Shown here: one piece after another, positions 1 to 64,000 of the stretch
How positions within the stretch are numbered: the stretch's first letter is position 1
How the letters are laid out: every line of letters starts with the position of its first letter
Assembly (NCBI GenBank): GCA_018902845.1
Contig: JAHIPV010000013.1
Location: forward strand, 82,766-146,765
From: Patescibacteria group bacterium
GTDB lineage: Bacteria; Patescibacteriota; Microgenomatia; UBA12405
Reading direction: 5' to 3'
Length of the DNA: 64,000 nucleotides
The notes under the pieces: model-generated
Databases searched by the model: none
Seen by the model: the letters and a program-made list of their open reading frames with translations, nothing else
Told to the model about the DNA's origin: nothing
Position numbers and translations under genes: made by a program

Positions 1-402
1 TGCCACAAAAATCAACACTGCCAAAGTCGACAAAGCAATTGCCATTATTGTTTTTTGCATCAATTCCTTTCCCAAGGAAGGCCCCATGCTGGCAAAACGC
101 AATTCCTCAAATCCTTCATCTATATCACCAAGTTCGTCTTTTAGTTCTCTTCCTTTATCTACCTCTATATATTCACTCTTTATTACAAAATTACCTTCAT
201 TTTCAGAAATAATCGGCAGTCCTAACCCCTTTTTTTCAAAAGTATTATTTATGTCCTCTTTTTTAATTTTTTCACTTTTAAATTCCCATACTGTCCCGCC
301 ACCAAAATCAAGTCCGATCTTAAAACCCCATTTGTTTATTGAAAAAATCGAAAAAACCAACAAAAACAAGGATACAAGATAAAACATCGGTCTTAATTTC
401 AT
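1..402 (-). CDS. secF: Protein translocase subunit SecF, N-terminal part; continues beyond the window edge
   Basis: Minus-strand translation begins MKLRPMFYLVSLFLLVFSIFSINKWGFKIGLDFGGGTVWEF... The N-terminal TM helix followed by a GLDFxGG motif is typical of SecF. It sits directly downstream of secD. The ORF is open to position 1. Confidence 0.7.
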   Translation of the reverse strand, partial: MKLRPMFYLVSLFLLVFSIFSINKWGFKIGLDFGGGTVWEFKSEKIKKEDINNTFEKKGLGLPIISENEGNFVIKSEYIEVDKGRELKDELGDIDEGFEELRFASMGPSLGKELMQKTIMAIALSTLAVLIFVA

Positions 403-407
403 TATAT

Positions 408-1775
408 TCACGATTGTTTCTCCTTGGCAAACATTCTAAGCAAGTTTCTAGTTACAACAATTCCCGTAAAAAGACTGATTCCAATCCCCAAAAGCAATGT
501 GACGGCAAAACCTCGTACCATACCGGAACTATTTAAGAATTTCCAATTAAGAGGATTAAATAGAATTAATCCGGTAATCAAAGTACAGACATTGGCGTCT
601 TTAATCGAGTCCCACGCCTTTCCAAATCCAAGTTCCATTGCTACACTCCACGGTCGCCCCTTTCTTAATTCTTCCTTCATTCTTTCAAAAATCAAAATAT
701 TGCTGTCAACCGCCATACCAATGGACAAAATAAATCCAACAATGCCAGGAAAAGTTAGAGTTATCGGTATCAGTCTATAAAGGCTTAGGGTGATAAGTCC
801 GTATACCAATAAGCCGATATTAGCAATCAAACCCAGTCTCCCATAATTCCCTATCATAAACATTGCCAGTATTATTAATCCGACCATTCCAGCCCTAAGG
901 CCCTTTTTTATGCTGTCTTTTCCCAGCGTTGCCCCAATTTTGTCCTGGGAAATCAGTTTTATAGGCATAGGTAAGGCACCGGCATTTAGTTGAGCTGACA
1001 ATGACTTAGCCTCTTTTAAGTCAAAATTCCCGCTTATAATCGCCTTGCCGTCCTTAATTACGTCATTGACGGTTGGAAAAGTAACAAGTCCGCTATCCAA
1101 AAAAATTGCAATTCTTTTACCAATCATGTCTTGGGTAGCCTTTTCAAATAGTTTAGCCCCTGTTTCATCAAATTCCAGTGCTACTTCGGCTTTTCCCGTA
1201 TTGTTGTTTATAACCACGTCACTTTTAGTCAAGTTTGAACCGGTTAGTCCTGTTTCTTTGGAAAACAAATCATAAACAGTGGCGCTTTCCGTTGCCTCCG
1301 GTGGAATTTCCACCTCTCCAAAAAATTCTAATTTAGCGGTTTGCCCCATTAAGCTTGCCGCTTGATCAATGTCTTCTATTCCGGGAAGTTCCACTATTAA
1401 TCTATCTGATTCTTCTTCTTTTAGTATTTGCACGTTGGCCTCACTGAGTCCAAATATATTAACCCTCCTTTCAATGTTTTCTTTTAAAGAAACGGTTGCC
1501 TTGTCTTTGTCTTCTTGATTAATTTCACTACTGTCAATCTCAAAAAGCAATCTAACTCCTCCGGCCAAGTCCAGTCCATACTTCAAATCCAGATCTTTTT
1601 TAAAGTTAAAATTTCCCCAAGAAAAATCTATTTTTGGTTTTTTTAAATCATATTCCTGATTAATTTTCCACCAATGAATTTTAATAGGGATATTTTGGGG
1701 CATATTTATTACCAAACCTAGCAAGCCTAATGCCAATATTGCCCAAAAAATCTTTTTTGTTCTTTTATTATTCAT
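408..1775 (-). CDS. secD: Protein translocase subunit SecD
   Basis: 455 aa with an N-terminal TM, a periplasmic domain (LDLAGGVRLLFEID) and a C-terminal multi-TM region typical of SecD. Stop codon is TGA. Confidence 0.85.
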   Translation of the reverse strand: MNNKRTKKIFWAILALGLLGLVINMPQNIPIKIHWWKINQEYDLKKPKIDFSWGNFNFKKDLDLKYGLDLAGGVRLLFEIDSSEINQEDKDKATVSLKENIERRVNIFGLSEANVQILKEEESDRLIVELPGIEDIDQAASLMGQTAKLEFFGEVEIPPEATESATVYDLFSKETGLTGSNLTKSDVVINNNTGKAEVALEFDETGAKLFEKATQDMIGKRIAIFLDSGLVTFPTVNDVIKDGKAIISGNFDLKEAKSLSAQLNAGALPMPIKLISQDKIGATLGKDSIKKGLRAGMVGLIILAMFMIGNYGRLGLIANIGLLVYGLITLSLYRLIPITLTFPGIVGFILSIGMAVDSNILIFERMKEELRKGRPWSVAMELGFGKAWDSIKDANVCTLITGLILFNPLNWKFLNSSGMVRGFAVTLLLGIGISLFTGIVVTRNLLRMFAKEKQS

Positions 1776-1804
1776 CGCTTTTACATTTTTTATTTATCTT
1801 TAGT

Positions 1805-1940
1805 ATAAGACTGTTGAATAACATCTCCACATCGTCATCCTGAGTGTAGCGAAGGATCTAGCGTTAGCGTAAAATACGGCACTTCGTGCCTAGATTTTTC
1901 ACTTCGTTCAGAATGACAAAGAGTTGTTCAACAGTCTGAG
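1805..1940. repeat. Palindromic MITE-like element, family A (GTCATCCTGAG...CGAAGGATC)
   Basis: Outer inverted repeat gactgttgaa (1809-1818) pairs with ttcaacagtc (1927-1936). Inner cgtcatcctgagtgtagcgaagg pairs with ttcgttcagaatgac. Central hairpin ggcacttcgtgcc. The same core recurs more than 15 times in the window. Confidence 0.7.
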
Positions 1941-2004
1941 TATTTGTTTTGAGTTTTGCTTGTCCTCCATAGCTTTAGCGAAGGAGGAAATTTTAAATTT
2001 TAAT

Positions 2005-2190
2005 TTATTTACTTACCAACGATAATTGTTGAGCCTTACCGGAAAAAATATAAGTTATTCTTGCTTTTGGTCTATTAACCTTTATCCGACCAACATCCCC
2101 CTCTCTGATGTTGAAACTTTTAGCTATTTTTGACGGAATAGTCAAAGCCAAGCTATTTCCGGTTTTGATTACTTTTCTAAATTTTGCCAC
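2005..2190 (-). CDS. AbrB/MazE/SpoVT-like small DNA-binding protein (possible antitoxin)
   Basis: 61 aa. KVIKTGNSLALTIPSKIAKSFNI matches the swapped-hairpin AbrB fold signature. It overlaps the upstream gene by 14 bp. Confidence 0.45.
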   Translation of the reverse strand: MAKFRKVIKTGNSLALTIPSKIAKSFNIREGDVGRIKVNRPKARITYIFSGKAQQLSLVSK

Positions 2191-2773
2191 TTATATTTCT
2201 AGTATTTCCTATTATAACAACTGGTAGGTTCAAAAAAAAATCAACCAAAAAAGGATCCCTTCTCAAAATTCTCATTTTAAATTCTTTCCTGTCCATCAAC
2301 ATATAATTGATTTCCTGTTTCCTGTCTTTTTCTTCATCTTTTATGTATGAATCTAACAATCCCAAGTTAACTTTTCCCACTACCACTAAATCAACCGAAC
2401 CAATCGGAGAACGTTTGCCATTTGCAAATGAATTGCTATATATAAGATATTTTAATTTTCCCAATCGATTTTGTCTTTTAATTATTTTTGCCCCCAAGCC
2501 GGTTGTTTTGTTCATTAATACCAGCAAATCACGATAAAAAATTGAATCAAAATTAGTCCAGTAATAAATTTTATTCCCTCTAGGCTCACTTTCAATCACT
2601 CCGATTTTTAACAAATTCGCCAACTCTCTTCTGACTGAGTTGATTTCCTCTTTGCTTATTCTTACTAATTCGCGCACAAAGTACATCTCTCCTGGTTCCT
2701 TAAAAAAAATACCCAACAAACCAAGCCTCGTTCTCGAAGTTAGTAAAAGTTTTAATTTTTTATTCACTAGCAT
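2177..2773 (-). CDS. Predicted wHTH regulator fused to a nucleotidyltransferase-like domain
   Basis: 198 aa. The N-terminal region is wHTH-like (FVRELVRISKEEINSVRRELANLLKIGVIE). The C-terminal region is NTase-like (GSVDLVVVGK). Call is by resemblance only. Confidence 0.3.
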   Translation of the reverse strand: MLVNKKLKLLLTSRTRLGLLGIFFKEPGEMYFVRELVRISKEEINSVRRELANLLKIGVIESEPRGNKIYYWTNFDSIFYRDLLVLMNKTTGLGAKIIKRQNRLGKLKYLIYSNSFANGKRSPIGSVDLVVVGKVNLGLLDSYIKDEEKDRKQEINYMLMDRKEFKMRILRRDPFLVDFFLNLPVVIIGNTRNISGKI

Positions 2774-4010
2774 ATTCTACTTTTGTACCCAAAGGCAGAA
2801 TTTCAACCCAAGTCCTTCCAGGCACAAAACCTATTTCTTTACCGCTACTGTTTTTAAATATTGTTCTGGCCGTCCTAGATTTTTTCGACCAGTTAATATC
2901 AATTTCTTTTCCGTTTTGTAGTAATACTCCCTTACCGCTACCTATCACTTCATACAAATTGTGTTTGTGTTCATCAATAGACCTGCTTTCTTTACTAAAC
3001 TGAATCAAAATATTTTTTGCAGTTAAAGTTTCCTCGGTATTAAAATCGATCTGTTTTTTGTCTGCGTTATATCTTTCATATTCGTTAGCTTCTTGGTTAT
3101 ATTTCCATTCAACCAAATATTCATCATCACCCCAAAATCCGAAACTGATACTTTTCGCTTCTGTACCACTATCAATTCCGTCTTCATCAAAACTCCATTC
3201 ATCAAAATCTTTATCCCATGAATTTTTACTCATCGCAGTCATGTTAGTCAAACCTCTTTCCTCGGCAACATTCCACAATTCCTCCGTAGAGCAATACATG
3301 GTATGTTCAGCCGCTCTGATCTCTCCGGTCCTTTCTTTTTCTCTTCGGCAAACTTTGTAAGACAAGGAAAACTGGCTTAAATCAGACCAACTGCCCTTAT
3401 TATTCCAACCGTAACCGGCGATTTGCTCAATTGCTTGTGCTTTGCTCTGAGTTGTACATGGTCCTGATTGCCTGCCGGTGCTTGGGTCTTTTGGTGCACT
3501 GCAGTTGGCTCCGCCCACGTGAGCATAAAGGGGATAATCTGAATATTCAGAGGCTATGTCAAGAAAGTAAGTCCTGGCTGACCTAACCGGTCCTACGTCA
3601 TAGTTTTTGCTGGCACCTCTAACGGCATTGCAATAATAAACAGCTATAAATCTTGTTATACCGCCTTCCGCTATCGCCTCGTAAACAACATCAGCATTTT
3701 GTAATCCGGATTGTGGTCGCGAATCAACATGATTTTCAATCATTACCAGTAACGGTCGTCTTTTTTCCCAAATTTCTTTTTCTTCTTTTGTAAATAATTG
3801 TCCATTAATAGGACATTTTTCAGTTTTTGGTCCTTCAAATTCCAAAACTCCTGTTATTTTTTTCTCTTCATTTTTACTTTCGTTGTCTACTTCGTCACTT
3901 TTAGCATTTTTTACCTGAGGTAAAAAATTATCAAAGGACCAATACGACAATCCGGAAAAAAATAAAAATAAACCGGCCAAAAACACAACCATTTGATTTT
4001 TTTTGTTCAT
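2760..4010 (-). CDS. Secreted DUF3048 (YerB-like) domain protein
   Basis: N-terminal TM or signal, then PLLVMIENHVDSRPQSGLQNADVVYEAIAEGGITRFIAVYY, which matches the DUF3048 N-terminal signature. Confidence 0.55.
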   Translation of the reverse strand: MNKKNQMVVFLAGLFLFFSGLSYWSFDNFLPQVKNAKSDEVDNESKNEEKKITGVLEFEGPKTEKCPINGQLFTKEEKEIWEKRRPLLVMIENHVDSRPQSGLQNADVVYEAIAEGGITRFIAVYYCNAVRGASKNYDVGPVRSARTYFLDIASEYSDYPLYAHVGGANCSAPKDPSTGRQSGPCTTQSKAQAIEQIAGYGWNNKGSWSDLSQFSLSYKVCRREKERTGEIRAAEHTMYCSTEELWNVAEERGLTNMTAMSKNSWDKDFDEWSFDEDGIDSGTEAKSISFGFWGDDEYLVEWKYNQEANEYERYNADKKQIDFNTEETLTAKNILIQFSKESRSIDEHKHNLYEVIGSGKGVLLQNGKEIDINWSKKSRTARTIFKNSSGKEIGFVPGRTWVEILPLGTKVEYASE

Positions 4011-4014
4011 TTGT

Positions 4015-4383
4015 TCAAGAAACTTTTAATGCTTTTTTAATGGCTAGCTCTTCCTCTTTGGATAAAGTAATTCCATCTGCTTTGCCATTTTTAACTCGCT
4101 TAGAATAAATTCTGGTATTTTTTCTACCATGGAGCGATGTTACTATAATACCCGAATTGTCTGAATCAAGCAAAACCAAAACAAAACTCTGATTGCCACC
4201 TAGCTCGTTAAATGGATTAAATCGATGTAAACTAACTTTTTGGATACACTTTTCTCCCAAAAAAGAGCCATTCTTTTTTTCCTTTGCCGAAAACAAAGCA
4301 TTTTTTCTTGTTTTAGCTACCAAAAAGGCTAGATAAAGCAAAGCCAGAAAATTAATAATTATCAGTAATCTGTTCAAAAGCAT
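4015..4383 (-). CDS. Hypothetical membrane-anchored protein
   Basis: 122 aa with an N-terminal hydrophobic helix. No recognisable motif. Confidence 0.3.
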   Translation of the reverse strand: MLLNRLLIIINFLALLYLAFLVAKTRKNALFSAKEKKNGSFLGEKCIQKVSLHRFNPFNELGGNQSFVLVLLDSDNSGIIVTSLHGRKNTRIYSKRVKNGKADGITLSKEEELAIKKALKVS

Positions 4384-4425
4384 TTATTTATTGTATCAGT
4401 TCTTATGCTATACTAGCTTTGAATT

Positions 4426-4638
4426 ATGGCCAAGAAAAGTAAGCGAAATAAGCAGAACAAACGAAAGCGCACTTCGCTCCCGGTAGAGAGCAGTTTTCCG
4501 AAGACAAAAAAACAATCAACGCCTGTTTTGCCCGAAGCATCCACACCAAATTACCTCAAAAAAGACCTTGTCAAAAGCTTGTTTTTGAGTTTGCTTGCAA
4601 TTTTAGCTTTACTCACTGTATATTGGACTCAGAAGTAA
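4426..4638 (+). CDS. Hypothetical small basic protein with C-terminal TM helix
   Basis: 70 aa with a Lys/Arg-rich N-terminus and a C-terminal hydrophobic segment. May be spurious. Confidence 0.2.
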   Translation: MAKKSKRNKQNKRKRTSLPVESSFPKTKKQSTPVLPEASTPNYLKKDLVKSLFLSLLAILALLTVYWTQK

Positions 4639-4659
4639 AATCTAAAATTTTAATATTTA

Positions 4660-4745
4660 AATTTTGAAATTGTTTAGAATTTAGATATTAGAGTTTAAAA
4701 TTTCAATAATTTTGGAAATTTAGATTTTAAATTTTAGATTTAACT
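4660..4745. repeat. Family D repeat cluster (TTTGGAAATTTAGATTTTAGATTT-type)
   Basis: Reiterated tagattt/taaattt units. Similar copies at 7321-7352, 7925-7960, 20455-20510, 43301-43345, 46706-46740 and 48487-48520. Three copies end 5-25 bp upstream of start codons. Confidence 0.6.
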
Positions 4746-4764
4746 TAAAAGGAGGTGGTAATTA

Positions 4765-4926
4765 ATGGCAATGATAACTTTTTATTGTGTAAAATGTCGT
4801 GCAAAAAAAGACGTAGATGAAGAAAAGTGTGAAAAGGTGACGCTTAAAAACGGCAGACCAGCGGCAAAAACCGTTTGTCCAGACTGTGGCACAGGTATGT
4901 TCAAGATTCTACCCAAAAGCGCATAA
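4765..4926 (+). CDS. Small zinc-ribbon protein, 53 aa (below the ORF-track length cutoff)
   Basis: MAMITFYCVKCRAKKDVDEEKCEKVTLKNGRPAAKTVCPDCGTGMFKILPKSA contains two CxxC pairs. A near-perfect Shine-Dalgarno aaaggaggtg sits 8 bp upstream. A terminator hairpin follows. Confidence 0.5.
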   Translation: MAMITFYCVKCRAKKDVDEEKCEKVTLKNGRPAAKTVCPDCGTGMFKILPKSA

Positions 4927-4940
4927 AATATTTTAAATTA

Positions 4941-4968
4941 ACCCCGGCTTTTAATAGACGGGGTTAAT
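4941..4968 (+). terminator. Rho-independent terminator-like hairpin
   Basis: aaccccggc-ttttaatag-acggggtt, GC stem, downstream of the small CDS. Confidence 0.4.
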
Positions 4969-4990
4969 TTGTTATTGTATAATCCTTCTT

Positions 4991-5198
4991 AAGAATAAAA
5001 GGATCAACCCCGCCACGGCGGGGAGGAAAGTCCGGACCACAAAAGGCAAAAAAAGCTCTGCTACAGAGACGAGAAATGTGAAACGAGTATCTTTTTTGTG
5101 GAAATCTCAAAAATGAACGTTAATATCTAGCCTTTGAGAGTTCAAGGTAGAGAGAGTAGATAGATGATCCATAAACAAAATCCGGCTTATTTATTCTT
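4991..5198 (+). ncRNA. rnpB: RNase P RNA (rnpB), unusually small (~208 nt) with a reduced specificity domain
   Basis: P1 aagaataaa (4991-4999) pairs perfectly with tttattctt (5190-5198). P2 ggatc pairs with gatcc (5166-5170). P3 hairpin ccccgc-cacg-gcgggg. CR-I motif GGAGGAAAGTCCGGAC at 5024-5039. CR-V-like ACAAAATCCGGCTTAT at 5175-5190. The 3' part tagatagatgatcc...aaatccggcttat parallels E. coli M1 RNA CTAGATGAATGAC...AACCCGGCTTAT. Confidence 0.55.
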
Positions 5199-5208
5199 TT
5201 GTAAAATT

Positions 5209-6201
5209 TTATTTCTTTTCTTTCCAAAAAACCTTTATCAGAGTTTCAGTGGTCAAATAAGCCGGTATTGCCAAAACCGCCCCTGATATTCCCGCTAGCT
5301 TTGCTCCAATTGCTAATAAAAATATCGTTACCAAAGGATTCAGTCCTACCGCCGTTTTCATCACTTTTGGCACAATAAAATTATTTTCAATTTGTTGTAC
5401 AGTTATTCCCCAAACCAAAGACAATAAACCCAAAACAGGGGACATGGAAAAACCTATTATCATCGCCACTATAGTCGCAACGGTTGGTCCAATATTTGGA
5501 ACCAATTCCAATATTCCTGCCAAAATAGCCAATGGTACGGCAAATTGCAAACCAAGAATCAAATAACCAACATAAGATAACAATCCGACCGCCAGCATGA
5601 GAATCAGTTCTGCGTTAACCCACGAACCCAGTCTTTTTTCCAAGTGTTCCATTATTTTCATCGTTTTCTGGCTTCCTTTTTTGCCAAAAAGGTCAAGACT
5701 GTATTTTTTGAATTTCTTTCTTTCTACCAAAAGATAAAAAGTTATCATCAAAACCAAAAAACCGGAAAAAAGGTTAGAAAAAACTGACAAGGTGGCTTTG
5801 GTAATATTGGCCGGCAAATTTTCTAATATTTTTAACTGAGAAGAGATATCCATTGCCGACAAACCAAAAAAGTTTATTTCTTCTATTAACCTCGGAAAAG
5901 AATTAATCAGTCCTGTTGTTTGTTCTATTAATACCGGAATCACTCCGGCAATTCCAAAAGACAAAAAAGTTAACATGATAATATACAAAAAAACTATCGC
6001 CACTCCTCTTGGTATCTTAAATTTTTCTAATCTCTCCACGGTTGGATTAAGAGATTCCATCAGAATAAAACAGATAAAAAACAGTACTAGCAATTCTCTG
6101 ATTTTCCACACCAACAGCAAAGAACCCAAAAAGATAACAGCAAATATTATTGTTTTGTGTGAAATTTCAATTTTATGTACTTGTTTTTCTTCTTTTTTCA
6201 T
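5209..6201 (-). CDS. AI-2E family transporter (PerM/UPF0118)
   Basis: 330 aa multi-TM protein. LGSWVNAELILMLAVGLLSYVGYLILGLQFAVPLAILAGILELVPNIGP is typical of PF01594. Confidence 0.7.
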   Translation of the reverse strand: MKKEEKQVHKIEISHKTIIFAVIFLGSLLLVWKIRELLVLFFICFILMESLNPTVERLEKFKIPRGVAIVFLYIIMLTFLSFGIAGVIPVLIEQTTGLINSFPRLIEEINFFGLSAMDISSQLKILENLPANITKATLSVFSNLFSGFLVLMITFYLLVERKKFKKYSLDLFGKKGSQKTMKIMEHLEKRLGSWVNAELILMLAVGLLSYVGYLILGLQFAVPLAILAGILELVPNIGPTVATIVAMIIGFSMSPVLGLLSLVWGITVQQIENNFIVPKVMKTAVGLNPLVTIFLLAIGAKLAGISGAVLAIPAYLTTETLIKVFWKEKK

Positions 6202-6224
6202 AATCCTATTGTAGCATTTTTAAC

Positions 6225-6420
6225 ACTCGTCATCCCGAACTTGCCCCCCCGTCATCCTGAGTGAGTTTTACGACCGAAGGATCCCCTCGGAACCAAATCT
6301 TGCCTTTGAGATTCTTCGCTCCCGCTCAGAATGACGCCCCACCCGTCATCCTGACCCCCCGTCATCCTGAGCTTGCCGAAGGATCCCCTAGCCATTTTTT
6401 CACCATTTTTTCAATCTCTT
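6225..6420. repeat. Cluster of family A repeats (GTCATCCTGAG...GAAGGATC), several units in both orientations
   Basis: cgtcatcccgaacttg, cgtcatcctgagtgagttttacgaccgaaggatcccctcgg, ctcagaatgacg (inverted), cgtcatcctgaccccccgtcatcctgagcttgccgaaggatcccc. The last unit encodes the miaA C-terminus. Confidence 0.7.
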
Positions 6421-7555
6421 TTTTATATTCTTTTTTTCCTATATCAAAAATTATTGCTTCCTTTCTTTTTTTAAACCACACCCGCTGTCTTTTTGCATAT
6501 CTATGTTCATCCATTCTCCACCTCTCAATAGCGTCACCCCGAGCACACGCCGTCATCCTGAGTCTGTCGAAGGATCCCATCGGAATTTTACCCACCTTTT
6601 CGAAATACTCTTCAAACTCTTTATACGCCAGCGTATTCATCCCCGGATCACTCCACTTATATTTTTTCAGCAACCCCTCAATTTCACCCAACAGTCCCTG
6701 TTTTAATCTTTTTTTAATTCTTTTATCAATTCTTTTTTTAATTAATTCTCTATTTCCTGTTAGTGACACATGCAAACAATCAAAATCAATGTCACCCCGC
6801 CCTGGCGGGGTCTCCGTCGGAATCTTACTCAACCTAATCTCTATCTTTCTTATCAATCTATGTCTATTATTTTTTTCTGAATTGTTTAATTTATCAAAAC
6901 TCTTTTTATCCAAAACCTTATAAACATTTCTAATCAGACCTGTAGAACACTTGTTCAATATCAATCTTAATAACTTATTCGGCTTTATCAAAAAATTCTT
7001 TTTCATATTCAAAATCGCATCAATATAAAATCCCGTACCTCCCACCACGATTGGTAGCTTTCCTTTTCCATAAATTTCCTCAACAGCTACTTCAAAACAC
7101 CCCAACCAATCCACTACGCTAAATTCTTTATCCGGTTCTACCACATCCAGCAGCCAAACCGGCATACTATCAATTTCATAATATCCAACATCAAACGCGT
7201 CATTCCGACCGAAGCGGAGGAATCTCTGAACTCGTTTCAGTATTCCAACATCAAACGCGTCATTCCGACCGAAGCGGAGGAATCTCTGAACTCGTTTCAG
7301 TATTCCAACATCAAAATTAAAAAGTTTGGAAATTGTGATTTGTGATTTGTGATTTACCGGCAGGTCTTTGCCGGTTCCTATATCCATTCCCTTATAAATT
7401 TGCCTAGAATCAGCCGAAATCAATTCCCCGTTAAACTTTTTGGCCAATTTCACCGCCAAACCTGTTTTTCCGCTGGCCGTCACTCCAGAAATAATTAAAA
7501 GCCTTTGTTTTACCATGTAAGTTTCACACATTAAATCTAAACTCAACCACATCAT
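6362..7555 (-). CDS. miaA: tRNA dimethylallyltransferase MiaA with in-frame repeat-derived insertions
   Basis: ISGVTASGKTGLAVKLAKKFNGELISADSRQIYKGMDIGTGK is the MiaA P-loop N-terminus. At 397 aa it is about 80 aa longer than typical MiaA. The extra segments map to repeat copies: the tandem 60-bp unit at 7181-7300, family A at 6536-6600, a caccccgccctggcgggg unit at 6781-6830, and family A at 6362-6400. Confidence 0.75.
   Translation of the reverse strand: MMWLSLDLMCETYMVKQRLLIISGVTASGKTGLAVKLAKKFNGELISADSRQIYKGMDIGTGKDLPVNHKSQITISKLFNFDVGILKRVQRFLRFGRNDAFDVGILKRVQRFLRFGRNDAFDVGYYEIDSMPVWLLDVVEPDKEFSVVDWLGCFEVAVEEIYGKGKLPIVVGGTGFYIDAILNMKKNFLIKPNKLLRLILNKCSTGLIRNVYKVLDKKSFDKLNNSEKNNRHRLIRKIEIRLSKIPTETPPGRGDIDFDCLHVSLTGNRELIKKRIDKRIKKRLKQGLLGEIEGLLKKYKWSDPGMNTLAYKEFEEYFEKVGKIPMGSFDRLRMTACARGDAIERWRMDEHRYAKRQRVWFKKRKEAIIFDIGKKEYKKEIEKMVKKWLGDPSASSG
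7181..7300. repeat. Perfect 60-bp tandem duplication (2 copies plus a partial third) of a GTCATTCCGAC...GAACTCGTTTCAG element inside miaA
   Basis: 7201-7260 is identical to 7261-7320. It translates in-frame to FDVGILKRVQRFLRFGRNDA twice. Related elements occur at 58591-58640, 43207-43262 and 15641-15670. Confidence 0.85.
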
Positions 7556-8588
7556 CAGCCTTCATTTTGTATTCTTTCCCCTCTAGTCTTAATTTACCCG
7601 CTTCTTTGGCTCCCAGCCATCCCTTATACTCCACAAAATCAGTATAAGAAATAATTGCCGCTGCAATAAAACCTCTTTCAAAATCACTATGTATCACCCC
7701 CGCCGCTTCAGGGGCTTTGCTATCGATTCTGGTAGTCCAGGCCCTGGCTTCTTTTTCACCGGCAGTATAAAAAGATTGCAAACCCAATGTTTCATAAGCT
7801 CTCCCTATCACTCTTTCCAGCCCCGATTCTTCCAGCCCCAAATCTTTTAAATATTTTTCTCTTTCCTCCTTAGAAAAATCGGCCAACTCCGCCTCTAGTT
7901 TGGCGCAAACCGGCACTACTTCCCAATTTTGGAAATTTAGATTTGAGATTTTAGATTTGCTATACGTATCCTCGTCCACATTAACTACAATAAAAAACGG
8001 CTTTAAAGTTAACAAAAAAAACTCTTTTATCATCTTTTTTTCATCTTCATCTAATTCAATTCGACTAGCCAATACTCCCTTTTCCAGCTCCGATTTCAGT
8101 TTTAATGCCAATTCATATTTATCTATTTCCTCTTTCTTTTTTTTACTGGAATCAATATACCTGTCAATACCTTCAAGATCTTTGATAATCAATTCGGCGC
8201 AAACCACCTCAAAATCTCCATCAGGATCAGTTGAACCGGCCCTAGCCACGTTTACATCAGAAAAATTTCTGACTACATGGCAAATCGCATCGCATTCACG
8301 GATATTATTCAAAAATTTATTTCCCAAACCCTCTCCCTCTGCCGCTCCTTTCACTAATCCGGCTATGTCTACAAACTCAACTACTGCCGGTACAAGTCTT
8401 TTGCTTTTGGCAATTTCTCCCAATATTGGTAATTTTTTGTCAGGCACTCCAACAATTCCTACATTAGGCTCAATGGTGCAAAAAGGATAATTACTGGCGT
8501 CTGCAATTTGCCGGCCCAATAGGGCGTTAAACAAAGTAGATTTTCCCACGTTTGGCAATCCCACTATCCCAATACTTAATTTACTCAT
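7524..8588 (-). CDS. ychF: Ribosome-binding ATPase YchF
   Basis: G1 motif GLPNVGKSTLFNAL, plus the YchF coiled-coil and TGS domain (IHSDFERGFIAAAII). A family D repeat at 7925-7960 encodes the in-frame SNLNFQNWE segment. Confidence 0.85.
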   Translation of the reverse strand: MSKLSIGIVGLPNVGKSTLFNALLGRQIADASNYPFCTIEPNVGIVGVPDKKLPILGEIAKSKRLVPAVVEFVDIAGLVKGAAEGEGLGNKFLNNIRECDAICHVVRNFSDVNVARAGSTDPDGDFEVVCAELIIKDLEGIDRYIDSSKKKKEEIDKYELALKLKSELEKGVLASRIELDEDEKKMIKEFFLLTLKPFFIVVNVDEDTYSKSKISNLNFQNWEVVPVCAKLEAELADFSKEEREKYLKDLGLEESGLERVIGRAYETLGLQSFYTAGEKEARAWTTRIDSKAPEAAGVIHSDFERGFIAAAIISYTDFVEYKGWLGAKEAGKLRLEGKEYKMKADDVVEFRFNV

Positions 8589-8932
8589 AGCCTATTTTAT
8601 CTTATTTCTCTATCTACGACTGTATTATATATTTTTTTCTGTTTGTCAGTCTTGTCATCGGGACACACCTTACCTGGGGTTGCCCCAGTAATCTTATTTG
8701 TATTCTTTGGGCAACTTTAGCATCCCACCTGCCATCTCTTGTCGCCCGCAACACGCACAAGTCAAAAATTCTTTGCACCTCAGGACTCGCTAAACATCCT
8801 TTCTTTTTCATACTAGATATTATAACCCATTTTTTTAAAAATACACACTCAATATCCACCCAAAATTTGACAAAAGCCCAAAAAACAATAAAATATACTA
8901 CAAGACTTTATAATTAAACAAAATACTCAAAA

Positions 8933-9274
8933 ATGACTTTAAATGTAGAAGGCGAAAATCATCCAATATATGTAGCCCGTGAAGTAGGCAAGAGGCCAAG
9001 AATACAAGGGGTAGTAGATGTAAGGGAGAGAGATGTTGTAGAGGCAGAATATCGTGAATTCCTGGACGAAGAAGGGAAGAAGCTCGACGATCTCGGACAT
9101 GAACAAATAAAAGTACAAGTTTTTTTAGGTTCGGATAACCCCCGCGTTCGCCAAGCAGTCCAAGGCCGGTCGAAAAAATTAATCGAAGAAGCGGCAGTAC
9201 AACAAGAACGGTTAAACTTATTACGTTCTATTGGAAGAATGGCCCAGTTTAATTTTGACGAAGAGGGTTTGTAA
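8933..9274 (+). CDS. Hypothetical protein in a GC-elevated segment; could instead be a non-coding RNA
   Basis: 113-aa ORF with about 45% GC against a genome at about 33%. No recognisable motif. Confidence 0.2.
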   Translation: MTLNVEGENHPIYVAREVGKRPRIQGVVDVRERDVVEAEYREFLDEEGKKLDDLGHEQIKVQVFLGSDNPRVRQAVQGRSKKLIEEAAVQQERLNLLRSIGRMAQFNFDEEGL

Positions 9275-9407
9275 TCAATCAGCCCACTCACCCAAACCTT
9301 ATAAATTTATATTTTCCTCTCCAATTTAACTTGTGTTCACCCAACTTATGCCAATTCAGAAAGAACCATTGTTCACATACCGGACTAAATTTTTAATTCT
9401 CTAAACC

Positions 9408-9436
9408 AAAAACTCCCCCACAAAGTAGGGGAGTTT
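9408..9436 (-). terminator. Rho-independent terminator downstream of the HU gene
   Basis: aaactcccc-acaaagta-ggggagttt hairpin with flanking A/T runs. Confidence 0.5.
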
Positions 9437-9455
9437 AAAAATTTTTCAAAAATTT

Positions 9456-9728
9456 TTATCGTACCATTTTCTTTACTTTTGTACCGGGAATATATCTTGG
9501 CATTCTTCGGGCCGCAATCTTCTTTGATATCTTTGTACCAATTGCCTTAATTACTTTGGCCTTAAACATTTTTGTTTTGAAGGTTCCAAAGCCGGAAAGT
9601 TTAACCACTTCACCATTAGCAAGCGCTTTCATTATTTCATCCAAAAAGGTTTCAATTACCTGTTTGGTTGCTTTCTTGCTAAGTTTTGCTTTTTGAGCTA
9701 CTAGCTCTATCAGATCTTTTTTTGTCAT
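9456..9728 (-). CDS. hup: HU-family nucleoid-associated DNA-binding protein with a lysine-rich C-terminal tail
   Basis: MTKKDLIELVAQKAKLSKKATKQVIETFLDEIMKALANGEVVKLSGFGTFKTK is a canonical HU fold sequence. Confidence 0.8.
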   Translation of the reverse strand: MTKKDLIELVAQKAKLSKKATKQVIETFLDEIMKALANGEVVKLSGFGTFKTKMFKAKVIKAIGTKISKKIAARRMPRYIPGTKVKKMVR

Positions 9729-9794
9729 TTTTAAAAAATTCTTAAATTAATAATTCACCAATCATTCTAATTGATGAAAAACAAAATGCAAGGA

Positions 9795-11348
9795 TTAATT
9801 CACCGATTTAACCGCATTTTTATTGAGCTTACTTCCGGTCACCGTATTACTGGCTCTAGATTCTCGTATTACGGTTACCCTGATTTGTCCGGCCCACTTG
9901 GCCTCTTCATCGAGTTTTTCGGCAATATTTTGACTTAAAACGATTATTTCATCATCGCTTATTTTTTCGGGATCCACAATTACCACCACTTCTCTGCCGG
10001 CTTGATAAGCCGCTACGCTTTTTACTCCACTAAAAGATTTGGCTACCTCCTCAATGTTTTTCATTCTTTTTAAATATTCTTCGTGGGCCGCATACCTGGC
10101 TCCGGGCCTAGCTCCGGATATGGCATCACCAATATAAACAATGATTGACTCAGCCGAAGAAAATTCTTTTGCCTCGTGGTGTTCTGCTACGCAGTTTATA
10201 ATTTCTTCGGGAATACGATACCTTTTCAAAAAATCTATCCCCAATTCAATATGGGTACCTTCCTGATCGCTGACCACTTTGCCAATATCATGCAGTAAAG
10301 CTCCCAGTTTAACTGTTCTAAGATCAGCTCCTAATTCTCTGGCTATGGCACTGGCAATTTTTGTGGCTTCAATTGTGTGTAGCGCCAAATTCTGTCCATA
10401 AGAAAATCTAAATTTAAATTTACCTATCATCTTTATCAAGTCAATCGGTAAATTAAAAACTCCAACCTCTTGACATATTTTTCTTCCTTCGCTAAGCAAT
10501 ATCTTTTCCATGTCATTTTTTGTTTCAGCTACCACCCTTTCGATTTTTATCGGTTGTATTCTGCCATCCTTGATCAGTCTTTCCAGGGCCACTCTGGCTA
10601 TTTCTCTTCTGGTCGAATCAAAGGAAGAAATCCTGACATCGTTTCCTTCATCAAGGTCCAGTTCGACTCCAGTAGCTTTTTCAAAAGCCCTAATGTTTCG
10701 CCCCTCTCTGCCAATTATTTTACCTTTAACTTTTTCATCAGCTAAGCTTAAAGTAGATACGGTGTATTCAGGTACATAATCGGTCACTCCATGACGCAGA
10801 CTGTCAAGCAATATTTCTCTGCTTAATTCTTCCTCTTTTTCTCCGATACTTTCTTTTGCCTCTCCAATCTTTTTTGCAATCCAGGAAGACAATTTCTTTT
10901 CAGTACTGCTGATTATTAGTTTTTTTGCCTTATCTACATCAAAGTTTGCAATTTGTTCCAACTTCTCTAACTGTTTTCTGTAAAGATCATCAACAGATTC
11001 CCTTTTTTTGTCAACTTCGCTTGTCAAATTATCCAGTCTTTTCTCTTTTTCCAGTAAATATCTTTCCTTTTCACTCAAAGAATACAGTCTTTGAGAAATC
11101 TGGTTTTCTTTATTTTTAAGATCAAAAAGAGCTTTTTTGATCTTTTCTAATTCTCTCTTTTCCTTAATTAGACCAAGCTTTCTTTTTTTATTTACTTTAG
11201 CCCGACTTGCCTTAGCTGGCTTTAACTTTGATATAGAAACCCTGTTCTTTTCCTCAGTGCCAATCTCTTTAACAACCTTTTTACTACTTGTTACTGTTGT
11301 TGTATCACCAAAAACATTTCTGACTTTATTTAGCAAACCACCAAACAT
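9795..11348 (-). CDS. rny: Ribonuclease Y
   Basis: N-terminal coiled coil, KH domain (IGREGRNIRAFEKATGVELDLD), HD domain (LLHDIGK). 517 aa. Confidence 0.85.
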   Translation of the reverse strand: MFGGLLNKVRNVFGDTTTVTSSKKVVKEIGTEEKNRVSISKLKPAKASRAKVNKKRKLGLIKEKRELEKIKKALFDLKNKENQISQRLYSLSEKERYLLEKEKRLDNLTSEVDKKRESVDDLYRKQLEKLEQIANFDVDKAKKLIISSTEKKLSSWIAKKIGEAKESIGEKEEELSREILLDSLRHGVTDYVPEYTVSTLSLADEKVKGKIIGREGRNIRAFEKATGVELDLDEGNDVRISSFDSTRREIARVALERLIKDGRIQPIKIERVVAETKNDMEKILLSEGRKICQEVGVFNLPIDLIKMIGKFKFRFSYGQNLALHTIEATKIASAIARELGADLRTVKLGALLHDIGKVVSDQEGTHIELGIDFLKRYRIPEEIINCVAEHHEAKEFSSAESIIVYIGDAISGARPGARYAAHEEYLKRMKNIEEVAKSFSGVKSVAAYQAGREVVVIVDPEKISDDEIIVLSQNIAEKLDEEAKWAGQIRVTVIRESRASNTVTGSKLNKNAVKSVN

Positions 11349-11471
11349 ATATCCTCCTTTTACTCAATCGACAAAAACCTCCCGCTACAAAATCTCAACA
11401 AACTTTATTCAAAATATATGTATTTTTAAGCATTAATAATAAGAAGAGTCGATTAAAAGTAATATATTCTA

Positions 11472-12158
11472 CTATTTTTTTATGCTTTCGTCAATTACTC
11501 TTTTTACCTGATCAATGGCAAAACCCTTTCTATACAAAGCCGAAATTATTTTGTTTTTCTTTTTAAAATCCAACAAGTCTGATTTATCTTTGATTTTTTT
11601 AAAAATAATCTTCCTAATCTTTTCTTCTTCTAAGCCGGTATTCAATCTCACCCATTTATTTATTTTTTCTTTAATTACTTCTTTACCAACCCCTTCACGC
11701 CTGAGTTCATAGCTAATTTGCCTAAAAGATTTGTTTCCGCTTTTTTTTATATAAAATCGGACATATTCGATATCATCAATCAGTTTGTTTTTTCTAAAAT
11801 CCTCCAAAACCTCCTCAATTATTTTTTCAAAGTCTTCTTTTCCCAGTTTCCATTTGTCATCCTGATCCCAAATTTTATTCGGGAGAAGGATCTCTCTTTT
11901 TTTTAAATTCTGAATTAGTTTCTTTTTAAGGCCGGGAAATGATTTTGGGGACATGGCAACTTGCCTAAGACCGTAATCTTTTAGCAAATAGAGTAGGGAG
12001 GTGTAAACAATTTTTTTATAAAACTTCTCGTCAATCTCCTGATTTTTCTTGATTTTTAGATTAATTACATCGTCTACCCATAACACCAATTTTTTTTTGT
12101 TGGAAAACTCAACCACACACTTCCCATTCGCCTTAATTTTGACAGTAATTATTTTCAT
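11472..12158 (-). CDS. recX: RecX-like regulatory protein
   Basis: 228 aa, 39 bp downstream of recA on the same strand, with a helical-repeat-like composition. Call rests on position plus weak similarity. Confidence 0.5.
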   Translation of the reverse strand: MKIITVKIKANGKCVVEFSNKKKLVLWVDDVINLKIKKNQEIDEKFYKKIVYTSLLYLLKDYGLRQVAMSPKSFPGLKKKLIQNLKKREILLPNKIWDQDDKWKLGKEDFEKIIEEVLEDFRKNKLIDDIEYVRFYIKKSGNKSFRQISYELRREGVGKEVIKEKINKWVRLNTGLEEEKIRKIIFKKIKDKSDLLDFKKKNKIISALYRKGFAIDQVKRVIDESIKK

Positions 12159-12196
12159 TTTTATCCAGTTATCTAGTAATCTAGTAATCCAGTTGT

Positions 12197-13300
12197 CTAC
12201 TTTTTCTCTTCTTTTTCACCATCCTTTGACATTTTCCATATTTTTTCCTTAACTTCTTCGGTCAATTTTGGATGTTCTCCTAGATATCTTTTTGATACTT
12301 CTCTTCCTTGTCCAATAGTTTCGCCGTTTAGTTTATAAAAAGCACCGGCCCTATTGATAACACCATACTCCACCGCCAGGTCCAAAATTCCGCCAAAAAT
12401 AGATATACCCTCAGTATTCATCATTTCAATTTCACATGTTTTAAATGGTGGCGCCACTTTATTTTTTATAATTCTGACTCTATGTTGCGAACCGATTGAT
12501 TCACCGCTTGAAGTTTTGATATTGGCAATTTTTCTCATGTCAATTCGTATTGAAGCATAAAACTTTAAGGCCAACCCCCCTGGGGTTGTTTCCGGATTAC
12601 CAAACATAACTCCAATTTTTTGCCTGATCTGATTGGTAAAAATTACCACTGATTTTGATTTAGAAATTGCTCCAGCCAATTTTCTTAATGCTTGAGACAT
12701 TAGTCTGGCCTGCACACCCATCATCGATTGCCCCATTTCTCCTTCTATCTCGGCCTTTGGCACCAAAGCCGCCACCGAATCAATCACAATCACATCAACT
12801 GCATTTGATCTGACCAATGTTTCAACAATCTCCAATGCCTGTTCTCCGTTATCCGGTTGGGATATTAACATCTCATCTACATTTACTCCCACCACCTCAG
12901 CCCTAGCTGGATCCAAGGAATGTTCCGCGTCTACAAAGGCAGCCGATCCTCCCAATTTTTGGGCTTCGGCAATTACATGTAAACAAAAAGTTGTTTTTCC
13001 CGAAGCCTCGGGTCCAAATACTTCACATATCCTGCCTCTTGGCATTCCGCCCACACCAAGAGCAATGTCTATAGGCAAAGATCCAGTTGGAATTACGTCA
13101 ATTTTCATATCTTCTCTTCTGTCTCCCATTTTCATAATGGCTCCCTCGCCATATTCTTTTTTGATCTGTTCCATGGCAATTTTTACTGCCTCTAATTTTT
13201 TTTGTTTTAAGCTTTCTTCTTTTGGCTTTCTGCCTCTTTTTGCTTTAACCTTTTTTACTTTTTTTACATTTGCCTTTGCTTGTACTTTTGCATCTGTCAT
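12197..13300 (-). CDS. recA: Recombinase RecA with a ~25-aa lysine-rich N-terminal extension
   Basis: [20 protein letters not shown] is Walker A. Also [14 protein letters not shown] and the L2 loop region. Stop codon is TAG. The N-terminus [31 protein letters not shown] precedes the conserved [22 protein letters not shown]. Confidence 0.9.
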
Positions 13301-13319
13301 ATTTAATCCACTCCTTTTT

Positions 13320-13810
13320 ATTTAATTATTAAATTATTTATTATTTTTTTCCCCCTCGTCATCCTGAGTGTAGCGAAGGATCTCCTTTTATTTAATTGTT
13401 TTTGAATTTAATTGAATTGATTTAACTTTTAATTCAAAAAAACTCTTTTCTAAAAACATTTAACATTGTCAAAATTATCATGTCAATACCCAAAACCAAA
13501 TAAAACCCGAAACTGTCTTACCATCCATAATACTTATTTTTGCCTGCCTCACAGTTACACTCAAACACACTTGTCACCCCGCCGTGGCGGGGCCCCGCCA
13601 GAATCAAGCCTCAATCCATTGTCATCCTGAACCACAACCGTCATCCCAAGTCCTCCCTCCGTCATCCTGAGTAAGTCTTACGACCGAAGGATCCCCTCGG
13701 AAAATACCTGTCATTGCGAGGAGTTCGACGACGTGACAACGTGTCCGCCTGTGGAGGATCCCGTCGGAATCAAACCAGTTTTGACAGTCAAAAGTAGTAT
13801 TGCAAGTTGT
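13320..13810. repeat. Repeat-rich intergenic region (families A and C and a gtcattgcgagga-type unit)
   Basis: cgtcatcctgagtgtagcgaaggatctcc at 13351. At 13617-13790 there are three gtcatcc units, then gtcattgcgaggagttcgacgacgtgacaacg, then gtccgcctgtggaggatcccgtcggaatc. Confidence 0.65.
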
Positions 13811-13869
13811 GAAATTTGAAAATTGTGTTTCATTTATGTAGGTCCCAAAAAATGGGAAAGGAGATCAGA

Positions 13870-14499
13870 ATGAACGTCCGAAAGTTTCGAGAAGTAGTTT
13901 TCACGATCGTAGTAGCAGCGGTTGTCTTGGGAATCCTCGTAGTGGCAGTTTACGGGATTATGAGGGGTATTGACTATGTCTTTACCCCTGCTCCGGTCCC
14001 CAGCCAGACCCCCGCCCCGTCGGCCGTTCCGCCCAGCCCGACTCCCACCCTGAGGCAAGAGGCCCCCACCCTTGAGCCAGAGCCGACCGACGCCCCGACT
14101 CTTCCGGTCGCCAGCCCGACCCCCGTCTCCGCCGTCGAGCTCGTAGTCCGCGACGCCTGGACCACGGGGAAAGACCAAGAGCAGAGTGGAGTTGTCTATC
14201 GCCCGGTCCAAGTCACGCTGGTCGGCGCGATTGCGATCGAAAGTGTCGCTGGGGACTATGTAGTGGACAACTACGTAGTTTCGGTAGCCGAAGATGCGTC
14301 TTCGACTACCATTAACCTTCTGTTCGTCATTGACAACGCCAACGCCATCGCCACTAAAGTCGTCGTTAACGGGATCATATTGACCAATCCTTCTTCTGGG
14401 GGCAAGGAGTTTTTCTTCGAGCGTTTCGCCGGTCCCACCGACGGCGGCGGCGGCGACGTAGAGCCCACTCCGACCCTGGCCGACCCACCCCGTCCGTAA
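13870..14499 (+). CDS. Membrane-anchored Pro/Thr-rich protein encoded in a GC-rich (~58-60%) island; probable horizontal acquisition
   Basis: RBS ggaaaggag, then ATG at 13870. N-terminal TM VVFTIVVAAVVLGILVVAVY, a PT-rich linker, then a ~120-aa domain. Codons end in G/C throughout, unlike neighbouring genes. Confidence 0.5.
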   Translation: MNVRKFREVVFTIVVAAVVLGILVVAVYGIMRGIDYVFTPAPVPSQTPAPSAVPPSPTPTLRQEAPTLEPEPTDAPTLPVASPTPVSAVELVVRDAWTTGKDQEQSGVVYRPVQVTLVGAIAIESVAGDYVVDNYVVSVAEDASSTTINLLFVIDNANAIATKVVVNGIILTNPSSGGKEFFFERFAGPTDGGGGDVEPTPTLADPPRP

Positions 14500-14539
14500 C
14501 TAGATAGTTCGTTCACAGTGCAACCCCCGCACCCGCTTC

Positions 14540-14580
14540 ACCACGTGGGGCAAGAGCCGAGTCTCTTGCCCCACGGCCTT
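14540..14580 (+). terminator. Strong GC hairpin, terminator-like
   Basis: cgtggggcaagag-ccgag-tctcttgccccacg forms a 13-bp perfect stem. It is followed by gacgggtgcttttttt. Confidence 0.5.
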
Positions 14581-14594
14581 CGGGCTTAAATTGG

Positions 14595-14921
14595 ATGAAG
14601 ACGGGTGCTTTTTTTATGTATAATTTACTTGTGTTATCAAAAAAAATTCTCAAACAAGTCAAAGACATAATTTTCCCACTTGTTGACAACCAAACAAAAG
14701 TTTTTATCTTTGGCTCCAGAGCCAACAATAAGGCCAGAAAATTTAGCGATATTGACATTGGTCTAGAAGCAGACAATCAAATTAATTTTGAAACCATCGG
14801 TCAAATCAAACAGGCCTTTGAAGAATCCGACCTGCCTTACAATGTAGATATAGTTGAATTTTCCAAACTACCAAAAAAATTTAAAAAAGTAGCTCAAAAA
14901 AACATTATTTATTTAAATTAA
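14595..14921 (+). CDS. Minimal nucleotidyltransferase (MNT, HI0073-like), antitoxin of an MNT/HEPN pair
   Basis: FIFGSRANNKARKFSDIDIGL fits the GS-x9-13-DxD NTase motif. The true start is probably M at 14616. Confidence 0.6.
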   Translation: MKTGAFFMYNLLVLSKKILKQVKDIIFPLVDNQTKVFIFGSRANNKARKFSDIDIGLEADNQINFETIGQIKQAFEESDLPYNVDIVEFSKLPKKFKKVAQKNIIYLN

Positions 14922-14929
14922 AAACAAAA

Positions 14930-15313
14930 GTGACAAAAAAACAATCATTACTGACTGATTTAAAAAAAACCACCGCCAGTCTAGAAAAAGTTTTGAAATT
15001 ACCGGAAAGCGAAATCAATCGCGATGCCAGTATCCAAAGGTTCGAATTTACCTTTGAATTAAGTTGGAAACTAATGCAGGAATTAGTGGCAGATGTCAAA
15101 AAAGGCGCTTACGGACCAAGAACTGTCATCAGAGAAGCGGCCAATATAGAGCTAATAAGTAATCCCAAAAAATGGCTCTATTTTTTGGACAAAAGAAATT
15201 TAACGGTACACACTTACAACGAAGCCATGGCAAAAGAAATGTATCAGGTGGCCAAAGAATTTATCTCTCATGTAAAAAATCTAACAAAACAAGTCAAAGA
15301 ATATCTATCTTAA
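14930..15313 (+). CDS. HI0074-family nucleotidyltransferase substrate-binding protein (HEPN)
   Basis: RDASIQRFEFTFELSWKLMQ is characteristic of PF08780. It immediately follows the MNT gene. Confidence 0.6.
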   Translation: MTKKQSLLTDLKKTTASLEKVLKLPESEINRDASIQRFEFTFELSWKLMQELVADVKKGAYGPRTVIREAANIELISNPKKWLYFLDKRNLTVHTYNEAMAKEMYQVAKEFISHVKNLTKQVKEYLS

Positions 15314-15586
15314 TCTCTTCTCAATTTTTATAGCCCATCCTTCAATCAATGCCTTTGTAATTTTTTCAAAAGCCAATGTGATGTCTCTTTGATATTGGCT
15401 CTGGGAAATACCCATTTTTTTAGCTGATTCATGTTGATCTAATTTTTCAACATATCTTAACCTCAATGCTTCTAATTCGTCCTCAGTTATACTCACTTCT
15501 TTTAATTGAGATAACGGTATCCCTCTGGGCTTAAAATAAATTTCCCGAAAATTAAATCTAATTTTTCTTTTACACCTTCTTCGCAT
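15305..15586 (-). CDS. DUF134/UPF0251 family predicted DNA-binding protein
   Basis: CKRKIRFNFREIYFKPRGIPLSQLKEVSITEDELEALRLRYVEKLDQHESAKKMGIS parallels the DUF134 consensus, including the sigma-70 region-4-like HTH. Confidence 0.55.
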   Translation of the reverse strand: MRRRCKRKIRFNFREIYFKPRGIPLSQLKEVSITEDELEALRLRYVEKLDQHESAKKMGISQSQYQRDITLAFEKITKALIEGWAIKIEKRLR

Positions 15587-15634
15587 ATGTATTTTTCTAT
15601 TTTTTAAATTATATAACAGTTTTTCTCGTCACCC

Positions 15635-15716
15635 CGTCATCTCATCATCATGCTGAACTTGTTTCAGCATCCTCTCGGAAAACACCTATCACCCCGCCAT
15701 AACGGGGTGACAAGTA
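15635..15716. repeat. Family A variant with GAACTTGTTTCAG hairpin plus a caccccgccataacggggtg hairpin
   Basis: cgtcatctcatcatcatgctgaacttgtttcagcatcc...atcaccccgccataacggggtgacaag. Confidence 0.6.
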
Positions 15717-15735
15717 ATCTTGTCTCCCCATACTT

Positions 15736-15933
15736 TTATCTGCAAAACACACCTTTCATTGCTGTTTTACACTTGGGGCATTTGGTCTGCGTACAAGGTT
15801 TACCTCGTACATGTGCTTCTGTATGACCGCATTTTGGACATACACAATCGCCACTGCTTACTTGTCTCCTACCTAAAACTCTACCAGTTAAAGGGCCTTT
15901 TCCACTTGGACCTGTTCCACCTAGATTTGGCAT
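15736..15933 (-). CDS. Gly-rich N-terminus plus zinc-ribbon small protein (DUF5320-like partner of DUF134)
   Basis: MPNLGGTGPSGKGPLTGR followed by CVCPKCGH...CPKCK, two CxxC pairs. Confidence 0.4.
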   Translation of the reverse strand: MPNLGGTGPSGKGPLTGRVLGRRQVSSGDCVCPKCGHTEAHVRGKPCTQTKCPKCKTAMKGVFCR

Positions 15934-16398
15934 AATTTTTCCTCGATTTAAACAATTAATCTTATGGGTATATACCCACTAACACAAATGTACCATCCAA
16001 AACTGAACGGGTCAATACCCAAAATAATTTATCTTTTTTATTCTTCTCTCAGCGTTTATTTTATTATTTTAGCCCAATACTTCCTGTTCCCTAGCTATCT
16101 TTTCGTTTAAAAAGGGAATTCTTCATCAGACTCAGGAAGAAATATGGCTCTAAGTGCCCTAACTCCTCCATCTTTACATCTGCAAGCCATCTGAACAATA
16201 AGTGCACCATCTTCACCTATCAAGTATCCTTCAGGACAATGATCGGGACCCTTGAATGTCTGAAAATCAGGATGTCCTTCTATAGATCCATAATTAAAGC
16301 TAAGTTTCCCATTGACTTAATTTTAACTACTTGATAAATTAAATACACAGACCCCTACCTATGGTCGGGGTATAAATAACTTATTAATTAACAAAAAC

Positions 16399-16665
16399 AT
16401 GACAAAATCTAAAACCATCGTCAATTTTAAAAAAGCCCAAAGTTTACTGGCCAAAATAATGAAAATGGTCGAAGATAACGAATATTGCATTGACATAATG
16501 CAGCAAAATTTAGCAGTAGTCGGGCTTTTAAAATCGGCTCACCAAATGCTAATGGAAGGCCATCTTAATACTTGTTTTAAAAAAGCAATGCAAACCAAAA
16601 ATGAAAAAAGAAAGCAGGAAATGACTCAGGAGATTTTAAAAGTCACCAAACTATTTAATAAATAA
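16399..16665 (+). CDS. csoR: CsoR/RcnR-family metal-sensing transcriptional repressor
   Basis: LLAKIMKMVEDNEYCIDIMQQNLAVVGLLKSAHQMLMEGHLNTC carries the conserved C-H-C ligand pattern. It sits upstream of copA. Confidence 0.65.
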   Translation: MTKSKTIVNFKKAQSLLAKIMKMVEDNEYCIDIMQQNLAVVGLLKSAHQMLMEGHLNTCFKKAMQTKNEKRKQEMTQEILKVTKLFNK

Positions 16666-16675
16666 TTTAAATAAT

Positions 16676-18073
16676 ATGACCAAAAATACAAAAGAATATA
16701 TTTATTATGTCAGAGGAATGCATTGCGCTTCTTGCCAGATTTTAATCGAAAAGAAATTATTAAAATTAAGGAACATAAAATCAGTTGAGGTCTCAACTGC
16801 CAAAGGCAAGGCGCTAATCGAATACGACGGCCAAAAACCAACCCTCCAAAGATTGAACCGAATTTTCAAAAAAGAAACTTATACTTTTTTCGACAGACCA
16901 CAAAAAATAATAAATAATTTTAAGTCGAAAGAATTTCTTATTACTCTTGGCATCGGACTATTAATTATTATCGGTTTTATCGGATTAAACAAACTGGGAT
17001 TATCGAGCTTAATAAATGTTAATTCAAAATCGTCTTTACCGGTATTTTTTATATTTGGAATTATGGCCGGCATTTCTAGTTGCGCCGCCTTAATTGGTGG
17101 AATAATTCTTTCTATGTCAAAACAATGGGGCGAATTATATTCAGATACCGATTCTATCTGGAAGAAAATTCAGCCACACTTAATTTTTAATGCTGGCAGA
17201 CTTACTTCTTACGGTCTGTTGGGAGCAGTATTGGGAATAGTCGGTAGCAAACTAGATTTTTCCTTAAATTTTGGACCGGTTTTGGCCATCGCTGTTTCTG
17301 TCATGATGATTTTTTTGGCTTTTCAAATGTTTGGTTTCAAAGTCTTTAGGAAATTTCAATTTACAATGCCAAGGTTTATCACCGGATTTATCGCCGACGA
17401 ATCTAATTTTAAAGGTCGCTATATGCCATTTTTAATGGGCGCCTTTACTTTTTTTCTACCCTGCGGTTTTACCATAACGGCCCAAGGACTCGCTTTAATA
17501 TCCGGCAGTGCAACTCAAGGGGCTTTGATCATGGTTTTATTTGCGCTAGGGACCCTACCGATGCTTTTAACTATTGGTTTGTCTAGTGTTAAATTTTCTC
17601 AAAAGCCACACCTATCCACCAAATTCCTGAAAGTTGCCGGAATTTTGGTTTTATTTTTCGCTCTCTACAATATAAATTTCCAACTAAATGTCCTAGGGGT
17701 TTCCAGTCTTAGCGATTTGGGCATTAATTCTAGTCAATCTTCCGGCACTGCAAAAAATAATTTGCTTCAAAACGAAGAAGGCTTACCTCCAATTGTTAAT
17801 GGTAAACAAATTATAAAAATGGACGCTTCTTCTCGTGGCTATTTACCAAGCTATTTTAAAGTAAAAGCCGGAATACCGGTAAGGTGGGAAATTACCGACA
17901 AAGGAACCAGTGGTTGTACCAATGCCATTATTTCAAAAAGCTTGTTTGAGGGAGAAATCCCCCTGACTCCGGGTCAAACTAGTATTAAGGAATTTACTCC
18001 CAAAAAGCCGGGTAAGTATAAATTTAGTTGTTGGATGGGAATGGTTTCGGGGATTATAGAAGTTAAAATATAA
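16676..18073 (+). CDS. Fusion protein: HMA metal-binding domain, DsbD_2-like Cys-containing membrane domain, and a C-terminal cupredoxin-like domain
   Basis: YYVRGMHCASCQILIEKKL is the MxCxxC HMA motif. TM helices carry conserved Cys (ISSCAALIGG, FFLPCGFTITAQG). The C-terminal beta-rich domain has C and M ligands (SGCTNAI...FSCWMGM). Confidence 0.5.
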   Translation: MTKNTKEYIYYVRGMHCASCQILIEKKLLKLRNIKSVEVSTAKGKALIEYDGQKPTLQRLNRIFKKETYTFFDRPQKIINNFKSKEFLITLGIGLLIIIGFIGLNKLGLSSLINVNSKSSLPVFFIFGIMAGISSCAALIGGIILSMSKQWGELYSDTDSIWKKIQPHLIFNAGRLTSYGLLGAVLGIVGSKLDFSLNFGPVLAIAVSVMMIFLAFQMFGFKVFRKFQFTMPRFITGFIADESNFKGRYMPFLMGAFTFFLPCGFTITAQGLALISGSATQGALIMVLFALGTLPMLLTIGLSSVKFSQKPHLSTKFLKVAGILVLFFALYNINFQLNVLGVSSLSDLGINSSQSSGTAKNNLLQNEEGLPPIVNGKQIIKMDASSRGYLPSYFKVKAGIPVRWEITDKGTSGCTNAIISKSLFEGEIPLTPGQTSIKEFTPKKPGKYKFSCWMGMVSGIIEVKI

Positions 18074-18091
18074 AATTTTAATTTTATAAAT

Positions 18092-20290
18092 ATGAATCAA
18101 AAAACAATTTTACAAATTCAAGGCATGCACTGTGCCTCGTGTGCAACCACTATAGAAAATGCTCTCAAAAAGGAAAAGGCCATCATTTCAGCCAATATTA
18201 ATTTTGCTTCGGAAAAAGCCAATTTAGAGTTTGACTCTAAAAAAATCAAAATCAAGCAAATCAAAAAAATTATTCAAAAATTAGGCTATCAAACTAATCA
18301 GCAAAAAACTCAAGGAATAAAACAATTAAAAAAACGACTTATTTTTTCCTCTCTATTTGCCTTGCCACTCATTTATATTGTTATGGGCCAAATGCTTGGT
18401 CTGCCAATACCGCCATTTATTAAAGAATCAAATATTTTGATTCAATTTGTTTTAGCCACAATTGTAATTTTGGCTTGTTTTAATCTCTGGATCTCTGGAT
18501 TTAAGAATTTAATACAGCTAAGGCCCAATATGGATTCTCTAATTTTTATTGGCACGGCCACCGCTTATTTTTACAGCCTTGCTCTGTCTGTTTCTTTTTG
18601 GTTGCAAATTCAAAAATCACCTCCTCATTTATATTATGAAAGCACTGTCTTTATTCTTGTTTTTATTTCACTTGGCAAATATCTGGAAACAATTACAAAA
18701 GGAAAGACCGGTCAAGCCATAAAAAAATTAATTGGGCTTCAGCCAAAAGAAGCAACGATTATCAAAAACGGTCAGGAAATGAAAATTCCCATTTCCGAAG
18801 TAAAAGTTGGGGATATTGTTTTGGTAAAACCCGGCCAAAAAATTCCGGTCGATGGAATCGTAATTGATGGATATTCAGGCGTGGACGAAAAAGCAATAAC
18901 CGGTGAGAGCCTTCCGGTTGAAAAAAGAAAAGGGGACAGAGTTATTGGCGCCACAATTAACAAAACTGGTGTTTTAAGGTTTAAAGCAACAAAAGTTGGA
19001 AAAGATACCATGTTGGCTCAAATTATAAAAACAGTGGAAGAAGCAATCGGTTCAAAAGCGCCGATTCAACTTCTGGCTGACAGAGTTTCTTTTTATTTTG
19101 TTCCCGCAGTAATCGCTATGGCCATTTTTGCTTTTATTATCTGGATTATTTTAGGCCAATCTCTTGCTTTTGCCTTGACTGTTTTTGTAGCTGTTCTTAT
19201 TATTGCCTGTCCTTGCGCCTTAGGATTGGCAACTCCCACAGCCGTCATGATGGGCACAGGGCTGGCGGCTCAACATGGCATTTTAATTAAAACCAGCAAA
19301 GCCTTAGAGACGGCCCAAAAAGTAAACATAATTATTTTTGATAAAACAGGCACTTTAACCAAAGGCGAACCAAAAGTGACAAACATCCTAAGCCTATTAA
19401 AGTCCATGTCTCAAAAGCAAGTTTTGCAGATAGCCGCTTCAATAGAAAAAAACTCTCAACATCCTCTTGCTCAAGCTATTGTTCAAAAAGCCAAATTAGA
19501 AAACCTTAGTTTTTTAAACATCCAAAATTTTGAAGAAATACCAGGCAAAGGTGTTATAGCTCAATCCAAAGGAATCAAGCTTTTATTGGGAACAAGAAAG
19601 TTAATGGGCCAAAATAATATCAATACGAATTCTATCGAGAAACAATTGGCCAAATTAGAAAATCAAGGCAAAACAGCCATGATTTTGGCTCAAGCTAAAA
19701 ATATTATTGGAATAATTGCCGTAGCCGATACTTTAAAAAAGTATTCCAAAGAAGCGGTGGCCATGTTGCACAAATTGGGCAAAAAAGTCGCCATAATTAC
19801 GGGGGATAACAAAAGAGTAGGACAAGCCATTGCCAAACAAGTCAATATAGACAAAATTTTAGCCCAAGTTTTACCCCGGCAAAAATCAGAAGAAATCAAA
19901 AAATTACAAAAAGAAGGAAATGTTGTGGCCATGGTGGGCGATGGCATAAACGACGCTCCGGCTTTGGCTCAAGCTGATTTGGGTATTGCTTTAGGTTCCG
20001 GCACAGATGTGGCTATGGAAACCGGAGAAATAGTTTTAATTAAAGATGATCTAAGAGATGTGATAACAGCCATTGATTTAAGCAAATACACTTTAAACAA
20101 AATTAAACAAAATCTTTTCTGGGCTTTCTTTTACAATATTGTCAGTATTCCTATCGCCGCCGGTATTTTGTATCCTTTTACCGGCTGGCTTTTAAATCCG
20201 GCAATTGCCGCCGCAGCCATGGCACTTTCGTCAATTAGTGTTGTTTCAAATGCTCTTTTGATGAAAAGATACCAACCCAAACAACTCTAA
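18092..20290 (+). CDS. copA: Copper-translocating P1B-type ATPase
   Basis: HMA motif [18 protein letters not shown] motif ([12 protein letters not shown]), [17 protein letters not shown]. 732 aa. Confidence 0.9.
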
Positions 20291-20400
20291 TCCAGCCTCG
20301 CCATCTTTTGACAATCAAAATTTTATTTTTCTCTTATTTTTTTATTTTTCAAAAATTCCCTAGTCCGCCTTTGGCGGATAAATTTGTGATTTGCTTTCCC

Positions 20401-20520
20401 CTTCCGTCATCCTGAGTGAGTTTTACGACCGAAGGATCTAGCGAAGCGTTTTTTTTGGAAATTCTTTAGTCCGCCTTTGGAGGAAGAATTTCGGATTTGG
20501 GATTTAGGATTTATTAAAAA
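20401..20520. repeat. Composite repeat: family A, family C (tagtccgcctttggcgga) and family D units
   Basis: ccgtcatcctgagtgagttttacgaccgaaggatctagcgaagcg, then ttggaaattctttagtccgcctttggaggaagaatttcggatttgggatttaggattt. Confidence 0.6.
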
Positions 20521-20539
20521 TTTCCCGCTCCCAGCGTGG

Positions 20540-20665
20540 TCGGCATTGTACCGAAAAATTCGAACTATATATATGAAATTATAACACTCGCCCCGCACGC
20601 TGTGCCTGTCCGCCTGTGGCGGAGGCGGTCGGCACGGCGAAAACAGCGGGGCTCCGCCGACGCAA
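20540..20665. repeat. IR-A left copy; its reverse complement is 27681-27804
   Basis: tcggcattgtaccgaaaaattcgaactatatatatgaaattataacactcgccccgcacgctgtgcctgtccgcctgtggcggaggcggtcggcacggcg matches the reverse complement of 27700-27804 with about 2 mismatches. Similarity decays over the outer ~20 bp. Confidence 0.85.
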
Positions 20666-20844
20666 AGCTATGGCGGACACAGTCGATTGAAAATTATTTT
20701 TTGCGCGCGCGATTTTTCAAAAACGCAGAATCATCGAAAAACTTTGTCAGTATATTTTTCTTAAATTTGACTACACTCCTACTGTCACTTTTAATGATAA
20801 AAGCTCTGCCTATAATATTTTGCTAACAGATTCAATCAAATCTC

Positions 20845-21504
20845 TTACTTGATATCGTTTGTCCGACATTCGATATAAAGATTCTTCACTAATTTATCTA
20901 GTTTCTTAAACCTACTTTTTGCTAGTTGACCTATTTTCTTGAAGTGATATTCACTCAATTGGCTAAGGGCAATTGGTCTTCCTTTTTTGCTCCAATATTC
21001 AAACATGCCATCTAAATTACGTTCCCTATGTTCATTAAATGCGATGAGACGAATTAAAAGCATTATTCCACTATTATCTAACCTATCTGCATCCCAGATT
21101 ACATATGATTCAAATTCAGTTAGGTTATTTCCATGGTGACCACCAATTATTCTGCTGATCTTTTTTATTAAATCACTGTTACCCACGTATTTACCTAAAT
21201 AATCTGCAATTATTTTCTCTCCAACTTCATCGTGTTTGAATTTTTCATCATCATAGCCTTCCATAAATTTCATATCATTAACTTTATGTATTTTACCAAT
21301 GTCATGGAATAAGGCAGCGATCAATAAAGCGTCTTTGTTGACATTTTTATTCTTTAAAAAATCCATTTCACAAAAATGTTTACAATAATTAAACACTCTG
21401 ACACCGTGATCTAAGCGGTATTCATATCCTGTGTATTCTTTTACACCTTTAAATACTCTCGTATATTTTTTTATTAAATCATCGTAATTAATGCTATTGC
21501 TCAT
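20845..21504 (-). CDS. HD-domain phosphohydrolase
   Basis: LLIAALFHDIGKIH, IIGGHHG, WDADRLD. Confidence 0.65.
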   Translation of the reverse strand: MSNSINYDDLIKKYTRVFKGVKEYTGYEYRLDHGVRVFNYCKHFCEMDFLKNKNVNKDALLIAALFHDIGKIHKVNDMKFMEGYDDEKFKHDEVGEKIIADYLGKYVGNSDLIKKISRIIGGHHGNNLTEFESYVIWDADRLDNSGIMLLIRLIAFNEHRERNLDGMFEYWSKKGRPIALSQLSEYHFKKIGQLAKSRFKKLDKLVKNLYIECRTNDIK

Positions 21505-21516
21505 ACATACCGGACT

Positions 21517-22554
21517 TTAATTAAAAGACGATCCTCCAGGAAACCATAAGCCTTCGGTTTCGTCAAAGCCATTCATTAAATTATAATTTTGTATAGCCTG
21601 TCCCGCCCCACCTTTAATTAAATTATCAATCGCGGCAAGAATAACGATAAATTTGTTCTTAGCGTAAACTGAAATGTCAATGAAATTTGTACCAGACACA
21701 TTTCTAATCTCGGGAGAAACGTCTCTGAATCTCACAAACGGTTCGCCTCGGTAGCGTTCGGTAAAAATATTTTTTATTTCTGATGTGGTTACTGTCTTAT
21801 CTGTAGTTATGCACATACTAGCCAACATACCTCTTTTCCACGGCCCAACATGCGGGATTATTGCAGGTACTAACCGTACTCCTGTCTTGTCATTAATAAA
21901 CGCAACTATTTCATCTTCGTGCTGATGGGTAAAAACTTTAAATGCTCTATAGTTTTCATTCCTAATAGGGAAATGCGTGCCATAAATTGGTTCTGATCCG
22001 GAGCTGCTAGCCCCGCTACTAAAATTGATACAAAGGTTGTTGATGTTGTATTTTGATAGAACTGGAAATAATCCCAACTGAATGACTGTAGCGGCACAGC
22101 CAGGATTTGCTATCTTTGTGGAGCTACATATTGTTGTTCTGTTTATTTCCGAAAGACCATAGACAAATTCATTATTAACCAGTGGGTGTTGGATTGATGG
22201 CCTAAAAAAAGATCCCAAATCAATAATTTGGATGTTTACATGTTCTGTCTTTGCTGACTTTATTATTGTATTGATTTCATCTTCTACGATATCAGAAGGG
22301 AATATTGAAAATATCGTCAAATTATCGTTTTTGTATTGATTAAGATTCTTTAGGTTTTCACTAAACTTGATATCTGTAAAACTCTTCAGGCGCGGATGAA
22401 TATCTGAAATAAATTTTCCAGGATTACTATGGGATGTTACTTGAACCACGTCAGTGAACTTGTGTAACAGTAGTATACTAAGTAGTTCACCTGCTACATA
22501 ACCAGATCCACCACATATAACAACTTTTCTTTTTTTCATATTCATAGAAATCAA
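21517..22554 (-). CDS. ArgC/LysY-family semialdehyde dehydrogenase (N-acetyl-gamma-glutamyl-phosphate reductase-like)
   Basis: KVVICGGSGYVAGELL is the Rossmann motif. ANPGCAATVIQLGLFPV is the catalytic Cys motif of the ArgC type. C-terminal NLIKGGAGQAIQNYNLMNGFDETEGL. Confidence 0.6.
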   Translation of the reverse strand: MISMNMKKRKVVICGGSGYVAGELLSILLLHKFTDVVQVTSHSNPGKFISDIHPRLKSFTDIKFSENLKNLNQYKNDNLTIFSIFPSDIVEDEINTIIKSAKTEHVNIQIIDLGSFFRPSIQHPLVNNEFVYGLSEINRTTICSSTKIANPGCAATVIQLGLFPVLSKYNINNLCINFSSGASSSGSEPIYGTHFPIRNENYRAFKVFTHQHEDEIVAFINDKTGVRLVPAIIPHVGPWKRGMLASMCITTDKTVTTSEIKNIFTERYRGEPFVRFRDVSPEIRNVSGTNFIDISVYAKNKFIVILAAIDNLIKGGAGQAIQNYNLMNGFDETEGLWFPGGSSFN

Positions 22555-22579
22555 ATAGTTGTGATATTATAGATAATAT

Positions 22580-23545
22580 ATGCATCAAAATATAGATACA
22601 ATAAACAATTTGATTGGTATCTTCAAGAAGAGGTTAGCAAGACAGTTTGGTCAAAGTCTGGTGCTTTTTGATATCACTGCTTACCAAAACAAAGGTGAAG
22701 TTATTCTTAATGGCGAGGTGGGAACTGTCAAATTAAAGAATAAATTTATGGGCATAATTAACAGAAAAAAGATAACTGTAACTGATAATATTAAAACTTT
22801 ATCAGACCCAAAAGATCATCTGGAAAGTGGTTGGGGTAAATCTCTTATAGATCAAAACACATATAGGTCTACAGAAGAGCAGCCGAAGCTAGCGACACAT
22901 GTTTTAAGTGGTGAAACATTTCGTGTCCTGAAGCAAATTAGTGGTTGGTATTTAGTTCAGTTAGAGGACTTGTCTATGGGATGGATCCGCATACCAAACA
23001 AGGATTGTGTTGTGGTTTTTAACGATAAAATCCCAGAATATCGTGAATTTTCAGACCGTTGGCAGAAAGTTCCAAGAGTAAACTCTACTAGATTACAGTT
23101 TGTCTTTCCAGATCAGGAGACACTAGAGAGGAAATTAACAGATATATTTTCTACATATATGGGAATGCCATATATATTTGGTGGACGTTCACCTAAATTC
23201 GGTTTCGATTGTTCCGGATTGATCCAGAATATTATTTTCAAACTTGAGAATGTTCTTTTACCTAAAAACAGTTTGGACCAAATCGTACTTGGAAAAAAAG
23301 CCAATATAAAAGCATTTGATAAAAACCAATTCAAAATTGGTGACATAGTTTTTATTAGGATCAGAAAGAAGATCCCTCATAGTGGAATAGTGACCAGTCA
23401 GGGCATTTTGCATGCAGAAGGTTTAAATCAAAAAATAGTTCTTATCGATAGTTTTGAGGATATTGCTAATCCAGCTAAATTTGCTCATCAATGGCAAAGA
23501 GATTTTGGTAAAGTAGTCCGGTTTTTTCGGTTTCAAAATGACTAG
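22580..23545 (+). CDS. NlpC/P60-family peptidase with N-terminal SH3-like domain
   Basis: YIFGGRSPKFGFDCSGLIQNI carries the catalytic Cys. HSGIV carries the His. An upstream region is SH3b-like. Confidence 0.6.
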   Translation: MHQNIDTINNLIGIFKKRLARQFGQSLVLFDITAYQNKGEVILNGEVGTVKLKNKFMGIINRKKITVTDNIKTLSDPKDHLESGWGKSLIDQNTYRSTEEQPKLATHVLSGETFRVLKQISGWYLVQLEDLSMGWIRIPNKDCVVVFNDKIPEYREFSDRWQKVPRVNSTRLQFVFPDQETLERKLTDIFSTYMGMPYIFGGRSPKFGFDCSGLIQNIIFKLENVLLPKNSLDQIVLGKKANIKAFDKNQFKIGDIVFIRIRKKIPHSGIVTSQGILHAEGLNQKIVLIDSFEDIANPAKFAHQWQRDFGKVVRFFRFQND

Positions 23546-25221
23546 AACCTAACAGGTGGCATAATATCTCTATTAGAGATTATATCTATAACCGATGGTA
23601 CTTGGTTTTTCAATATTGTATTTACTAATTCACTGTTAAGGTTGTTCAAGTTGGTTATTCTATATCCAGCCGCACCAAGTGATCTTGCCATTGTGTCAAA
23701 CCTCGGTTTTGTACTGTAGAAATTTGCACTGCTTGTAAATCCGGTTTGAACCTGACCATGGTGAATTGCCGCCAAACCATAATTGTTAATAATTATCCAT
23801 ATAATCGGTAATTTATACTCAACTGCTGTGTGCACTTCTGTACCATGCATAAGGAAGCTTCCATCACCAACGATAGCAACAACAGGTTTATTAAGGGCAA
23901 AACTTGCACCAATAACACCAGCAGTAGCATAACCCATTGGTGAAAATCCTCCACCTTCAATAAAAGTATACGGGGTATTGAACTCCATTCGGTTTATGGC
24001 CCATGCTCGAGGTGTGCCAGCGTCAACAATAAAAATAGTTTTATCGTCGAACAAGAAACGGACTTTATCTATAACCATACCAGGATCAAGGCCGGATTTG
24101 TCGTATTTTTTGTTGAGGATTTCACACTTATCGTAGTATTTACTTTTAAGTTCTAAATTTTTCTTAAGGGCAGTATCCGTTGCTCGTAATTTGATCCTAT
24201 TATTCATCTCTTTTAGAATTACTTTAATATCACCAAGCACACTTATCCCGACCTTCAGATTTTTCCCAAATGAGGCAAAATCATTATCAATTTGGATAAT
24301 GAAGCTGTCTCTTAGATTGTCACACCAAAGGTTCGTTGACCATGAACCGAGTCTTGAACCGACAACTAATACTATGTCAAACTTCTCTTTATTTAATAAA
24401 TTATTTGCTAAACATGAACCTGCATGTCCTATAGTTCCGAAGAATAGTTTGTTTTTGTTTGCAAAGCAACTCTTTGCCTTGCTAGTAGTTACCACAGGTA
24501 CGAATAATTTGTTTACTAATTCTCCAAATTCATCGACTGCCCTAGAAGCTAAAACTCCATGTCCACCAATAACTAAAATCGTTTTTGCTTTGGAAATTTT
24601 ATCTACAGCAGCGCATATATTTTTTTTACTTTCATCTAGTAAATAATTGTTTTCAGATAACTTGCAACTTGGGAGATTCTTCGTTTGTAGGACACTGACA
24701 TCTGAAGTAATTATATTTACAGGTAAGGATAAAAATATAGGCTGTTTCTTGTCATTTATTGTATTGACTGTTTGAATTAGTCGTTTGACCGCATTTTTTG
24801 GATTGGTACATATCAAACTTTGGTTGATTACCATCTTATACATTCCAACGACATTAATAGACTTTGGATCTGAACTCTGAAACACATCTTTACCAAAATA
24901 CTTTGTATTTACCTCACCCGAAATTATCAGAAGGGGTGTAGAGTTGGATTTTGCCATGGCCAATGCTGTTCCTAGCCCTGTGGCACCAGGACCAGATGAT
25001 ACAAGACACACACCAATTTTACCTGATACTCTCGAATATACCTCGGCCATGTAGCCAGCACCTAACTCTGATTTAGCAAGAACAAATTTAATTTTTTTTG
25101 ATTTACTTATATCTTCAAGTATTGGTTTAATAGGAGCACCAGGAATTCCAAACACATATTCGACCCCTATGTTTTCCAGTAGACTTACCAAAACTTCACT
25201 AAACTTCTTTTTTAGAATCAT
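23542..25221 (-). CDS. Thiamine-diphosphate-dependent enzyme (acetolactate synthase large-subunit family)
   Basis: N-terminal ThDP pyrimidine-binding domain (GIPGAPIKPIL...ELGAGYMAEVYSRVSG...SGPGATGLGTALAMA). C-terminal GDGSFLMHG Mg-ThDP motif. Confidence 0.7.
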   Translation of the reverse strand: MILKKKFSEVLVSLLENIGVEYVFGIPGAPIKPILEDISKSKKIKFVLAKSELGAGYMAEVYSRVSGKIGVCLVSSGPGATGLGTALAMAKSNSTPLLIISGEVNTKYFGKDVFQSSDPKSINVVGMYKMVINQSLICTNPKNAVKRLIQTVNTINDKKQPIFLSLPVNIITSDVSVLQTKNLPSCKLSENNYLLDESKKNICAAVDKISKAKTILVIGGHGVLASRAVDEFGELVNKLFVPVVTTSKAKSCFANKNKLFFGTIGHAGSCLANNLLNKEKFDIVLVVGSRLGSWSTNLWCDNLRDSFIIQIDNDFASFGKNLKVGISVLGDIKVILKEMNNRIKLRATDTALKKNLELKSKYYDKCEILNKKYDKSGLDPGMVIDKVRFLFDDKTIFIVDAGTPRAWAINRMEFNTPYTFIEGGGFSPMGYATAGVIGASFALNKPVVAIVGDGSFLMHGTEVHTAVEYKLPIIWIIINNYGLAAIHHGQVQTGFTSSANFYSTKPRFDTMARSLGAAGYRITNLNNLNSELVNTILKNQVPSVIDIISNRDIMPPVRF

Positions 25222-26029
25222 AATTCTTTTTCGAGCAACTTTATTATGTTATTTTGATCTTTATGTTTGTATCCCGAAAATACTTTTTCTGTTAAATCAA
25301 TTAATGGAAAACGACCGTACTTTCGTGTAAATTTTTTTATCATGGCAGTATCTTTTTCTCTGATGTCAATACATTCACTTGGAGTAATTTGTTTGGTCAG
25401 TATACTGTTAATGTTTCTTTTCCACACCCAATAAATATTTGTCAATATTCCATCTAGTAAAATTTTTTGATGTCGTTTATTTAATTTCAACAAATTAATC
25501 AATCTCAATATCTCAAAAGATATGATCAAGTTTGTATATCTTGGTGTATTTCTCAACAGTTTTAGTGTTGATGCTGAACCCACATCGCCGGTATAAACGA
25601 TATGTTTTGAAAATAATTTGAGTAAAGGCTTCATTCTTCTATAAACATTGGGAGCTCCACCTACCTCCAAGTGTAAAATACCAAGTTTGGCATCATTTTC
25701 GCGTCCTTTTATGGGAGACTCCAGGTAAGAGACTTTCTTTTTTTTACATATTTGAGTATGCCATTTTTCCCAAAAATAACTTCTTTTGATACTCTTGGTA
25801 GAGGCAGGCATATAAAAAATACTTTTGCACTTTGTGCAATACTAGTTAAATCCGGGCAAGCTATGCAACTGTCACCAAATTCTGACTTTAATTTGTTAGA
25901 TTTTGCTTTATCTTTATCAAAAACAAATATGGAGCTACTAGTATTTTTGATGATGTTTGAAGCAATACCATATCCCATTCTTCCAAGGCCTATAACTCCT
26001 ATCAGAAAGCTGTCCTTATTCATTTTCAA
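25218..26029 (-). pseudogene. 3-hydroxyisobutyrate/6-phosphogluconate dehydrogenase-family oxidoreductase split by a frameshift in a T8 homopolymer
   Basis: ORF 25709-26029 carries the NAD-binding IGVIGLGRMGYGIASNI. ORF 25218-25811 carries the C-terminal HIBADH-like HLEVGGAPNVYRRMKPLLKLFSKHIVYTGDVGSASTLKLLRN. The two overlap out of frame around the poly-A/T run at 25735-25745. Confidence 0.5.
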
Positions 26030-27611
26030 GTAATTCCTTTAATACCAAATAATCATTAAACGGTATTTTTTCAGAACCTATTTGTTGGAGGTTGTGATGA
26101 CCACTGCCTAAAACAATAATTAAATCTCCCGGATGTCGTATTTCCAAAGCTTTTTTAATTGCCAACCTTCTGTCGGGAATTGTAATAAATGCGCTATTTG
26201 ACTTTATAACACCTTCTTTAATTTCCTTTACTGCAACATCAACTGATTCAAGTTTAGGGTTATTAGTGGTTATCACAACGATATCAGCTTTTTCCCCAAT
26301 CACTTGTCCCATTAGTCGCCTCTTTTGATTTTGGCCATCCCACTCTCCTCCATAAACGGCAATGACTCTTCCTTTGACGAGAGATCTTGATAAATTGAGT
26401 GATTCGGACAATGAGCTCTCATTGTGGGCGTAATCAACCACAAATACAGAATCGTTCTTCTCGATGATCTGGTATCTACCAGGAGGAACCGTGATTTCGG
26501 GTAGTACTTTGACAATGTTTTCTATAGATACTCCCATCTCGGCGGCCGCTAGAATGGCCGCTAAACAATTCTGTACCTGAAAAGCACCCATTAAATTAAT
26601 TTTAGTTTGGTATGATGCTCCGTTAATCGTAAAACAAAAAATAGTTCCCCGAAGTGTTTCAATTATTTCTTCGGCGTAGAGGTCGGCCATTTTGTCTTTG
26701 GTGCTAAATGTTAATACTTTAAGATTGGATGGGAAGATCTTGTCTTGGCCTAATGTAGAATCGTCCTTGTTAGTAACTATAAAACCGCCACTTTTAATTA
26801 GATCACCCAAATGTTTTTTTGTAGCTAGGTACTCTGCAAACGTACCATGGTAGTCGATGTGATCGTTGGAGATATTCGTAAAAATCGCCCCAGTAAACAT
26901 AGAGGAGTCAACTCTTTTTAGCGCTAAATCATATGAGTTCACTTCCATGACTACGGCATTTTTACCTCCGTCCGCGTCAAGACGAATTCTTTCAACAATT
27001 CTATTTGCCTCCAGTATCTGGCTATCCGATTTAACACCAGTAAACGAAAATAATGCGCCACTTGTGTAAGAACCAAATGCATCTACTTGTTTACCGCAGA
27101 GTTTTAGTATAGAAGCAAGCATCCAAATTGTACTAGTTTTTCCACTCGATCCAGTAACACCTATAACAGAAATCTCTTTTGAGGGGAAACCAAAGTAATA
27201 ATTCGATATTTTTGCAACCGCTTCTCTAGTATCTTTAACTTGAACTTGTGGGATATTTATACCTTCTTGCAACTCAGAAACTATACAGCATACCGCACCT
27301 TGTTGTTTGACGTCTTGTATAAACTTGTGACTATCAAAATTTCTTCCTTGATTTGCTACAAAAATAGCATTCTGTTTGACTTCTCGCGAATCAAAACATA
27401 TATCACTAACTTCCACCCCATTTATTGATTTATCGAAAAATACCGTATTAACAATATCGTCGCTAAGATATTTAAGAATATTTCCTACTTTTTTTTTGCT
27501 TAATAGACATTTACTTTTATCGTTCAAATATAATTTTTGTGCATTATACAGCAATTTTATCACTATCCATTTTAAATGGATCACCAAAAACGGTCTGGCT
27601 GATAACATCAA
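26016..27611 (-). CDS. murE: UDP-N-acetylmuramoyl-tripeptide ligase MurE-like (Mur ligase family)
   Basis: VIGVTGSSGKTSTIWMLASIL P-loop. DYAHNESSL corresponds to the Mur ligase DxAHNP motif. Three-domain architecture. The true start is probably an internal Met or TTG. Confidence 0.7.
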   Translation of the reverse strand: MMLSARPFLVIHLKWIVIKLLYNAQKLYLNDKSKCLLSKKKVGNILKYLSDDIVNTVFFDKSINGVEVSDICFDSREVKQNAIFVANQGRNFDSHKFIQDVKQQGAVCCIVSELQEGINIPQVQVKDTREAVAKISNYYFGFPSKEISVIGVTGSSGKTSTIWMLASILKLCGKQVDAFGSYTSGALFSFTGVKSDSQILEANRIVERIRLDADGGKNAVVMEVNSYDLALKRVDSSMFTGAIFTNISNDHIDYHGTFAEYLATKKHLGDLIKSGGFIVTNKDDSTLGQDKIFPSNLKVLTFSTKDKMADLYAEEIIETLRGTIFCFTINGASYQTKINLMGAFQVQNCLAAILAAAEMGVSIENIVKVLPEITVPPGRYQIIEKNDSVFVVDYAHNESSLSESLNLSRSLVKGRVIAVYGGEWDGQNQKRRLMGQVIGEKADIVVITTNNPKLESVDVAVKEIKEGVIKSNSAFITIPDRRLAIKKALEIRHPGDLIIVLGSGHHNLQQIGSEKIPFNDYLVLKELLENE

Positions 27612-27680
27612 GCTATTTGAATATTGGAAATTTTTAGAACCAAATATTACTAAAATTTTTGCGTTACGAGCCGACAGTTT

Positions 27681-27804
27681 TGTTCAATCGAGCCCCGCGT
27701 TTTACGCCGTGCCGACCGCCTCCGCCACAGGCGGACAGGCACGGCGTGCGGGGCGAGTGTTATAATTTCATATATATAGTTCGAATTTTTCGGTACAATG
27801 CCGA
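27681..27804. repeat. IR-A right copy (reverse complement of 20540-20665), directly abutting IR-B
   Basis: See IR-A left. Reading the minus strand through 27895-27681 gives continuous R2-TCGG-R1. Confidence 0.85.
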
Positions 27805-27895
27805 CAATTCATGAATGTTCTGATTTTTTAAAGTGGCGCAGGCCAAACTCGCACCGTTGGCCAGCGCCAAGAATCCGTCATTTTGAAATTTTGGG
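27805..27895. repeat. IR-B left copy; its reverse complement is 29340-29430 (91 bp, identical)
   Basis: caattcatgaatgttctgattttttaaagtggcgcaggccaaactcgcaccgttggccagcgccaagaatccgtcattttgaaattttggg is the reverse complement of 29340-29430. It encodes the same peptide RPKFQNDGFLALANGASLACATLKNQNIHEL on opposite strands. Confidence 0.9.
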
Positions 27896-29339
27896 CGTAC
27901 AATAAAAGTAGTTATAGAAACGCAAAAATTTTTATGAAGTACGTTGCTTACTGCCGTAAATCTACTGATGAACCTGATCGCCAAATTCTTTCAATTGAAG
28001 CTCAAATTGCCGAAGTAAAAGAATTCGCCCAAAGAGAAAACCTAGAAATTGTCAATTTTATTATCGAAAGTCGCACCGCTCGAAAGCCGGGTCGACCAGA
28101 ATTCCAAAAAGTGTTGCAAATGCTTGAGACTGGCAAGGTTGGTGGCATCATTTCATGGCATCCGGATAGGCTAGCTAGAAATTCAATCGATAGCGGTCAA
28201 CTGATATATCTTCTAGACATTGGAAAACTACTTGATTTAAAGTTTCCAACTTTTTGGTTTGATAACACTCCCCAAGGCAAATTTATGCTTAATATCGCTT
28301 TTGGCCAATCCAAATATTATGTCGATAACCTGTCCGAAAATGTAAGGCGCGGAATAAGGCAAAAACTCCGCAGGGGTGAATGGCCATCAAAAGCTCCCTT
28401 TGGTTATCAAATGGATTCCACCAAAAAGTTGATAGTTGACCGTAAAACTGGTAAATATGTTAAACAAATTTTTGAAATGTATGCCACCTGTCGGTATACA
28501 TATGTTGATTTGCAAAACTTTTTGTTCGATCACAAAATTTATTCTAAGCATGGTAATAAAATCGACATTGGTACATTAAAACGAATTCTGATCGACCCCA
28601 TCTATTACGGAACAATGAAGATGAAGGGCGAATTCTTTTAGGGAGTCCATAAACCCATCATCACCAAGAAACTTTTTGACAAAGTTCAAACGGTAATCAA
28701 TCGTAAATCAAAAAATTATTTATCCAACAAAACTGATTTTCACTTCTTAGGTCTAGCCACCTGTGGCGAATGTGGCTCGTCCATTACCGCTGAAAAACAT
28801 CGTAAGCATTACTTGCGTCGAAACATTGATGTTGATTACCACTATTATCGGTGCAGTAAGAAGAAAATGCCATGTCATCAATCATATCTACCATCATCAA
28901 TATTTGAAAATCAATTAAGACAAATAATTTTTAAGGCTTCAATATCACCATTTGTCGCCAAAAAGTTTCTTGATTGGGCTAGTGATGATGTTAATAGTGA
29001 AACCCAAAATACATCAGATGAGATTAATACCCTATCTTCGGCAATTTCAGATACAGATTCCAAACTTAATAATCTTCTCGATGGTTACATTGATAAAACC
29101 ATCGATCCACTTGATTACCAAAGAAAGAAAAACGAATTAATTCAATATAAAGTTACCACCGAGGAGAAAATCAAAGAAATTAATACCAATGGTTCGAGTT
29201 GGCTCGAACCATTTACGGAATTTGTTAATAGTGCGCTACTAGCGCACAAAATCGCGCGTGCAAAAAATAATTGCACCGATTTACTAATCGGTGCCAAAAC
29301 TGTCGGCTCGAACTACTTTTTATTGGATAAAACAATACA

Positions 29340-29430
29340 CCCAAAATTTCAAAATGACGGATTCTTGGCGCTGGCCAACGGTGCGAGTTTGGCCTGCGCC
29401 ACTTTAAAAAATCAGAACATTCATGAATTG
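29340..29430. repeat. IR-B right copy, ending exactly at the 3' end of tRNA-Pro
   Basis: See IR-B left. The junction reads gaattgTCGG|ggatacaggattcgaacc. Confidence 0.9.
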
Positions 29431-29504
29431 TCGGGGATACAGGATTCGAACCTGCAACCTCACGCACCCCATGCGTGCGCGCTAGCCAATTGCGCCAATC
29501 CCCG
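29431..29504 (-). tRNA. tRNA-Pro (anticodon GGG)
   Basis: Minus-strand fold: acceptor CGGGGAT/ATCCCCG, D-stem GCGC/GCGC, anticodon stem CACGC/GCGTG with loop ATGGGGT (U33, anticodon GGG, G37), T-arm GCAGG-TTCGAAT-CCTGT, discriminator A. CCA is not encoded. Confidence 0.75.
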
Positions 29505-29526
29505 AGCATTTCTATTATATCTCAAC

Positions 29527-30774
29527 TTATCTCAAAAAATCACCCAACTCGATCAATTTCACATTAGCCGAAAAATCTTTTATTTTTTTTAAAATATTCA
29601 TAGAAACAACATTTATTTTTTTATTAATAAAATCATACCTTTCCAGTATTTTACCATCCAGTTTCATCCCTGTTTTTACTTCAAACAAACCATCTTTGCA
29701 TTCAAAATCAATCTCCAGGTCGTCAAAAATTTCATAATATATTCTATATTTTTCTCTTAACGACTCTCTCCTTAATAATTCAAGGAAAACCGCATTTTCA
29801 ACCAAATGTCCTATCCTTGGTCTAATACTCATCAAGCTTAACACTCCTGTATCGTTAAAATAATATTTCGGATTTGATGATCTACTTATTCGATTAGATC
29901 TTCCTTTGCGATACACGGGATAAACAAGATATACCGATTCCAAGTATTTCAAATAAAATTTGGCTGTTTCATCATCTATTTTCAAGTCTTTCTGAATTCT
30001 CTTTGCGCTTACAGGTGTTGTAATTTTATCAGCCAAATAATAAAGCAAATCCTCCAGAATAACAGGATTTCTTATTCCATAAAGCGACAGAAGATCTCTA
30101 TACAAAGTAGACTCAATTGCTTGTTTTAAATATGTTTGATTATTTTTTAAAACAAATTCAGGATAACCGCCTTTTTTCAAATATTCCTCAAGTAAGTTTT
30201 TCTTTTTATTTTTAGAAAGTCTGGAAACAACCACTCCGTTAAAATTAAGAAATTCAGAAAAACTCAATGGCAATATTTTTTGCAAAAAATATCTGCCAGT
30301 CAATTTGCTGGTTTTTTGCGTCAATATCAAGCTGGAAGATCCGGAAATATAAAACTTTATCTTAGTGTGGTCATACAAAGTTTTTAGATCTGACTGCCAG
30401 TTATCAAGCTCTTGAATTTCATCTACCAATATGTGCAAAGAATCACCGATTTTACATTTATTTAATTTAATTACATCAGTAATTATTTGCCTCAATCCTG
30501 CTTCTTTCACCTCTCTCAAATCAGCGCTCAAAAAAATGATTTTTTTAGGAGATATGCCATGTTTTAACAAGCGGTTTACAACAGAATAAAGAATATATGT
30601 TTTTCCAACCCTTCTTGCTCCAATAAGTATGTCTATTAGTCGATCTTTTCTGTCCATAATTTCTCTCAAATAAGCTGGCCTGTTAAAAACATCATACTTA
30701 AACGTTTTTTTCTCCCACCATGGATTTAATGTTTCTATAAAATCAAAGTCAGTTCTTACATCCATACTACTCAT
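29527..30774 (-). CDS. AAA+ ATPase of the AAA_14/DUF4143 family
   Basis: LIGARRVGKTYIL Walker A. LHILVDEIQEL Walker B. The C-terminal half is DUF4143-like. 415 aa. Confidence 0.6.
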   Translation of the reverse strand: MSSMDVRTDFDFIETLNPWWEKKTFKYDVFNRPAYLREIMDRKDRLIDILIGARRVGKTYILYSVVNRLLKHGISPKKIIFLSADLREVKEAGLRQIITDVIKLNKCKIGDSLHILVDEIQELDNWQSDLKTLYDHTKIKFYISGSSSLILTQKTSKLTGRYFLQKILPLSFSEFLNFNGVVVSRLSKNKKKNLLEEYLKKGGYPEFVLKNNQTYLKQAIESTLYRDLLSLYGIRNPVILEDLLYYLADKITTPVSAKRIQKDLKIDDETAKFYLKYLESVYLVYPVYRKGRSNRISRSSNPKYYFNDTGVLSLMSIRPRIGHLVENAVFLELLRRESLREKYRIYYEIFDDLEIDFECKDGLFEVKTGMKLDGKILERYDFINKKINVVSMNILKKIKDFSANVKLIELGDFLR

Positions 30775-30785
30775 TATATCATTAG

Positions 30786-30831
30786 TCGATTATAATCGAC
30801 CATTAAACAAAGATCGATTATAATCGACCTT
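30786..30831. promoter_or_regulatory. Two copies of the perfect palindrome TCGATTATAATCGA, 16 bp apart, upstream of the ATPase gene; candidate operator overlapping a -10 TATAAT
   Basis: agtcgattataatcgacc (30785-30802) and gatcgattataatcgacc (30815-30832). Each contains TATAAT. They are 10-45 bp upstream of the ATG at 30774 (minus strand). Confidence 0.45.
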
Positions 30832-30838
30832 CCTTGTT

Positions 30839-31510
30839 TTACTCATTCTCAGGACACCTTTTTGATTTCACATATCCCGCCTCTTGTGCTTCTTTTTCAC
30901 TGCAAAACCACTTCTCGCCCACATTTTTTTCCACCACCGTAAACTTATACTGCACGCAACCGGGTAAATAATATTTCTTTTCTTGAGTTGAAGGATCAAT
31001 ATTTCCCTTAATTACACATTCAGGATTTTCCAAATTTTCCATTTGCCTGCATTCGGGCCCAAAAATTCCTCTTTTTTCTTTTCTTGCCAACTCTCCGGCC
31101 TTTTTCAAGTCTTCTTTCTTTGAAGTAGAATCGCTGTGGTATTTTACCCAACCGCCGGCCAGTAATTCTTCGTTAATTAATTTATTTTTCACATAAACCA
31201 AGGCCATGTCTCTTCCCATTTGATCCAAAATTTTTTCTTCCAAAACCACTTTTTCACCACCAACCAATTCTTCTAACTTTTCCTTAGCCTCTTTTCCTCC
31301 GCAAAATTCTAACTCTGGCGCATCTACTTGCCTTAGTCTTAATCGCACTTTTCCATCCAAAACTATCGTGTCTCCATCAATCACCCCAATCACTTTAATC
31401 CCCGGAGTCAGTCTTTTATTTTCTGAATAGAAAAAAACATTTAACACCAAAGATCCGACTAACATTATCCCGCCAATTATTTTTAACCAAAAACTTTTGT
31501 TTCCCTTCAC
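30839..31510 (-). CDS. Secreted thermonuclease (staphylococcal nuclease homologue) with a Cys-containing C-terminal extension
   Basis: N-terminal TM. VIDGDTIVLDGKVRLRLRQVDAPE matches the SNase DGDT...R.IGIDAPE signature. Further on is GGW.KYHSD. Confidence 0.7.
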   Translation of the reverse strand: MKGNKSFWLKIIGGIMLVGSLVLNVFFYSENKRLTPGIKVIGVIDGDTIVLDGKVRLRLRQVDAPELEFCGGKEAKEKLEELVGGEKVVLEEKILDQMGRDMALVYVKNKLINEELLAGGWVKYHSDSTSKKEDLKKAGELARKEKRGIFGPECRQMENLENPECVIKGNIDPSTQEKKYYLPGCVQYKFTVVEKNVGEKWFCSEKEAQEAGYVKSKRCPENE

Positions 31511-31546
31511 TAATCAATTAAAACACAAATTATATATAATCAATCT

Positions 31547-32128
31547 ATGAAAATATTTTTTACCCGTCATGGCGAAGCCATGGACGATATCGAAAACAAA
31601 TATGGTGGCTGGTATGACCCAGATCTATCACCGGCAGGCACAAAAGGAGCTTTAGAAACCGGTCATAAATTAAAAGAAAAAGCTGTCAAAGCCGATCTGA
31701 TTTTAAGCTCACCGCTCAAAAGAGCAATCCAGACGGCAAAAGGCATTGCAAAAGAGTTAAATCTTCCCATCGAAACTTTTGTATATCTAAAAGAACGAAA
31801 CACCTATGGTCTTCTTTGTGGAGTTAACAAAGATGAAGCCAAACAAAAATACCCCGATCTTGTTGATGCCTACCAAAATGATCAAGAAGTTTTGGGTTAC
31901 GAACCTTACGATTTTTTCCTAAAACGGGTCAAAGAATTAATCAAAAAACTCAAATATCGTTCGGAAAAAACCTTAATTTGTGTTACACACGGAAAACTGC
32001 TCAAAGCTTTGTTCAAAGAAATTTTAGGCATAGAAGCCAAAAAGTTTCACGACAACTGCATTGCCGAAATTGATATTGACAAGCAGGGGAATCTCAACCT
32101 TGTCACCACCGACGGTATAGAAATCTAA
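31547..32128 (+). CDS. Histidine phosphatase (phosphoglycerate mutase) family protein
   Basis: IFFTRHGEA is the RHG catalytic motif. 193 aa. Confidence 0.65.
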   Translation: MKIFFTRHGEAMDDIENKYGGWYDPDLSPAGTKGALETGHKLKEKAVKADLILSSPLKRAIQTAKGIAKELNLPIETFVYLKERNTYGLLCGVNKDEAKQKYPDLVDAYQNDQEVLGYEPYDFFLKRVKELIKKLKYRSEKTLICVTHGKLLKALFKEILGIEAKKFHDNCIAEIDIDKQGNLNLVTTDGIEI

Positions 32129-32350
32129 TTATTTCCTCACAATCCCAATTGTTGTCGTATGCCAGGAAACAGAATTAAGAGAACGAACTTTTGTTAATTC
32201 ACGATGTGCAGCAACATCTTTGCTTGCTTGTCGAACAGCTCTTTGTATAGGCAACCAACCTATTCCGGCGAAATGTCTTTCCTCACCAACCCAACCACAA
32301 GGCTCGCCTTCTTCGTTACTAGCCAAACACCTTGCTTGCACATAACTCAT
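32129..32350 (-). CDS. Hypothetical small protein
   Basis: 73 aa, no recognisable motif, GC slightly elevated. Confidence 0.2.
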   Translation of the reverse strand: MSYVQARCLASNEEGEPCGWVGEERHFAGIGWLPIQRAVRQASKDVAAHRELTKVRSLNSVSWHTTTIGIVRK

Positions 32351-32369
32351 TGTTTTTATTATAACTTAT

Positions 32370-32413
32370 TTTTTTCTGCTATTCTTAATTTGTGCATAAA
32401 CCAAAACTTTGCT
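32370..32413 (+). repeat. 44-bp direct repeat copy 1 (identical to 33374-33417 except 1 nt); contains a truncated duplicate of the downstream LTD gene start
   Basis: ttttttctgctattcttaatttgtgcataaaccaaaactttgc. From the gtg it encodes MHKPKLCSSLTLSHF and then stops. Confidence 0.8.
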
Positions 32414-32455
32414 CTTCCCTTACTCTCTCATTTTTAAAGTATAATAATAATAGAA

Positions 32456-32764
32456 ATGAACAAAACACAGCAAAAATATTTAAAAAATTCAGATAAATAC
32501 AAACAACTGGTTTGGGAATACAACATTTCTCCACAAATTTTTTTTAACATACTAAATGGCAAGGAAACCCAAAAGTGGTTTAACAGGCAATGGGCCACAA
32601 CAAAAGTTTTAGAAAATGCCACTTACTATGACGCAATAAATCTTATTGATATGGATTATCTAAAAAAAAACTGGAATATTATAAAATCTAGAATTTTTAA
32701 CAAAAGTATAAAAAATGGATATCAATTCGTACTACAAAAAAAAGCTCTATCCTCTTCAAGATAA
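32456..32764 (+). CDS. Putative AbiEi-like antitoxin (small protein overlapping the AbiEii gene)
   Basis: 102 aa, overlaps the downstream NTase toxin gene by 50 bp. Call is by position only. Confidence 0.3.
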   Translation: MNKTQQKYLKNSDKYKQLVWEYNISPQIFFNILNGKETQKWFNRQWATTKVLENATYYDAINLIDMDYLKKNWNIIKSRIFNKSIKNGYQFVLQKKALSSSR

Positions 32765-33368
32765 AGTTTTAAAAATTTTAGACAAACTAAAAAGCCCCTT
32801 TTATTTAACGGGTGGCACGGCTTTATCTCGTTGTTATTTTAATCACAGGTATTCCGATGATCTGGATTTATTTCTAAATGATAATCCAAAATTTAGAGCA
32901 AATTCAGAAAAAATAATAAAGGAATTAAAAAAAATCTTTAAAGTCCAAATAATTACAAAGGCAGACAAATATTACTCACTCCAAATTGACAAAAAACTTA
33001 AAATAGACTTAATAAACGACGTAGCTTCATACATTGGTAAAACCAAAAAAACTCCTATATATTCCAAAGTCGACAACCCGGTTAATATTTTTTCAAACAA
33101 AATTTCAGCCCTTATAAGCAGAGACGAACCCAAAGATGTAGTGGATATTTGGATTATTTCCAAAAATCAAAAAATTGACTGGGAGCAAATTTTTATAGAC
33201 ACATCATCAAAAGCAATAGGTATTTTTCCGCCAACAGTAGCCCAAAAATTAGACACATTTCCAATTGATCTTATAGATAAAATAAATTGGGTCAAAAATA
33301 ACAAACCTGCAAAAAACTTATTTAAAACAGATATGCAAAAATTAATTCTGGATATTTTAAAGATTTGA
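32715..33368 (+). CDS. AbiEii/AbiGii-family nucleotidyltransferase toxin (DUF1814)
   Basis: FYLTGGTALSRCYFNHRYSDDLDLF matches the family motif (GGTAL...R.S.DLD). Confidence 0.6.
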   Translation: MDINSYYKKKLYPLQDKVLKILDKLKSPFYLTGGTALSRCYFNHRYSDDLDLFLNDNPKFRANSEKIIKELKKIFKVQIITKADKYYSLQIDKKLKIDLINDVASYIGKTKKTPIYSKVDNPVNIFSNKISALISRDEPKDVVDIWIISKNQKIDWEQIFIDTSSKAIGIFPPTVAQKLDTFPIDLIDKINWVKNNKPAKNLFKTDMQKLILDILKI

Positions 33369-33373
33369 TATCA

Positions 33374-33417
33374 TTTTTTCTGCTATTCTTAATTTGTGCA
33401 TAAACCAAAACTCTGCA
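33374..33417 (+). repeat. 44-bp direct repeat copy 2; contains the GTG start and signal-peptide start of the LTD protein
   Basis: ttttttctgctattcttaatttgtgcataaaccaaaactctgc. Confidence 0.8.
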
Positions 33418-34631
33418 TCCCCCTTTTCTTTTTTCTAATTTTCCTTTTGTACAATAACACAAGCTACGCACAAACACCAACTATTATTACGAATCCAAAT
33501 TCGGGAATTTATCTTAATGAAATCATGCCAAATCCGCCAGATGGCGATGAATGGGTTGAAATTTATAATAACAACAATTTTTCTATTATTTTAGAAAATT
33601 GGAAGATTCAAGATGAAACCACAAAAACAAGGCCTATTCCAACTGAAATTATCCAAGCTAAGTCTTATTATGGTTTTTCTGTCGGAAGCGGATTCCTGAA
33701 CAATGGTGGTGATACGGCTAAATTATTAAATGATCAAGGTGTTAATATAAATGAATTCAACTATTCTAAAAGTTCAACGGATTTAAGTTGGTCGAAACAA
33801 ACAGATATTATTTGGTGCGAAGCCGATCCAAGTAAAGGAGAAATCAACGGCACTTGTTTTAAAGCAGCCCCAACTAATACTTCCACTCCAACCAACACTC
33901 CCACCAATTCTCCAACTCCCACCCAAACTCCCACCCCCACAGTCACCCCCACCCCACTCCCTCAACTTTCAGTTCGCATCATCGACATACCCTCTTACAC
34001 CACCCAAAACCAAATTTTTACCATCAAATTTTTAATCGAAAATGCTCCATCTCAAAAAGAATATTATGCCAAGGCTTTTGGTGGTGTTAACGATTATTCT
34101 TCTATACAAACCGAAAACAACGGCAAGTGGCTAAACTATACCGGTAGTTCATGGACTGAATTTCGGTCTTTTAAAGTTGGCGTTGGTGGCTCCGGCAGTT
34201 TTATCTTAACCGCCAAAGTCAAAGAATCCGCCCCAACCGGGGAGTACAAGGTCCAAATCCGTATCAAGCCAACCGACGAGGAAAAAACAACCGATAGCGA
34301 TCTTCACATCCTTCAAGTTTCCCAATCAGTGCCAACACTCGTCCCAACCCCAACCCCCACCCCCACTTCAAAACTTTCTCCCACCCCGACCTTGTCTTCC
34401 ACAGAAAAACTAAAAGAAAAATTATCAGACAAAGATTACGACGGCGATGTTCTGGGTATCACTGATATCACCATGACACCCACCCCAACCAAAACAAATT
34501 CAAAAGAAAAATCCGGCAATCAAAACATTTTCCCGGCTATTTTTATGTTAATTGGTGGCGGACTCTTACTTATTCCTGTCATAATTACCAAAATCAATGA
34601 ATGGAAAAACAACAAACAAACCAACACATAA
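33396..34631 (+). CDS. Cell-surface protein: signal peptide, lamin-tail domain (LTD), Pro/Thr linkers, beta-rich domain, C-terminal TM anchor
   Basis: Signal MHKPKLCIPLFFFLIFLLYNNTSYA. LTD signature IYLNEIMPNPPDGDEWVEIYNNNNFSIILENWKIQD. PT tracts TPTNTPTNSPTPTQTPTPTVTPTP. C-terminal IFPAIFMLIGGGLLLIPVII. Confidence 0.6.
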   Translation: MHKPKLCIPLFFFLIFLLYNNTSYAQTPTIITNPNSGIYLNEIMPNPPDGDEWVEIYNNNNFSIILENWKIQDETTKTRPIPTEIIQAKSYYGFSVGSGFLNNGGDTAKLLNDQGVNINEFNYSKSSTDLSWSKQTDIIWCEADPSKGEINGTCFKAAPTNTSTPTNTPTNSPTPTQTPTPTVTPTPLPQLSVRIIDIPSYTTQNQIFTIKFLIENAPSQKEYYAKAFGGVNDYSSIQTENNGKWLNYTGSSWTEFRSFKVGVGGSGSFILTAKVKESAPTGEYKVQIRIKPTDEEKTTDSDLHILQVSQSVPTLVPTPTPTPTSKLSPTPTLSSTEKLKEKLSDKDYDGDVLGITDITMTPTPTKTNSKEKSGNQNIFPAIFMLIGGGLLLIPVIITKINEWKNNKQTNT

Positions 34632-35049
34632 TCCCAATCTGTCATTGCGCCGTGTCCGCCTCTGGCTGGAAGTGAAGCGTGGCAAAATCTATTATTTCAT
34701 CCCATCAATCCTCTGGATGCTTGTCATTTTTTTTCTCTCCGGCCGTTCCAGTACCGGCATTGGTGGTTCCAGAACTAACCGTTTTTTAATCCACAAAACT
34801 CTTCATATAATAGAATACGCCATTCTTGCCATTACTTTTTACTTCGCCTTTTTTAAAACCAAAATTTTTCCTCAAGTGCAAAAATACACTATTTTTGTCT
34901 CCTATCTCTACGCCCTCACCGACGAACTCCACCAACACTTTATCCCCGGTCGCGACGGCAAAATCTCCGACACCTTTATAGACCTATTAGGAATCCTGCT
35001 TGGTTTATATCTGGTCAAATCGTTTTTACAAAAACGTCAACCAAGTTAG
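34597..35049 (+). CDS. VanZ-family membrane protein (true start probably internal, ~34700-34730)
   Basis: TDELHQHFIPGRDGKISDTFIDLLGILLG is the VanZ-like signature. The first ~30 codons overlap a family C repeat. Confidence 0.5.
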   Translation: MNGKTTNKPTHNPNLSLRRVRLWLEVKRGKIYYFIPSILWMLVIFFLSGRSSTGIGGSRTNRFLIHKTLHIIEYAILAITFYFAFFKTKIFPQVQKYTIFVSYLYALTDELHQHFIPGRDGKISDTFIDLLGILLGLYLVKSFLQKRQPS

Positions 35050-35075
35050 GCAAATTTTTAAAATTAAACTAGTGA

Positions 35076-37385
35076 TTGACATACTCTAACAAAATCATTT
35101 ATCCTAAATTTACCAGTATCATGAAAAAAAGAAACGGTTTCTCAACAATTGCAGCCATGATATTAATGGTGTTGGCACTACCGGTTGCTGTGGTTTTAGT
35201 CAAAAATAATCAGGAATTAAGAAAATCAGCCGCCGGTAATCACTTCATATGTTCTTGGCATCGTCTCTACAATTTATCCCAAAAATGGTTTAGTATTTGT
35301 GAAGGACCGGAGAATTACAAAGATGCCATAGGTCGCGGAGAAAATTTGGGTTATTGTCAAATGCTTCAAGATGACAGTCATTACAATGGCTGTCGAGCCG
35401 ATGGTTATCCGAGCAACGACAAAGAAGTCAGGTGGGTTTACAAAGGCCCCAGAGGGGATACATGTACATACAAATGGGATTTTTGCAGTTCAGAAGCCTC
35501 AGGAAAAAATTGCGAACAAGAAATCAGTCGAAGCTGGAATTTTGCCGAATGTGCTAAGTGTAAACAAATTGATGTTAATTGGAATATGATCATCCCCAGA
35601 GAAGATCAACCCATATATCCGGATGACCCCGTCGATGGTGCTCAGCCAATACCACCGGCTACCAATGACGGCAGTCATATATTTCCAATGGTTGTTATTA
35701 AAAAAATAACCGCCTACAACTGGCATCCGGCCATGACCAAAACCAACAACAATACCAAAATAGATTGGTCCAGTCCTCAAACCCTTATGGACTTTAGAAT
35801 CAAAATTTTTAACCCAAGCAACACAGAGATTAGTTCTACAGACATTCTTCATGGAGATTCTCACATCAACTGTTCCTATGCCACCACTGATTCTTATGAT
35901 GAAAGAGACAACCTAAACCATTATGTAATTTGTAATCTGCAAAACTATATAATCTATACAAGGGAAGATTTAACAAATTTCCAATATCCTCAACAATATT
36001 CTCTGAAAGTTTGGGTCAAAATTGCCTCCTACGGAGAAGATGGCTGGGTCGATTATGATTACACCTCTCCGGATAACAAACTATTTAACTGTGTCAGTAC
36101 TGTTACCGGTCCAACCATTACTCCCACCCCAACTTTTACTCCCACCCAAACTCCAACCTCAACCATAACTCCAACTTTAACGCCCACCCAAACTCCCACC
36201 CCAACTCCCACCCAAACTCCAACTCCAACCACAACCCCCACTCCTACTCCCACTAACACCCCAACTCCAAAGCCAAATATCTGTGGTTACACTCCCTGCG
36301 ATAACTCATCCAGTCCCTGTCAATCTGGTCTAATTTGTGTCGACGCCAACAATGGCAATTCATACTGCTCTATGCCTCAATTTGAAGATGCTTGTGTCGC
36401 CAGACCTTCCTTCTCGTCTTGTTGTACGGCCCCGCCTCCAACCTCAACCCCAACCCCAACCATAACCCCGACTCCAGCCGAAATTTGCAAAGGCCAGTTT
36501 GAGATAAAGATTTGGAAAGATTGGAGAGATTCAAGTTGCAATGGTTGCAACAGGATAATTGATAATTGTGATCACGCTTGGAGCGATAAAACTTATCAAT
36601 ACACCATAACTTATTATGATTCAAACAATACACAAGTTGGTTCCGTTGCTCATGGCAGTTGCGTTGCCAGCAATGGTTCCTGTGGGCCTTTTGATCTAAA
36701 CATTCCCTCCGGTGGACACGCCATAGTAAAAGTTACTCAAGAATCAATGACTCAGGGATGGGCCAGCATAACTCAAGTTGAGCAGTCTTTAACCATCTAT
36801 GAAGATCAAAAAGGAATTTTCAAATATTTAATTTGCCTCGACAGAATGTGTAACGACACCTGTATTGCTTCAGGGGTGGTCAATGGACAAGAAAATTTCT
36901 CAGAAATAATTACTCTAAATTCAAGTTCATGTCAGCCACTTTCATCAGTTCAAAATACGCCGACTTCAACCAGAAATACACCGACCCTAGCCATACCACC
37001 AACCGGTACTCCGCGGCCAACAAGTAGATCTCTACCTACACCTAAACCCACAATCTTAATTAGCGGATCTTGCGACACAGTTGGTGGCAAGTGTACATAC
37101 AAATGGAGATCTTGTAGCAATGGTCACATAGAAAGCAAAACAAGCAGTTGTCAAAAATGGTATTACAAATGTTGCTTACCACCCCAGTCTAGTAATGATG
37201 TTAAACCCACTCCCACCACAAAGCCTGTTCCCACCGCAAAACCAGTCAGTCAATCTTGTAGTACATCCGGTGGTAAGTGCACCTACAAATGGAGATCTTG
37301 TGGCAATGGTTACGTTGAAAGCAAAAATAAAGATGAAAATAGTAGCTGTGGAGGGTGGTTTTACAAGTGTTGTTTACCGTTTTAA
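35076..37385 (+). CDS. Large secreted Cys-rich protein with PT-rich linkers and two C-terminal ~42-aa Cys modules
   Basis: Probable start at M 35121 (MKKRNGFSTIAAMILMVLALPVAVVLV). PT linkers TPTPTFTPTQTPTSTITPTLTPTQTPTPTPTQTP. C-terminal modules GSCDTVGGKCTYKWRSCSNGHIESKTSSCQKWYYKCCLP and QSCSTSGGKCTYKWRSCGNGYVESK...SCGGWFYKCCLP. Confidence 0.4.
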   Translation: MTYSNKIIYPKFTSIMKKRNGFSTIAAMILMVLALPVAVVLVKNNQELRKSAAGNHFICSWHRLYNLSQKWFSICEGPENYKDAIGRGENLGYCQMLQDDSHYNGCRADGYPSNDKEVRWVYKGPRGDTCTYKWDFCSSEASGKNCEQEISRSWNFAECAKCKQIDVNWNMIIPREDQPIYPDDPVDGAQPIPPATNDGSHIFPMVVIKKITAYNWHPAMTKTNNNTKIDWSSPQTLMDFRIKIFNPSNTEISSTDILHGDSHINCSYATTDSYDERDNLNHYVICNLQNYIIYTREDLTNFQYPQQYSLKVWVKIASYGEDGWVDYDYTSPDNKLFNCVSTVTGPTITPTPTFTPTQTPTSTITPTLTPTQTPTPTPTQTPTPTTTPTPTPTNTPTPKPNICGYTPCDNSSSPCQSGLICVDANNGNSYCSMPQFEDACVARPSFSSCCTAPPPTSTPTPTITPTPAEICKGQFEIKIWKDWRDSSCNGCNRIIDNCDHAWSDKTYQYTITYYDSNNTQVGSVAHGSCVASNGSCGPFDLNIPSGGHAIVKVTQESMTQGWASITQVEQSLTIYEDQKGIFKYLICLDRMCNDTCIASGVVNGQENFSEIITLNSSSCQPLSSVQNTPTSTRNTPTLAIPPTGTPRPTSRSLPTPKPTILISGSCDTVGGKCTYKWRSCSNGHIESKTSSCQKWYYKCCLPPQSSNDVKPTPTTKPVPTAKPVSQSCSTSGGKCTYKWRSCGNGYVESKNKDENSSCGGWFYKCCLPF

Positions 37386-37473
37386 CCTACTAATACCAAC
37401 AAACGAATCGGTCTAGTGATAAAAGGTAATTTGTGATACTATGTATGGTTAATTATTTCATAAAACAAAAAAG

Positions 37474-38173
37474 GATAAAAATGTTAAAAAAATCAAAAAA
37501 ACTTATTCTGCCCATTTTGGCAGTCGTCTTCTTTTCAGTCATAGCTTCTTCTGTTATGGCGGTAGGGGACAAAGTTCAACAGGAAAATCGTGGAGGTAGT
37601 GAAAATGCTCAAGGCCCAGGTAATGATAGTGCCGATGATATCGGTAACGAAGATGGTCGTCAAGAAAGTAGGGGTTCAGGCGATCCAACCATGGGTGCCC
37701 CAGCAAACATTAGTAAAGAAACAAGGGAGCATGTTAATGTTGTTGCCCAGGAAGTTGAGAATCTACTTACCATCGAGAGTGCAGACGATGCTGACAATCA
37801 AGGAATTGGTCCGCAGGTTAAATTGATTGCCCAAGAGCAAAAAAGAATTCAAGAGCAAATCAAAACTCAGCTAAACAAGCTGGAAGCCAGACAAGGCTTG
37901 GCAAAAAAGCTTTTTGGCCCTGATTATGGTGCTATAAAGACCATGAACAAATTAATGGAAACCAATCGGGAAAAGCTTGGAGCCTTGACTCAGCTACAGA
38001 CTCAAGTACAAAGTCAAACAGCCAATCAAGGTGCTGACACACAGTTTAAGACAGCCATGCAGACAGCTCTGCAAGGCATGAGTCAGCAAAATACTGCTCT
38101 ACAAGAACAGGTACAAGCGGAACAGCAAACAAAAAGTATGTTTGGCTGGCTTTTCAGGTTTTTCGCTAAGTAA
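37474..38173 (+). CDS. Secreted Gln-rich coiled-coil protein
   Basis: Signal MLKKSKKLILPILAVVFFSVIASSVMA. The Q/A/L-rich C-terminal half is predicted coiled coil. Confidence 0.35.
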
Positions 38174-38189
38174 AATTTAATTCGATTTT

Positions 38190-38226
38190 TACAAAACAAA
38201 GCGGGCTCACGCCCGCTTTGTTTTTC
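38190..38226 (+). terminator. Rho-independent terminator
   Basis: aaagcgggc-tcac-gcccgcttt followed by gttttt. Confidence 0.6.
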
Positions 38227-38440
38227 TCCTCCTGCGGTAAATTTGCTAGCAATATAAGATATTCTCCTCTTGACAATTTTCACACCCCGCCATATTATTC
38301 TTTACAGATGAATTATCACTATATTTTTTATTTTCATCAAAATAAAAACTGGAACGGAAATTCATTGGAACATTAATCCTCCACCAACTGGGGGATTTTT
38401 TTTGTTCTACCGCCCCACCATTAATAAAAACCTGCGTAGC

Positions 38441-38520
38441 CGAGTTTGACTCGGTCATTGCGAGGATCCGCCAGCTGGCGGAGACGTGGCAATCCCGCTG
38501 TGCCTCGCCGTAGCTTTATG
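38441..38520. repeat. gtcattgcgagga...gacgtggcaatc repeat unit
   Basis: ggtcattgcgaggatccgccagctggcggagacgtggcaatcccgctgtgcctcgccg. A near-copy lies at 40396-40450. Confidence 0.6.
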
Positions 38521-38598
38521 CAAAGGCGGGTCTCAAGTCTACATTGTTTATAATTAATTAAATTATATAAAAGGAGGTGAAAATTTAAAAAATAAAAT

Positions 38599-39744
38599 AT
38601 GCGAAAAATATTAAAAAGTTTATTAGTTCTTGCATTAGTAGCAGGTTCGGTTTATGGTATCGCCCAATCCGGCGCTTGGTTTACTGATGAAGAAAATATT
38701 CCAGGTAACAATATTCATGCCGGTACTATTGATATCACCGCTGGTTTGGTTAACGGTGCAGAAACTTTCACCATTGCTGACATGAAGCCATCAACTGTCC
38801 ACTATATGCAGATGGAAATTAAAAATGTTGGTGAAAACGAAGCCGATGTCTGGAAAAGATTGGTTATAGATCGAGAAAACTATTCTGACGGTTTAACGCC
38901 GGAATCAGAACCAGCCGGATCAGATAACAATATTGGCGGAGTAATTCGCTATGACATGCAAATTGACGGAGATGTTTTGATAAGTGAAAGCGATGGCTTT
39001 GTTTTAGATGACAATCCTATACCGGAGCATTTGCTTGGTGTACCAATCAATGGTTTTTGGATGTATTTGGGTCGTTTATTGCCACAAGAAATCATGGCAG
39101 TTGACCAAAGTTACCACATGGACGGCACAACCGGAAACTGGGCCCAGGGCGACGAAATGACTTTTGATGTTGAACTATTTGCTCAACAAATTGTTGGCGG
39201 TGCTCCTTCACCGGATGGTGAATTGGCCGGCCTGACTCGTTGTCAAAATGGTGATAGTCTGGAAATGTACAATATTGGCACAGGAGAAGATACTAGTCAT
39301 AACCTGCTAGGTTGGAGTAACGCATGGACAGAGGCGTGGGGTGGAGGCTATGGTGGTAGAGACGATGGCTCTTTCCGTCTTCTTACTGGTCCAGGTGACA
39401 GTTGTGACGCTGGTTACGAATCTGCCGAATTTACCATGCACGCAGGCACAGATTATGGAGTTCAATTGACCCTAAACCATCTTGACGGATCTCAAGACGA
39501 CAGTTTTGACCTCTATGTCAAGATTGCAGGTATTTGGACAAAATTCGGTCATTATCAAGCTTTGTTAGGTGGAGAAAATTGGGTAACCACTACCTTCAAT
39601 CTTCCACAGCCAGTTACGGGTAATGTTGAGTTCAAGCTAGTTGCTACTCAGCCAAACGATTCTTGGTGTGCCACTTGGGGGCAAGTTGCCTTCAGTTGGG
39701 CTGAACTACTACACAGTACTTGTCCAACACCAACACCGGATTGA
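38599..39744 (+). CDS. Secreted protein with SipW-cognate (TasA/camelysin-like) N-terminal region
   Basis: Signal MRKILKSLLVLALVAGSVYG. The motif AWFTDEENIPGNNIHAGTIDIT parallels the TasA-type AYFSD.E...N.F.AGTLDL signature. RBS aaaggaggtg at 38570. Confidence 0.55.
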   Translation: MRKILKSLLVLALVAGSVYGIAQSGAWFTDEENIPGNNIHAGTIDITAGLVNGAETFTIADMKPSTVHYMQMEIKNVGENEADVWKRLVIDRENYSDGLTPESEPAGSDNNIGGVIRYDMQIDGDVLISESDGFVLDDNPIPEHLLGVPINGFWMYLGRLLPQEIMAVDQSYHMDGTTGNWAQGDEMTFDVELFAQQIVGGAPSPDGELAGLTRCQNGDSLEMYNIGTGEDTSHNLLGWSNAWTEAWGGGYGGRDDGSFRLLTGPGDSCDAGYESAEFTMHAGTDYGVQLTLNHLDGSQDDSFDLYVKIAGIWTKFGHYQALLGGENWVTTTFNLPQPVTGNVEFKLVATQPNDSWCATWGQVAFSWAELLHSTCPTPTPD

Positions 39745-39784
39745 CAATAGGTGTTGCTTTGGATTTGTCTGATAGTGGTTTGGA

Positions 39785-40486
39785 ATGCGCATCCAAACCA
39801 CTATCATGAGTAGTGTTATGACAATGAAACTAAAAAAAATATTAAATATCTTTACTGCCTTAACCCAGCTACTATTAATACTATTAATAATACTAACTCT
39901 GGCCGTTACATTTTTATCCCGTCGCGGAATATCTAACCTTAGAGCCTTTGTAATTTCTACCGGTTCCATGGGTACCTCAATTCCCGCCGGCTCTCTTATC
40001 ATTACCCAGCCCCAAGATTCTTATCAAAAAGATGACATTATTACTTATTACACTAACGATTCTAACGGCAACCGCCAAAAACTGCCCACCACTCACCGCC
40101 TAGTCGAAGTAAAACAGGGCGAAAATTTAGGCTATCAAACCAAAGGTGATGGCAATCAAACTGTCGATCCATTTATCACTCCAGCCAAAAGTCTTATCGG
40201 TAAAGTAATTTTCCACTTGCCTTTTTTTGGTTATTTTAGTAATTTTGCCCAAAGCAGAAACGGATTTATATTCCTAATAGTCATCCCTGCTACTATTCTT
40301 ATATACGGTGAAATCAATACTATTTTTAAAGAAATTAATAAATTAATTAAAAAGAAAAAAGTAGGGGCGACCCTTGCGGTCGCCCGCAAGAAACATCTGT
40401 CATCACGAGGATCCGCCAACTGGCGGAGACGTGGTGATCCCGTCGGGATTGCCACATCCTCCGATAAATCGGAGTCTTCGCAATGA
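39785..40486 (+). CDS. sipW: Signal peptidase I, SipW (archaeal/ER S26B) type
   Basis: TM anchor, then STGSMGTSIPAGSLIIT. The motif is the S26B-type SGSMEP with the Ser nucleophile. It ends in a lysine-rich C-terminus. The true start is probably M at ~39824. Confidence 0.6.
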   Translation: MRIQTTIMSSVMTMKLKKILNIFTALTQLLLILLIILTLAVTFLSRRGISNLRAFVISTGSMGTSIPAGSLIITQPQDSYQKDDIITYYTNDSNGNRQKLPTTHRLVEVKQGENLGYQTKGDGNQTVDPFITPAKSLIGKVIFHLPFFGYFSNFAQSRNGFIFLIVIPATILIYGEINTIFKEINKLIKKKKVGATLAVARKKHLSSRGSANWRRRGDPVGIATSSDKSESSQ

Positions 40487-40495
40487 CAAACATAA
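40361..40495. repeat. Family B palindrome (GTAGGGGCGACCCTTGCGGTCGCCCGCA) plus a gtcatcacgagga unit, at the sipW 3' end and the N-terminus of the next gene
   Basis: gtaggggcgacccttgcggtcgcccgcaag at 40361, identical to 43155, 48396 and 62945. Then tgtcatcacgaggatccgccaactggcggagacgtggtgatcccgtcggg. Confidence 0.75.
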
Positions 40496-40496
40496 A

Positions 40497-43130
40497 ATGA
40501 AATTAAAAAAATTATTATTTTTACTAACTCTCACTCTCCTCTTTTGGGGCGGGGGAGTATCACCGGCTTTTGCCTATCTTGATGACACGGAAGAAAGTTT
40601 AAACAATCAGCTTAATTCCGCCGTTCTTGACTTGGAAGTCAGCTCAGATTCAGATTTTTCTAGTGGTGTTATCCCTGATCGTCTCACCCCTGATCAAGAC
40701 AGCAGCAGAAATATAGATCTATCAAAAACAACCATCAGTATTCCTCTTTGGCACAAAGTTTCTTATCAGGCCGTCGGCGCTACCGATTCTTATCCGGATC
40801 TTTGCAACGCTATCAATCTAAACACGTTTTACGACGCTACACCAAAATACACCGGTCCCCTTTCAGCTCTTTCCGATTTTACCGATGCCGATTTTTTCAT
40901 CGATTCCTCCACTCCTCAGCATTTTGTCTACAGCTTATCTCTTGGCACAACCGACCCCGATTTGCAAAATCGGACTTGCAAATTCAATTTGGTTTTTTCC
41001 GCCTGGCAGGAATTAAGCGATGGCACTTGGGGATTTGTTGATGAGGAAATTCTAGAAAATACAATTAGTTCCGGCGATTGGCAAAATCCACTTTCTGCTA
41101 TCACCGCAACTTTTAGTTCCGACGCCCAATCTGGTTTGCCTCTTATCATAGGCTACACCGCCAGTGACAATATTGATATTGACTATGTCCAGCTTTGCTA
41201 TTCTTTTGATCTAAACGATTGGAATTGCGACGATCCCAACTTAACAGATATTCCCAGTTCCCCCGGCTCTTTTAACTTCAACGCGCCGGAGGGAGACGGT
41301 CTTTATTATTTTGCCACTATTGCCTACGACAAAGAAGGCAATCAAGAAAACAAAGATTTACCGGACCCGGAAACCATTGGCCCCTTTGATTTTTACTCAG
41401 TTCAAATTGATACCCAAAACCCATACACTGTTTTATCTTTAGGCGAATTTGGCGACACAAGAAACGCCCAGGGAGATCAGCTCAATAATGGTAATTTTGA
41501 CAACGATTCTTTTTGGACTTGGGCAGGAGCCGGCCAACATCAATTGGTTAATAATACCGATCTTTCCGCAACTTCAATTGAGGTCAAAAGTCCCGATAAC
41601 TCCGCCTTGGTTGGCTGGCTAAACGACCCCGTCGGCACCGGTGGTCAGGATTACACCTATCAAATTTTAACCTTACCGGCTGATACACCCTCGACTCTAT
41701 CATTTTGGTATCGGGTAGTCGGCGGTGATCATGTCGACAACGATTATTTTCAGGCCACTATCATAGATGACAACAATCCTTCCGGCAACGAGACTATTAT
41801 TACTACCGGTTCTGATGAAATTGGCGGTTGGTACGATGACACTTATTGGCAAGAAATCACTCATTCCTTATCCGGCTGGAGCGGACAGAGCATCCGTCTT
41901 CATTTTTCTGTTGACAATAATCCTTCATCAAACACTTTTGCCCTGATAGACAATGTCAGAGTTACCGCTTCTCCTAATTATATTAATATCAACAATCAAA
42001 TAGTTCTAAACAGCAATGACACCGGTGCCGGAGTAGAAAAAACTTTTTATAAAACAGGTACAAATGCTTGGCAGGAATATTCGACTTCATTTAATCTGGC
42101 CAGTCAAGGGGTTAATACCAGTGATACTGTTTTGTTGTCCTATTATTCTACCGATTTAGTGGGAAACACCGAAACTGTCAGAACCATAGAATTAACAGCC
42201 TTTGGTGAAATCGAAACTCCACCCCAGCCCCAAGCTCAAATCACAGTATTTAGTCCCATGGTCCAAACATTCACGCCAATTTTATTAACAAAAGCCGAAG
42301 ATCCTAATCAGGACAGAATATTAATAACCGCATTTATACCGCAACCAAAATTTCATATGAATGAACTGGTTTGGCTAAAAAACACCCAAAGCTCTCCCGA
42401 TCTCAAAGCCGGTGACAATCCGTCCGATGACAAATTCCAGCCTGTTGATATAACAGAATGGCAAATTTGCCACACTGATTCATCACTGCCAAAGTATGAT
42501 GAAAATAACCAGGAGCAATACAACCCAACTCCGACTCCGGATGAATGTGTCAAAATTGAACCAAAGCTAAATCCGGATCAAGATCCCGATGACAAAAAAA
42601 CAGAAATTCCAACCGAAAAAGAGATTATACTTATTGCTGATTTCAAGCTAGACGATGACAAAGACACTATTTTCCTGCTCGACAAAGACAACAACATAAT
42701 TGACCAATACTCCTATGAATACAAAGAAGACAACACCGATCCGAAAAAAAACCATCTTTTCACTCGTGACCCGAATGATGATTACTCTTGGAAAGATCCG
42801 GAACAAAAAGATAACCTTTTGGAATATTATCTCTATTCATCTCTAAATCAGGACAAAGATACTGTTAATTTCAAGCTCTACGGTATGCCGGACAAAGATT
42901 CCTACCAACTAGAACTGCTTTATTTGTCAGAAAAACTGGAAAAAGGTGTTTATACTTTTCATGATTTTGATTCCAATGATCCGGATATAATTAAAGAAGA
43001 CATGTTTATGGGAACCTGCTCTACCGATGGCCTCGTCTGCACTCCAGACCCTCTTATAACTAATATCAATTACATCTTCACCCTCCACCAAGGAGAAAAC
43101 AACCAAATTTTAAAAAATGAAATCAATTAA
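40497..43130 (+). CDS. Very large (878 aa) secreted protein with SipW-cognate-like N-terminus
   Basis: MKLKKLLFLLTLTLLFWGGGVSPAFAYLDDTEESLNNQLNSAVLDLEV carries a signal plus the A-Y-x-D-x-E...N...LDL motif. No catalytic motifs. The upstream 123 nt of the track ORF is repeat-derived. Confidence 0.5.
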   Translation: MKLKKLLFLLTLTLLFWGGGVSPAFAYLDDTEESLNNQLNSAVLDLEVSSDSDFSSGVIPDRLTPDQDSSRNIDLSKTTISIPLWHKVSYQAVGATDSYPDLCNAINLNTFYDATPKYTGPLSALSDFTDADFFIDSSTPQHFVYSLSLGTTDPDLQNRTCKFNLVFSAWQELSDGTWGFVDEEILENTISSGDWQNPLSAITATFSSDAQSGLPLIIGYTASDNIDIDYVQLCYSFDLNDWNCDDPNLTDIPSSPGSFNFNAPEGDGLYYFATIAYDKEGNQENKDLPDPETIGPFDFYSVQIDTQNPYTVLSLGEFGDTRNAQGDQLNNGNFDNDSFWTWAGAGQHQLVNNTDLSATSIEVKSPDNSALVGWLNDPVGTGGQDYTYQILTLPADTPSTLSFWYRVVGGDHVDNDYFQATIIDDNNPSGNETIITTGSDEIGGWYDDTYWQEITHSLSGWSGQSIRLHFSVDNNPSSNTFALIDNVRVTASPNYININNQIVLNSNDTGAGVEKTFYKTGTNAWQEYSTSFNLASQGVNTSDTVLLSYYSTDLVGNTETVRTIELTAFGEIETPPQPQAQITVFSPMVQTFTPILLTKAEDPNQDRILITAFIPQPKFHMNELVWLKNTQSSPDLKAGDNPSDDKFQPVDITEWQICHTDSSLPKYDENNQEQYNPTPTPDECVKIEPKLNPDQDPDDKKTEIPTEKEIILIADFKLDDDKDTIFLLDKDNNIIDQYSYEYKEDNTDPKKNHLFTRDPNDDYSWKDPEQKDNLLEYYLYSSLNQDKDTVNFKLYGMPDKDSYQLELLYLSEKLEKGVYTFHDFDSNDPDIIKEDMFMGTCSTDGLVCTPDPLITNINYIFTLHQGENNQILKNEIN

Positions 43131-43139
43131 CAACCTTGT

Positions 43140-43270
43140 CATTCCGACCAAAATGTAGGGGCGACCCTTGCGGTCGCCCGCAAAAAACAACAATGCTAAA
43201 AAAAATATTAACATCCGTCATCCTGAACTTGTTTCAGGATCCCATTGAGATTCTGAACTAAATTCAGAAT
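43140..43270. repeat. Family B palindrome plus a palindromic family A unit (cgtcatcctgaacttgtttcagg...ctgaactaaattcagaatgacg)
   Basis: aatgtaggggcgacccttgcggtcgcccgcaaaaaac, then catccgtcatcctgaacttgtttcaggatcccattgagattctgaactaaattcagaatgacgaa. Confidence 0.75.
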
Positions 43271-43347
43271 GACGAATATATTAATTTAAAAAGTCTTGAA
43301 ATTATTTGGAAATTTAAATTTTAGATTTAACATCTAAATTTAACTTA

Positions 43348-44982
43348 ATGAAACTTAAAAATACATTATTACTAGCTTTATCATTCCTTTTTTTTGTAAA
43401 ACCTATTCTCGCCGGCAACGACTTAGCGGTCACTTGTTCCCAATCTGAAGAATTCGGTTTTTGTGACACCTCTCCCGCCAATATCCCTCTTTTTTCAGAA
43501 ACAGATGTAAAACCCGGTTTTAATTTTTACCAAAATATTACTGTTGATACTACTAGTTTAGAAGAAGAATTTTGCAATCTTACTATAGGCACTTCAAAAG
43601 TTAGTGATCCCTCTGGTCTTGGTGGAGTTTTAGTAAATCAACTTAGAAGAGATGGTTCAATTATTAAAGAATTTACCATCGCTGATTTATCGACCCCAAC
43701 ATTTTTAGAAACAATTCCCAATAATTCTACCTATATTTACAACTGGAAAATGACCATGAAAGAAAACGCCGGCAATGAATTTCAAGGTCAAAATCTTTCT
43801 TTTGATCTTCTACTCAATTTTTCCTGTGGCCAAGAACCGGAGCCAACCCTCACTCCCACTCCAGTCATAAACCCGTCCGGAATAATCCTAAACGAACTCA
43901 TGCCAGCCCCGTCAGACAATCAAGAATGGTTTGAAATTTATAATACCAACAATTTTGCTGTTATCTTAGAAAATTGGCAATATGACGATCTTGATGCTAT
44001 TAGCAGTGGAGCAGTCAGAAATTTACCAATCATTAATATTCCCGCTTTTGGTTTTTATGTTATCCAAGCCGGTGGCAGTTATTTTAACAATGGTGGCGAT
44101 TTTGTCAGATTAATAAACCAAGATGGGATTGAAGTCGATTCTTTTGACTATACTAGTTATTCTTATATTTTTAGTTGGTCACGCCAGCCCGACAATTCCT
44201 GGTGTCTTACCGATCCAACCAAAGACGATGCCAACAATCTTTGTCCCAGCGACGACGGCCCAACTCCCACCTCACCCCCATCACCTCCAACCTGCGATGA
44301 TGAAAAACCCAACACTCCTACCGGTTTGTTTGCCACCGATATAGGTAACGGCCAAGTTTCTTTAATTTGGAATCCTGTCGTTACACCACCGCCATTTACT
44401 TACTATCTTTTGGCCTACGGCCCATCTCCCGGTAATTACATTTATGGCAATCCTAATGTTGGCTCCAACAATTCCTACATTGTTTCCGGCTTAACAACCG
44501 GTGCTCAATATTGTTTTTATGTCAAAGCCATAAACAATTGCATGCCAGGTGATCCTTCCAACGAATCGTGTATAAATATTGGTTCAACAACTCCTATATT
44601 AGAAACTACCCCTCCTGAAGGATTTGTAGAGGGAGTTTTGGGGGAAGAAACAGAAGAGACGGAAGGGGAGGTTGAGGGCTTGGTTGGTGGTAATGTTGAA
44701 GGTGTTTCTGAATGTGAAAAATATTGGCTTCCGATTCTTTATCTGGTGGCATTTTTTATCAACATAATTTACATGAATAGACAGGCGTCCAAAAAGCCCT
44801 ATAATCGTTCTTCCTTGCGCCATATTGTACCCTTGCTTCTACCGGTTCTAGCTTTCTTTGTTGATACATACATACTAAAAACCCGCTGTTGCAAAGTCGC
44901 CCTTTGGTATTGCAAATATTTTTGGATCGGCAACATCCTCTCCCTATTTGTTCCTGTTTACTATTACAATAAGACCAAATAA
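43348..44982 (+). CDS. Cell-surface protein: signal peptide, lamin-tail domain, fibronectin type III domain, C-terminal TM region (paralogue of 33396)
   Basis: LTD signature IILNELMPAPSDNQEWFEIYNTNNFAVILENWQYDD. FN3-like PNTPTGLFATDIGNGQVSLIWNPV...YCFYVKAINN. C-terminal hydrophobic helices. Confidence 0.55.
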   Translation: MKLKNTLLLALSFLFFVKPILAGNDLAVTCSQSEEFGFCDTSPANIPLFSETDVKPGFNFYQNITVDTTSLEEEFCNLTIGTSKVSDPSGLGGVLVNQLRRDGSIIKEFTIADLSTPTFLETIPNNSTYIYNWKMTMKENAGNEFQGQNLSFDLLLNFSCGQEPEPTLTPTPVINPSGIILNELMPAPSDNQEWFEIYNTNNFAVILENWQYDDLDAISSGAVRNLPIINIPAFGFYVIQAGGSYFNNGGDFVRLINQDGIEVDSFDYTSYSYIFSWSRQPDNSWCLTDPTKDDANNLCPSDDGPTPTSPPSPPTCDDEKPNTPTGLFATDIGNGQVSLIWNPVVTPPPFTYYLLAYGPSPGNYIYGNPNVGSNNSYIVSGLTTGAQYCFYVKAINNCMPGDPSNESCINIGSTTPILETTPPEGFVEGVLGEETEETEGEVEGLVGGNVEGVSECEKYWLPILYLVAFFINIIYMNRQASKKPYNRSSLRHIVPLLLPVLAFFVDTYILKTRCCKVALWYCKYFWIGNILSLFVPVYYYNKTK

Positions 44983-45488
44983 GTGCCAATCTAGGGATTT
45001 GCACCCTAGGCGGACAACTCAACCTACTAAAAGTAGCTATCTTGTCATCGAAGGTCTTAAGCCCCTCATAGTGGATCTCCCACTACCTGCTTGGCTTGTT
45101 TCATATTTTATTTTTTTAATTTTTAAGGATATCTCCTCACTCTGTCGCGACTTGGTCTTCTACGGTCAGTATCGTGTAAAGTGCCAGGAACAACATCTCC
45201 TCCTTGATCCCTGTCCCAGCTTATTCTTCTAGGTGCTCTTCGATCATAAACCGTTGAATGACCTCCTCCACCGGGTCTTCGTTGTATATTAAACCCAAAA
45301 TCATCCTGCTGAAACGGATCGGGATCGCGATATAAGACCATATCATACAAAACAGGGTGAACTAAGGGTATAATAGAATCACTTCTACCTTCAAAAACTG
45401 CATGTAAATATGTTTCTAACATTTTTGTTTAATAAATTAATAAATCTTACAACCTAGAATAACATAGAAACCATAGTAAACTTAACTC

Positions 45489-46613
45489 ATGAATAAATTT
45501 CTCTCTTTTTTAATCTTTCCAATTTTATTTCTCACTTGTTTTTTGTTTTTTACCCCAATCTCTCTCGCCCAATCATCGACTGAGGGTGAAAACATTATCG
45601 AAGCCAAAGTTATAGAGATATTGGAAGAAGGGGAAAGAGAAACTTTAGGGACCAAGCATATTTACCAGGAACTCAAGCTTGATGTTTACAAGGGAGATTT
45701 AAAGGGTGAACAAATAACCATAATAAACGGTGACTTGCCATTTGCAAATTTACAAAAATACAAAATCAATGATCGGCTTATTATTAATCATGGCACCGAT
45801 TTTGAGGGTAACCAATTTTTCCAAATTATCGACTATGTCCGTCGCGACAGCCTCTTGCTCCTCTTCATAATTTTTATGGCTGTTACTCTTTTTATCACCC
45901 GTTGGTATGGTTTTACTTCCATTCTTGGCATGTTTTTTTCATTTTTCGTTATTTTCAAACTTATTCTTCCGCAAATTATTGCAGGAACTAACCCCATATT
46001 AATTTCAATTTTAGCTTCAGTTATCATCATTCCCATTACTTTTTATCTTTCTCATGGTTTTAATGTCAAAACAAACGTAGCCATTATAAGCACTATTGTT
46101 TCCCTTGTGGTTACCGGTATTTTGGCCTATATTTTCATAGAGATCGGAAAACTTACAGGTTTTTCTTCCGAAGAAGCCGCTATTTTAAAAACAAATTTTG
46201 AAAATACCATCAGCATGAAAGGCTTAATTCTTTCCGGCATTATCTTGGCTTCTCTGGGAGCCCTAGATGATATTACCGTAGCTCAAGCATCTATTGTTAC
46301 GGAATTAGTCGATGCACACAATAATCCCAAATTTATAGATATTTATAAACACGCCATGTCTGTCGGTCGTGATCATATTAGTTCTATGGTCAACACCCTA
46401 ATTTTGGTTTATACCGGCGCTTCCTTGCCCTTGCTCTTACTATTCGTAAATAATCCCCATCCTTTTACTGAAATTATAAATTATGAATTCATTGCCGAAG
46501 AAATAATAAGAACCCTGGTAGCCAGTATCGGCCTGATTCTTTCCGTTCCCCTATCTACCGTTCTCGCCACTTTCCTCTTCTTAAAAAAAGCCAAACACAC
46601 ACCATCATCCTAA
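45489..46613 (+). CDS. YibE/F-family integral membrane protein
   Basis: Signal, then an extracellular N-domain and a multi-TM region with LGALDDITVAQASIV typical of PF07907. Confidence 0.5.
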   Translation: MNKFLSFLIFPILFLTCFLFFTPISLAQSSTEGENIIEAKVIEILEEGERETLGTKHIYQELKLDVYKGDLKGEQITIINGDLPFANLQKYKINDRLIINHGTDFEGNQFFQIIDYVRRDSLLLLFIIFMAVTLFITRWYGFTSILGMFFSFFVIFKLILPQIIAGTNPILISILASVIIIPITFYLSHGFNVKTNVAIISTIVSLVVTGILAYIFIEIGKLTGFSSEEAAILKTNFENTISMKGLILSGIILASLGALDDITVAQASIVTELVDAHNNPKFIDIYKHAMSVGRDHISSMVNTLILVYTGASLPLLLLFVNNPHPFTEIINYEFIAEEIIRTLVASIGLILSVPLSTVLATFLFLKKAKHTPSS

Positions 46614-46759
46614 AACCACATCCGTCATCCTGATCACCCGCAGGGGGAGAAGGATCTAGCAAAGCATTCTTCGTCACAGTCACCCGCAAATAAAATTTTA
46701 AATTTTATATTTGGAAATTTGAATTTTAGATTTTAGATTTTTATGTATATACTGATATT

Positions 46760-47626
46760 GTGAAACAAAAACTTTCGCTTCTGTTTATTCCTCAGGAAAA
46801 AAACAACTACAAATCGCTTTTGACCCATCCCAGTTTTTTGGGAATTTTTATTGCCGTCTATCTGCTCAACCAATCTCTTATCAGGTCCTTTACTATTCTT
46901 AAACCCGGTGTTTTGGGTTATTCGTCTGAAATTACAGTTCAAAAAGTTATTAAGCTAACCAATCAAGAAAGGCAAAAAAACGGCCTGCCCCAGCTTGTTT
47001 ATAACCAAGACTTAGCCAGCTCAGCTACCAATAAAGCCAAAGACATGTTCGCCTACAACTACTGGGCCCACAATTCCCCATCCGGCAAAACCCCTTGGGA
47101 TTTCTTTAAGGAAATAGGATATGACTATTCTACTGCCGGTGAAAATCTGGCCAAAGACTTTTATGATACCGATTCTATGGTCAAGGCCTGGATGAAATCT
47201 CCCACTCATCGGGACAATATCCTTCATGCCAAATACAAAGAAATTGGCATAGGGGTAGTTAACGGTACCTTAAACGGAGTAAAAACCACCCTAGTCGTTC
47301 AGCATTTTGGCTTGCCTCTTAATCTTGCTTCTGTTTCCAATCAACAAAATCCGCCCAATGATCTTAATTCAGAATCACCGGTTTTGACAGAAACTCAGCA
47401 AATTTTATCTCAAGAGAATTCAGCGCCTTTAATTAGCCCGCTTCAAATTAGTAAAACTTTGGGTATCATTATGTTTACAATACTGATTTTAGCCATGTTA
47501 ACAGACGGTTACATAACCATGAAAAACAAAACCAAGCGCCTGGCTGGTTCAGCTACTGGACACATTAGTTTTTTGGCCATTATTTTGATGTTATTACTTT
47601 TTAGCCAACAGGGGAGTATATTTTAA
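46760..47626 (+). CDS. CAP/SCP (PR-1/YkwD-like) domain protein, membrane-anchored at both ends
   Basis: LTNQERQKNGLPQLVYNQDLASSATNKAKDM...WAHNSPSGKTPWDFF...GENLAKDF...WMKSPTHRDNIL matches the CAP domain signatures. GTG start. Confidence 0.6.
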   Translation: MKQKLSLLFIPQEKNNYKSLLTHPSFLGIFIAVYLLNQSLIRSFTILKPGVLGYSSEITVQKVIKLTNQERQKNGLPQLVYNQDLASSATNKAKDMFAYNYWAHNSPSGKTPWDFFKEIGYDYSTAGENLAKDFYDTDSMVKAWMKSPTHRDNILHAKYKEIGIGVVNGTLNGVKTTLVVQHFGLPLNLASVSNQQNPPNDLNSESPVLTETQQILSQENSAPLISPLQISKTLGIIMFTILILAMLTDGYITMKNKTKRLAGSATGHISFLAIILMLLLFSQQGSIF

Positions 47627-47691
47627 AACACCCCGTCATCCTGAGTCCGATTCATCGGACGAAGGATCTAGCGAAGCGTTTATAATAAACT

Positions 47692-47961
47692 ATGAAAACT
47701 GACATTTTAAAAGATCTAAAAAAAAATCCATTCGAATTTATTTTATTATTCCTCATTCTTTTAACCGGCGCTTTATTTTTTCTTTATTTCAGCTTTAATT
47801 CCCATTATCAGCGCCGGGTAATTTATGCCACTGGAGCCGCCTATTGTTTTTGGAGTTTAATTCACCATTACCGCCGTGGAGATTTACAACTTTCCATCGT
47901 AGTCGAATACATTCTCATCGCCCTTTTCGCCACCATCCTCCTCACCGGCACCTTGTTTTAG
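47692..47961 (+). CDS. Hypothetical small membrane protein
   Basis: 89 aa with two hydrophobic helices. Confidence 0.25.
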   Translation: MKTDILKDLKKNPFEFILLFLILLTGALFFLYFSFNSHYQRRVIYATGAAYCFWSLIHHYRRGDLQLSIVVEYILIALFATILLTGTLF

Positions 47962-48763
47962 CTTCTCTCCACTTCTTGATCCTTTCATGATCCCCGGACA
48001 AAAGTATTTCCGGCACTTCATACCCCATAAACTCCCTTGGTCTGGTATATTGGGGATACTCTACTTTTCTCACTTTTTTTCCTTTAATCTTCACTTCCGA
48101 AAAACTATCGATCTCTTTCGATTCTTCTTTTCCCAAAACATCAGGTAAAAGTCTTGTTACACTATCAATCAATATCATGGCCGGTATTTCTCCACCCGTT
48201 AATACATAGTCACCTATCGATATGACCTCATCTACCATGTAATCCATTACTCTCTGATCAAAGCCTTCATAATGCCCACACAGCAAAATCAAATTGTCCA
48301 ATCTAGACAACTCCTCCGCCTTTTTCTGCGTATATCTTTCTCCTTTAGCCGACAAAACCACCACTTTTATTACAGGCCTGTCGTTGCCTGTTTTTGTAGG
48401 GGCGACCCTTGCGGTCGCCCGCAGATGTGTCGACCTGTCCGCCCTTGATGGATCTCGTCGCAGTTTAGTATTTCCTTTCTTCTTTTTTGTTTTATTTGGA
48501 AATTTAAATTTTAGATTTTGGGCTTTAACGCCATTTATAGCCTCATATACCACATCCGCCCTTATTAGCATTCCCGCTCCGCCTCCAAATGGTTTATCAT
48601 CTACAGTTCCATAATCATCAATCGCCCAATCTCTTAAATTATGTATATCAAGCTCCAAGATCTTATTCTTAACGGCTCTGCCAATCATACTTTCCTCAAA
48701 AACCGACTCAAACATTTTTGGAAACAAACTTACCACATCAATTTTCATATTTGATTTTACCAA
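47942..48763 (-). CDS. trmD: tRNA (guanine37-N1)-methyltransferase TrmD with ~40-aa in-frame repeat-derived insertion
   Basis: MKIDVVSLFPKMFESV...GRAVKN...DDKPFGGGAGM...LLCGHYEGFDQRV...IGDYVLTGGEIPAMILIDSV all match TrmD. The segment NLKFKFPNKTKKKKGNTKLRRDPSRADRSTHLRATARVAPTKTGNDRP is encoded by family D (48487-48520) and family B (48396-48470) repeats. Confidence 0.85.
   Translation of the reverse strand: MVKSNMKIDVVSLFPKMFESVFEESMIGRAVKNKILELDIHNLRDWAIDDYGTVDDKPFGGGAGMLIRADVVYEAINGVKAQNLKFKFPNKTKKKKGNTKLRRDPSRADRSTHLRATARVAPTKTGNDRPVIKVVVLSAKGERYTQKKAEELSRLDNLILLCGHYEGFDQRVMDYMVDEVISIGDYVLTGGEIPAMILIDSVTRLLPDVLGKEESKEIDSFSEVKIKGKKVRKVEYPQYTRPREFMGYEVPEILLSGDHERIKKWREAKTRCR
48396..48520. 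repeat. Family B palindrome plus family D unit inside the trmD coding sequence
   Basis: ttgtaggggcgacccttgcggtcgcccgcagatgtgtcgacctgtccgcccttgatggatctcgtcgc...tttggaaatttaaattttagattttgggc. Confidence 0.8.
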
Positions 48764-48819
48764 ATTACTACACCCTATCTTCTTTTAATCTCCATATATT
48801 TTTATTATAATAAAAATAT

Positions 48820-49110
48820 ATGGCTGACAGAATAATCCCTGCTCAAATAGACCCAATCGATTTTTGGGGAAATTCAACCAAGGCATTGCTAGGTTCAGCC
48901 AGACAAGCAATTGATTGTGGGGAGTGTACAGGAGAGATTATTAATGTTCGGCAAAGAAAACCACTAAAAAAAAGACAACTATTGCAAGTACTAGTCGATT
49001 GTCGCGACGGTCCGCCAGCCAAAGAACCACACCCTCCTTGTTATAGAGAAGTCCTACCATCAAAACAAGGGCCAATCATAATTCGTTTAAATCAGTCTTC
49101 TTCTTCTTAA
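48820..49110 (+). CDS. Hypothetical protein; uncertain, in a GC-elevated region
   Basis: 96-aa ORF, no motif. Convergent with the small ORF 49151-49378. Confidence 0.15.
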   Translation: MADRIIPAQIDPIDFWGNSTKALLGSARQAIDCGECTGEIINVRQRKPLKKRQLLQVLVDCRDGPPAKEPHPPCYREVLPSKQGPIIIRLNQSSSS

Positions 49111-49537
49111 AATCCCTATCGTTTCATCAGCAATCTCGCCACATCGATTTTTATAAATCCACAGTTCCCAAGTCTTGGCAATTTTCACCAACGCCACGTG
49201 CCGTTTTCAAAACTCTTCTTGCGAAAGGTTTCACGTCTTTTTCTAAGTCTTTTGCTATTTGTCGTAAAATCGGTCTTATATGTACGAGTTCTCTCCTGTC
49301 TACGGTTCTAACTCTCATCAGCTGTTGTGTAAGTAACCCTCCTTCACCAGCCTCGCCTCCCAAATTGTGTATAAGCAACTCTTGTTACTCCATCATTCCC
49401 CACTTCGCGTACTAAAGAACGAACCACCTTCATAAACTAAGTATAACATGCCTGTTTTCACTATTTATTTTCAAAATTTATACTGTTATTATTTTTTAAT
49501 GCCCCAGTTATAAAGTTATAAAATTAAACTCTAACTG

Positions 49538-50146
49538 GTGATATATAAAAAAGGTAAATTTTTCGTTATTTACGGATCAAACAATTTAGGTAAAAGCACT
49601 CTTAGCAAAGGAATTGCTCACTATCTTGAATGGGGAGGTTTTCCTGTTAGATATATAAAATATCCGGTTTATAGTCTGAAACCGACTGGGCCACAGATAA
49701 ACGCATATCTTCGAAAAGGAAATCCAAAAAAATTGACCATGTTTGCAGCTCAAAAAATATATGCCCAAAACCGCAGAGATTTTGAACCCAAGCTAATAGA
49801 CACAATCAATAGGGGTATTAGCGTTATTGCTGAAGATTATATAGGAACAGGAATAGCTTGGGGCATGACCAAGAATGTATCACAAGAATTATTGGAACAA
49901 ATCAACAGCAATCTGCTGGATCCTGATCTGGCCATCCTTGTTGATGGTAATAGGTTCAATTCTGGCATTGAGCCCAATCACACACACGAAAGCTTAAATG
50001 AATTATGGCAGACAAATCGCCAAATACATCTAGAATTAGCCAAAAAATACAATTGGAAAATAATCAATACCAACAAACCAATAAAAAAAGTCCTACAGGA
50101 TGCACTTCTGCATATTCTGCCTCTACTTAAAAATCGCTTTGTTTAA
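49538..50146 (+). CDS. tmk: Thymidylate (dTMP) kinase-like P-loop nucleoside monophosphate kinase
   Basis: FFVIYGSNNLGKSTL P-loop. YIKYPVYSLKPTGPQINAYL is a nucleotide-binding-like region. 202 aa. Family assignment is tentative. Confidence 0.45.
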   Translation: MIYKKGKFFVIYGSNNLGKSTLSKGIAHYLEWGGFPVRYIKYPVYSLKPTGPQINAYLRKGNPKKLTMFAAQKIYAQNRRDFEPKLIDTINRGISVIAEDYIGTGIAWGMTKNVSQELLEQINSNLLDPDLAILVDGNRFNSGIEPNHTHESLNELWQTNRQIHLELAKKYNWKIINTNKPIKKVLQDALLHILPLLKNRFV

Positions 50147-50173
50147 TTTCTTTTTTTGTGGCAAACTTAAGAT

Positions 50174-51397
50174 ATGTCAAAACACAAGCGAATGCGCAGT
50201 CCGCCTCTGGAGGAAGCAAAAACTCAAACCGCAGTTTTAGTGATTCCAACCTACAATGAGGCCGAAAACATCGGTCTTATGATGGATCATCTTTTTAGCA
50301 AAACTTTCAAAAATATAAAAGCCAAAAAAGTAAACAAAAATAATTGGCAAATGAAAGTTCTGGTGGTTGACGGAAATTCTCCCGATGGCACCGGCAAAGT
50401 AGTCAAGCAAAAAGCCAAAAAATACAAAGATATTTACTTATATACCGAAACCAGCAAAGACGGTATTGGCGCCGCCTATCTAAAAGGTTTTAAATATGCC
50501 ATCAATAAGTTAAAAGCTGATTTTGTTTTTGAATTTGACGGTGATTTTCAGCACCCTCCCGAGTCTATTCCCATCATGTTGAAAGCCGTAGAAGATGGTT
50601 GTGACTATGTAATCGGATCTCGAAAAATAGAAGGTGGCTCTAATCCGGAAGGTTGGGGGTTCAAAAGAGTTTTCTTTTCCGAAGTCGGCGGTTTCACGGC
50701 TCGTTTCATTTTATTTTTCCCTTTCAAAAACTTTTTCAAAGTTACCGATCCCACCACCGGTCTAAAAGTTACCCGAGTTAAAGGCTTTTTGGACAAACTA
50801 GACATGGATTATCATAATCTTTATTCAAAAAGTTTTGGCTATAAACTGGAATTACTCTTTAATACCTTAAAGTTAAAACCAAAATTCAAAGAAATCCCTC
50901 TAAAATTTCAAGTCAGGACAGCCGGTGAATCAAAAATTCAAACTCAAACCGCCAAAGATATTTTTAGAGTTGCCGTACTTCTTCGCTGGCATGACGATTT
51001 TACCCAAAAATTCCTCAAATTTGGCACAGTCGGATTTATAGGCTATCTTGTCAATGCCACCCTTTTAAGTTTTATTTCAAAAAAATGGGGCATAGAATGG
51101 CTTTCTTGGCTTCTGTCCACAGAAGCTGCCATTATCAGTAATTTCACCCTTAACAATCTCTGGACTTTCAAATCAGATGAGATAAAAGGTTTAAAAATTA
51201 TTGGCAAATTCCTTCAGTTTAATTTTACCTCCATGGGGGCTTTATTGATCCAAACCATTATGGGTACAATCGGAGTTTATTTAACTAGCCCGGAGTACCG
51301 CCAGCTCCTTTTGCCCTTTATTATCGTCTTTATAGTTTTACCTTACAACTGGTTCATGTATAATAAGGTAATTTGGAAGAAGAAAAGTGGAAAGTAG
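50174..51397 (+). CDS. GT2 glycosyltransferase (Dpm1/polyprenol-phosphate sugar synthase-like) fused to a GtrA-like membrane domain
   Basis: VLVIPTYNEAENIG, VVDGNSPDGT and the DxD region are GT2 features. The C-terminal LKFGTVGFIGYLVNATLLSFI with 4 TM is GtrA-like. N-terminal residues RSPPLEEA are encoded by a family C repeat. Confidence 0.6.
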   Translation: MSKHKRMRSPPLEEAKTQTAVLVIPTYNEAENIGLMMDHLFSKTFKNIKAKKVNKNNWQMKVLVVDGNSPDGTGKVVKQKAKKYKDIYLYTETSKDGIGAAYLKGFKYAINKLKADFVFEFDGDFQHPPESIPIMLKAVEDGCDYVIGSRKIEGGSNPEGWGFKRVFFSEVGGFTARFILFFPFKNFFKVTDPTTGLKVTRVKGFLDKLDMDYHNLYSKSFGYKLELLFNTLKLKPKFKEIPLKFQVRTAGESKIQTQTAKDIFRVAVLLRWHDDFTQKFLKFGTVGFIGYLVNATLLSFISKKWGIEWLSWLLSTEAAIISNFTLNNLWTFKSDEIKGLKIIGKFLQFNFTSMGALLIQTIMGTIGVYLTSPEYRQLLLPFIIVFIVLPYNWFMYNKVIWKKKSGK

Positions 51398-51641
51398 AAC
51401 AAAATTATCTTTTGAGAAACAAAAAGCTGTAAGTTTAGTTGTTGATGATATGGTCAATCTTTTATTGCAACCTGCCCCATCTGAAAGTCAAGAAAGAATT
51501 CAGAGACACGAAGCAAAAATCGATCTAAGAAACAGATTGGCACAACTTGTTCCGAAATACAAAAAAGCTCATTACATGGGAATTGCAATGCAAAAAGCAA
51601 ACGAAATCAGGCGAGAAAGAGCCAGAAACTCTTCAAATTGA
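51387..51641 (+). CDS. Hypothetical small protein
   Basis: 84 aa, charged and helical, no motif. Confidence 0.2.
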   Translation: MESRTKLSFEKQKAVSLVVDDMVNLLLQPAPSESQERIQRHEAKIDLRNRLAQLVPKYKKAHYMGIAMQKANEIRRERARNSSN

Positions 51642-51672
51642 CACAAACGTACATTTGTGGTAACTTATTGAC

Positions 51673-51984
51673 ATGAAAACAACAAATACTCAAATAATTA
51701 GCGCCACTCAAGTCCGAAACAACTTTTTTAATCTTTTAACACAAGGTTATTTAAAACAACAAACTTATATCATCAAAAAAGGCGGAATCCCCTTAATGCG
51801 TCTTGCCCCTCTTGACGATATTCATTTTGACTATATAGAAAAAGCCGAGAAAAAAATCAGCTTAACAAAAGAACAAACAGATCAATTGGCTCTTTTAGAG
51901 GAAATGGCCAAAATCAGAAAGACAATGAAAAAAACATCCGACTCCGCAATAATGCTTAGAAAAATGAGAAGACATGGCAAATAA
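51673..51984 (+). CDS. Phd/YefM-like antitoxin
   Basis: ISATQVRNNFFNLLTQ...IIKKGGIPLMRL matches the Phd/YefM N-terminal fold pattern. It overlaps the PIN gene by 11 bp. Confidence 0.45.
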   Translation: MKTTNTQIISATQVRNNFFNLLTQGYLKQQTYIIKKGGIPLMRLAPLDDIHFDYIEKAEKKISLTKEQTDQLALLEEMAKIRKTMKKTSDSAIMLRKMRRHGK

Positions 51985-52426
51985 GAAAAAATATTGTTTT
52001 GACGCTAATATCATTATCAAGCTGATCATCGAAGAAGATTATTCAGACAAAGCCAAGCATCTTTTTGTCCAAATTATCAAAGACGACAAAACAATCATCT
52101 CGCCTTCTTTTGCAAAAGTAGAAATATTTTCAGTGTTAAGAAAAAAAATATTTTTCAAAAAACTTAATCAAGCCAAGCTTGCAAAGAACCTACTAAAACT
52201 TCCGAAATTAAAAATCAATTACATATCCGAAAACTGGAAATTGCTGGATTTAGCCATGGAATTAGCCAAAAAATTAAAAGAAACAGTAGTTTATGATTGT
52301 ATCTATCTTGCCTTAGCCAAACAGCAAAAAGCAATTTTTGTCACAGCTGATAAAAAATTCTTTAACAAAGCCAAAACAGTCTACAAACCCTCCCTTCTTC
52401 TTTCCCAATACAAACCAACTAAATAG
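51974..52426 (+). CDS. vapC: PIN-domain (VapC-like) ribonuclease toxin
   Basis: CFDANIII carries the first acidic residue. DCIYLALA and VTADKKF carry the later acidic residues of the PIN fold. Confidence 0.6.
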   Translation: MANKKKYCFDANIIIKLIIEEDYSDKAKHLFVQIIKDDKTIISPSFAKVEIFSVLRKKIFFKKLNQAKLAKNLLKLPKLKINYISENWKLLDLAMELAKKLKETVVYDCIYLALAKQQKAIFVTADKKFFNKAKTVYKPSLLLSQYKPTK

Positions 52427-52484
52427 AATCAGGTATCATTTCGTAGACACTAAGTTTTAAACCTGTCTAAAATTTTAATTTTTA

Positions 52485-52556
52485 GCGCCCATAGTTCAAT
52501 GGATAGAACACTAGCCTCCGAAGCTAGCGATGAAGGTTCAACCCCCTCTGGGCGTA
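52485..52556 (+). tRNA. tRNA-Arg (anticodon CCG)
   Basis: Acceptor GCGCCCA/TGGGCGT with G-U at 1-72. D-arm GTTC-AATGGATA-GAAC. Anticodon stem CTAGC/GCTAG with loop CTCCGAA, anticodon CCG. T-arm GAAGG-TTCAACC-CCCTC with one mismatch. Discriminator A. It sits 33 bp upstream of argS. Confidence 0.6.
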
Positions 52557-52588
52557 CACATTTTTAGGTTATAATTCTAAATAGAAAA

Positions 52589-54742
52589 ATGAAATTCAAA
52601 TCAAACCCAAAAATTTTTAATGACAAAATCATTATTGCCAAAATAACCAATCTTGCCAATCATCCAAACGCCGACAAACTTCAAATTGTTACTTTAGATA
52701 TAAAATCTAAAAAACCAGTCCATATTGTTTGTGGAGCAAATAATCTAAAAACCAATCAAATAGTCCCACTTGTTCTACCAGACGGGCAAGTTTTGGATCC
52801 AAAGAACAATTTGTTTTCAATCTCTGTTGCAAAAATTAGAGATGTAGAGTCACACGGAATGATCTGCTCGCCCGCCGAATTGGGAGTTGGCAGTGATAGT
52901 CAAAACATCTGGATTTTGCCAAACAGACTTAAAAAACACATCGGTAAACCCTTATCAAGCTTTTTAGACACTCTACGATTACCGCTAAAGTTAGTTAAAA
53001 ATAAGCAAAAAAAAATAAAACAGGACACACAAACTGTCAAAAATCTTAAAGACTATATTCTAAAAGCTTGTAAAAAACTAAACCTAGAAATCGATCAAAA
53101 TCAGATTATCCTTACTCACCCTCCCGACTCAAAATTCGGTCATTTTTCCGCTAATATCGCTTTTATTTTGGCCAAAAAATTAAAACAAAATCCTATTAAA
53201 TTAGCCGACCAATTCAAAAAAGAACTGGACAATATCGTTGACAAAAACACTCTAGTTGAAAAAATCGAAATCGCCCCTCCTGGATTCATAAACTTCTATT
53301 TTAAAAAAGACTTTCTTCTCAAACAAGCCGAAAAGCTGAATTATCAAATCGAATTTAAAAAATCACTCAAGCAATACAATCATGGCAAAACTGTAGTAAT
53401 CGACTATTCAGCCCCAAATATCGCCAAACCCTTTGGTATTGGCCATCTTAGGTCAACAAACATTGGCCAAGCTATTTACAACACCTACAAAATCTTAGGT
53501 TGGAATTGTATTGGCGATAATCACTTAGGCGATTGGGGAACTCAGTTTGGAAAACTCATAGTAGCCATAAAAAAATGGGCCACCAAAGACATTTCAAAAA
53601 TGAGTATTAGTGATCTAGAAAAACTTTATGTCAAATTTCACACCAAATCAAAAGAAGATGAATCGCTAATCACGGCCGGCCGTCAATGGTTTTCAAAATT
53701 AGAAAAAGGCGACACAGAAGCTCGTCAACTTTGGCAACAATGCGTTGATATTTCACTAAAAGAATTCAACAGAGTATATGAATTACTGGATATAAAAACA
53801 GACTACGCTTATGGAGAATCTTTTTATCTAAAAATGCTTCCAAATATTATTCAGCAATTTGTTGACAAAAAGATTGCCACCAAAAGTCAAGGAGCTTTAA
53901 TAGTTGAATTTGATAATTTACCACCGGCTATCTTGCAAAAATCAGATGGTGCTACCACTTATCTTACCCGCGATCTTGCCACAATTAAATATCGATTAGA
54001 TACATGGAACCCGGATTTAATAATTTATGAAGTCGGAGCCGATCAGACTTTACACTTTAAACAAGTATTTCAAGCCGTCAAAAAAATCGGATGGAAAACA
54101 GAATTTATTCACATAGCCCATGGTTTAATTCGCTGGCCAACCGGCAAATTCTCCACCAGAAAAGGTGACACCATCCATCTTTCTAATGTTATAGATAAAG
54201 CCATCAAAAAAGCCACCAAAATCGCTAAATCCAGTTTAATAAATAAAACTCTTACTTCTACCCAAAAAAAAGACATGATCAATGCAGTTGCCATAGGTGC
54301 AATTAAGTTTAACGATCTGGTCCAAGACCCAAAAAGAGACATTATCTTCGATTGGAACAAAATTATGGGTTTGCAGGGTGATTCTGGCCCATATCTCCAA
54401 TACACCTATGCCAGATGCAAAAGCGTCTTGGCTAAAACCAAAATCAAAGAACAAAAGAACCTTAATAATTTACCCCAGCAAATTAATCACGAAGAACAAC
54501 AGCTTCTTGATATTTTTTACCAATTTAAAGAAAAAATAATCGAATCAGCTCAGCGCTTTTCACCTTCTGTCATTTGCCAATATTTGCTTTCAGTAGCCCG
54601 AGCTTACAATGAATTTTATTCAAAACACAAAATAATAGGGGATAAACAAGAAATTTTTAGAATCTTTTTGACTCAAGCTACCAGCAATGTTCTTAAAACA
54701 GGTCTAAACCTTTTGGGTATCAAAGCAGTAGAAAAAATGTAA
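52589..54742 (+). CDS. argS: Arginine--tRNA ligase with an additional N-terminal OB-fold tRNA-binding (Myf/CsaA-like) domain
   Basis: The N-terminal ~110 aa (IIIAKITNLANHPNADKLQIVTLDI...VHIVCGANN...SHGMICS) resembles the tRNA_bind domain. Class I HIGH region SAPNIAKPFGIGHLRSTNIGQA follows. The DALR anticodon-binding C-terminus is present. 717 aa. Confidence 0.85.
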   Translation: MKFKSNPKIFNDKIIIAKITNLANHPNADKLQIVTLDIKSKKPVHIVCGANNLKTNQIVPLVLPDGQVLDPKNNLFSISVAKIRDVESHGMICSPAELGVGSDSQNIWILPNRLKKHIGKPLSSFLDTLRLPLKLVKNKQKKIKQDTQTVKNLKDYILKACKKLNLEIDQNQIILTHPPDSKFGHFSANIAFILAKKLKQNPIKLADQFKKELDNIVDKNTLVEKIEIAPPGFINFYFKKDFLLKQAEKLNYQIEFKKSLKQYNHGKTVVIDYSAPNIAKPFGIGHLRSTNIGQAIYNTYKILGWNCIGDNHLGDWGTQFGKLIVAIKKWATKDISKMSISDLEKLYVKFHTKSKEDESLITAGRQWFSKLEKGDTEARQLWQQCVDISLKEFNRVYELLDIKTDYAYGESFYLKMLPNIIQQFVDKKIATKSQGALIVEFDNLPPAILQKSDGATTYLTRDLATIKYRLDTWNPDLIIYEVGADQTLHFKQVFQAVKKIGWKTEFIHIAHGLIRWPTGKFSTRKGDTIHLSNVIDKAIKKATKIAKSSLINKTLTSTQKKDMINAVAIGAIKFNDLVQDPKRDIIFDWNKIMGLQGDSGPYLQYTYARCKSVLAKTKIKEQKNLNNLPQQINHEEQQLLDIFYQFKEKIIESAQRFSPSVICQYLLSVARAYNEFYSKHKIIGDKQEIFRIFLTQATSNVLKTGLNLLGIKAVEKM

Positions 54743-57121
54743 TCACTCAAATACTCTTTTATATATATCCCCGTAATTTTCCACCGGCACAAATTCAATG
54801 TCTTTCTTTACCTCTTTTGGAATTTTAATCAAATCTTTTTTATTGTCTTTTGGGATCAAAATAGTTTTTAATCCGGCTCTGTGTCCCGCAATTGCTTTTT
54901 CTTTCAATCCTCCAATTTCAAGCACATAACCTCTTATTGTTATTTCTCCTGTCATACCAACATCTCTTGGCACTTTTTTACCTGTTAAGGCAGAAATCAA
55001 AGCAGTAGTTATGGCTCCGCCAGCCGATGGTCCGTCTTTTGGTGTTGCTCCTTCCGGCACATGGATATGAATGTCAATTTTAGAAAAATCCTGTTTGATC
55101 TTAAATTTTTTGGCTTGACTTCTGACATAAGACAAAGCCGCCTGACAAGATTCTTTCATCACGTCTCCCAAGGTTCCTGTCAATATTAACTTTCCCTTTC
55201 CTTTCATTATGTTAACTTCGACAAACAATATTGACCCTCCCACCGGAGACCAAGCCAAACCTGTCGACACTCCTACGTCATCTTTTTTACCCTTGACTTG
55301 CGAAGAATATCTTTCCGGCCCCAGCATTTTTTTGATAGCGATTTTACTGCTTATATTTATTTTTTTAATTTTTTTGCTTACTATTTTTTTGGCGATTTTT
55401 CTAAAAACACTGGCCCAAACTCTCTCTAGCCCCCTTACCCCCGCTTCTCTGGTGAATTTCTCAATCATAAAACGATGAATTTCATCACTTATCCGTCCAG
55501 TATCTTTTATCTTTAATCCGTTGAGTTTCAGTTGTTTTTTAATTAAATATTTTTTGGCAATTTTTAATTTTTCCTCCATGGTATAACCGGAAAATTCTAT
55601 TATTTCCACTCTATCGCGCAAAGGTCCGGGAATTTGGGAAACATCGTTACCCGTCAATATAAAAAACACTTGGGATAAATCCAGTGGGAAATCTAAATAA
55701 TGATCCACAAATTCTTTATTCTGTTCCGGATCTAGAGTTTCCAGTAAAGCCGCCGACGGGTCCCCTCTGTAATCATTTCCAACTTTATCTATCTCATCCA
55801 ACATGAATACTGGATTCATACTCTCGGCGTTTTTAAGTCCTTTTACAATTCTGCCCGGCATAGCTCCAACATAAGTTCTTCTATGCCCCCTGATTTCAGC
55901 CTCATCTCTAATTCCGCCTACTGAACTTCGTACAAACTTTCTTCCCATGGCTTCAGCAATAGATCTTCCTATTGAAGTTTTGCCTACACCCGGAGGGCCA
56001 ACAAAACACAATATGTTAGTCATTTTTTGTTTTTCGCTGGATTTATAGCCATTTTTTTCTTTTAGCTTCATTACCGCCAAATATTCCAAAATTCTTTCTT
56101 TAACATCTTTTAGGCCATAATGCTCCCTATTCAAAATAGACATTGATTTTTTTATATCAACCTTAGTTTTTCCATACTTTCCCCAGGGCAAATCAACCAC
56201 TATTCCCAGATAAGTTCGAATATAACTAGCTTCCGGAGCCATTGAGTTCATTTCCAAAAGTCTTTTGTGTTCCTTTAATATCTTCTTTTTAATATCTTTT
56301 GGCATTTTTGATTTTCTTATTTTCTTTTCCAATTCATCTGCCTCGCCGTTTCCGCCTTTTCCCAGTTTTTTTAGTTCTTTTTCAATCTGTTTTTTTCTTT
56401 CCTCTAAGACATTTCTCTTCATGCCTTTGTTAAACTTCAGTTGTGTTTTTTTCTCTATATCTTTTTCCAGTTCAGCTATTTTCATCTCCTTGATAAGCAT
56501 TTCGGTAGCCATTTTAAGTCTTTTGCTAACCGTTAATGTTTCCAGGAGTTTTTGTTTTTCTTCTATTTTTCCCTCCACTGAAAAACAAACCTGATCAGCC
56601 AAATCGCTGGAAGATATGCCTGTGCTTAATCGCATCATGGCCGGTAAGTCAAACTGTCTGCCCAAAGAAAAAGCTTTTTTCAACTGACTCAACACCGCTT
56701 CGGCTTCTTTTTGTATGTCGGTAATAGACTCGGTAACAATAGGTAAATCCGTAAATTCAGCCAATAAATGAGGTTCACTTTTTAATATCTTTAATATTTT
56801 GACTCTGGAAAGACCGGTTACCACTACATGCAAATTATCGTCAGTTTGCAATATATGCTCTATCCTTGCAATTACACCGGTAGAATAAAGATCTTCAATG
56901 CCTGGTTTTTCAGTTTTTGTATTTTTTTGAGTACAAATCAAAACCATCCTGCCACTTTTGTCACAGGAAGTAGCTACGGCCGATTTTGACATTGGTCGTC
57001 CCACAAAAAGAGACGCCTCTACAGAGGGAAATAAAACAAGATTTCTTAACGGAATCAATGGCAATATCTTTACCCTAGATTCTACTACCTTTTCGCTTTT
57101 TTCTATCCTTATTTCGTTCAT
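54743..57121 (-). CDS. lon: ATP-dependent Lon protease
   Basis: Lon N-domain, AAA+ Walker A (GPPGVGKTSIGRSIA), protease domain with PKDGPSAG catalytic Ser. 792 aa. Confidence 0.9.
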   Translation of the reverse strand: MNEIRIEKSEKVVESRVKILPLIPLRNLVLFPSVEASLFVGRPMSKSAVATSCDKSGRMVLICTQKNTKTEKPGIEDLYSTGVIARIEHILQTDDNLHVVVTGLSRVKILKILKSEPHLLAEFTDLPIVTESITDIQKEAEAVLSQLKKAFSLGRQFDLPAMMRLSTGISSSDLADQVCFSVEGKIEEKQKLLETLTVSKRLKMATEMLIKEMKIAELEKDIEKKTQLKFNKGMKRNVLEERKKQIEKELKKLGKGGNGEADELEKKIRKSKMPKDIKKKILKEHKRLLEMNSMAPEASYIRTYLGIVVDLPWGKYGKTKVDIKKSMSILNREHYGLKDVKERILEYLAVMKLKEKNGYKSSEKQKMTNILCFVGPPGVGKTSIGRSIAEAMGRKFVRSSVGGIRDEAEIRGHRRTYVGAMPGRIVKGLKNAESMNPVFMLDEIDKVGNDYRGDPSAALLETLDPEQNKEFVDHYLDFPLDLSQVFFILTGNDVSQIPGPLRDRVEIIEFSGYTMEEKLKIAKKYLIKKQLKLNGLKIKDTGRISDEIHRFMIEKFTREAGVRGLERVWASVFRKIAKKIVSKKIKKINISSKIAIKKMLGPERYSSQVKGKKDDVGVSTGLAWSPVGGSILFVEVNIMKGKGKLILTGTLGDVMKESCQAALSYVRSQAKKFKIKQDFSKIDIHIHVPEGATPKDGPSAGGAITTALISALTGKKVPRDVGMTGEITIRGYVLEIGGLKEKAIAGHRAGLKTILIPKDNKKDLIKIPKEVKKDIEFVPVENYGDIYKRVFE

Positions 57122-57293
57122 CTTCTTAGCAGTCTATCACCTAACCTGCCAACCGTCAAATAGAGTTAGTAAATGGGATTCTTCTCCGTTTAAGGCGGAT
57201 CAGAATGACGTCTTTTCCATTCGTCATCCTGAGTGCAGCGAAGGATCCCGTTGGAAATGTAAGATCACCCTGTTTCTAACGTATAATACCACT

Positions 57294-58193
57294 ATGCCTA
57301 AAACTCAAAGTCAAAAATTTGGCCGGGTTGTTTTGCTCGGCCGTCCCAATGCCGGTAAATCTACCTTACTTAATCAAATAATCGGTCAAAAAGTTTCTAT
57401 AACCTCGCCTCGTCCTCAAACCACCCGAAAAAATACTCAAGCCCTTTTTGTAAGTTCCAAAGGCAAAATTATTTTTTCCGATACACCGGGTATCATGCAC
57501 AAGGTTGAAGACTTGATTGGCAAAAAAATAAATCTAAAAACCCCCAAAGAATTAAACAAGGCCGATCTTTTGGTTCTTTTGATTGATATTTCTCGGGCAA
57601 AAGGGGAAGAGGAAAACAGGGTAATCGGTTTAGCCAGAAACTCTCCGGCCAAAAAGATTTTGGCTTACAACAAAATTGATGTAGCCAAGGGTAAAAAAGA
57701 TTATCTCTCGGACTACAACTTTCTTGAAGAAGAATTTGACGGTGTTGTTGCTATCTCGGCTCTAAAAAGCACCCATGTAAAAAGCTTAATAGAAAAAATT
57801 TTTGATTTGCTTCCAGCCAAAGCACCGGTGGGGATAAAAAAAGACATTAAATTAATGGAATCCCAAAAATCTCCGATTTCTGATCAGTCGTCTGATACCT
57901 ATATAAGTGAAATAATCCGGGAAAAAGCATTTTTGGTATTAAGAAAAGAATTGCCCTATACTGTCAGCGTAGAAGTAAAAGAGATTAACGACAAAGGTAA
58001 TATAATAGTTATAAAGGCTAATCTTTTAACCACCGACAAAAGATACAAAAAAATGATCATAGGCAAAAAAGCCTCTACCATAAAGCTCATCGGTCAAAAA
58101 GCCAGAAGAGAACTTGAGCTTGTTTCACAAAGGAAGATTTACTTAGAGTTGACGGTTATTTCTGACCCTCACTGGCCCGAAAGATTTGTGTAG
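57294..58193 (+). CDS. era: GTPase Era
   Basis: GRVVLLGRPNAGKSTLLNQIIGQKVSITSPRPQTTR is the G1 motif plus Era signature. C-terminal KH domain. The upstream part of the track ORF (56958-57293) is repeat-derived or antisense of lon. Confidence 0.85.
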   Translation: MPKTQSQKFGRVVLLGRPNAGKSTLLNQIIGQKVSITSPRPQTTRKNTQALFVSSKGKIIFSDTPGIMHKVEDLIGKKINLKTPKELNKADLLVLLIDISRAKGEEENRVIGLARNSPAKKILAYNKIDVAKGKKDYLSDYNFLEEEFDGVVAISALKSTHVKSLIEKIFDLLPAKAPVGIKKDIKLMESQKSPISDQSSDTYISEIIREKAFLVLRKELPYTVSVEVKEINDKGNIIVIKANLLTTDKRYKKMIIGKKASTIKLIGQKARRELELVSQRKIYLELTVISDPHWPERFV

Positions 58194-58205
58194 TATAATC
58201 ACACC

Positions 58206-58547
58206 ATGAAAACCAAAAATCCTACAAACCCTAAAGACTTTATAAATTTTCTCAAAAAAAACAACGTTTTAGGATTAGCTATTGGTGTAGTTATCGCCAA
58301 TGCCGCCAAAGATCTGGTTACTTCAATAGTAAACAATCTCATCATGCCTTTTGTTGGCATATTCACCCCAAACGGATCTTGGCGCCAAATTTCATTTACA
58401 ATTGTTAATTCTCAATTCAAAGTAGGGGAGTTAATCGGCGCTTTTGTTGATTTCTTTATCATCGCTTTCACTGTTTATTTCATTATGAAAAAACTCTTGA
58501 AAATAGACGACAAGAGCATTAAAGTAAAAAAACAAAAGCTGATATAA
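58206..58547 (+). CDS. mscL: Large-conductance mechanosensitive channel MscL
   Basis: KDFINFLKKNNVLGLAIGVVIANAAKDLVTSIVNNLIMP, then a second TM. 113 aa. Confidence 0.8.
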   Translation: MKTKNPTNPKDFINFLKKNNVLGLAIGVVIANAAKDLVTSIVNNLIMPFVGIFTPNGSWRQISFTIVNSQFKVGELIGAFVDFFIIAFTVYFIMKKLLKIDDKSIKVKKQKLI

Positions 58548-58580
58548 TCTGTCCCAGTATCACATTTTTTTAAATTAAAG

Positions 58581-58700
58581 TCATTGTCATTCCGACTGAA
58601 ATGGAGGAATCTCTGAACTTGTTTCAGAAATCCCGCTATAAGCGGGATACCTCAGACAAGCTGAGAGATCCCTCGACTTCGCTCGGGATGACATCAAATC
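58581..58700. repeat. Palindromic family A variant (gtcattccgactgaa...gaacttgtttcag...cgggatgacatc)
   Basis: gtcattgtcattccgactgaaatggaggaatctctgaacttgtttcagaaatcc...cctcgacttcgctcgggatgacatc. Confidence 0.65.
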
Positions 58701-59393
58701 ATGTTAAAACTTACAAAAATCTGTAAATCATTTTCAAACACTCAAGTCTTAAAAGACATTAGTTTTGAAATTCCCAAAAACAAAATAGTCGGACTTCTTG
58801 GTCCTAATGGTGCCGGCAAAACCACTATCATGAGAATTATCACCGGGTTTTTGACCGCTAATCAGGGCACCCTGCGCTGGAAAAGAAAAATAATAGATCC
58901 CAGAGATCCCTCCTTTCGGTCTCTGATAGGATATCTCCCCGAGTCTAATCCTTTATATATGTCATTTACTCCGGTTGAATATCTTTCTTTTGTCGCTCGC
59001 CTAAAAGGCATATCAAAAACCAATCTGGTAAAAGAAGTAAAAAAAGTTTCACAACAAACCGACATTGCTTCAGTTTTAACAAAAAAAATAGAAACTTTAT
59101 CAAAAGGATTCAAACAAAGAGTCGCTTTGTCTGCCACCCTCCTTGGCGATCCCCAATTGCTTGTTTTAGACGAAGCCACCTCTGGCTTAGACCCAAAACA
59201 AATTCTTGAAGTCAGAAAATTAATTAAAAAACTAGCTAAAGACAAATCAATTCTTTTTTCTACTCATATACTTCCAGAAGCCAAGGCTATTTGTGATCAA
59301 ATCCTTATTATTAATCAAGGTAGAATCGTACTAGATTCAGACATCAAAAAAGTTAGAAATCTAGAAAAAAAGTTTATCCAACTAACCCAATGA
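58701..59393 (+). CDS. ABC transporter ATP-binding protein
   Basis: GLLGPNGAGKTT, LSKGFKQRVALS, LLVLDEATSGLD. Confidence 0.8.
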   Translation: MLKLTKICKSFSNTQVLKDISFEIPKNKIVGLLGPNGAGKTTIMRIITGFLTANQGTLRWKRKIIDPRDPSFRSLIGYLPESNPLYMSFTPVEYLSFVARLKGISKTNLVKEVKKVSQQTDIASVLTKKIETLSKGFKQRVALSATLLGDPQLLVLDEATSGLDPKQILEVRKLIKKLAKDKSILFSTHILPEAKAICDQILIINQGRIVLDSDIKKVRNLEKKFIQLTQ

Positions 59394-60103
59394 AAAATAT
59401 TTTGATCATTGCCAAAAAAGAATTAAAAACTTATTTTACCAATCCGATTGGCTATGTTTTTGCCATCCTTTTGCTGGTTGTCAGCATTTGGATTTTCTTT
59501 GCCAATTTTTTTATAAATAATCAGTCAAGTCTTTCTTCTCTTTGGGAAATGGTAATTTTTCTTTTTTCTCTTTTTATTCCGGCCATTTCCATGACTTCTA
59601 TCGCCGACGAAAAAAAGTATGGTACCTGGGAACTTTTGTTGACACTGCCTCTTTCTGAAACAGAATTAGTTTTGGGTAAATTTTTGGGACTTTTATTTTA
59701 CGTTGTTACTGTTCTTCTTTTGTATATTCCCATAACCATTACCTTGCTTTTTATTGGCAAACCGGACATAGGCATTCTTTTGGGAGGCTTTTTATCAACC
59801 ATATTTTTATCGGCTAGTTACATTGCTTGTGGCGTTTTTGCCTCCAGTTTAACCTCACAATCCGTTGTGGCTTTTCTTATCTCTTTAGTATTTTTGCTCC
59901 TTAATAATTTTTTTGGACAAGAATTTTTTCTTTCTCGTCTCCCTTTATTTTTAAAAAATATTTTTTCTTATCTGAGTCTTTCATGGCACGCCAATCAGTT
60001 TTCGTGGGGAATAGTCAGCCTGATTGATGTTGTCTTTTTTCTATCATGGACAATTATTTTTCTTATACTAACCATTTTATCGTTAAAATCCAGAAACAAA
60101 TGA
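59390..60103 (+). CDS. ABC-2 type transporter permease (GldF-like)
   Basis: Six predicted TM helices. N-terminus IIAKKELKTYFTNPIGYVF is typical of ABC-2. Translationally coupled to the ATPase (ATGA overlap). Confidence 0.55.
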   Translation: MKNILIIAKKELKTYFTNPIGYVFAILLLVVSIWIFFANFFINNQSSLSSLWEMVIFLFSLFIPAISMTSIADEKKYGTWELLLTLPLSETELVLGKFLGLLFYVVTVLLLYIPITITLLFIGKPDIGILLGGFLSTIFLSASYIACGVFASSLTSQSVVAFLISLVFLLLNNFFGQEFFLSRLPLFLKNIFSYLSLSWHANQFSWGIVSLIDVVFFLSWTIIFLILTILSLKSRNK

Positions 60104-61560
60104 AAAGAATTCTAGTTTATCTAACAAATATCAATTTAATAATAAGCATTATTGTTATTAACCTTATTGTTATCGCCTTTCCCCAATTTAAACTGGATTT
60201 AACCAAAAATAAAATCCACACTTTGTCTCCAAGTACAAAAAAAATAATTAAAGATCTTGACGATGTTGTAAACGTAAAAGTATATCTGACACAACAACTT
60301 CCCCCAGAAGTTGAGCCCCTTTCCCAAAGTTTAAAAACCATTCTAAAAGAGTTTTCCGGTTTAAATAGTTCCAATTTTGTTGTTAAATATATTGACCCTA
60401 GTAAAGATGATGACATAAAAACAGAAGCCATCAGGGCCGGGATTCAACCGCTTCAATTCTCGTCTGTCAAGGGTGATAAGTTCGAAATCAGCAATGGTTT
60501 TTTTGGCTTAACCTTAAACTACGCCGATCAAAAAGAAACTCTGCCTGTTGCCAGTGACATTGGAAACATTGAGTATTTTCTTGTCTCGACTATTAAAAAA
60601 ATGGCTTCCAAACAAGTTCCCACATTATTGCTTTCATCAGGATACGGTGAAATTGATTCAAGCGAAATTCAGATTTTAACCAAATATCTTAGCCAAATTT
60701 ACCAGCTCGAAACAGTTGATTTATCCGACACAGAAAATCAGCTCAATGATTCAGCCACCACTCTTCTTATGCTTGGTCCAAAAGAAGAGCTAAACCAAGA
60801 AGCTATAGAAAAAATAACAAAGTGGGTAGAACAAAAAAAAGGATTCATTTTATTAACGGATAAATTTGACATCAACACCAATCTGCAATCTTCTCTAATA
60901 GAGAACATCGGCATAGAAAATCTTTTAAACAAAAATGGCATAAAACTGGAAAACAAATTAGTTCTTGATGAATCTTCCTCAATTGCTAATTTTCAAGGCC
61001 CAACCGGTCCATTTTTAACTCGCTATCCATATTGGATAAAAATACTTCCCGAAAATTTTAATGCAGATATTCCGGCAGTTTCTGGTTTAAACTCTCTGTT
61101 GTTATACTGGGCTTCACCGCTTACTGTATCCTCTCCGGCCCAAAGCTTATTTACCAGCAGTCAATACTCCTGGTTGGTAGACGAAAACGCCGATTTAAGC
61201 CCCGCCAAACAAGAAAAAATATCAGATTCAGAATTAAAGGTAAGCACCTTAGCTGCCGTTAATCTAAAAGATGCCAAGATTGCGGTTATTGGCGATACGG
61301 ATTTTATAAAAGATCAATTTATAACCAACGATCAAAGTAATTTAGCTGTTTTAATGAATTTAATTGATTATTTTTCTTCAGACGAGAGCCTTCTTTCTAT
61401 TAGAAGCAAAACCTTAGATCCGGCTCCCATTATTCCGCTCAAAGATGAATTTAAGCAACTGATAAAGTGGGTAAATATTGCAATTCCGCCAATAAGTTTG
61501 ATAATAGTCTTTTTTCTTTCTTCTTTTATCCGCCATCAGCGCAACAAAAAATTTGTTTAA
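60100..61560 (+). CDS. GldG-like ABC transporter auxiliary component
   Basis: ATGA overlap with the permease. N-terminal TM, large extracytoplasmic domain, C-terminal TM (IAIPPISLIIVFFLSSFI) as in GldG/PF09822. Confidence 0.5.
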   Translation: MKRILVYLTNINLIISIIVINLIVIAFPQFKLDLTKNKIHTLSPSTKKIIKDLDDVVNVKVYLTQQLPPEVEPLSQSLKTILKEFSGLNSSNFVVKYIDPSKDDDIKTEAIRAGIQPLQFSSVKGDKFEISNGFFGLTLNYADQKETLPVASDIGNIEYFLVSTIKKMASKQVPTLLLSSGYGEIDSSEIQILTKYLSQIYQLETVDLSDTENQLNDSATTLLMLGPKEELNQEAIEKITKWVEQKKGFILLTDKFDINTNLQSSLIENIGIENLLNKNGIKLENKLVLDESSSIANFQGPTGPFLTRYPYWIKILPENFNADIPAVSGLNSLLLYWASPLTVSSPAQSLFTSSQYSWLVDENADLSPAKQEKISDSELKVSTLAAVNLKDAKIAVIGDTDFIKDQFITNDQSNLAVLMNLIDYFSSDESLLSIRSKTLDPAPIIPLKDEFKQLIKWVNIAIPPISLIIVFFLSSFIRHQRNKKFV

Positions 61561-61569
61561 AACAAAACC

Positions 61570-62403
61570 ATGAAACAACTAACAAGTTCCGGTAAATCCT
61601 TATTAACTAGTTTTATCATTCTACTTGTCGTTATTACGGGCTTCCTTTTTTTAAAATACTCCACTACCCGTAGTCAACCAGTCGAACAATTTTATTTTTC
61701 ATTAGACGACCAAGACGAGATTTGTTTTGATGATTTTTGTTTAAACAAAAAAGACAATGCTTGGTTTATCTCTGAGTCAGATATTCCGGTTGAGCAAGAA
61801 ACGATTGATCGCTTTATTAGCCAATACAAACAAATAAAATTAGAGGATCTTATTTCAAAAAATCCCGACAAGTCAAAAGATTTTGGTTTCAATGATGATC
61901 AAAAAAATATTTTAAAAATAGGGGACAGGCAACTTCAAGTTGGCAGAATTACCGATTCCTACGATTCCACTTATGTCAAAAATCCCCAAAATGACAATAT
62001 TTACATAATTCCTTTTACATGGAATCCAAACACGCTCAAGCAGGATTCTTATTGGCAAAATTCCACCGTTACCAATTTACCCATTTTTCAGATTAAAAAA
62101 ATCATCATTAGTAAAGACAACAAAGAAACTGAAATCACAAAAAAAGACGACAAATGGGAAAACGATGAATTTATCGATAAGGTTTCTCATTTAAGCGCCA
62201 GTGATTATTTGGGTCAGCAGGCCCCGTCAAATCCATTTCTTACTATTAATATAGAAATAGAGGACGATAAAACTTATTCACTTGATATTGGACAAAAAAT
62301 AATATCGTGGAAAGAGTCAGTATATTGGGCAAAAACACCAGACAACTTTTATTACCGGATAGAAGCGGAAGATTTCAAAACATTGACTTCATTTTCTAAT
62401 TAG
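61570..62403 (+). CDS. DUF4340-like membrane-anchored protein (often follows GldG)
   Basis: N-terminal TM LLTSFIILLVVITGFLFL. Called by context. Confidence 0.35.
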   Translation: MKQLTSSGKSLLTSFIILLVVITGFLFLKYSTTRSQPVEQFYFSLDDQDEICFDDFCLNKKDNAWFISESDIPVEQETIDRFISQYKQIKLEDLISKNPDKSKDFGFNDDQKNILKIGDRQLQVGRITDSYDSTYVKNPQNDNIYIIPFTWNPNTLKQDSYWQNSTVTNLPIFQIKKIIISKDNKETEITKKDDKWENDEFIDKVSHLSASDYLGQQAPSNPFLTINIEIEDDKTYSLDIGQKIISWKESVYWAKTPDNFYYRIEAEDFKTLTSFSN

Positions 62404-62488
62404 CCTACACTGAAAGTGTAATGTCATCCCGCCACGGCGGGATCCTGTTGGAATCAAAATTAATTATTTATATTTTTAACAAAACAAA

Positions 62489-62926
62489 ATGAATCAAACA
62501 AACTCAAAAAAATCAAAATTCTTTTTAACGGCAGCGCTCGCTGCAATAGTCGGTGCCGTTGGCGGTTTATTATTAGCCCCCAAATCAGGCAAAGAAACCA
62601 GAAAAGATCTTCTTAAGCTGGGTGCAAATTTACAAAAAAAAGTAAAATCAAACGCCAACGAGGCGGAAAGAAAGGTTCGTAAAGTTTTTGGCAAAGTGAC
62701 CACAGATGCCAGAAACAAGTACGATGAAATCCAAAAAAAGGCTCTCAATAAAGTTGCCGCAGTAAAAAAAGCCGGTCAAGGTATAGATAAAGAAAAATAT
62801 TCAGCCATAGTCGATGAAATCATAGAGGAATTTAAAGATGATTTCAAAAGTACCAAAGGCGGAGCCAAAAAAATGGCCTTTCAGCTCAAAAGTGATTGGG
62901 ACAAAATCCGCAAAGCCCTAATTTAA
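62489..62926 (+). CDS. YtxH-domain (DUF948-like) protein
   Basis: FFLTAALAAIVGAVGGLLLAPKSGKETRKDL matches the YtxH N-terminus. The rest is helical and Lys-rich. Confidence 0.5.
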   Translation: MNQTNSKKSKFFLTAALAAIVGAVGGLLLAPKSGKETRKDLLKLGANLQKKVKSNANEAERKVRKVFGKVTTDARNKYDEIQKKALNKVAAVKKAGQGIDKEKYSAIVDEIIEEFKDDFKSTKGGAKKMAFQLKSDWDKIRKALI

Positions 62927-63967
62927 CCTGTCATTCTGAGTCTTTTGTAGGGGCGACCCTTGCGGTCGCCCACAGACATAGCAACCTGTCCGCCTCTGGA
63001 GGAAGCGTAACGAAGGATATAGCAAAGATTTGTGTATCAAGTCTGACAATTTTTTGATGCTCTCCCCATCTAATATTGACACGGCAATTTTGGCACCAAT
63101 TTTTTTAATAAAAACATCAATCTCTTTTTTGCTTAACAAATCGCTTTTTGTTAACACTATAATCTCTTTTCTGCTCGCCAGAGCCTCACTGTATCTTTTT
63201 AATTCTTCCTTTATGACTTCATAATCTTTTTTAGGATTCCCTGAATCCGCCGGTACACAATGAATCAACAATTTTGTTCTTTCTACATGTTTCAAAAATT
63301 TAAAACCCAAACCCTTCCCCATCGACGCACCTTCGATTAATCCGGGAATATCCGCAATTATCTTTTTGCCGGCACTCACACCCAAATTAGGTTCAAGGGT
63401 GGTAAAAGGATAATTAGCCACTCTGGCTTTTGCCCTGGTTAGCTCGTTTAATAAGCTTGATTTTCCTGCATTTGGTAGCCCTATCAGGCCAACATCAGCG
63501 ATTAACTTTAATTGCAAAAACAAGTTTCTCCATTCCTTTTTTTCGCCCTCTTCAAATTCCTTTGGAGTCGTATTAATAGAACTTCTAAAAGCATGGTTTC
63601 CTTTTCCACCTTTTCCACCTTTTACAATTATCACTTTTTCGCCTTTTTCTTTTATTTCCACACTTGTTCCGTTATCATAATTAACCACGGTCCCAATTGG
63701 TATTTTAAAAATCATATCTTCTCCATTCTTGCCATCTCTTTGATTCGTGCCACCCTTTTCACCATTTTCAGCAAAAAACCTTTTTTTAAAACGGAATTGT
63801 TTTAACGCTGTTATATCGTCAACTCCTTCGAAAATTACTATTCCTCCATTCCCTCCGTTTCCTCCATCTGGCCCCCCTTTTGGCCTATGTCGATCACGGT
63901 AAAAATGCATCATTCCATCTCCTCCGTCTCCAGCCTTTATCTTTATTTTTGTTTCATCAATCAACAT
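62918..63967 (-). CDS. obg: GTPase Obg with a repeat-encoded C-terminal tail
   Basis: FIDETKIKIKAGDGGDGMMHFYRDRHRPKGGPDGGNGGNGG is the Obg fold. GLIGLPNAGKSSLLNELT is G1. The last ~30 aa (RFLQRRTGCYVCGRPQGSPLQKTQNDRLN) are encoded by family A/B/C repeats at 62921-63020. Confidence 0.85.
   Translation of the reverse strand: MLIDETKIKIKAGDGGDGMMHFYRDRHRPKGGPDGGNGGNGGIVIFEGVDDITALKQFRFKKRFFAENGEKGGTNQRDGKNGEDMIFKIPIGTVVNYDNGTSVEIKEKGEKVIIVKGGKGGKGNHAFRSSINTTPKEFEEGEKKEWRNLFLQLKLIADVGLIGLPNAGKSSLLNELTRAKARVANYPFTTLEPNLGVSAGKKIIADIPGLIEGASMGKGLGFKFLKHVERTKLLIHCVPADSGNPKKDYEVIKEELKRYSEALASRKEIIVLTKSDLLSKKEIDVFIKKIGAKIAVSILDGESIKKLSDLIHKSLLYPSLRFLQRRTGCYVCGRPQGSPLQKTQNDRLN
62921..63020. repeat. Composite of family A (gtcattctgag), family B palindrome and family C (gtccgcctctggaggaagcg...cgaaggat)
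   Basis: cctgtcattctgagtcttttgtaggggcgacccttgcggtcgcccacagacatagcaacctgtccgcctctggaggaagcgtaacgaaggatatag. Confidence 0.75.
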
Positions 63968-64000
63968 GAGTCATTTTATCATCTCTCAAGCTACATAACT

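What the first reader, a model, noticed from the sequence alone, without database searches (positions are those of the whole stretch)
4991..5198. Candidate minimal RNase P RNA (~208 nt) lacking most of the specificity domain
The segment has a perfectly paired 9-bp P1 (4991-4999 with 5190-5198), P2, a GC-rich P3 hairpin, the universal CR-I GGAGGAAAGTCCGGAC, and the CR-V-like ACAAAATCCGGCTTAT. These are in the correct order and spacing relative to the 3' half of E. coli M1 RNA.
Only ~140 nt lie between the two P4 strands, against ~280 nt in type A RNAs. P7-P14 therefore appear mostly missing.
Comparable S-domain-less RNAs are known in Pyrobaculum (type T). A bacterial example would be noteworthy.
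No other rnpB candidate is visible in this window.
Basis: partly seen in the sequence, partly recalled or inferred. Interest (0 to 1): 0.6.

Follow-up and report, generated by a model that had tools for sequence, protein, structure and literature searches.

The report
Shrunken bacterial RNase P RNA gene
This is a real gene for the RNA enzyme that trims transfer-RNA precursors, from an ultra-small groundwater bacterium, and at 208 bases it is about a quarter shorter than the shortest bacterial version I could find reported, because it has lost six of the usual structural arms while keeping the catalytic core and the part that recognises the substrate.

Summary
It is the only RNase P hit in the window.

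The host is a bacterium of the Patescibacteria (CPR), close to Candidatus Shapirobacteria. The RNA is a reduced bacterial type A RNase P RNA. It keeps:
- P1-P7, P10/P11, P15-P17 and the P4 and P6 pseudoknots;
- all five conserved regions;
- the GGU motif of the P15/P16 loop.

It lacks P8, P9, P12, P13, P14 and P18.

The specificity domain is not absent as in Pyrobaculum type T. It is cut down to one stem (P5-P7/P10-P11) capped by the CR-II/CR-III module.

Two sets of homologues show strong compensatory covariation (96-97% of cells paired, against 49.6% or less in slid controls). Genes in the same conserved neighbourhood of related genomes form a graded series:
- 244-269 nt, with small P8, P9 and P12;
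- 236 nt, without P12;
- 206-208 nt, without P8, P9 or P12 (the window form).

One 2021 paper describes P12-less RNase P RNAs in the same bacterial class. I found no report of loss of P8/P9. I rate this a new variant of a known kind, of moderate interest.

The parts
4955..4983 (+). Promoter-like site: TAGACG, 17-nt spacer, TATAAT. The -10 box (4978-4983) ends 7 nt before the first base of P1.
   Evidence: L096 and L118 also have TATAAT followed by 7 nt and then P1. The number of such sites in this region is no higher than in shuffled sequence, so the conserved position is the argument, not the match itself.
4991..5198 (+). rnpB, the RNase P RNA gene, 208 nt
   Evidence: RF00373 at 90.7 bits against a gathering score of 84, over the full model. 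Own covariance model R1.
4991..4999 (+). P1, 5' strand. Pairs with 5190-5198.
   Evidence: All 9 pairs show compensatory changes in alignment A3.
5001..5005 (+). P2, 5' strand. Pairs with 5166-5170.
   Evidence: 5 of 5 pairs compensatory.
5008..5023 (+). P3 hairpin: 6 bp with a 4-nt loop
   Evidence: 6 of 6 pairs compensatory.
5022..5037 (+). CR-I. Includes the P4 5' strand (5028-5036) with bulged U5031. Pairs with 5181-5188.
   Evidence: P4 was not part of model R1, yet 99.5% of its cells are paired and the sixth and seventh pairs change from G-C to A-U.
5037..5040 (+). P5, 5' strand. Pairs with 5098-5101.
5042..5047 (+). P6 pseudoknot, 5' strand (AAAGGC). Pairs with 5130-5135 (GCCUUU) in the P17 loop.
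   Evidence: Covarying forms seen: AAAGGC/GCCUUU, CAAGAG/CUCUUG, GUCGAG/CUCGAC and GGAACC/GGUUCC.
5049..5055 (+). P7 continuing directly into P10, 5' strand. Pairs with 5091-5097. There is no P8 or P9 between them.
   Evidence: Relatives carry a 30-nt P8+P9 insert at this point.
5059..5062 (+). P11, 5' strand. Pairs with 5086-5089.
5063..5085 (+). CR-II (ACAGAGACGAG), a 4-nt AAAU linker where P12 normally sits, and CR-III (GUGAAACG). This is the presumed T-loop recognition module.
   Evidence: the 53-nt P12 segment of the model is reduced to 3 nt. Searches show the same.
5105..5153 (+). The P15-P16-P17 arm. P15 is 5105-5108 with 5150-5153. P16 is 5115-5118 with 5140-5143. P17 is 5126-5128 with 5137-5139. 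The GGU motif of the P15/P16 loop is at 5146-5148.
   Evidence: AGGU is invariant in all 11 genes from the conserved neighbourhood.
5157..5167 (+). CR-IV (UAGAUAGAUGA). Only 3 nt separate it from P15, so there is no P18.
5175..5190 (+). CR-V, including the P4 3' strand (5181-5188)
4765..4926 (+). Upstream neighbour: a 53-aa DUF5679 zinc-ribbon-like protein gene. It is followed by a hairpin at 4940-4965.
   Evidence: The neighbourhood is conserved.
5209..6201 (-). Convergent downstream neighbour: an AI-2E family transporter gene. Its stop codon lies 10 nt from the end of the RNA.

Best explanation
Window 4991-5198 is the functional rnpB gene of a Patescibacteria (CPR) bacterium close to Candidatus Shapirobacteria. 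It is a bacterial type A RNase P RNA reduced by evolution to 208 nt.

**What computation shows.**
- The catalytic domain is essentially complete: P1-P5, the P4 pseudoknot with its bulged U, P6, P15-P17 with the GGU motif, and CR-I, CR-IV and CR-V. Only P18 is gone.
- The specificity domain is one continuous stem: P5, then the P6 strand, then P7 running straight into P10, then P11. It is capped by a 23-nt loop made of CR-II, an AAAU linker and CR-III.
- P8, P9, P12, P13 and P14 are absent.

**What I infer.**
- With the RnpA protein and Mg2+, the RNA cleaves the 5' leader of precursor tRNAs at the P4 core.
- The CR-II/CR-III module still contacts the T and D loops of the tRNA elbow. The single coaxial stem acts as the spacer that the P7-P10 four-way junction and its braces provide in larger RNAs.
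- The lost helices (P8, P9, P13, P14, P18) form the known loop-helix braces L8-P4, L18-P8, L14-P8 and L9-P1. None of them touches the substrate. They can therefore be lost together, at a cost in stability rather than chemistry.
For: **Identity.**
- A full-length Rfam RNase P hit above the gathering score, with conserved CR-I to CR-V in order.

**Structure.**
- In 23 small bacterial homologues, 96.0% of cells are paired, against 49% or less when partners are slid. 42 of 51 pairs have changes on both sides, and no shuffle out of 500 reaches these values.
- In 11 genes from the same conserved neighbourhood, 97.2% of cells are paired and 36 of 60 pairs are compensatory. This includes P4 and P6, which were not in the search model.

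**Orthology.**
- The gene sits in a conserved neighbourhood: YchF, MiaA, AI-2E transporter, rnpB, DUF5679, DUF4446, DUF3048.
- In relatives, this position holds 236-269-nt RNase P RNAs.
- Their S-domains measure 107-117 nt (with P8, P9 and P12), 95 nt (no P12) and 65 nt (the window type).

**Selection.**
- Between the three species with the window type, the RNA is 84-90% identical. The flanking genes are 69-84% identical and the upstream spacer 54-77%.
- AGGU of the P15/P16 loop is invariant.

**Expression signal.**
- A TATAAT box lies 7 nt upstream of P1 in all three species.

**Not an assembly artefact.**
- The identical sequence is present in six assembly records.

**Host.**
- Bacterial genes (SecD, RNase Y, MiaA, YchF, HU).
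- NCBI labels the exact transporter protein 'Patescibacteria group bacterium', and the nearest named homologues are from Ca. Shapirobacteria.

**Precedent.**
- Complete circular Microgenomatia genomes carry only a P12-less RNase P RNA (PMC8172020).
Against: - There are no expression or activity data.
- The rest of the genome could not be searched, so the following are not excluded: rnpA being absent, a protein-only RNase P (HARP) being present, or a second rnpB existing elsewhere.
- No rnpA was found in the window. That is expected by chance and says little.
- The bacterial type A model RF00010 does not reach its gathering score of 100 bits here. At gathering thresholds only the archaeal model is listed.
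- Both tRNA genes in the window lack an encoded CCA. The conserved GGU motif is therefore not explained simply by pairing with genomically encoded 3' CCA.
- Energy-only folding does not recover the comparative structure beyond P1, P3, P4 and P5. The single-sequence z-score is only -2.05.
- How a straight P5-P7/P10-P11 stem places CR-II/CR-III at the tRNA elbow is inference. It has not been modelled.
Confidence: 0.88

Rival explanations
1. One reading: a type-T-like RNase P RNA that has lost the specificity domain and works by recognising the acceptor stem alone, as in Pyrobaculum.
For: The total length (208 nt) and the short distance between the P4 strands (144 nt) are in the type T range. The peripheral S-domain helices P8, P9, P12, P13 and P14 really are absent.
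Against: P10/P11, CR-II and CR-III are all present, invariant among the three species with the window type, and aligned with high posterior probability to the Rfam model. Their loss is what defines type T (PMC7191817). P7/P10 and P11 covary.
Confidence: 0.03
2. A decaying rnpB relic. The deletions mark a pseudogene, and tRNA 5' processing is done by another enzyme, such as a protein-only HARP, or by a second rnpB elsewhere in the genome.
For: Large deletions relative to orthologues. The genome outside the window could not be searched. Some bacteria carry both enzyme types (PMC9945441).
Against: The same architecture is kept in three species whose flanking genes have diverged to 69-84% nucleotide identity, while the RNA stays 84-90% identical. 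The differences fall in helices as compensatory pairs. All conserved regions, the bulged U of P4 and the GGU motif are intact. The promoter position is conserved. Complete Microgenomatia genomes were reported with only a P12-less form (PMC8172020).
Confidence: 0.05
3. An archaeal RNase P RNA acquired by horizontal transfer, since the best and only Rfam hit above threshold is the archaeal family.
For: RF00373 is the top model for the window and for all its Shapirobacteria-like orthologues.
Against: The gene sits at a conserved position in a bacterial gene neighbourhood across many Patescibacteria. It has the P15-P16-P17 arm, the P6 pseudoknot and the GGU loop of the ancestral type A form seen in bacteria. 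More distant Patescibacteria and Elusimicrobia homologues of the same alignment pass the bacterial model RF00010. The archaeal model wins simply because archaeal type A also lacks P13, P14 and P18.
Confidence: 0.02

Closest known systems
P12-less RNase P RNAs of CPR Microgenomatia (Lui et al. 2021, PLoS Comput Biol, PMC8172020)
   Same: Same bacterial class. Same losses of P12, P13, P14 and P18. The same difficulty for standard Rfam thresholds. L125 (Ca. Shapirobacteria RBG_13_44_7, 236 nt) in my set fits that description.
   Different: That paper does not report loss of P8 or P9, and it says its figured RNA lacks the UGG/GGU motif. The window RNA also lacks P8 and P9 and keeps GGU.
Bacterial type A RNase P RNA (Rfam RF00010; E. 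coli M1 RNA, T. maritima)
   Same: CR-I to CR-V, P1-P7, P10/P11, the P4 and P6 pseudoknots, P15-P17 with GGU in the internal loop, and a bacterial host.
   Different: About 170 nt shorter. No P8/P9 arms at the P7-P10 junction, and no P12, P13, P14 or P18. It scores below the RF00010 gathering score.
Mycoplasma fermentans RNase P RNA (type B, 276 nt; Siegel et al. 1996, as cited in PMC4779614 and PMC8172020)
   Same: A natural bacterial RNase P RNA without P12, from a reduced genome.
   Different: It is type B, keeps P8 and P9, and is 276 nt. The window RNA is type-A-derived and 68 nt shorter.
Archaeal type A RNase P RNA (Rfam RF00373)
   Same: Best-scoring model. It shares the absence of P13, P14 and P18, and a CR-III that leads straight back into P11.
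   Different: The archaeal RNAs keep P8, P9 and a long P12, and they work with four or five proteins. The host here is bacterial.
Pyrobaculum/Thermoproteaceae type T RNase P RNA (Lai et al. 2010, as described in PMC7191817)
   Same: Similar overall size (about 200 nt) and an extreme natural reduction.
   Different: Type T has lost P11, CR-II, CR-III and P12. The window RNA keeps P10/P11, CR-II and CR-III.
Engineered minimal bacterial RNase P RNAs (Min 1 and Micro P; from my own recollection of Waugh et al. 1989 and Siegel et al. 1996, not checked here)
   Same: Deleting peripheral helices leaves a catalytically competent core.
   Different: Those are laboratory constructs that need high salt. 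This is a natural gene maintained across species.

Membership tests
RNase P RNA (Rfam clan CL00002) | A covariance-model score at or above a family's gathering score, over the full model | tested here: met
   RF00373 at 90.7 bits against 84, model positions 1-288, window 4991-5198.
RNase P RNA (Rfam clan CL00002) | Conserved regions CR-I to CR-V in the canonical order | tested here: met
   CR-I 5022-5037, CR-II 5063-5073, CR-III 5078-5085, CR-IV 5157-5167 and CR-V 5175-5190.
RNase P RNA (Rfam clan CL00002) | Long-range P4 helix with a bulged U, crossing P2 | tested here: met
   5028-5036 (U5031 bulged) pairs with 5181-5188. Cells paired: 99.5% in A3 and 97.7% in A5, with G-C to A-U changes, although P4 was not in the search model.
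RNase P RNA (Rfam clan CL00002) | Endonucleolytic removal of the pre-tRNA 5' leader | not testable with these tools
   Needs a cleavage assay or a complementation experiment.
Bacterial type A RNase P RNA (RF00010) | P15-P16-P17 arm, a P6 pseudoknot to the P17 loop, and GGU in the P15/P16 internal loop | tested here: met
   GGU is at 5146-5148, and AGGU is invariant in the 11 genes from the conserved neighbourhood.
Bacterial type A RNase P RNA (RF00010) | P7-P8-P9-P10 four-way junction | tested here: not met
   Only 29 nt lie between GUCC of P4 and CR-II, and P7 runs directly into P10. Rfam shows a 28-nt model segment reduced to 0. Relatives have a 30-nt P8+P9 insert there.
Bacterial type A RNase P RNA (RF00010) | P12, P13/P14 and P18 | tested here: not met
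   P12 is replaced by AAAU. CR-III leads straight into the P11 3' strand, so there is no P13 or P14. Only 3 nt lie between P15 and CR-IV, so there is no P18.
Bacterial type A RNase P RNA (RF00010) | Score at or above the RF00010 gathering score (100 bits) | tested here: not met
   At gathering thresholds only RF00373 is listed for the window, and no clan match is reported as left out. The exact RF00010 score was not shown.
Bacterial type A RNase P RNA (RF00010) | Bacterial host with a single protein subunit, RnpA | tested here: inconclusive
   The host is bacterial.
Archaeal type A RNase P RNA (RF00373) | Archaeal host with the Pop5, Rpp30, Rpp21 and Rpp29 (and L7Ae) proteins, and P8, P9 and P12 present | tested here: not met
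   The host genes are bacterial. P8, P9 and P12 are absent. The score passes the threshold only because both lack P13, P14 and P18.
Type T RNase P RNA (Thermoproteaceae) | Loss of P11, J11/12 and J12/11 including CR-II and CR-III | tested here: not met
   CR-II, CR-III and P10/P11 are present and conserved. The definition is from PMC7191817.
CPR P12-less RNase P RNA (Lui et al. 2021) | Microgenomatia host; P12, P13, P14 and P18 missing | tested here: met
   Whether their RNAs also lack P8 and P9 could not be checked, because no sequences are in the text or supplements that are held.

The most novel reading that the evidence does not exclude
The window form (206-208 nt) is the smallest natural bacterial RNase P RNA described so far. 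It is also the first RNase P RNA reported to keep the CR-II/CR-III substrate-recognition module while lacking both the P8 and P9 arms of the P7-P10 junction and P12. On this reading, a single helix capped by the CR-II/CR-III module is a sufficient specificity domain in vivo with (presumably) one small protein. The stepwise series found in Shapirobacteria-like genomes (P8, P9 and P12 present; then P12 lost; then P8 and P9 lost) would be a natural deletion experiment. The same P8/P9-less design, with P12 kept, also occurs in other Patescibacteria and in Elusimicrobia MAGs.
Probability: 0.4. Interest if true: 0.7.

Novelty: new variant of a known kind. Interest (0 to 1): 0.55.

Why it matters
RNase P RNA is one of the few universal ribozymes, and its natural size limits show which parts are truly needed.

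- The shortest bacterial example cited in the literature I could search is 276 nt (M. fermentans; PMC4779614).
- A 2026 survey of 635 bacterial and archaeal RNase P RNAs treats P9 as fully conserved (PMC12974513).
- A conserved, covarying 208-nt bacterial gene without P8, P9, P12, P13, P14 or P18 shows that all the bracing helices are dispensable together.
- The graded series in closely related genomes offers ready-made constructs for testing what each helix contributes.

There is also a practical point. Standard annotation either labels these genes 'archaeal RNase P' in a bacterial genome or misses them. This affects genome-completeness checks for CPR genomes.

Tried and rejected
1. **Metagenome scan for more RNAs without P12.** The pattern with a 1-12 nt gap between CR-II and CR-III found only two contigs. 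One of them duplicates L096. The window type is therefore rare in that collection, and covariation within the type rests on three species.
2. **Energy-only folding.** The single-sequence fold (z = -2.05) and RNAalifold on three sequences recover P1, P3, P4 and P5 but not the rest. This is expected for a pseudoknotted RNA with structured loops, so I did not use them as evidence against the comparative model.
3. **A CUCUG/CAGAG hairpin (5056-5068).**
   - It appears in the minimum-energy fold and as a 'terminator' on the minus strand.
   - I rejected it because the complementarity is absent in orthologues that read CAAUGCUACAGAG.
4. **Search for rnpA.** Nothing turned up in the window or the loci. 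This is uninformative about the genome as a whole.
5. **The PIN-domain protein at 51974-52426 as a possible HARP.** I rejected this. It is 150 aa, matches the general PIN family PF01850 (VapC-like, my reading), and has a small overlapping upstream ORF, so it looks like a VapBC pair.
6. **DUF5679 as an RNase P accessory protein.**
   - Its gene lies next to rnpB in several lineages.
   - The whole seven-gene neighbourhood is inherited together.
   - A hairpin and a promoter-like site separate the two genes.
   - I therefore read the adjacency as inherited gene order only.
7. **A weak R1 hit at window 18313-18350.** It scores 21.9 bits with 21% GC and is a spurious AT-rich match.
8. **Sequences from Lui et al. 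2021.** They are not in the text or supplements that are held.

Full report
**1.

- A scan of the whole window against Rfam 15 at gathering thresholds gives three hits: two tRNAs, and RNaseP_arch (RF00373) at 4991-5198 on the plus strand.
- The RNase P hit scores 90.7 bits (gathering score 84), E = 8e-24, and covers model positions 1-288 (repeated locally).
- The 9-bp P1, P2, the GC-rich P3 hairpin, CR-I (GGAGGAAAGUCCGGAC, 5022-5037) and CR-V (ACAAAAUCCGGCUUAU, 5175-5190) are all present.
- The two P4 strands are 144 nt apart.
- No other RNase P match reaches a gathering score in the 64 kb.

**2. Host**

- The window encodes SecD, RNase Y, MiaA, YchF and HU. Its GC content is about 36-42%. The host is a bacterium.
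- The flanking AI-2E transporter protein occurs with identical sequence in four NCBI MAG assemblies, one ENA assembly and one JGI metagenome.
- NCBI names its source 'Patescibacteria group bacterium'. The closest named homologues (57-63% identity) are from Candidatus Shapirobacteria.
- The 208-nt RNA sequence is identical in all six of those records, so it is not an assembly artefact.

**3. Anatomy**

I combined the Rfam alignment with pairing checked by hand.

*Retained:*
- P1: 4991-4999 with 5190-5198.
- P2: 5001-5005 with 5166-5170.
- P3: 5008-5023.
- P4: 5028-5036, with U5031 bulged, paired to 5181-5188.
- P5: 5037-5040 with 5098-5101.
- P6 pseudoknot: AAAGGC at 5042-5047 with GCCUUU at 5130-5135.
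- P7 running without interruption into P10: 5049-5055 with 5091-5097.
- P11: 5059-5062 with 5086-5089.
- A 23-nt cap of CR-II (ACAGAGACGAG), AAAU and CR-III (GUGAAACG): 5063-5085.
- P15, P16 and P17: within 5105-5153.
- GGU at 5146-5148, in the 3' side of the P15/P16 internal loop. From my memory of the M1 sequence, this is where E. coli has its CCA-binding GGU.
- CR-IV: 5157-5167.

*Absent:*
- P8 and P9. A 28-nt segment of the model is reduced to 0. Only 29 nt lie between GUCC of P4 and CR-II, and these are fully used by P5, P6, P7, P10 and P11.
- P12. A 53-nt segment of the model is reduced to 3 nt.
- P13 and P14.
- P18. Only 3 nt separate P15 from CR-IV.

The S-domain is therefore reduced to one stem with the CR-II/CR-III cap. 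It is not deleted.

**4. Homologues and covariation**

*Gathering the sequences:*
- I ran a pattern scan of one genome per GTDB species. The pattern required CR-I, then a short gap, then CR-II, then a short gap, then CR-III. It gave 116 loci.
- Filtering by the distance from CR-I to CR-V picked out small RNase P RNAs.
- The closest is L096 (Ca. Shapirobacteria B61_G2), which has identical spacing.
- A metagenome scan added L118.
- From these three sequences I built covariance model R1 with the hand-derived nested structure.

*Results on 23 small bacterial RNase P RNAs found with R1:*
- 96.0% of the 1155 cells form standard pairs. Shuffles average 65.6%, and slid partners reach 49% or less.
- 42 of 51 pairs have changes on both sides.
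- No shuffle out of 500 reaches the observed values.
- P4 was not in the model, yet 99.5% of its cells are paired, with G-C to A-U changes.
- P6 covaries clearly. Forms seen include AAAGGC/GCCUUU, GAAGGC/GCCUUC, CAAGAG/CUCUUG, GUCGAG/CUCGAC and GGAACC/GGUUCC.

*Caveat:* the alignment is fitted to the model for the nested helices, which favours that structure. P4 and P6 are free of this bias.

**5. Orthology and a graded series**

- The neighbourhood YchF, MiaA, AI-2E transporter, rnpB, DUF5679, DUF4446, DUF3048 is conserved in L096 and L118.
- It is also conserved in eight further genomes, which I reached through homologues of the transporter.
- R1 finds an RNase P RNA at the same position in every one.
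- Lengths and S-domain anatomy form three steps:

| Loci | RNA length | S-domain length | Anatomy |
|---|---|---|---|
| L126-L132 | 244-269 nt | 107-117 nt | small P8, P9 with a GNRA loop, short P12 |
| L125 (Ca. Shapirobacteria RBG_13_44_7) | 236 nt | 95 nt | P8 and P9 kept; P12 replaced by AAAU |
| window, L118, L096 | 206-208 nt | 65 nt | no P8, P9 or P12 |

- L125 and the window type share the junction GAGAAAU(A/G)UGAAACGAGUAUC. This suggests that P12 was lost first and P8/P9 later.
- On these 11 genes from the same neighbourhood, 97.2% of cells are paired and 36 of 60 pairs are compensatory, P4 and P6 included.
- Between the three species with the window type, the RNA is 84-90% identical. 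The flanking genes are 69-84% identical and the upstream spacer 54-77%. This is the signature of purifying selection on the RNA.
- A TATAAT box lies 7 nt upstream of P1 in all three.

**6. Why the archaeal model wins**

- All the Shapirobacteria-like orthologues score best on RF00373, at 96-122 bits.
- More distant small homologues from other Patescibacteria either just pass the bacterial model RF00010 (104-109 bits) or pass no RNase P model.
- The Elusimicrobia ones pass RF00010 comfortably, at 137-157 bits.
- The archaeal model fits better because archaeal type A also lacks P13, P14 and P18.
- The conserved bacterial gene neighbourhood, and the P15-P17/P6/GGU arm of the ancestral type A form seen in bacteria, argue against horizontal transfer.

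**7. Mechanism**

*Shown by computation:* the catalytic core elements and the substrate-recognition elements are all present, conserved and structurally supported.

*Inferred from established knowledge of bacterial RNase P:*
- The RNA, with RnpA and Mg2+, cleaves pre-tRNA leaders at the P4 core.
- CR-II/CR-III contact the tRNA T and D loops.
- The missing helices are the partners of the loop-helix braces L8-P4, L18-P8 and L14-P8 (PMC8457005, PMC12974513) and L9-P1. These stabilise the fold without touching the substrate.
- Losing them as a set should cost stability rather than chemistry.

*Unresolved:*
- How the straight P5-P7/P10-P11 stem positions the recognition module has not been modelled.
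- The GGU motif is invariant, although both tRNA genes in the window lack an encoded CCA.

**8. Comparison with what is known**

- **Lui et al. 2021 (PMC8172020).**
  - They reported diverged RNase P RNAs in CPR.
  - Two Microgenomatia genomes lacked P12, P13, P14 and P18.
  - They called P12 loss 'highly unusual'. They did not mention loss of P8 or P9.
- **Shortest bacterial RNase P RNA.** The shortest cited in the searchable literature is 276 nt, from M. fermentans (PMC4779614).
- **The 2026 survey (PMC12974513).**
  - It covers 298 archaeal and 337 bacterial RNase P RNAs.
  - It lists P9 among the fully conserved helices.
  - It reports no such bacterial deletion.
- **Further searches.** Full-text searches for RNase P RNA together with CPR, Patescibacteria, Elusimicrobia or loss of P8/P9 found nothing else.
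- **Type T.** It is defined by loss of P11, CR-II and CR-III (PMC7191817), and that does not apply here.

**9. Verdict**

- This is a genuine, most likely functional, rnpB gene: a strongly reduced bacterial type A RNase P RNA.
- Against the published CPR precedent it is a further step, with P8 and P9 also lost. This gives the smallest bacterial form I could find documented.
- I rate it a new variant of a known kind, with interest 0.55.
- The main uncertainties are the lack of expression or activity data, the lack of access to the rest of the genome (rnpA, HARP, a second rnpB), and the possibility that the Lui et al. RNAs are already this form.

Noticed in passing
L001, L010, L029, L054, L056, L064, L091, L107 (coordinates): Elusimicrobia MAGs carry RNase P RNAs of about 230-245 nt. 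Like the window RNA they have only about 30 nt between P4 and CR-II, so they lack P8 and P9, and they also lack P13, P14 and P18. They keep a short P12. The four I scanned (L064, L091, L010, L029) pass RF00010 at 137-157 bits. The P8/P9-less design is therefore not confined to Patescibacteria.
   Followed up: partly
L037:5297-5568 (-), compared with L026:2050-2274 and L114:1711-1937: L037 has the identical P12-less junction ACAGAGACGAGAAAUGUGAAACG. Its close relatives L026 and L114 keep a P12 hairpin. This points to an independent, convergent loss of P12 that ends at the same sequence.
   Followed up: partly
L088, L095, L099, L015, L032, L067, L094 and others: DPANN archaea, mostly labelled Candidatus Iainarchaeum, have very small RNase P RNAs. 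The distance from CR-I to CR-V is 134-220 nt, with no P15-P17 arm. In L095 and L094 P12 is almost absent (9-nt gap). Some are about 185-200 nt in total.
   Followed up: no
L021, L025, L026, L037, L072, L093, L114: MAGs labelled 'uncultured Gammaproteobacteria' or 'uncultured Pseudomonadales' carry Patescibacteria-type small RNase P RNAs. L026, L037 and L114 also share the full YchF, MiaA, AI-2E, rnpB, DUF5679, DUF4446, DUF3048 neighbourhood at 40-55% protein identity over full-length matches. The taxonomic labels look wrong.
   Followed up: partly
window 4765-4926 (+), and the same position in L096, L118, L125-L132, L026, L037, L114: A 53-58-aa DUF5679 protein with two CxxC pairs (zinc-ribbon-like) is encoded immediately upstream of rnpB, on the same strand, across all these genomes. 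The whole neighbourhood is conserved, so this may be gene order only. Still, a small zinc-ribbon protein next to a reduced RNase P RNA is a lead worth testing.
   Followed up: partly
window 29430-29504 (-) and 52485-52557 (+): Neither tRNA gene (Pro-GGG, Arg-CCG) encodes the 3' CCA. The bases after the discriminator are CAA and CAC. The RNase P RNA nevertheless keeps the CCA-binding GGU motif.
   Followed up: yes
window 1-64000: GC skew on the plus strand is negative in every 4-kb bin, from -0.03 to -0.26, whichever way the genes point. A paper on a complete Microgenomates genome reports an unusual composition disparity between the two strands (PMC7143001; title and abstract only).
   Followed up: no
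window 51673-52426 (+): A 150-aa PIN-domain protein (PF01850) with a small overlapping upstream ORF looks like a VapBC toxin-antitoxin pair. It lies directly upstream of tRNA-Arg(CCG).
   Followed up: no
window 14595-15313 (+): Adjacent genes for a minimal nucleotidyltransferase (Polbeta/NTP_transf_2, 108 aa) and an NTase_sub_bind/HepT-like protein (127 aa). This looks like an MNT-HepT type toxin-antitoxin pair.
   Followed up: no
window 6362-7555 (-): The MiaA (IPP transferase) ORF is 397 aa as listed. In the same genome it is called at 376-384 aa, and in relatives at about 300-332 aa. The window protein may have an N-terminal extension or an insert, or its start may be miscalled.
   Followed up: no

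What the first reader, a model, noticed from the sequence alone, without database searches (positions are those of the whole stretch)
6362..7555. Dispersed palindromic repeat families inserted in-frame into intact conserved genes (miaA x4, trmD, ychF, obg, GT2, sipW-neighbour)
At least four repeat families occur more than 30 times in 64 kb:
- family A: GTCATCCTGAG...CGAAGGATC, often palindromic, with a GAACTTGTTTCAG hairpin variant.
- family B: GTAGGGGCGACCCTTGCGGTCGCCCGCA, a perfect 8-bp stem.
- family C: GTCCGCCT(G/C)TGG(A/C)GGA.
- family D: TTTGGAAATTTAGATTTTAGATTT.
Several copies lie inside ORFs whose reading frame stays open:
- miaA gains ~80 aa, including a perfect 60-bp tandem duplication that encodes FDVGILKRVQRFLRFGRNDA twice.
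- trmD gains ~40 aa from families D and B.
- obg and the GT2 gene gain repeat-encoded termini.
- family B translates to the same peptide LRATARVAPT in two different genes.
This is the behaviour described for Rickettsia palindromic elements. I am not aware of it being reported for this kind of AT-rich, CPR-like genome.
The perfect 60-bp tandem copy points to very recent activity or replication slippage.
Basis: seen in the sequence. Interest (0 to 1): 0.75.

Follow-up and report, generated by a model that had tools for sequence, protein, structure and literature searches.

The report
Hairpin repeats translated inside essential genes
A tiny uncultured (CPR/Patescibacteria) bacterium carries dozens of short DNA-hairpin repeats. 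About a third of them sit in-frame inside intact housekeeping genes such as miaA and trmD, and the same hairpin motif turns out to be spread across many bacterial phyla and phages.

Summary
The window is a Patescibacteria MAG contig near Shapirobacteria. It carries about 55 short repeat units where shuffles predict fewer than 3.

Family A is a GTCAT-headed hairpin whose stem covaries in 29 of 30 units. Family B is a GTAG-headed perfect hairpin and family C is a small hairpin. Family D is a heptamer repeat and is not palindromic.

About a third of the units lie inside ORFs. They sit at four sites in miaA (+79 aa) and one loop of trmD (+48 aa). They also lie in recX and ychF, the GT2 N-terminus, and the obg and sipW C-termini.

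Orthologues lack these segments. Relatives at 80-95% identity show gains, losses and swaps of units at the same sites. The host genes are under purifying selection (dN/dS 0.06-0.16).

The 60-bp duplication is single-copy in two other assemblies and is flanked by a 12-bp direct repeat.

The behaviour matches Rickettsia palindromic elements, but there is no sequence relationship to them. The anatomy is closer to REP/REPIN and Neisseria dRS3.

Unexpectedly, motif A is cosmopolitan: it occurs in many phyla and in viral contigs. It is also strand-biased.

The multiplication mechanism is inferred, not shown.

The parts
6362..7516 (-). miaA coding sequence (384 aa) carrying repeat-derived segments at four sites
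   Evidence: Pfam IPPT and TIGR00174 score above their cut-offs. PDB and orthologue alignments show the extra segments.
7184..7303 (+). Two perfect 60-bp copies. Each holds a GTCATTCCGA..GGAATC hairpin and a CTGAACTCGTTTCAG hairpin. The 12-bp direct repeat TCCAACATCAAA occurs at 7184, 7244 and 7304.
   Evidence: Loci L003, L131 and L132 hold a single copy.
7322..7355 (+). Family D unit (TTTGGAAATT plus TTGTGAT heptamers) inside miaA site i. It encodes NHKSQITISKLF.
   Evidence: It is not a hairpin.
6791..6830 (+). miaA site ii: GTCAC-headed perfect hairpin plus the tail TCTCCGTCGGAAT. It encodes IPTETPPGRGD.
   Evidence: The relative L001 has a larger set of different GTCAT units at exactly this site.
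6533..6590 (+). miaA site iii: a partial head plus a family A unit plus the tail CCATCGGAAT. It encodes IPMGSFDRLRMTACARGD.
   Evidence: The relative has the ILKQVQDD variant here.
6354..6390 (+). Family A unit that supplies the last 7-8 codons (GDPSASSG) and the TGA stop codon of miaA
6229..6353 (+). Intergenic array downstream of miaA: partial heads and an inverted doublet (6251-6335)
7925..7958 (+). Family D unit inside ychF (SKSKISNLNFQ), with no net length gain
   Evidence: A different GTCAT unit occupies the same YchF spot in metagenome locus L379.
11856..11892 (+). Family A unit inside recX (EILLPNKIWDQDD), just before the conserved RecX repeats
48391..48525 (+). Composite of B, C and D units forming the 47-48-aa loop insert of trmD
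50184..50213 (+). 30-nt family C insertion in the N-terminus of the GT2 gene. It is absent from the 95%-identical relative L127.
62930..63032 (+). Composite with an A head, nested B and C units and an A tail. It encodes the C-terminal ~30 aa of obg.
40356..40487 (+). Family B unit plus an inverted doublet of the GTCAT[TC][GA]CGAGG subfamily. It encodes the 40-aa C-terminal tail of sipW. The ~82-86%-identical relative L129 has a different, shorter segment here (78 nt where the window has 183 nt).
43136..43341 (+). Intergenic array in the order A head/B, A doublet, D
58571..58692 (+). 107-nt composite palindrome with GTCAT...ATGAC ends (DNA fold -24 kcal/mol, z -5.8)

Best explanation
These are short, modular DNA-hairpin repeats of the REP / dRS3 kind.
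- Family A: GTC-AT[YCY]-variable loop-[RGR]AT-C.
- Family B: GTAG plus an 8-bp stem.
- Family C: a 6-bp stem.
- Family D: heptamer repeats that accompany the others.

**Proposed mechanism**
- The units multiply and turn over within the genome. They nest into and next to each other, and they pile up in intergenic spacers.
- When a copy lands in a permissive surface loop or at a terminus of a gene, it survives only if two conditions hold. Its length must keep the reading frame, and the frame read must have no stop codon. Two of the three frames are stop-free in either orientation.
- Surviving copies are then simply translated as an extra loop or tail, as described for Rickettsia palindromic elements.
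- The 60-bp duplication in miaA is a secondary slippage or unequal exchange between 12-bp direct repeats flanking one unit.

**Shown**
- The repeats exist, their stems covary, and their content is polymorphic between close relatives.
- Orthologues lack the extra segments.
- The host genes are under purifying selection.

**Inferred**
- Translation of the inserts is inferred.
- The multiplication mechanism is inferred. The most likely route is a strand-specific, single-stranded-DNA hairpin process at the replication fork, of the HUH/RAYT type, or recombinase-targeted exchange as proposed for dRS3. I put this at about 35-40% within this explanation.
For: - Counts far exceed shuffles.
- Stems are complementary across four stem variants in 29 of 30 units, against a permutation mean of 12.
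- Perfect-stem variants and doublets fold strongly as DNA, with z of -4.5 to -5.8.
- In other genomes the commonest loops are CGNAG, which gives GCGNAGC mini-hairpins.
- The intergenic 13% of the window holds about 64% of the units.
- Orthologue alignments show that the extra segments are lineage-specific.
- Filled and empty sites differ between genomes about 95% identical:
  - a 30-nt unit in GT2;
  - a 75-nt unit in trmD;
  - extra units in the CAP/YibE spacer, one of them 97.7% identical to a distant window copy.
- Relatives at about 80% identity carry different units at the same miaA and trmD sites.
- dN/dS is 0.06-0.16 in the miaA and trmD cores.
- The AF2 model of MiaA has a core pLDDT mostly 81-98. 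The inserts score lower: site i 56-69, site ii about 63, the C-terminal tail about 40.
- Strand bias is 50:9 over 79 kb, independent of gene strand and on the C-rich strand. The same bias appears in viral contigs at 84:27, p = 1e-7.
- The same units occur in independent assemblies from NCBI, ENA and Logan.
Against: - No RAYT/Y1 transposase or any other plausible mobilising enzyme lies in the 79 kb examined. The rest of the genome could not be read.
- Motif A is identical across phyla with 23-71% G+C. REP families are normally lineage-specific, so this is unusual for them. It could instead point to a selected function.
- The short family A units are not predicted to be stable by standard nearest-neighbour DNA parameters (-1.6 kcal/mol, z about 0).
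- The strand bias is weak in other genomes (54:35, p = 0.056) and absent for the perfect-palindrome variant (40:39).
- One unit is flanked by a 12-bp direct repeat. HUH-type transposition does not produce this.
- Divergence between the relatives is mosaic, so some of the differences in units may come from recombination rather than transposition.
- No expression or proteomic data are available.
Confidence: 0.62

Rival explanations
1. The hairpins are host-selected functional sites rather than selfish repeats. Candidates include binding or processing sites for a conserved replication, recombination or transcription factor, lagging-strand priming signals, or recombinase targets that promote allele exchange as proposed for dRS3/NIME. 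Under this reading the copies in genes are by-products.
For: - Conservation of the 20 specified bases of motif A is exact across many phyla and in viral contigs.
- The motif is strand-polar.
- In other genomes it tends to lie just downstream of a co-oriented gene (79 against 35).
- dRS3 arrays have been proposed to be recombinase targets (PMC1797815).
- Divergence around the repeats is mosaic, and a non-orthologous tmk replacement is bounded by a family C unit.
Against: - Copies differ in presence between 95%-identical genomes at sites with no obvious regulatory role, including inside coding loops.
- Many subfamilies with different stems coexist.
- No candidate binding protein has been identified.
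- Orientation relative to genes in the window is inconsistent.
Confidence: 0.2
2. There is no mobility. The segments are ordinary hypervariable loops and spacers. Their similarity arises from replication slippage, quasi-palindrome template switching and gene conversion among a few ancestral copies.
For: - The 60-bp duplication is a slippage-type event between 12-bp direct repeats.
- Relatives carry something at the same hot-spot loops.
- Perfect and imperfect palindromes coexist.
Against: - Identical 25-nt units occur at more than 20 unlinked places.
- A unit in relative L127 is 97.7% identical to a window copy 8 kb away from the syntenic position.
- Clean 30-nt and 75-nt presence/absence differences exist between genomes about 95% identical.
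- The same motif occurs in unrelated phyla.
Confidence: 0.1
3. The intragenic copies are not translated. They would be removed or bypassed at the RNA or ribosome level, as in intron-like excision or translational hopping. Alternatively the genes are assembly artefacts or pseudogenes.
For: - CPR genomes are known for insertions in rRNA genes (from memory).
- Contigs often break at the repeats: L005 ends and L001 begins inside the miaA repeat.
Against: - All internal inserts keep the frame and lack stop codons, which removal would not require.
- The units are too short for known self-splicing introns, and no Rfam family matches them.
- The same intragenic copies are recovered in independent assemblies.
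- dN/dS is 0.06-0.16 on both sides of the inserts.
Confidence: 0.04

Closest known systems
Rickettsia palindromic elements (RPE; Ogata et al. 2000, as summarised in PMC10969869)
   Same: - Dispersed palindromic repeats in a small genome.
- A large fraction is inserted in-frame into unrelated housekeeping genes without destroying them, adding peptide segments to surface regions.
   Different: - RPEs are about 150-bp elements in about ten families, each with a conserved peptide. Here the units are 16-45-nt modules that nest and combine, and they are read in several frames and both orientations.
- No NCBIfam RPE-domain model hit was returned.
- The motif is not lineage-restricted.
REP / REPIN elements mobilised by RAYT transposases (PMC3116915, PMC3337134)
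   Same: - Imperfect palindromes of 20-40 nt with a conserved 5' head. Family B even starts with GTAG.
- Mostly intergenic and clustered.
- Some occur as inverted doublets (1834/1917, 6251/6335, 43217/43273, 58586/58692).
   Different: - No RAYT gene was seen in 79 kb.
- The family A head is GTCAT, not GTAG.
- A third of the copies lie within ORFs.
- The identical motif occurs across phyla and in phage contigs.
Neisseria dRS3 repeats and NIME arrays (PMC1797815)
   Same: - dRS3 is ATTCCC-N8-GGGAAT, with fixed AT-YCC/GGR-AT arms around a variable centre.
- dRS3 units are clustered into dynamic mosaic arrays that differ between strains.
- Family A arms (AT[TC]C[CT]/[AG]G[AG]AT) and array behaviour are alike.
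   Different: - The dRS3 centre is fixed at 8 nt and the elements are described as intergenic and Neisseria-specific.
- Here loops are 3-30+ nt and often carry their own hairpin. Copies occur in coding sequence, and the host is a CPR bacterium.

Membership tests
Rickettsia palindromic elements (RPE) | Sequence or peptide similarity to the RPE1-RPE5 families | tested here: not met
   An NCBIfam scan of MiaA, TrmD, Obg, SipW, RecX, GT2, two relatives and a sense-frame repeat ORF at E<=10 returned no RPE-domain model. That RPE models are in this release is from memory.
Rickettsia palindromic elements (RPE) | Element of about 100-150 bp with one conserved reading frame | tested here: not met
   Units are 16-45 nt, modular and nested. 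Family B is read in three different frames or orientations in three genes. RPE size is taken from PMC10969869.
Rickettsia palindromic elements (RPE) | In-frame insertion into intact, unrelated conserved genes | tested here: met
   miaA, trmD, recX, GT2, obg and sipW. dN/dS is 0.06-0.16.
REP/REPIN-RAYT | Short imperfect palindrome with a conserved 5' head (GTAG) | tested here: inconclusive
   Family B has GTAG plus an 8-bp stem. Family A has a different conserved head, GTCAT, with a covarying stem.
REP/REPIN-RAYT | Inverted doublets (REPINs) | tested here: inconclusive
   All five minus-strand A copies pair with an adjacent plus-strand copy: four tail-to-tail doublets and one head-to-head pair at 57209/57223. 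The other ~15 plus-strand copies are singletons. Doublets are common in other phyla (27 of 115 loci).
REP/REPIN-RAYT | A cognate RAYT (Y1/HUH) gene in the genome, usually flanked by REPs | not testable with these tools
   None was found among the ORFs of the window plus 15 kb of flanks. The remainder of the MAG could not be fetched.
Neisseria dRS3/NIME | 20-bp unit ATTCCC-N8-GGGAAT | tested here: not met
   The arms are similar, but the centre is variable (3-30+ nt) and four arm variants coexist. The definition is taken from PMC1797815.
Neisseria dRS3/NIME | Dynamic mosaic arrays at syntenic positions that differ between strains | tested here: met
   The CAP/YibE spacer, the miaA downstream array and the sipW tail differ in unit content between relatives.
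MITE (DDE-transposase derived) | Terminal inverted repeats plus a target-site duplication of fixed length | tested here: inconclusive
   One unit has a 12-bp flanking direct repeat. The GT2 and trmD polymorphic insertions show at most a 3-4-nt ambiguity. No transposase was found.

The most novel reading that the evidence does not exclude
The GTCAT-headed hairpin (GTC-ATYCY-loop-RGRAT-C, canonically GTCATCCTGA-GCGNAGC-GAAGGATC) may be an undescribed, cosmopolitan class of strand-polar DNA repeat. It is shared base-for-base by many bacterial phyla and their phages. An unknown conserved mechanism, coupled to replication or recombination, would maintain it. It can colonise coding sequence, and CPR bacteria such as this one show the extreme case, in which it remodels loops of essential tRNA-modification enzymes and GTPases.
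Probability: 0.35. Interest if true: 0.8.

Novelty: new variant of a known kind. Interest (0 to 1): 0.62.

Why it matters
- **Protein evolution in a minimal genome.** Selfish or recombinogenic hairpin repeats, not just point mutation, appear to create new loops and tails in core enzymes (MiaA, TrmD, Obg, YchF, aaRS) of an organism with one of the smallest genomes. This gives a natural experiment on which protein positions tolerate insertions.
- **Practical consequences.** The repeats break short-read assemblies. They inflate 'hypothetical protein' calls. They also confound orthologue alignments in CPR genomes.
- **An open question.** The identical hairpin across phyla and phages, with a strand polarity, is not accounted for by the usual lineage-specific REP/RAYT picture. 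It points to a mechanism worth finding.

Tried and rejected
- **Protein-database search with the repeat peptide.** I searched the 40-aa repeat-encoded peptide to find other host proteins. The word index returned nothing, and the search was wasted.
- **Metagenome scan for the full 42-nt A2+hairpin unit.** It gave 0 hits. I replaced it with the 25-mer hairpin variant.
- **Rfam.** No family matches the repeats at the gathering threshold or at E<=0.5. The only extra row is a chance-level MicX hit.
- **Are the inserts more conserved than their flanks?** The trmD insert is 94.6% identical against 89.5-90.4% for the core. However, divergence along this region is mosaic (CAP is 99.9% identical), so no conclusion can be drawn.
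- **Target-site duplications.** Only the 12-bp case was found.
- **Orientation relative to neighbouring genes in other genomes and phages.** The signals were mixed and noisy.
- **Literature searches.** Searches by motif sequence and by CPR+REPIN/RPE terms found nothing relevant. A search for cyanobacterial small dispersed repeats was uninformative.
- **Plasmid BLAST.** It gave only five weak, unannotated hits.
- **Hammerhead-like reading of UGAG...CGAA.** I rejected this on inspection because the CUGANGA core is incomplete.
Full report
**What is there**

The window is 100% identical to part of a Patescibacteria MAG contig, JAHIJS010000018.1 of GCA_018898085.1. The nearest named relatives of its MiaA and TrmD are Candidatus Shapirobacteria. 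The sequence has 33-43% G+C, and GC skew is negative throughout.

The ORF at 6362..7555(-) is miaA. It matches Pfam IPPT and scores above the TIGR00174 cut-off. Its likely start is at 7516, giving 384 aa. Its neighbours are ordinary housekeeping genes: ychF, recA, recX, rny, trmD, obg, era, lon and argS.

**The repeats are real and far above chance**

| Motif | Found | Expected from shuffles |
|---|---|---|
| GTCATYCYGA (family A head) | 25 | 0.22 |
| Family B 25-mer | 4 exact | 0 |
| Family C | 10 | 0.11 |
| Family D | 12 | 2.4 |

A further subfamily, GTCAT[TC][GA]CGAGG...GACGTGG[CT][AG]ATC, has 4 copies.

Family A has the form GTC-AT[YCY]-loop-[RGR]AT-C.
- Four stem variants coexist: CCT/AGG, TCT/AGA, TCC/GGA and CCC/GGG. 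Head and tail are complementary in 29 of 30 units. The permutation mean is 12 and the maximum 21.
- Loops range from 5 nt to more than 30 nt. They often hold their own small hairpin, or whole B and C units, as at 62930-63032 and 48391-48470.

Folded as DNA, the families behave differently.
- The perfect-stem variants and the long composite palindrome fold strongly, with z of -4.5 and -5.8.
- Family B is a clean 8-bp stem.
- The minimal A units are not predicted to be stable, with z about 0. The nearest-neighbour model may undervalue their G·A mismatches; this point is from my own knowledge, not a tool result.
- Family D is a heptamer repeat and not a hairpin.

**Location**

Coding sequence covers 86.6% of the window, yet about 64% of the units lie in the 13.4% that is intergenic. 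About a third lie inside ORFs.

*miaA*
- Site i follows DIGTGKD. About 59 aa replace 3 aa of the B. halodurans structure. The segment is made of a D unit and two 60-bp copies of an A hairpin plus a second hairpin.
- Site ii encodes IPTETPPGRGD.
- Site iii is a 13-aa gain.
- At the C-terminus, an A unit supplies seven or eight codons and the stop codon.
- About 120 orthologues have a median length of 307 aa.

*trmD*
- A D+C+B composite adds 47-48 aa. It lies in the segment between the two conserved TrmD blocks, which spans only about 7 residues in solved structures. That this segment is a surface loop between a helix and a strand is from memory.
- The shortest orthologues have a 19-residue segment there, where this gene has 67.

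*Other genes*
- recX holds an A unit.
- GT2 holds a C unit in its N-terminus.
- obg and sipW end in repeat-encoded tails of about 30 and 40 aa.
- The ychF D unit does not add length.

LRATARVAPT occurs in only one real gene. Family B is read as CGRPQGSPLQ in obg and as VGATLAVAR in sipW.

**Are they insertions, and are the genes alive?**

Two relatives at about 95% nucleotide identity were compared, L127 and L128, from GCA_018817965.1 and ERZ27247128.
- They lack the 30-nt GT2 unit: MSK[HKRMRSPPLEEA]KTQ here against MSK[QV]KTQ there.
- They carry an extra 75-nt segment with a GTCATCCCGAG...GGGATC unit in the trmD loop.
- They hold additional units in the CAP/YibE spacer. One of these is 97.7% identical to the window copy at 38454.

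Relatives at about 80% identity (L001, L129) carry different GTCAT units at the very same miaA and trmD positions.

The host genes appear functional.
- dN/dS for the flanking cores is 0.06-0.16.
- An AF2 model of MiaA has pTM 0.81. The core pLDDT is mostly 81-98. Site i scores 56-69, site ii about 63 and the C-terminal tail about 40. Site iii is modelled as a helical extension.

The host genes therefore look functional, and most of the extra segments look like peripheral excursions.

**The 60-bp duplication**

Assemblies from two other samples have a single copy. In that allele a 48-nt unit is flanked by the perfect 12-bp direct repeat TCCAACATCAAA. The two-copy allele is what unequal exchange or slippage between those repeats would give. 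Reads are needed to exclude assembler collapse.

**Strand polarity**

- Over the window plus 15 kb of flanks, 50 units lie on the + strand and 9 on the - strand. This holds regardless of gene direction. The + strand is the C-rich strand.
- The five minus-strand A copies are all partners of inverted doublets.

**Distribution**

The phyla include Chloroflexota, Acidobacteriota, Bacteroidota, Firmicutes, Planctomycetota, Gemmatimonadota, Nitrospirales, Cyanobacteria, Rickettsiales, Legionellaceae, Omnitrophota, Saccharibacteria and other CPR.
- Family B occurs in 23 viral loci.
- The exact 25-mer GTCATCCTGAACTTGTTTCAGGATC occurs in at least 120 metagenome stretches.
- Host G+C ranges from 23% to 71%.
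- In those genomes the commonest loops are CGCAG, CGAAG and CGTAG, which gives GCGNAGC. Many copies are inverted doublets.
- Units there are depleted from long ORFs: 9-25% against 55-67% for random positions. Some are nevertheless in-frame in real proteins: a class I aminoacyl-tRNA synthetase, a YchF at the same variable spot as here, and a type III methyltransferase.
- In viral contigs the copies are co-oriented (30 loci against 6) and lie on the C-rich strand (84:27, p = 1e-7). In genomes the trend is weak (54:35).

**Interpretation**

The behaviour is RPE-like: in-frame, tolerated insertions. Membership of the RPE family fails on element size, on modular structure and on the NCBIfam test.

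The anatomy is closest to two other known kinds.
- REP/REPIN elements share the conserved head plus imperfect palindrome, the doublets and the intergenic clustering.
- Neisseria dRS3/NIME arrays share the AT-YCC/GGR-AT arms around a variable centre and the dynamic mosaic arrays.

No mobilising enzyme was found in 79 kb. A serine recombinase and a tyrosine integrase are present but are not linked to the units.

I therefore commit to 'REP/dRS3-like hairpin repeats filtered by selection into in-frame, translated loop and tail insertions'. The multiplication step is inferred, and a strand-specific single-strand DNA or recombinase-targeted process is the most likely route.

The cross-phylum identity of the motif is the main unexplained fact. 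It keeps a functional-site rival alive.

**Novelty**

No paper in the searchable library mentions the motif or links CPR genomes with REPIN/RPE-type elements. Rfam has no family for it, and plasmid records do not annotate it.

I rate the finding a new variant of a known kind. There is a moderate chance that the cosmopolitan GTCAT hairpin is itself undescribed.

Noticed in passing
window 4991-5198 (+): A 208-nt RNase P RNA scores above the gathering threshold for the archaeal Rfam model (RF00373, 90.7 bits), not a bacterial one. The genome is otherwise bacterial. This is a very small or atypical RNase P RNA.
   Followed up: no
window 49133-50214 (tmk 49538..50146 +): The thymidylate kinase gene here is only 21-24% identical to the tmk of relatives L127 and L129, which lies on the opposite strand. 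The flanks are 95% identical. This is a non-orthologous replacement whose right boundary coincides with the family C unit at 50199-50214.
   Followed up: partly
window 20539-20654 and 27690-27805: A 117-bp segment is repeated in inverted orientation at 97% identity, 7 kb apart. It brackets HD, asd, NlpC, a TPP enzyme and a Mur ligase. The second copy abuts a serine recombinase gene (27883..28641) near tRNA-Pro. This may be an invertible or mobile segment.
   Followed up: no
window 45458-49133 vs L127/L128: Divergence from a related population is strongly mosaic. The CAP-domain gene is 99.9% identical, trmD is 90% and YibE_F is 94%. This indicates recent recombination between the populations.
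   Followed up: partly
window 7184-7315: The single-copy allele of the miaA unit is flanked by a perfect 12-bp direct repeat, TCCAACATCAAA. This resembles a target-site duplication and is not expected for HUH-type hairpin elements.
   Followed up: partly
window 6229-6360 and 13621-13660: Orphan 'heads' (GTCATCCYGA followed by a C-rich spacer, with no matching tail) are stacked just 5' of complete units. An extended C-rich tract (CCACAYCC) precedes most GTCAT heads, here and in Chloroflexota copies.
   Followed up: no
window 33870-33960 and 36100-36480: Thr/Pro-rich 12-24-nt tandem repeats (ACTCCCACCCAA...) lie inside two large secreted or surface proteins with Lamin-tail domains. They are unrelated to the hairpin families.
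   Followed up: no
L178 (IMG/VR contig, 62% G+C), ORF around 2958-3207: A phage ORF of about 710 aa contains at least four GTCAT-type units in-frame (QILRSAQDD, SLARDD, ILRSAQDD, SRSARDD) in one acidic/basic linker. In-frame colonisation therefore also happens in phage structural-size proteins. No Pfam hit was found.
   Followed up: partly

What the first reader, a model, noticed from the sequence alone, without database searches (positions are those of the whole stretch)
13840..14590. 0.75-kb GC-rich (~58-60%) island encoding a membrane-anchored PT-rich protein, flanked by repeat clusters
Composition shifts abruptly from ~33% to ~60% GC at 13840-14590. Third codon positions are G/C-rich even outside the Pro/Thr-rich linker, unlike the PT linkers of genes at 33-37 kb.
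A 13-bp perfect GC hairpin follows. The island sits between a repeat cluster and a toxin-antitoxin pair.
This most probably reflects recent horizontal acquisition from a high-GC donor, or a chimeric assembly.
Basis: seen in the sequence. Interest (0 to 1): 0.55.

Follow-up and report, generated by a model that had tools for sequence, protein, structure and literature searches.

The report
Foreign-composition orphan surface-protein gene islet
A small GC-rich stretch in an AT-rich Patescibacteria genome is a real, correctly assembled, strain-specific gene for a membrane-anchored protein with no known relatives, probably picked up from an unidentified GC-richer organism: an ordinary kind of event, unusual only in how complete an orphan the gene is.

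Summary
Window 13840-14590 is 59.4% GC against 37.1% for the window. It is by far the strongest GC-rich segment. The ORF 13870-14499 has GC3 0.68, against 0.26-0.40 for 44 other ORFs, and its C-terminal domain alone has GC3 0.66. A 13-bp perfect hairpin, a repeat cluster and an MNT/HEPN toxin-antitoxin pair flank it as described.

Chimeric assembly is excluded as far as sequence can show: five contigs, from four samples and one MAG, in three repositories, are 100% identical across both junctions.

The closest relative found (RecA 90-92% identical) lacks window 13542-15315. That block holds part of the repeat cluster, the GC-rich gene and the toxin-antitoxin pair; the relative has 114 nt there instead. 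The gene therefore lies in lineage-specific DNA.

The protein has an N-terminal membrane anchor, a 50-residue Pro/Thr stalk, a roughly 100-residue beta-rich domain and a Gly/Pro tail. It has no credible homologue among 5.8 billion protein clusters, in an exhaustive HMMER pass over 1.84 billion representatives, or in Pfam, NCBIfam, PHROGs, PDB, phage and plasmid collections.

Horizontal acquisition is the best reading, but no donor or mobility signature was found. Low interest: a new, uncharacterised member of a known kind.

The parts
13342..13770 (.). Cluster of short GC-rich palindromic (REP-like) repeats of families dispersed through this genome's intergenic regions. Units lie at 13350-13383 and 13655-13702; related units lie at 13571-13600, 13617-13650 and 13706-13770.
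   Evidence: GTCATCCTGAG with up to 2 mismatches: 34 sites in the window against 7.6 expected. Families D3/D5/D10/D11 have copies at 1.8, 6.2-6.6, 20.4, 43.2, 47.6 and 57.2 kb. The segment 13573-13767 is 59% GC. Two Logan contigs break here, at 13666/13668.
13542..15315 (.). Lineage-specific block of 1774 bp: the right part of the repeat cluster, the GC-rich gene and the MNT/HEPN pair. It is absent from the closest relative, L009, which has 114 unrelated nt here between DUF134 and the recA upstream region.
   Evidence: L009 29-384 aligns to window 15679-15316 (87%). L009 499-695 aligns to window 13541-13344 (82%). L009 752-3738 aligns to recA-recX-rny (78%). tblastn and local alignment confirm the boundaries.
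13857..13862 (+). Shine-Dalgarno-like AAGGAG, 7 nt before the ATG at 13870.
   Evidence: Read from the sequence.
13870..14499 (+). Orphan gene of 209 codons (NCBI calls it from the ATG at 13852, 215 aa, 'hypothetical protein KKC08_04490'). Layout: TM anchor at codons 3-38 (13876-13983), Pro/Thr/Ala/Ser stalk at codons 40-88 (13987-14133), beta-rich domain at codons 89-190 (14134-14439), Gly4 + Pro/Thr tail at codons 191-209 (14440-14496).
   Evidence: ORF listing. GC1/2/3 = 0.65/0.48/0.68. An open frame this long occurs in 17 of 2000 shuffles. AlphaFold gives helix 3-38 with block-mean pLDDT 82-97 and a low-confidence all-beta C-domain. Only self-hits in protein searches.
14529..14615 (+). Compound GC-rich stem-loop (14529-14608) containing the 13-bp perfect hairpin at 14544-14575 and a small GCC-UUCG-GGC hairpin, followed by a T7 tract (14609-14615). 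Probable intrinsic terminator and the 3' end of the GC-rich island.
   Evidence: MFE -54.2 kcal/mol, z = -5.41, 0 of 200 shuffles as stable. Inverted repeat I5. The simple terminator scan missed it because the stem is branched.
14616..14921 (+). Minimal nucleotidyltransferase (MNT/MntA-type antitoxin). The start is uncertain: 14595, 14616 or 14631. Homologues are 94-98 aa, which fits GTG 14631.
   Evidence: Pfam Polbeta PF18765 at 1.2e-14 and NTP_transf_2 at 3.8e-11. Homologues are at most 54% identical, and those named by a source are Patescibacteria/CPR. GC 0.30 and GC3 0.29, host-like.
14930..15313 (+). HEPN-domain protein (HepT-like toxin) carrying an R-x4-H motif (RNLTVH).
   Evidence: Pfam NTase_sub_bind PF08780 at 1.2e-33 and HepT-like at 5.5e-05. 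The motif is read from the translation. GC3 0.34.
12197..13300 (-). recA, the conserved left flank of the variable spacer.
   Evidence: Pfam RecA at 3.4e-126. Conserved with recX and rny in relatives.
15305..15586 (-). DUF134 gene, the conserved right flank of the variable spacer.
   Evidence: Pfam DUF134 at 4.9e-16. 93% identical protein in L009, directly next to the recA upstream region.

Best explanation
The island is a genuine, correctly assembled protein-coding gene carried on lineage-specific DNA in the recA-DUF134 spacer of a Patescibacteria (CPR) genome. Its base composition, synonymous codon choice and amino-acid make-up are those of an organism with roughly 60-65% GC. It was therefore most probably acquired horizontally from an unidentified GC-richer source and has not yet ameliorated.

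It carries its own ribosome-binding site and its own strong intrinsic terminator. It sits next to a toxin-antitoxin pair that has host-like (CPR-like) composition and so entered separately. The spacer behaves as a small hotspot for accessory DNA, lined with the genome's dispersed GC-rich palindromic repeats.

The product is inferred to be a bitopic membrane protein, with a positively charged N-terminus inside and a single TM helix. A roughly 50-residue Pro/Thr stalk would hold a small beta-rich domain away from the membrane on the cell surface. This architecture is typical of envelope or adhesion proteins. Its actual ligand or function is unknown.

Shown: the composition anomaly, coding periodicity, assembly reproducibility, absence from one relative, and orphan status. 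Inferred: the direction of the event (gain), the donor's GC, the topology and the surface role.
For: - Composition: 59.4% against 37.1% GC, and GC3 0.68 against 0.26-0.40. Codon likelihood z = -7.1, also -7.0 for the C-domain alone. GAC 10/11, GAG 8/11, AAC 6/7, no AGA or TTA. Lys 1.9% against 9.9%. GARP 0.33 against 0.19.
- Coding: GC2 is far below GC1 and GC3. AAGGAG lies 7 nt upstream. An open frame this long occurs in 17/2000 shuffles. The N-terminal helix is confidently predicted. The CDS has no excess RNA structure (z +0.19 sense, -1.30 antisense) and no Rfam match.
- Not a chimera: five contigs identical over the stretch each covers, three of them across the full 2.5 kb, and four NCBI protein accessions.
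- Accessory: L009 (RecA 90-92%) lacks 13542-15315. None of the 8 other recA loci from relatives encodes the protein.
- Not host-derived: no similarity to the rest of the window at DNA level (best E 0.5) or protein level (only PT low-complexity matches).
- Terminator: -54.2 kcal/mol, z -5.41, followed by T7.
Against: - No donor or homologue of any kind was found, although some of the same public assemblies are in the protein collection.
- No integrase, tRNA or significant target-site duplication lies at the borders. The 8-bp direct repeat TTTATGTA is matched or exceeded in 212/2000 shuffles and 531/3000 random genomic pairs.
- Only one informative relative exists, and it differs by the whole 1.77-kb block, so gain in this lineage against loss in L009 is not formally resolved.
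- The first 39 codons have intermediate GC3 (0.51).
- All copies are 100% identical, so selection on the protein (dN/dS) cannot be measured.
- Expression is untested and no sigma-70-like promoter was found on the + strand.
Confidence: 0.6

Rival explanations
1. Assembly chimera: a fragment of a high-GC organism was joined into a CPR contig by the assembler.
For: The GC change is abrupt. Repeats lie to the left, and two Logan contigs break there at 13666/13668.
Against: All five contigs, including the two Logan ones, span both GC transitions (about 13985 and about 14610) with 100% identity. They come from different samples and repositories. The breaks occur in the host-type repeats, not at the GC boundary. 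The gene has a 5' region, SD and T-tract continuous with the AT-rich flanks.
Confidence: 0.02
2. A native, very fast-evolving or de novo-born lineage-specific gene rather than a transfer. The GC richness would reflect origin from GC-rich non-genic sequence (such as repeat arrays) or a local mutational bias, which would also explain why no homologue exists anywhere.
For: Strict orphan status in 5.8 billion clusters and 1.84 billion representatives. The genome does generate GC-rich intergenic repeats right next to the gene. The structure of the C-domain is predicted with low confidence.
Against: No detectable similarity between the island and any repeat family or other window sequence. Codon-position periodicity, a well-formed signal anchor, a stalk and strand-rich domain architecture, an SD and a dedicated terminator all suggest a mature gene. 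Synonymous sites are GC-rich throughout the 102-codon domain, and no known local process in a 37% GC genome accounts for that.
Confidence: 0.15
3. Not a protein gene: the GC-rich island is a structured non-coding RNA or other element, and the ORF is a by-product of the rarity of stop codons in GC-rich DNA.
For: GC-rich intergenic islands in AT-rich genomes are a classical signature of structured RNAs (established knowledge). A long antisense ORF (13834-14211, 125 aa) also exists. The 3' part is very strongly structured.
Against: The CDS folds no better than shuffles (z +0.19 sense, -1.30 antisense). There is no Rfam match at E<=1 apart from one chance-level snoRNA hit. The GC1/GC2/GC3 periodicity is strong, and SD, ATG and a TM helix are present. 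An open frame this long is seen in only 0.85% of shuffles.
Confidence: 0.04
4. A promoterless mobile cassette (ORF + 3' hairpin) inserted with an 8-bp target duplication (TTTATGTA at 13833-13840 and 14613-14620) between the MNT/HEPN operon's promoter and its start codon, in the manner of an integron or other cassette.
For: The direct repeat brackets the GC-rich segment exactly, and the second copy contains an ATG in frame with the NTase gene. The cassette-like layout is SD, ORF, then a structured 3' end.
Against: The repeat is not significant. No RYYYAAC...GTTRRRY attC core sites are seen in the 3' region. No tyrosine recombinase was annotated anywhere in the window, and the only recombinase is a serine resolvase 13 kb away. 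An empty-site pattern search in metagenomes found nothing. NTase homologues are too distant (at most 54%) to compare upstream DNA.
Confidence: 0.08

Closest known systems
Small horizontally acquired genomic islets or 'ORFan' accessory genes with atypical GC and codon usage, including the genomic islands and transferred genes reported in groundwater Patescibacteria (PMC12455944)
   Same: Compositional and codon-usage outlier. Presence/absence difference against a close relative. Located in an intergenic hotspot next to a toxin-antitoxin module. Encodes a hypothetical protein.
   Different: Only about 0.77 kb and a single gene. No integrase, tRNA or direct repeats. No donor homologue, whereas most transfers documented in that study were between Patescibacteria and had identifiable partners.
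Bitopic cell-envelope proteins with Pro/Thr-rich stalks, such as PT-linker surface proteins of Gram-positive bacteria and the PT-repeat proteins encoded at 33.4-37.4 kb of this window
   Same: An N-terminal membrane anchor followed by a long Pro/Thr/Ala/Ser low-complexity spacer and a small globular beta-rich domain.
   Different: No sequence relationship beyond low complexity. The host's own PT linkers use A/T-ending codons (P/T-codon GC3 0.46-0.49 against 0.79). No LPXTG, lipobox or known domain is present.
Bacterial Ig-like domains Big_3_5 (PF16640) and Cna_B (PF05738)
   Same: The only non-self HMMER hits are giant repeat proteins built of these domains. The best is an ungapped 64-residue stretch at 38% identity to one Big_3_5 repeat. 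A beta-rich prediction is compatible with a sandwich fold.
   Different: The significance comes from summing near-identical repeats. The three hits belong to unrelated families. Pfam models give no hit even at E<=10. hhalign against the repeat profile gives 6% probability.
MNT-HEPN (MntA/HepT) toxin-antitoxin modules (the neighbouring pair, not the island itself)
   Same: Adjacent small NTase (PF18765/PF01909) and HEPN (PF08780, R-x4-H) genes in the same orientation.
   Different: The GC-rich gene is not part of the module. It has a different composition, its own terminator, and no counterpart upstream of homologous NTase genes, whose contexts were not examined in detail.

Membership tests
Horizontally acquired genomic islet | Base composition and codon usage deviate strongly from the host genome | tested here: met
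   59.4% against 37.1% GC. GC3 0.68 against 0.26-0.40. Synonymous-codon likelihood z = -7.1.
Horizontally acquired genomic islet | Patchy distribution: absent at the orthologous site of close relatives | tested here: met
   L009 (RecA 90-92% identical) has DUF134 next to the recA upstream region, with 114 nt in place of window 13542-15315. There is only one informative relative, and gain against loss is not polarised.
Horizontally acquired genomic islet | Homologues in a plausible donor lineage (phylogenetic incongruence) | tested here: not met
   Only self-hits in the 5.8-billion-cluster search. The exhaustive HMMER pass over 1.84 billion representatives gave only three repeat-protein artefacts. 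There was nothing in viral contigs, phages or plasmids.
Horizontally acquired genomic islet | Mobility signatures: integrase or transposase, tRNA target, flanking direct repeats | tested here: not met
   No recombinase within 13 kb. The tRNAs are at 29.4 and 52.5 kb only. The 8-bp flanking repeat is not significant.
Assembly chimera | The junction is not reproducible in independent assemblies | tested here: not met
   Five contigs from NCBI, ENA (two) and Logan (two) are 100% identical across both GC transitions. Read-level coverage is not testable with these tools.
Structured non-coding RNA | Folding energy well below shuffled controls, or a match to a known RNA family | tested here: not met
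   z = +0.19 (sense) and -1.30 (antisense) for 13870-14499. No credible Rfam match. Only the 3' terminator region is structured.
Big_3_5 / Cna_B Ig-like domain | Significant match of a single domain to the family profile | tested here: not met
   No Pfam hit at E<=10. hhalign probability 6%. The best single-repeat BLASTP score is 38.9 bits, which by my estimate is not significant at library scale.
Integron gene cassette | attC site with paired core sites (RYYYAAC / GTTRRRY) and a nearby IntI tyrosine recombinase | tested here: not met
   Inspection of 14497-14625 shows no such core sites. No tyrosine recombinase appears in the Pfam annotation of the window's called genes. No attC covariance model was available.
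MNT-HEPN toxin-antitoxin (neighbouring genes 14616-15313) | Adjacent NTase-fold and HEPN-fold genes, with HEPN carrying R-x4-6-H | tested here: met
   PF18765 and PF01909, then PF08780 and HepT-like. RNLTVH is in the HEPN translation. Toxicity and antitoxin activity are not testable here.
Bitopic (signal-anchor) surface protein | Single N-terminal TM helix with positive-inside N-terminus and an extracytoplasmic remainder | tested here: inconclusive
   The sequence MNVRKFRE, then about 22 hydrophobic residues, then RG. AlphaFold gives helix 3-38 with block-mean pLDDT 82-97. Topology and surface exposure are inferred, not tested, and no dedicated TM or signal predictor was available.

The most novel reading that the evidence does not exclude
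The gene could be a host-interaction protein captured by this presumably episymbiotic CPR bacterium from its GC-rich host or from that host's virus. In that case its composition would be a fingerprint of the unknown partner organism. Alternatively it could be a true de novo gene. Either way, a mature-looking surface protein with no credible homologue among about 15 billion predicted proteins would be a marker of very recent innovation in a streamlined genome.
Probability: 0.1. Interest if true: 0.5.

Novelty: new member of a known kind. Interest (0 to 1): 0.2.

Why it matters
If the reading is right, this is one more example that even streamlined CPR genomes keep small hotspots where foreign or strain-specific genes accumulate. 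Here the hotspot holds a surface protein and a toxin-antitoxin pair. Strain-specific surface proteins are plausible determinants of host attachment in episymbionts.

The island's composition (about 60-64% GC, GC3 about 0.7-0.8) could be used as a weak clue when looking for co-occurring donor or host organisms in the same samples. Beyond that the case is ordinary. The gene is already deposited as a hypothetical protein, and nothing about its anatomy suggests a new mechanism.

Tried and rejected
1. Target-site duplication or cassette insertion. TTTATGTA brackets the island, but an exact shared 8-mer or longer occurs in 10.6% of shuffles and 17.7% of random window pairs. An empty-site pattern search of metagenome contigs found nothing.

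2. Comparing the NTase upstream region in other genomes, to test nested insertion. The best homologues are only 54% identical, which is too distant.

3. Fold assignment. Two single-sequence AlphaFold runs gave pLDDT 35-43 for the C-domain, so fold search was not run, because matches would be meaningless.

4. Big_3_5 / Cna_B relationship. This was rejected as a repeat-summing artefact.

5. Alternative-frame or antisense ORFs of the island against Pfam: nothing.

6. Structured RNA: rejected.

7. Origin from the genome's own GC-rich repeats: no similarity.

8. DGR target. There is no repeat of the C-domain sequence (template) in the window, and no reverse transcriptase appears among the Pfam-annotated genes.

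9. Phage, plasmid or viral origin: no protein or DNA match.

10. recA-based search of species-representative genomes gave only distant relatives (at most 73% RecA) with non-conserved upstream synteny.

11. Literature search for the accessions of the source assemblies: none found.

Full report
**What the window is.** The genes around the finding are recA (12197-13300, -), recX, RNase Y, HU and YchF on one side. On the other side are a DUF134 gene, a CsoR-type repressor and copper-handling genes. The protein encoded by the island is deposited in NCBI as 'hypothetical protein KKC08_04490 [Patescibacteria group bacterium]'. The window is 37.1% GC.

**Check of the observation.** The stretch 13840-14590 is 59.4% GC. 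A log-odds scan places the maximal GC-rich segment at 13985-14585 (63.6% GC, score 84). The runners-up score 21 or less and are 70-300 nt, several of them dispersed repeats. In 200-nt windows GC peaks at 0.705 (14000-14199) and falls to 0.325 by 14600-14799.
- The ORF 13870-14499 has GC1/GC2/GC3 = 0.65/0.48/0.68, while all 44 other long ORFs have GC3 of 0.26-0.40.
GC3 is 0.66 in the non-linker C-domain. Pro/Thr codons end in G/C 79% of the time, against 46-49% in the PT-repeat genes at 33.4-37.4 kb.
- The 13-bp perfect hairpin is at 14544-14556 / 14563-14575.
- The left flank is a cluster of GC-rich repeats. The right flank is a nucleotidyltransferase + HEPN pair (Pfam).
- Small corrections: the background is 37% rather than 33%, and the first 39 codons (the membrane anchor) are only 45% GC with GC3 0.51, so the sharp rise is at about 13985.

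**Is it an assembly artefact?** The exact protein is found on at least 14 contigs in NCBI, JGI, ENA and Logan. I fetched five of them: NCBI GCA_018897325.1, two ENA k141 contigs, and two Logan contigs from runs SRR11548473 and SRR6516043. Each is 100% identical to the window over the stretch it covers. The Logan contigs begin at 13666/13668, inside the host-type repeat cluster, yet they still span both GC transitions. Several assemblies from different samples give the same junctions, so a chimera is very unlikely. Read-level coverage could not be examined.

**Is it a gene?**
- An AAGGAG lies 7 nt before the ATG at 13870.
- The three codon positions differ in GC in the way expected for a coding region of a GC-rich organism.
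- An open frame this long arises in 17 of 2000 shuffles of the island.
- The N-terminus (MNVRKFRE, followed by about 22 hydrophobic residues and RG) is predicted as a helix (residues 3-38) with block-mean pLDDT 82-97.
- The coding region folds no better than shuffled sequence as RNA: z = +0.19 sense and -1.30 antisense. Rfam gives nothing credible.
- Downstream, 14529-14608 forms a branched GC-rich stem that includes the perfect hairpin: -54.2 kcal/mol, z = -5.41, 0 of 200 shuffles as stable. Seven T follow it directly. I read this as an intrinsic terminator. The simple terminator scan missed it because of the branched loop.
- I therefore treat the island as SD + ORF + terminator.

**The protein.** It has 209 residues: a TM anchor, a roughly 50-residue Pro/Thr/Ala/Ser stalk (40-88), a roughly 100-residue Val-rich domain predicted to be all-beta, and a GGGG/Pro-Thr tail.
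- Pfam, NCBIfam, PHROGs and PDB sequence searches give nothing significant.
- The word-indexed search of 5.8 billion clusters returns only the protein itself.
- The exhaustive HMMER pass over 1.84 billion representatives, using the C-domain alone, returns the protein itself plus three repeat proteins: Cna_B x13, Big_3_5 x12, and an unannotated 4-repeat protein. Their scores are sums over near-identical repeats and they belong to unrelated families. The best single-repeat alignment is 38.9 bits, which by my estimate is not significant at library scale. A profile of the Big_3_5 repeats aligns with 6% probability. I reject homology and keep only 'beta-rich, possibly sandwich-like'.
- Single-sequence AlphaFold gave pLDDT 35-43 for this domain in two runs, so no fold search was attempted.

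**Foreign or native?** Several lines point to DNA that evolved in a GC-richer genome.
- Synonymous codon choice is far outside the host range. The mean log-likelihood under host usage is -1.41, against -1.04 +/- 0.05 for host ORFs (z = -7.1), and z = -7.0 for the C-domain alone.
- Usage includes GAC 10/11, GAG 8/11 and AAC 6/7, with no AGA or TTA.
- Amino-acid content is shifted as well: Lys 1.9% against 9.9%, GARP 0.33 against 0.19, FYMINK 0.18 against 0.35.
- The island shares no sequence with the genome's own GC-rich repeats or with anything else in the window (best E 0.5). It has no paralogue.
- By contrast, the neighbouring toxin-antitoxin genes are host-like (GC3 0.29 and 0.34). Their homologues that carry a source name are Patescibacteria/CPR.

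**Comparison with relatives.** recA-based scans found nine related loci. The closest is L009 (JGI contig Ga0180007_10035405). Its RecA is 90-92% identical and it shows 78% nucleotide identity over recA-recX-rny.
- In L009 the DUF134 gene (93% identical protein) is directly followed by the recA upstream region.
- L009 29-384 matches window 15679-15316, and L009 499-695 matches window 13541-13344.
- 114 unrelated nucleotides stand in place of window 13542-15315.
- The 1774-bp block is therefore lineage-specific. It carries the right half of the repeat cluster, the GC-rich gene and the MNT/HEPN pair.
- None of the other eight recA loci encodes the orphan protein, the NTase or the HEPN protein nearby, but their upstream synteny differs anyway.
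- Gain in the window lineage is the parsimonious reading. It rests on one informative relative.

**How it got there.** This is unresolved.
- No integrase or transposase lies within about 13 kb. The only recombinase in the window is a serine resolvase at about 27.9-28.6 kb. No tRNA is adjacent.
- An 8-bp direct repeat, TTTATGTA, brackets the island exactly (13833-13840 and 14613-14620), and the second copy contains an ATG in frame with the NTase gene. This suggested a cassette inserted between the TA operon's upstream region and its start codon.
- However, a shared 8-mer or longer is found in 10.6% of shuffled controls and 17.7% of random window pairs. An empty-site pattern search in metagenomes returned nothing. 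NTase homologues are too distant to compare upstream DNA.
- No attC-type core sites are visible. The cassette idea is kept only as a low-probability rival.

**Flanking repeats.** The left cluster consists of short GC-rich palindromic units, such as GTCATCCTGAG...CGAAGGATCC. They recur in many intergenic regions of the window: 34 sites against 7.6 expected, with families listed. They are a property of this genome, not of the island. They explain the 59% GC of 13573-13767 and the contig breaks in the Logan assemblies.

**Best explanation and rivals.**
- Most likely (about 0.6): a real orphan gene of foreign composition, acquired horizontally from an unsampled GC-richer source into a small accessory-DNA hotspot between DUF134 and recA. 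It encodes a bitopic envelope protein that displays a small beta-rich domain on a Pro/Thr stalk.
- Rivals: a native or de novo, very fast-evolving gene (0.15); a cassette insertion with an 8-bp duplication, which is a sub-variant of the main reading (0.08); a non-coding RNA with a spurious ORF (0.04); an assembly chimera (0.02).
- HGT and genomic islands are already documented in groundwater Patescibacteria (PMC12455944), so the phenomenon is not new.

**Verdict.** The chimera alternative is refuted as far as sequence data allow. The HGT interpretation is reasonable, but it lacks a donor and a mechanism. The one notable aspect is that the gene has no credible homologue at all, despite a mature architecture. 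Interest is low (0.2). It is a new, uncharacterised member of a known kind.

Noticed in passing
window 4991-5198 (+): The RNase P RNA matches the archaeal Rfam model RF00373 (90.7 bits, gathering score 84, E 8e-24) better than the bacterial models of the same clan. It is only 208 nt long, with two large internal deletions (28 and about 50 model positions), while the conserved core motifs (GAGGAAAGUCC, ACAGA-ACG, UGAAACG, GGCUUA) are kept. This looks like a strongly reduced RNase P RNA in a Patescibacteria genome.
   Followed up: partly
window 20539-20654 / 27690-27805, and 27801-27899 / 29336-29434: There are two pairs of long, nearly perfect inverted repeats. One pair (116 nt, 97%) flanks about 7 kb of housekeeping-looking genes: Mur ligase, a TPP enzyme, NlpC/P60 and aspartate-semialdehyde dehydrogenase. 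The other pair (99 nt, 99%) flanks a serine recombinase (Resolvase PF00239, about 27934-28641) and abuts tRNA-Pro (29430-29504, -). This could be a recombinase-driven invertible or mobile segment.
   Followed up: no
window-wide intergenic regions, e.g. 1826-1859, 6229-6600, 13342-13770, 20390-20447, 40356-40442, 43150-43265, 48391-48452, 57207-57271, 62942-63003: Several families of short GC-rich palindromic repeats are dispersed in intergenic regions of this AT-rich genome: GTCATCCTGAG...CGAAGGATCC, GTAGGGGCGACCCTTGCGGTCGCCC, and GTCATTGCGAGGATCCGCC...GGCGGAGACGTGGCAATC. They account for most of the other short GC spikes, and two public assemblies break at them.
   Followed up: partly
window 33396-34631, 35076-37385, 40374-43130, 43348-44982: A group of large genes, mostly without Pfam hits (LTD and fn3 in two), contains long Pro/Thr tandem repeats encoded with A/T-rich codons. 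They are probably native surface proteins, and they served here as the internal control for PT-linker codon usage.
   Followed up: partly
window 14595-14631: The start of the MNT nucleotidyltransferase gene is ambiguous: ATG 14595 lies inside the terminator stem, ATG 14616 follows the T-tract directly, and NCBI uses GTG 14631. Homologues are 94-98 aa, which favours 14631. None of the candidates has an obvious Shine-Dalgarno sequence. The strong terminator just upstream raises the question of how the TA pair is transcribed.
   Followed up: partly
window 7184-7303: A perfect 60-nt tandem duplication lies inside or next to the 3' part of the IPPT (miaA-like) ORF region. It contains another GC-rich repeat unit (GTCATTCCGACCGAAGCGGAGGAATC).
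   Followed up: no
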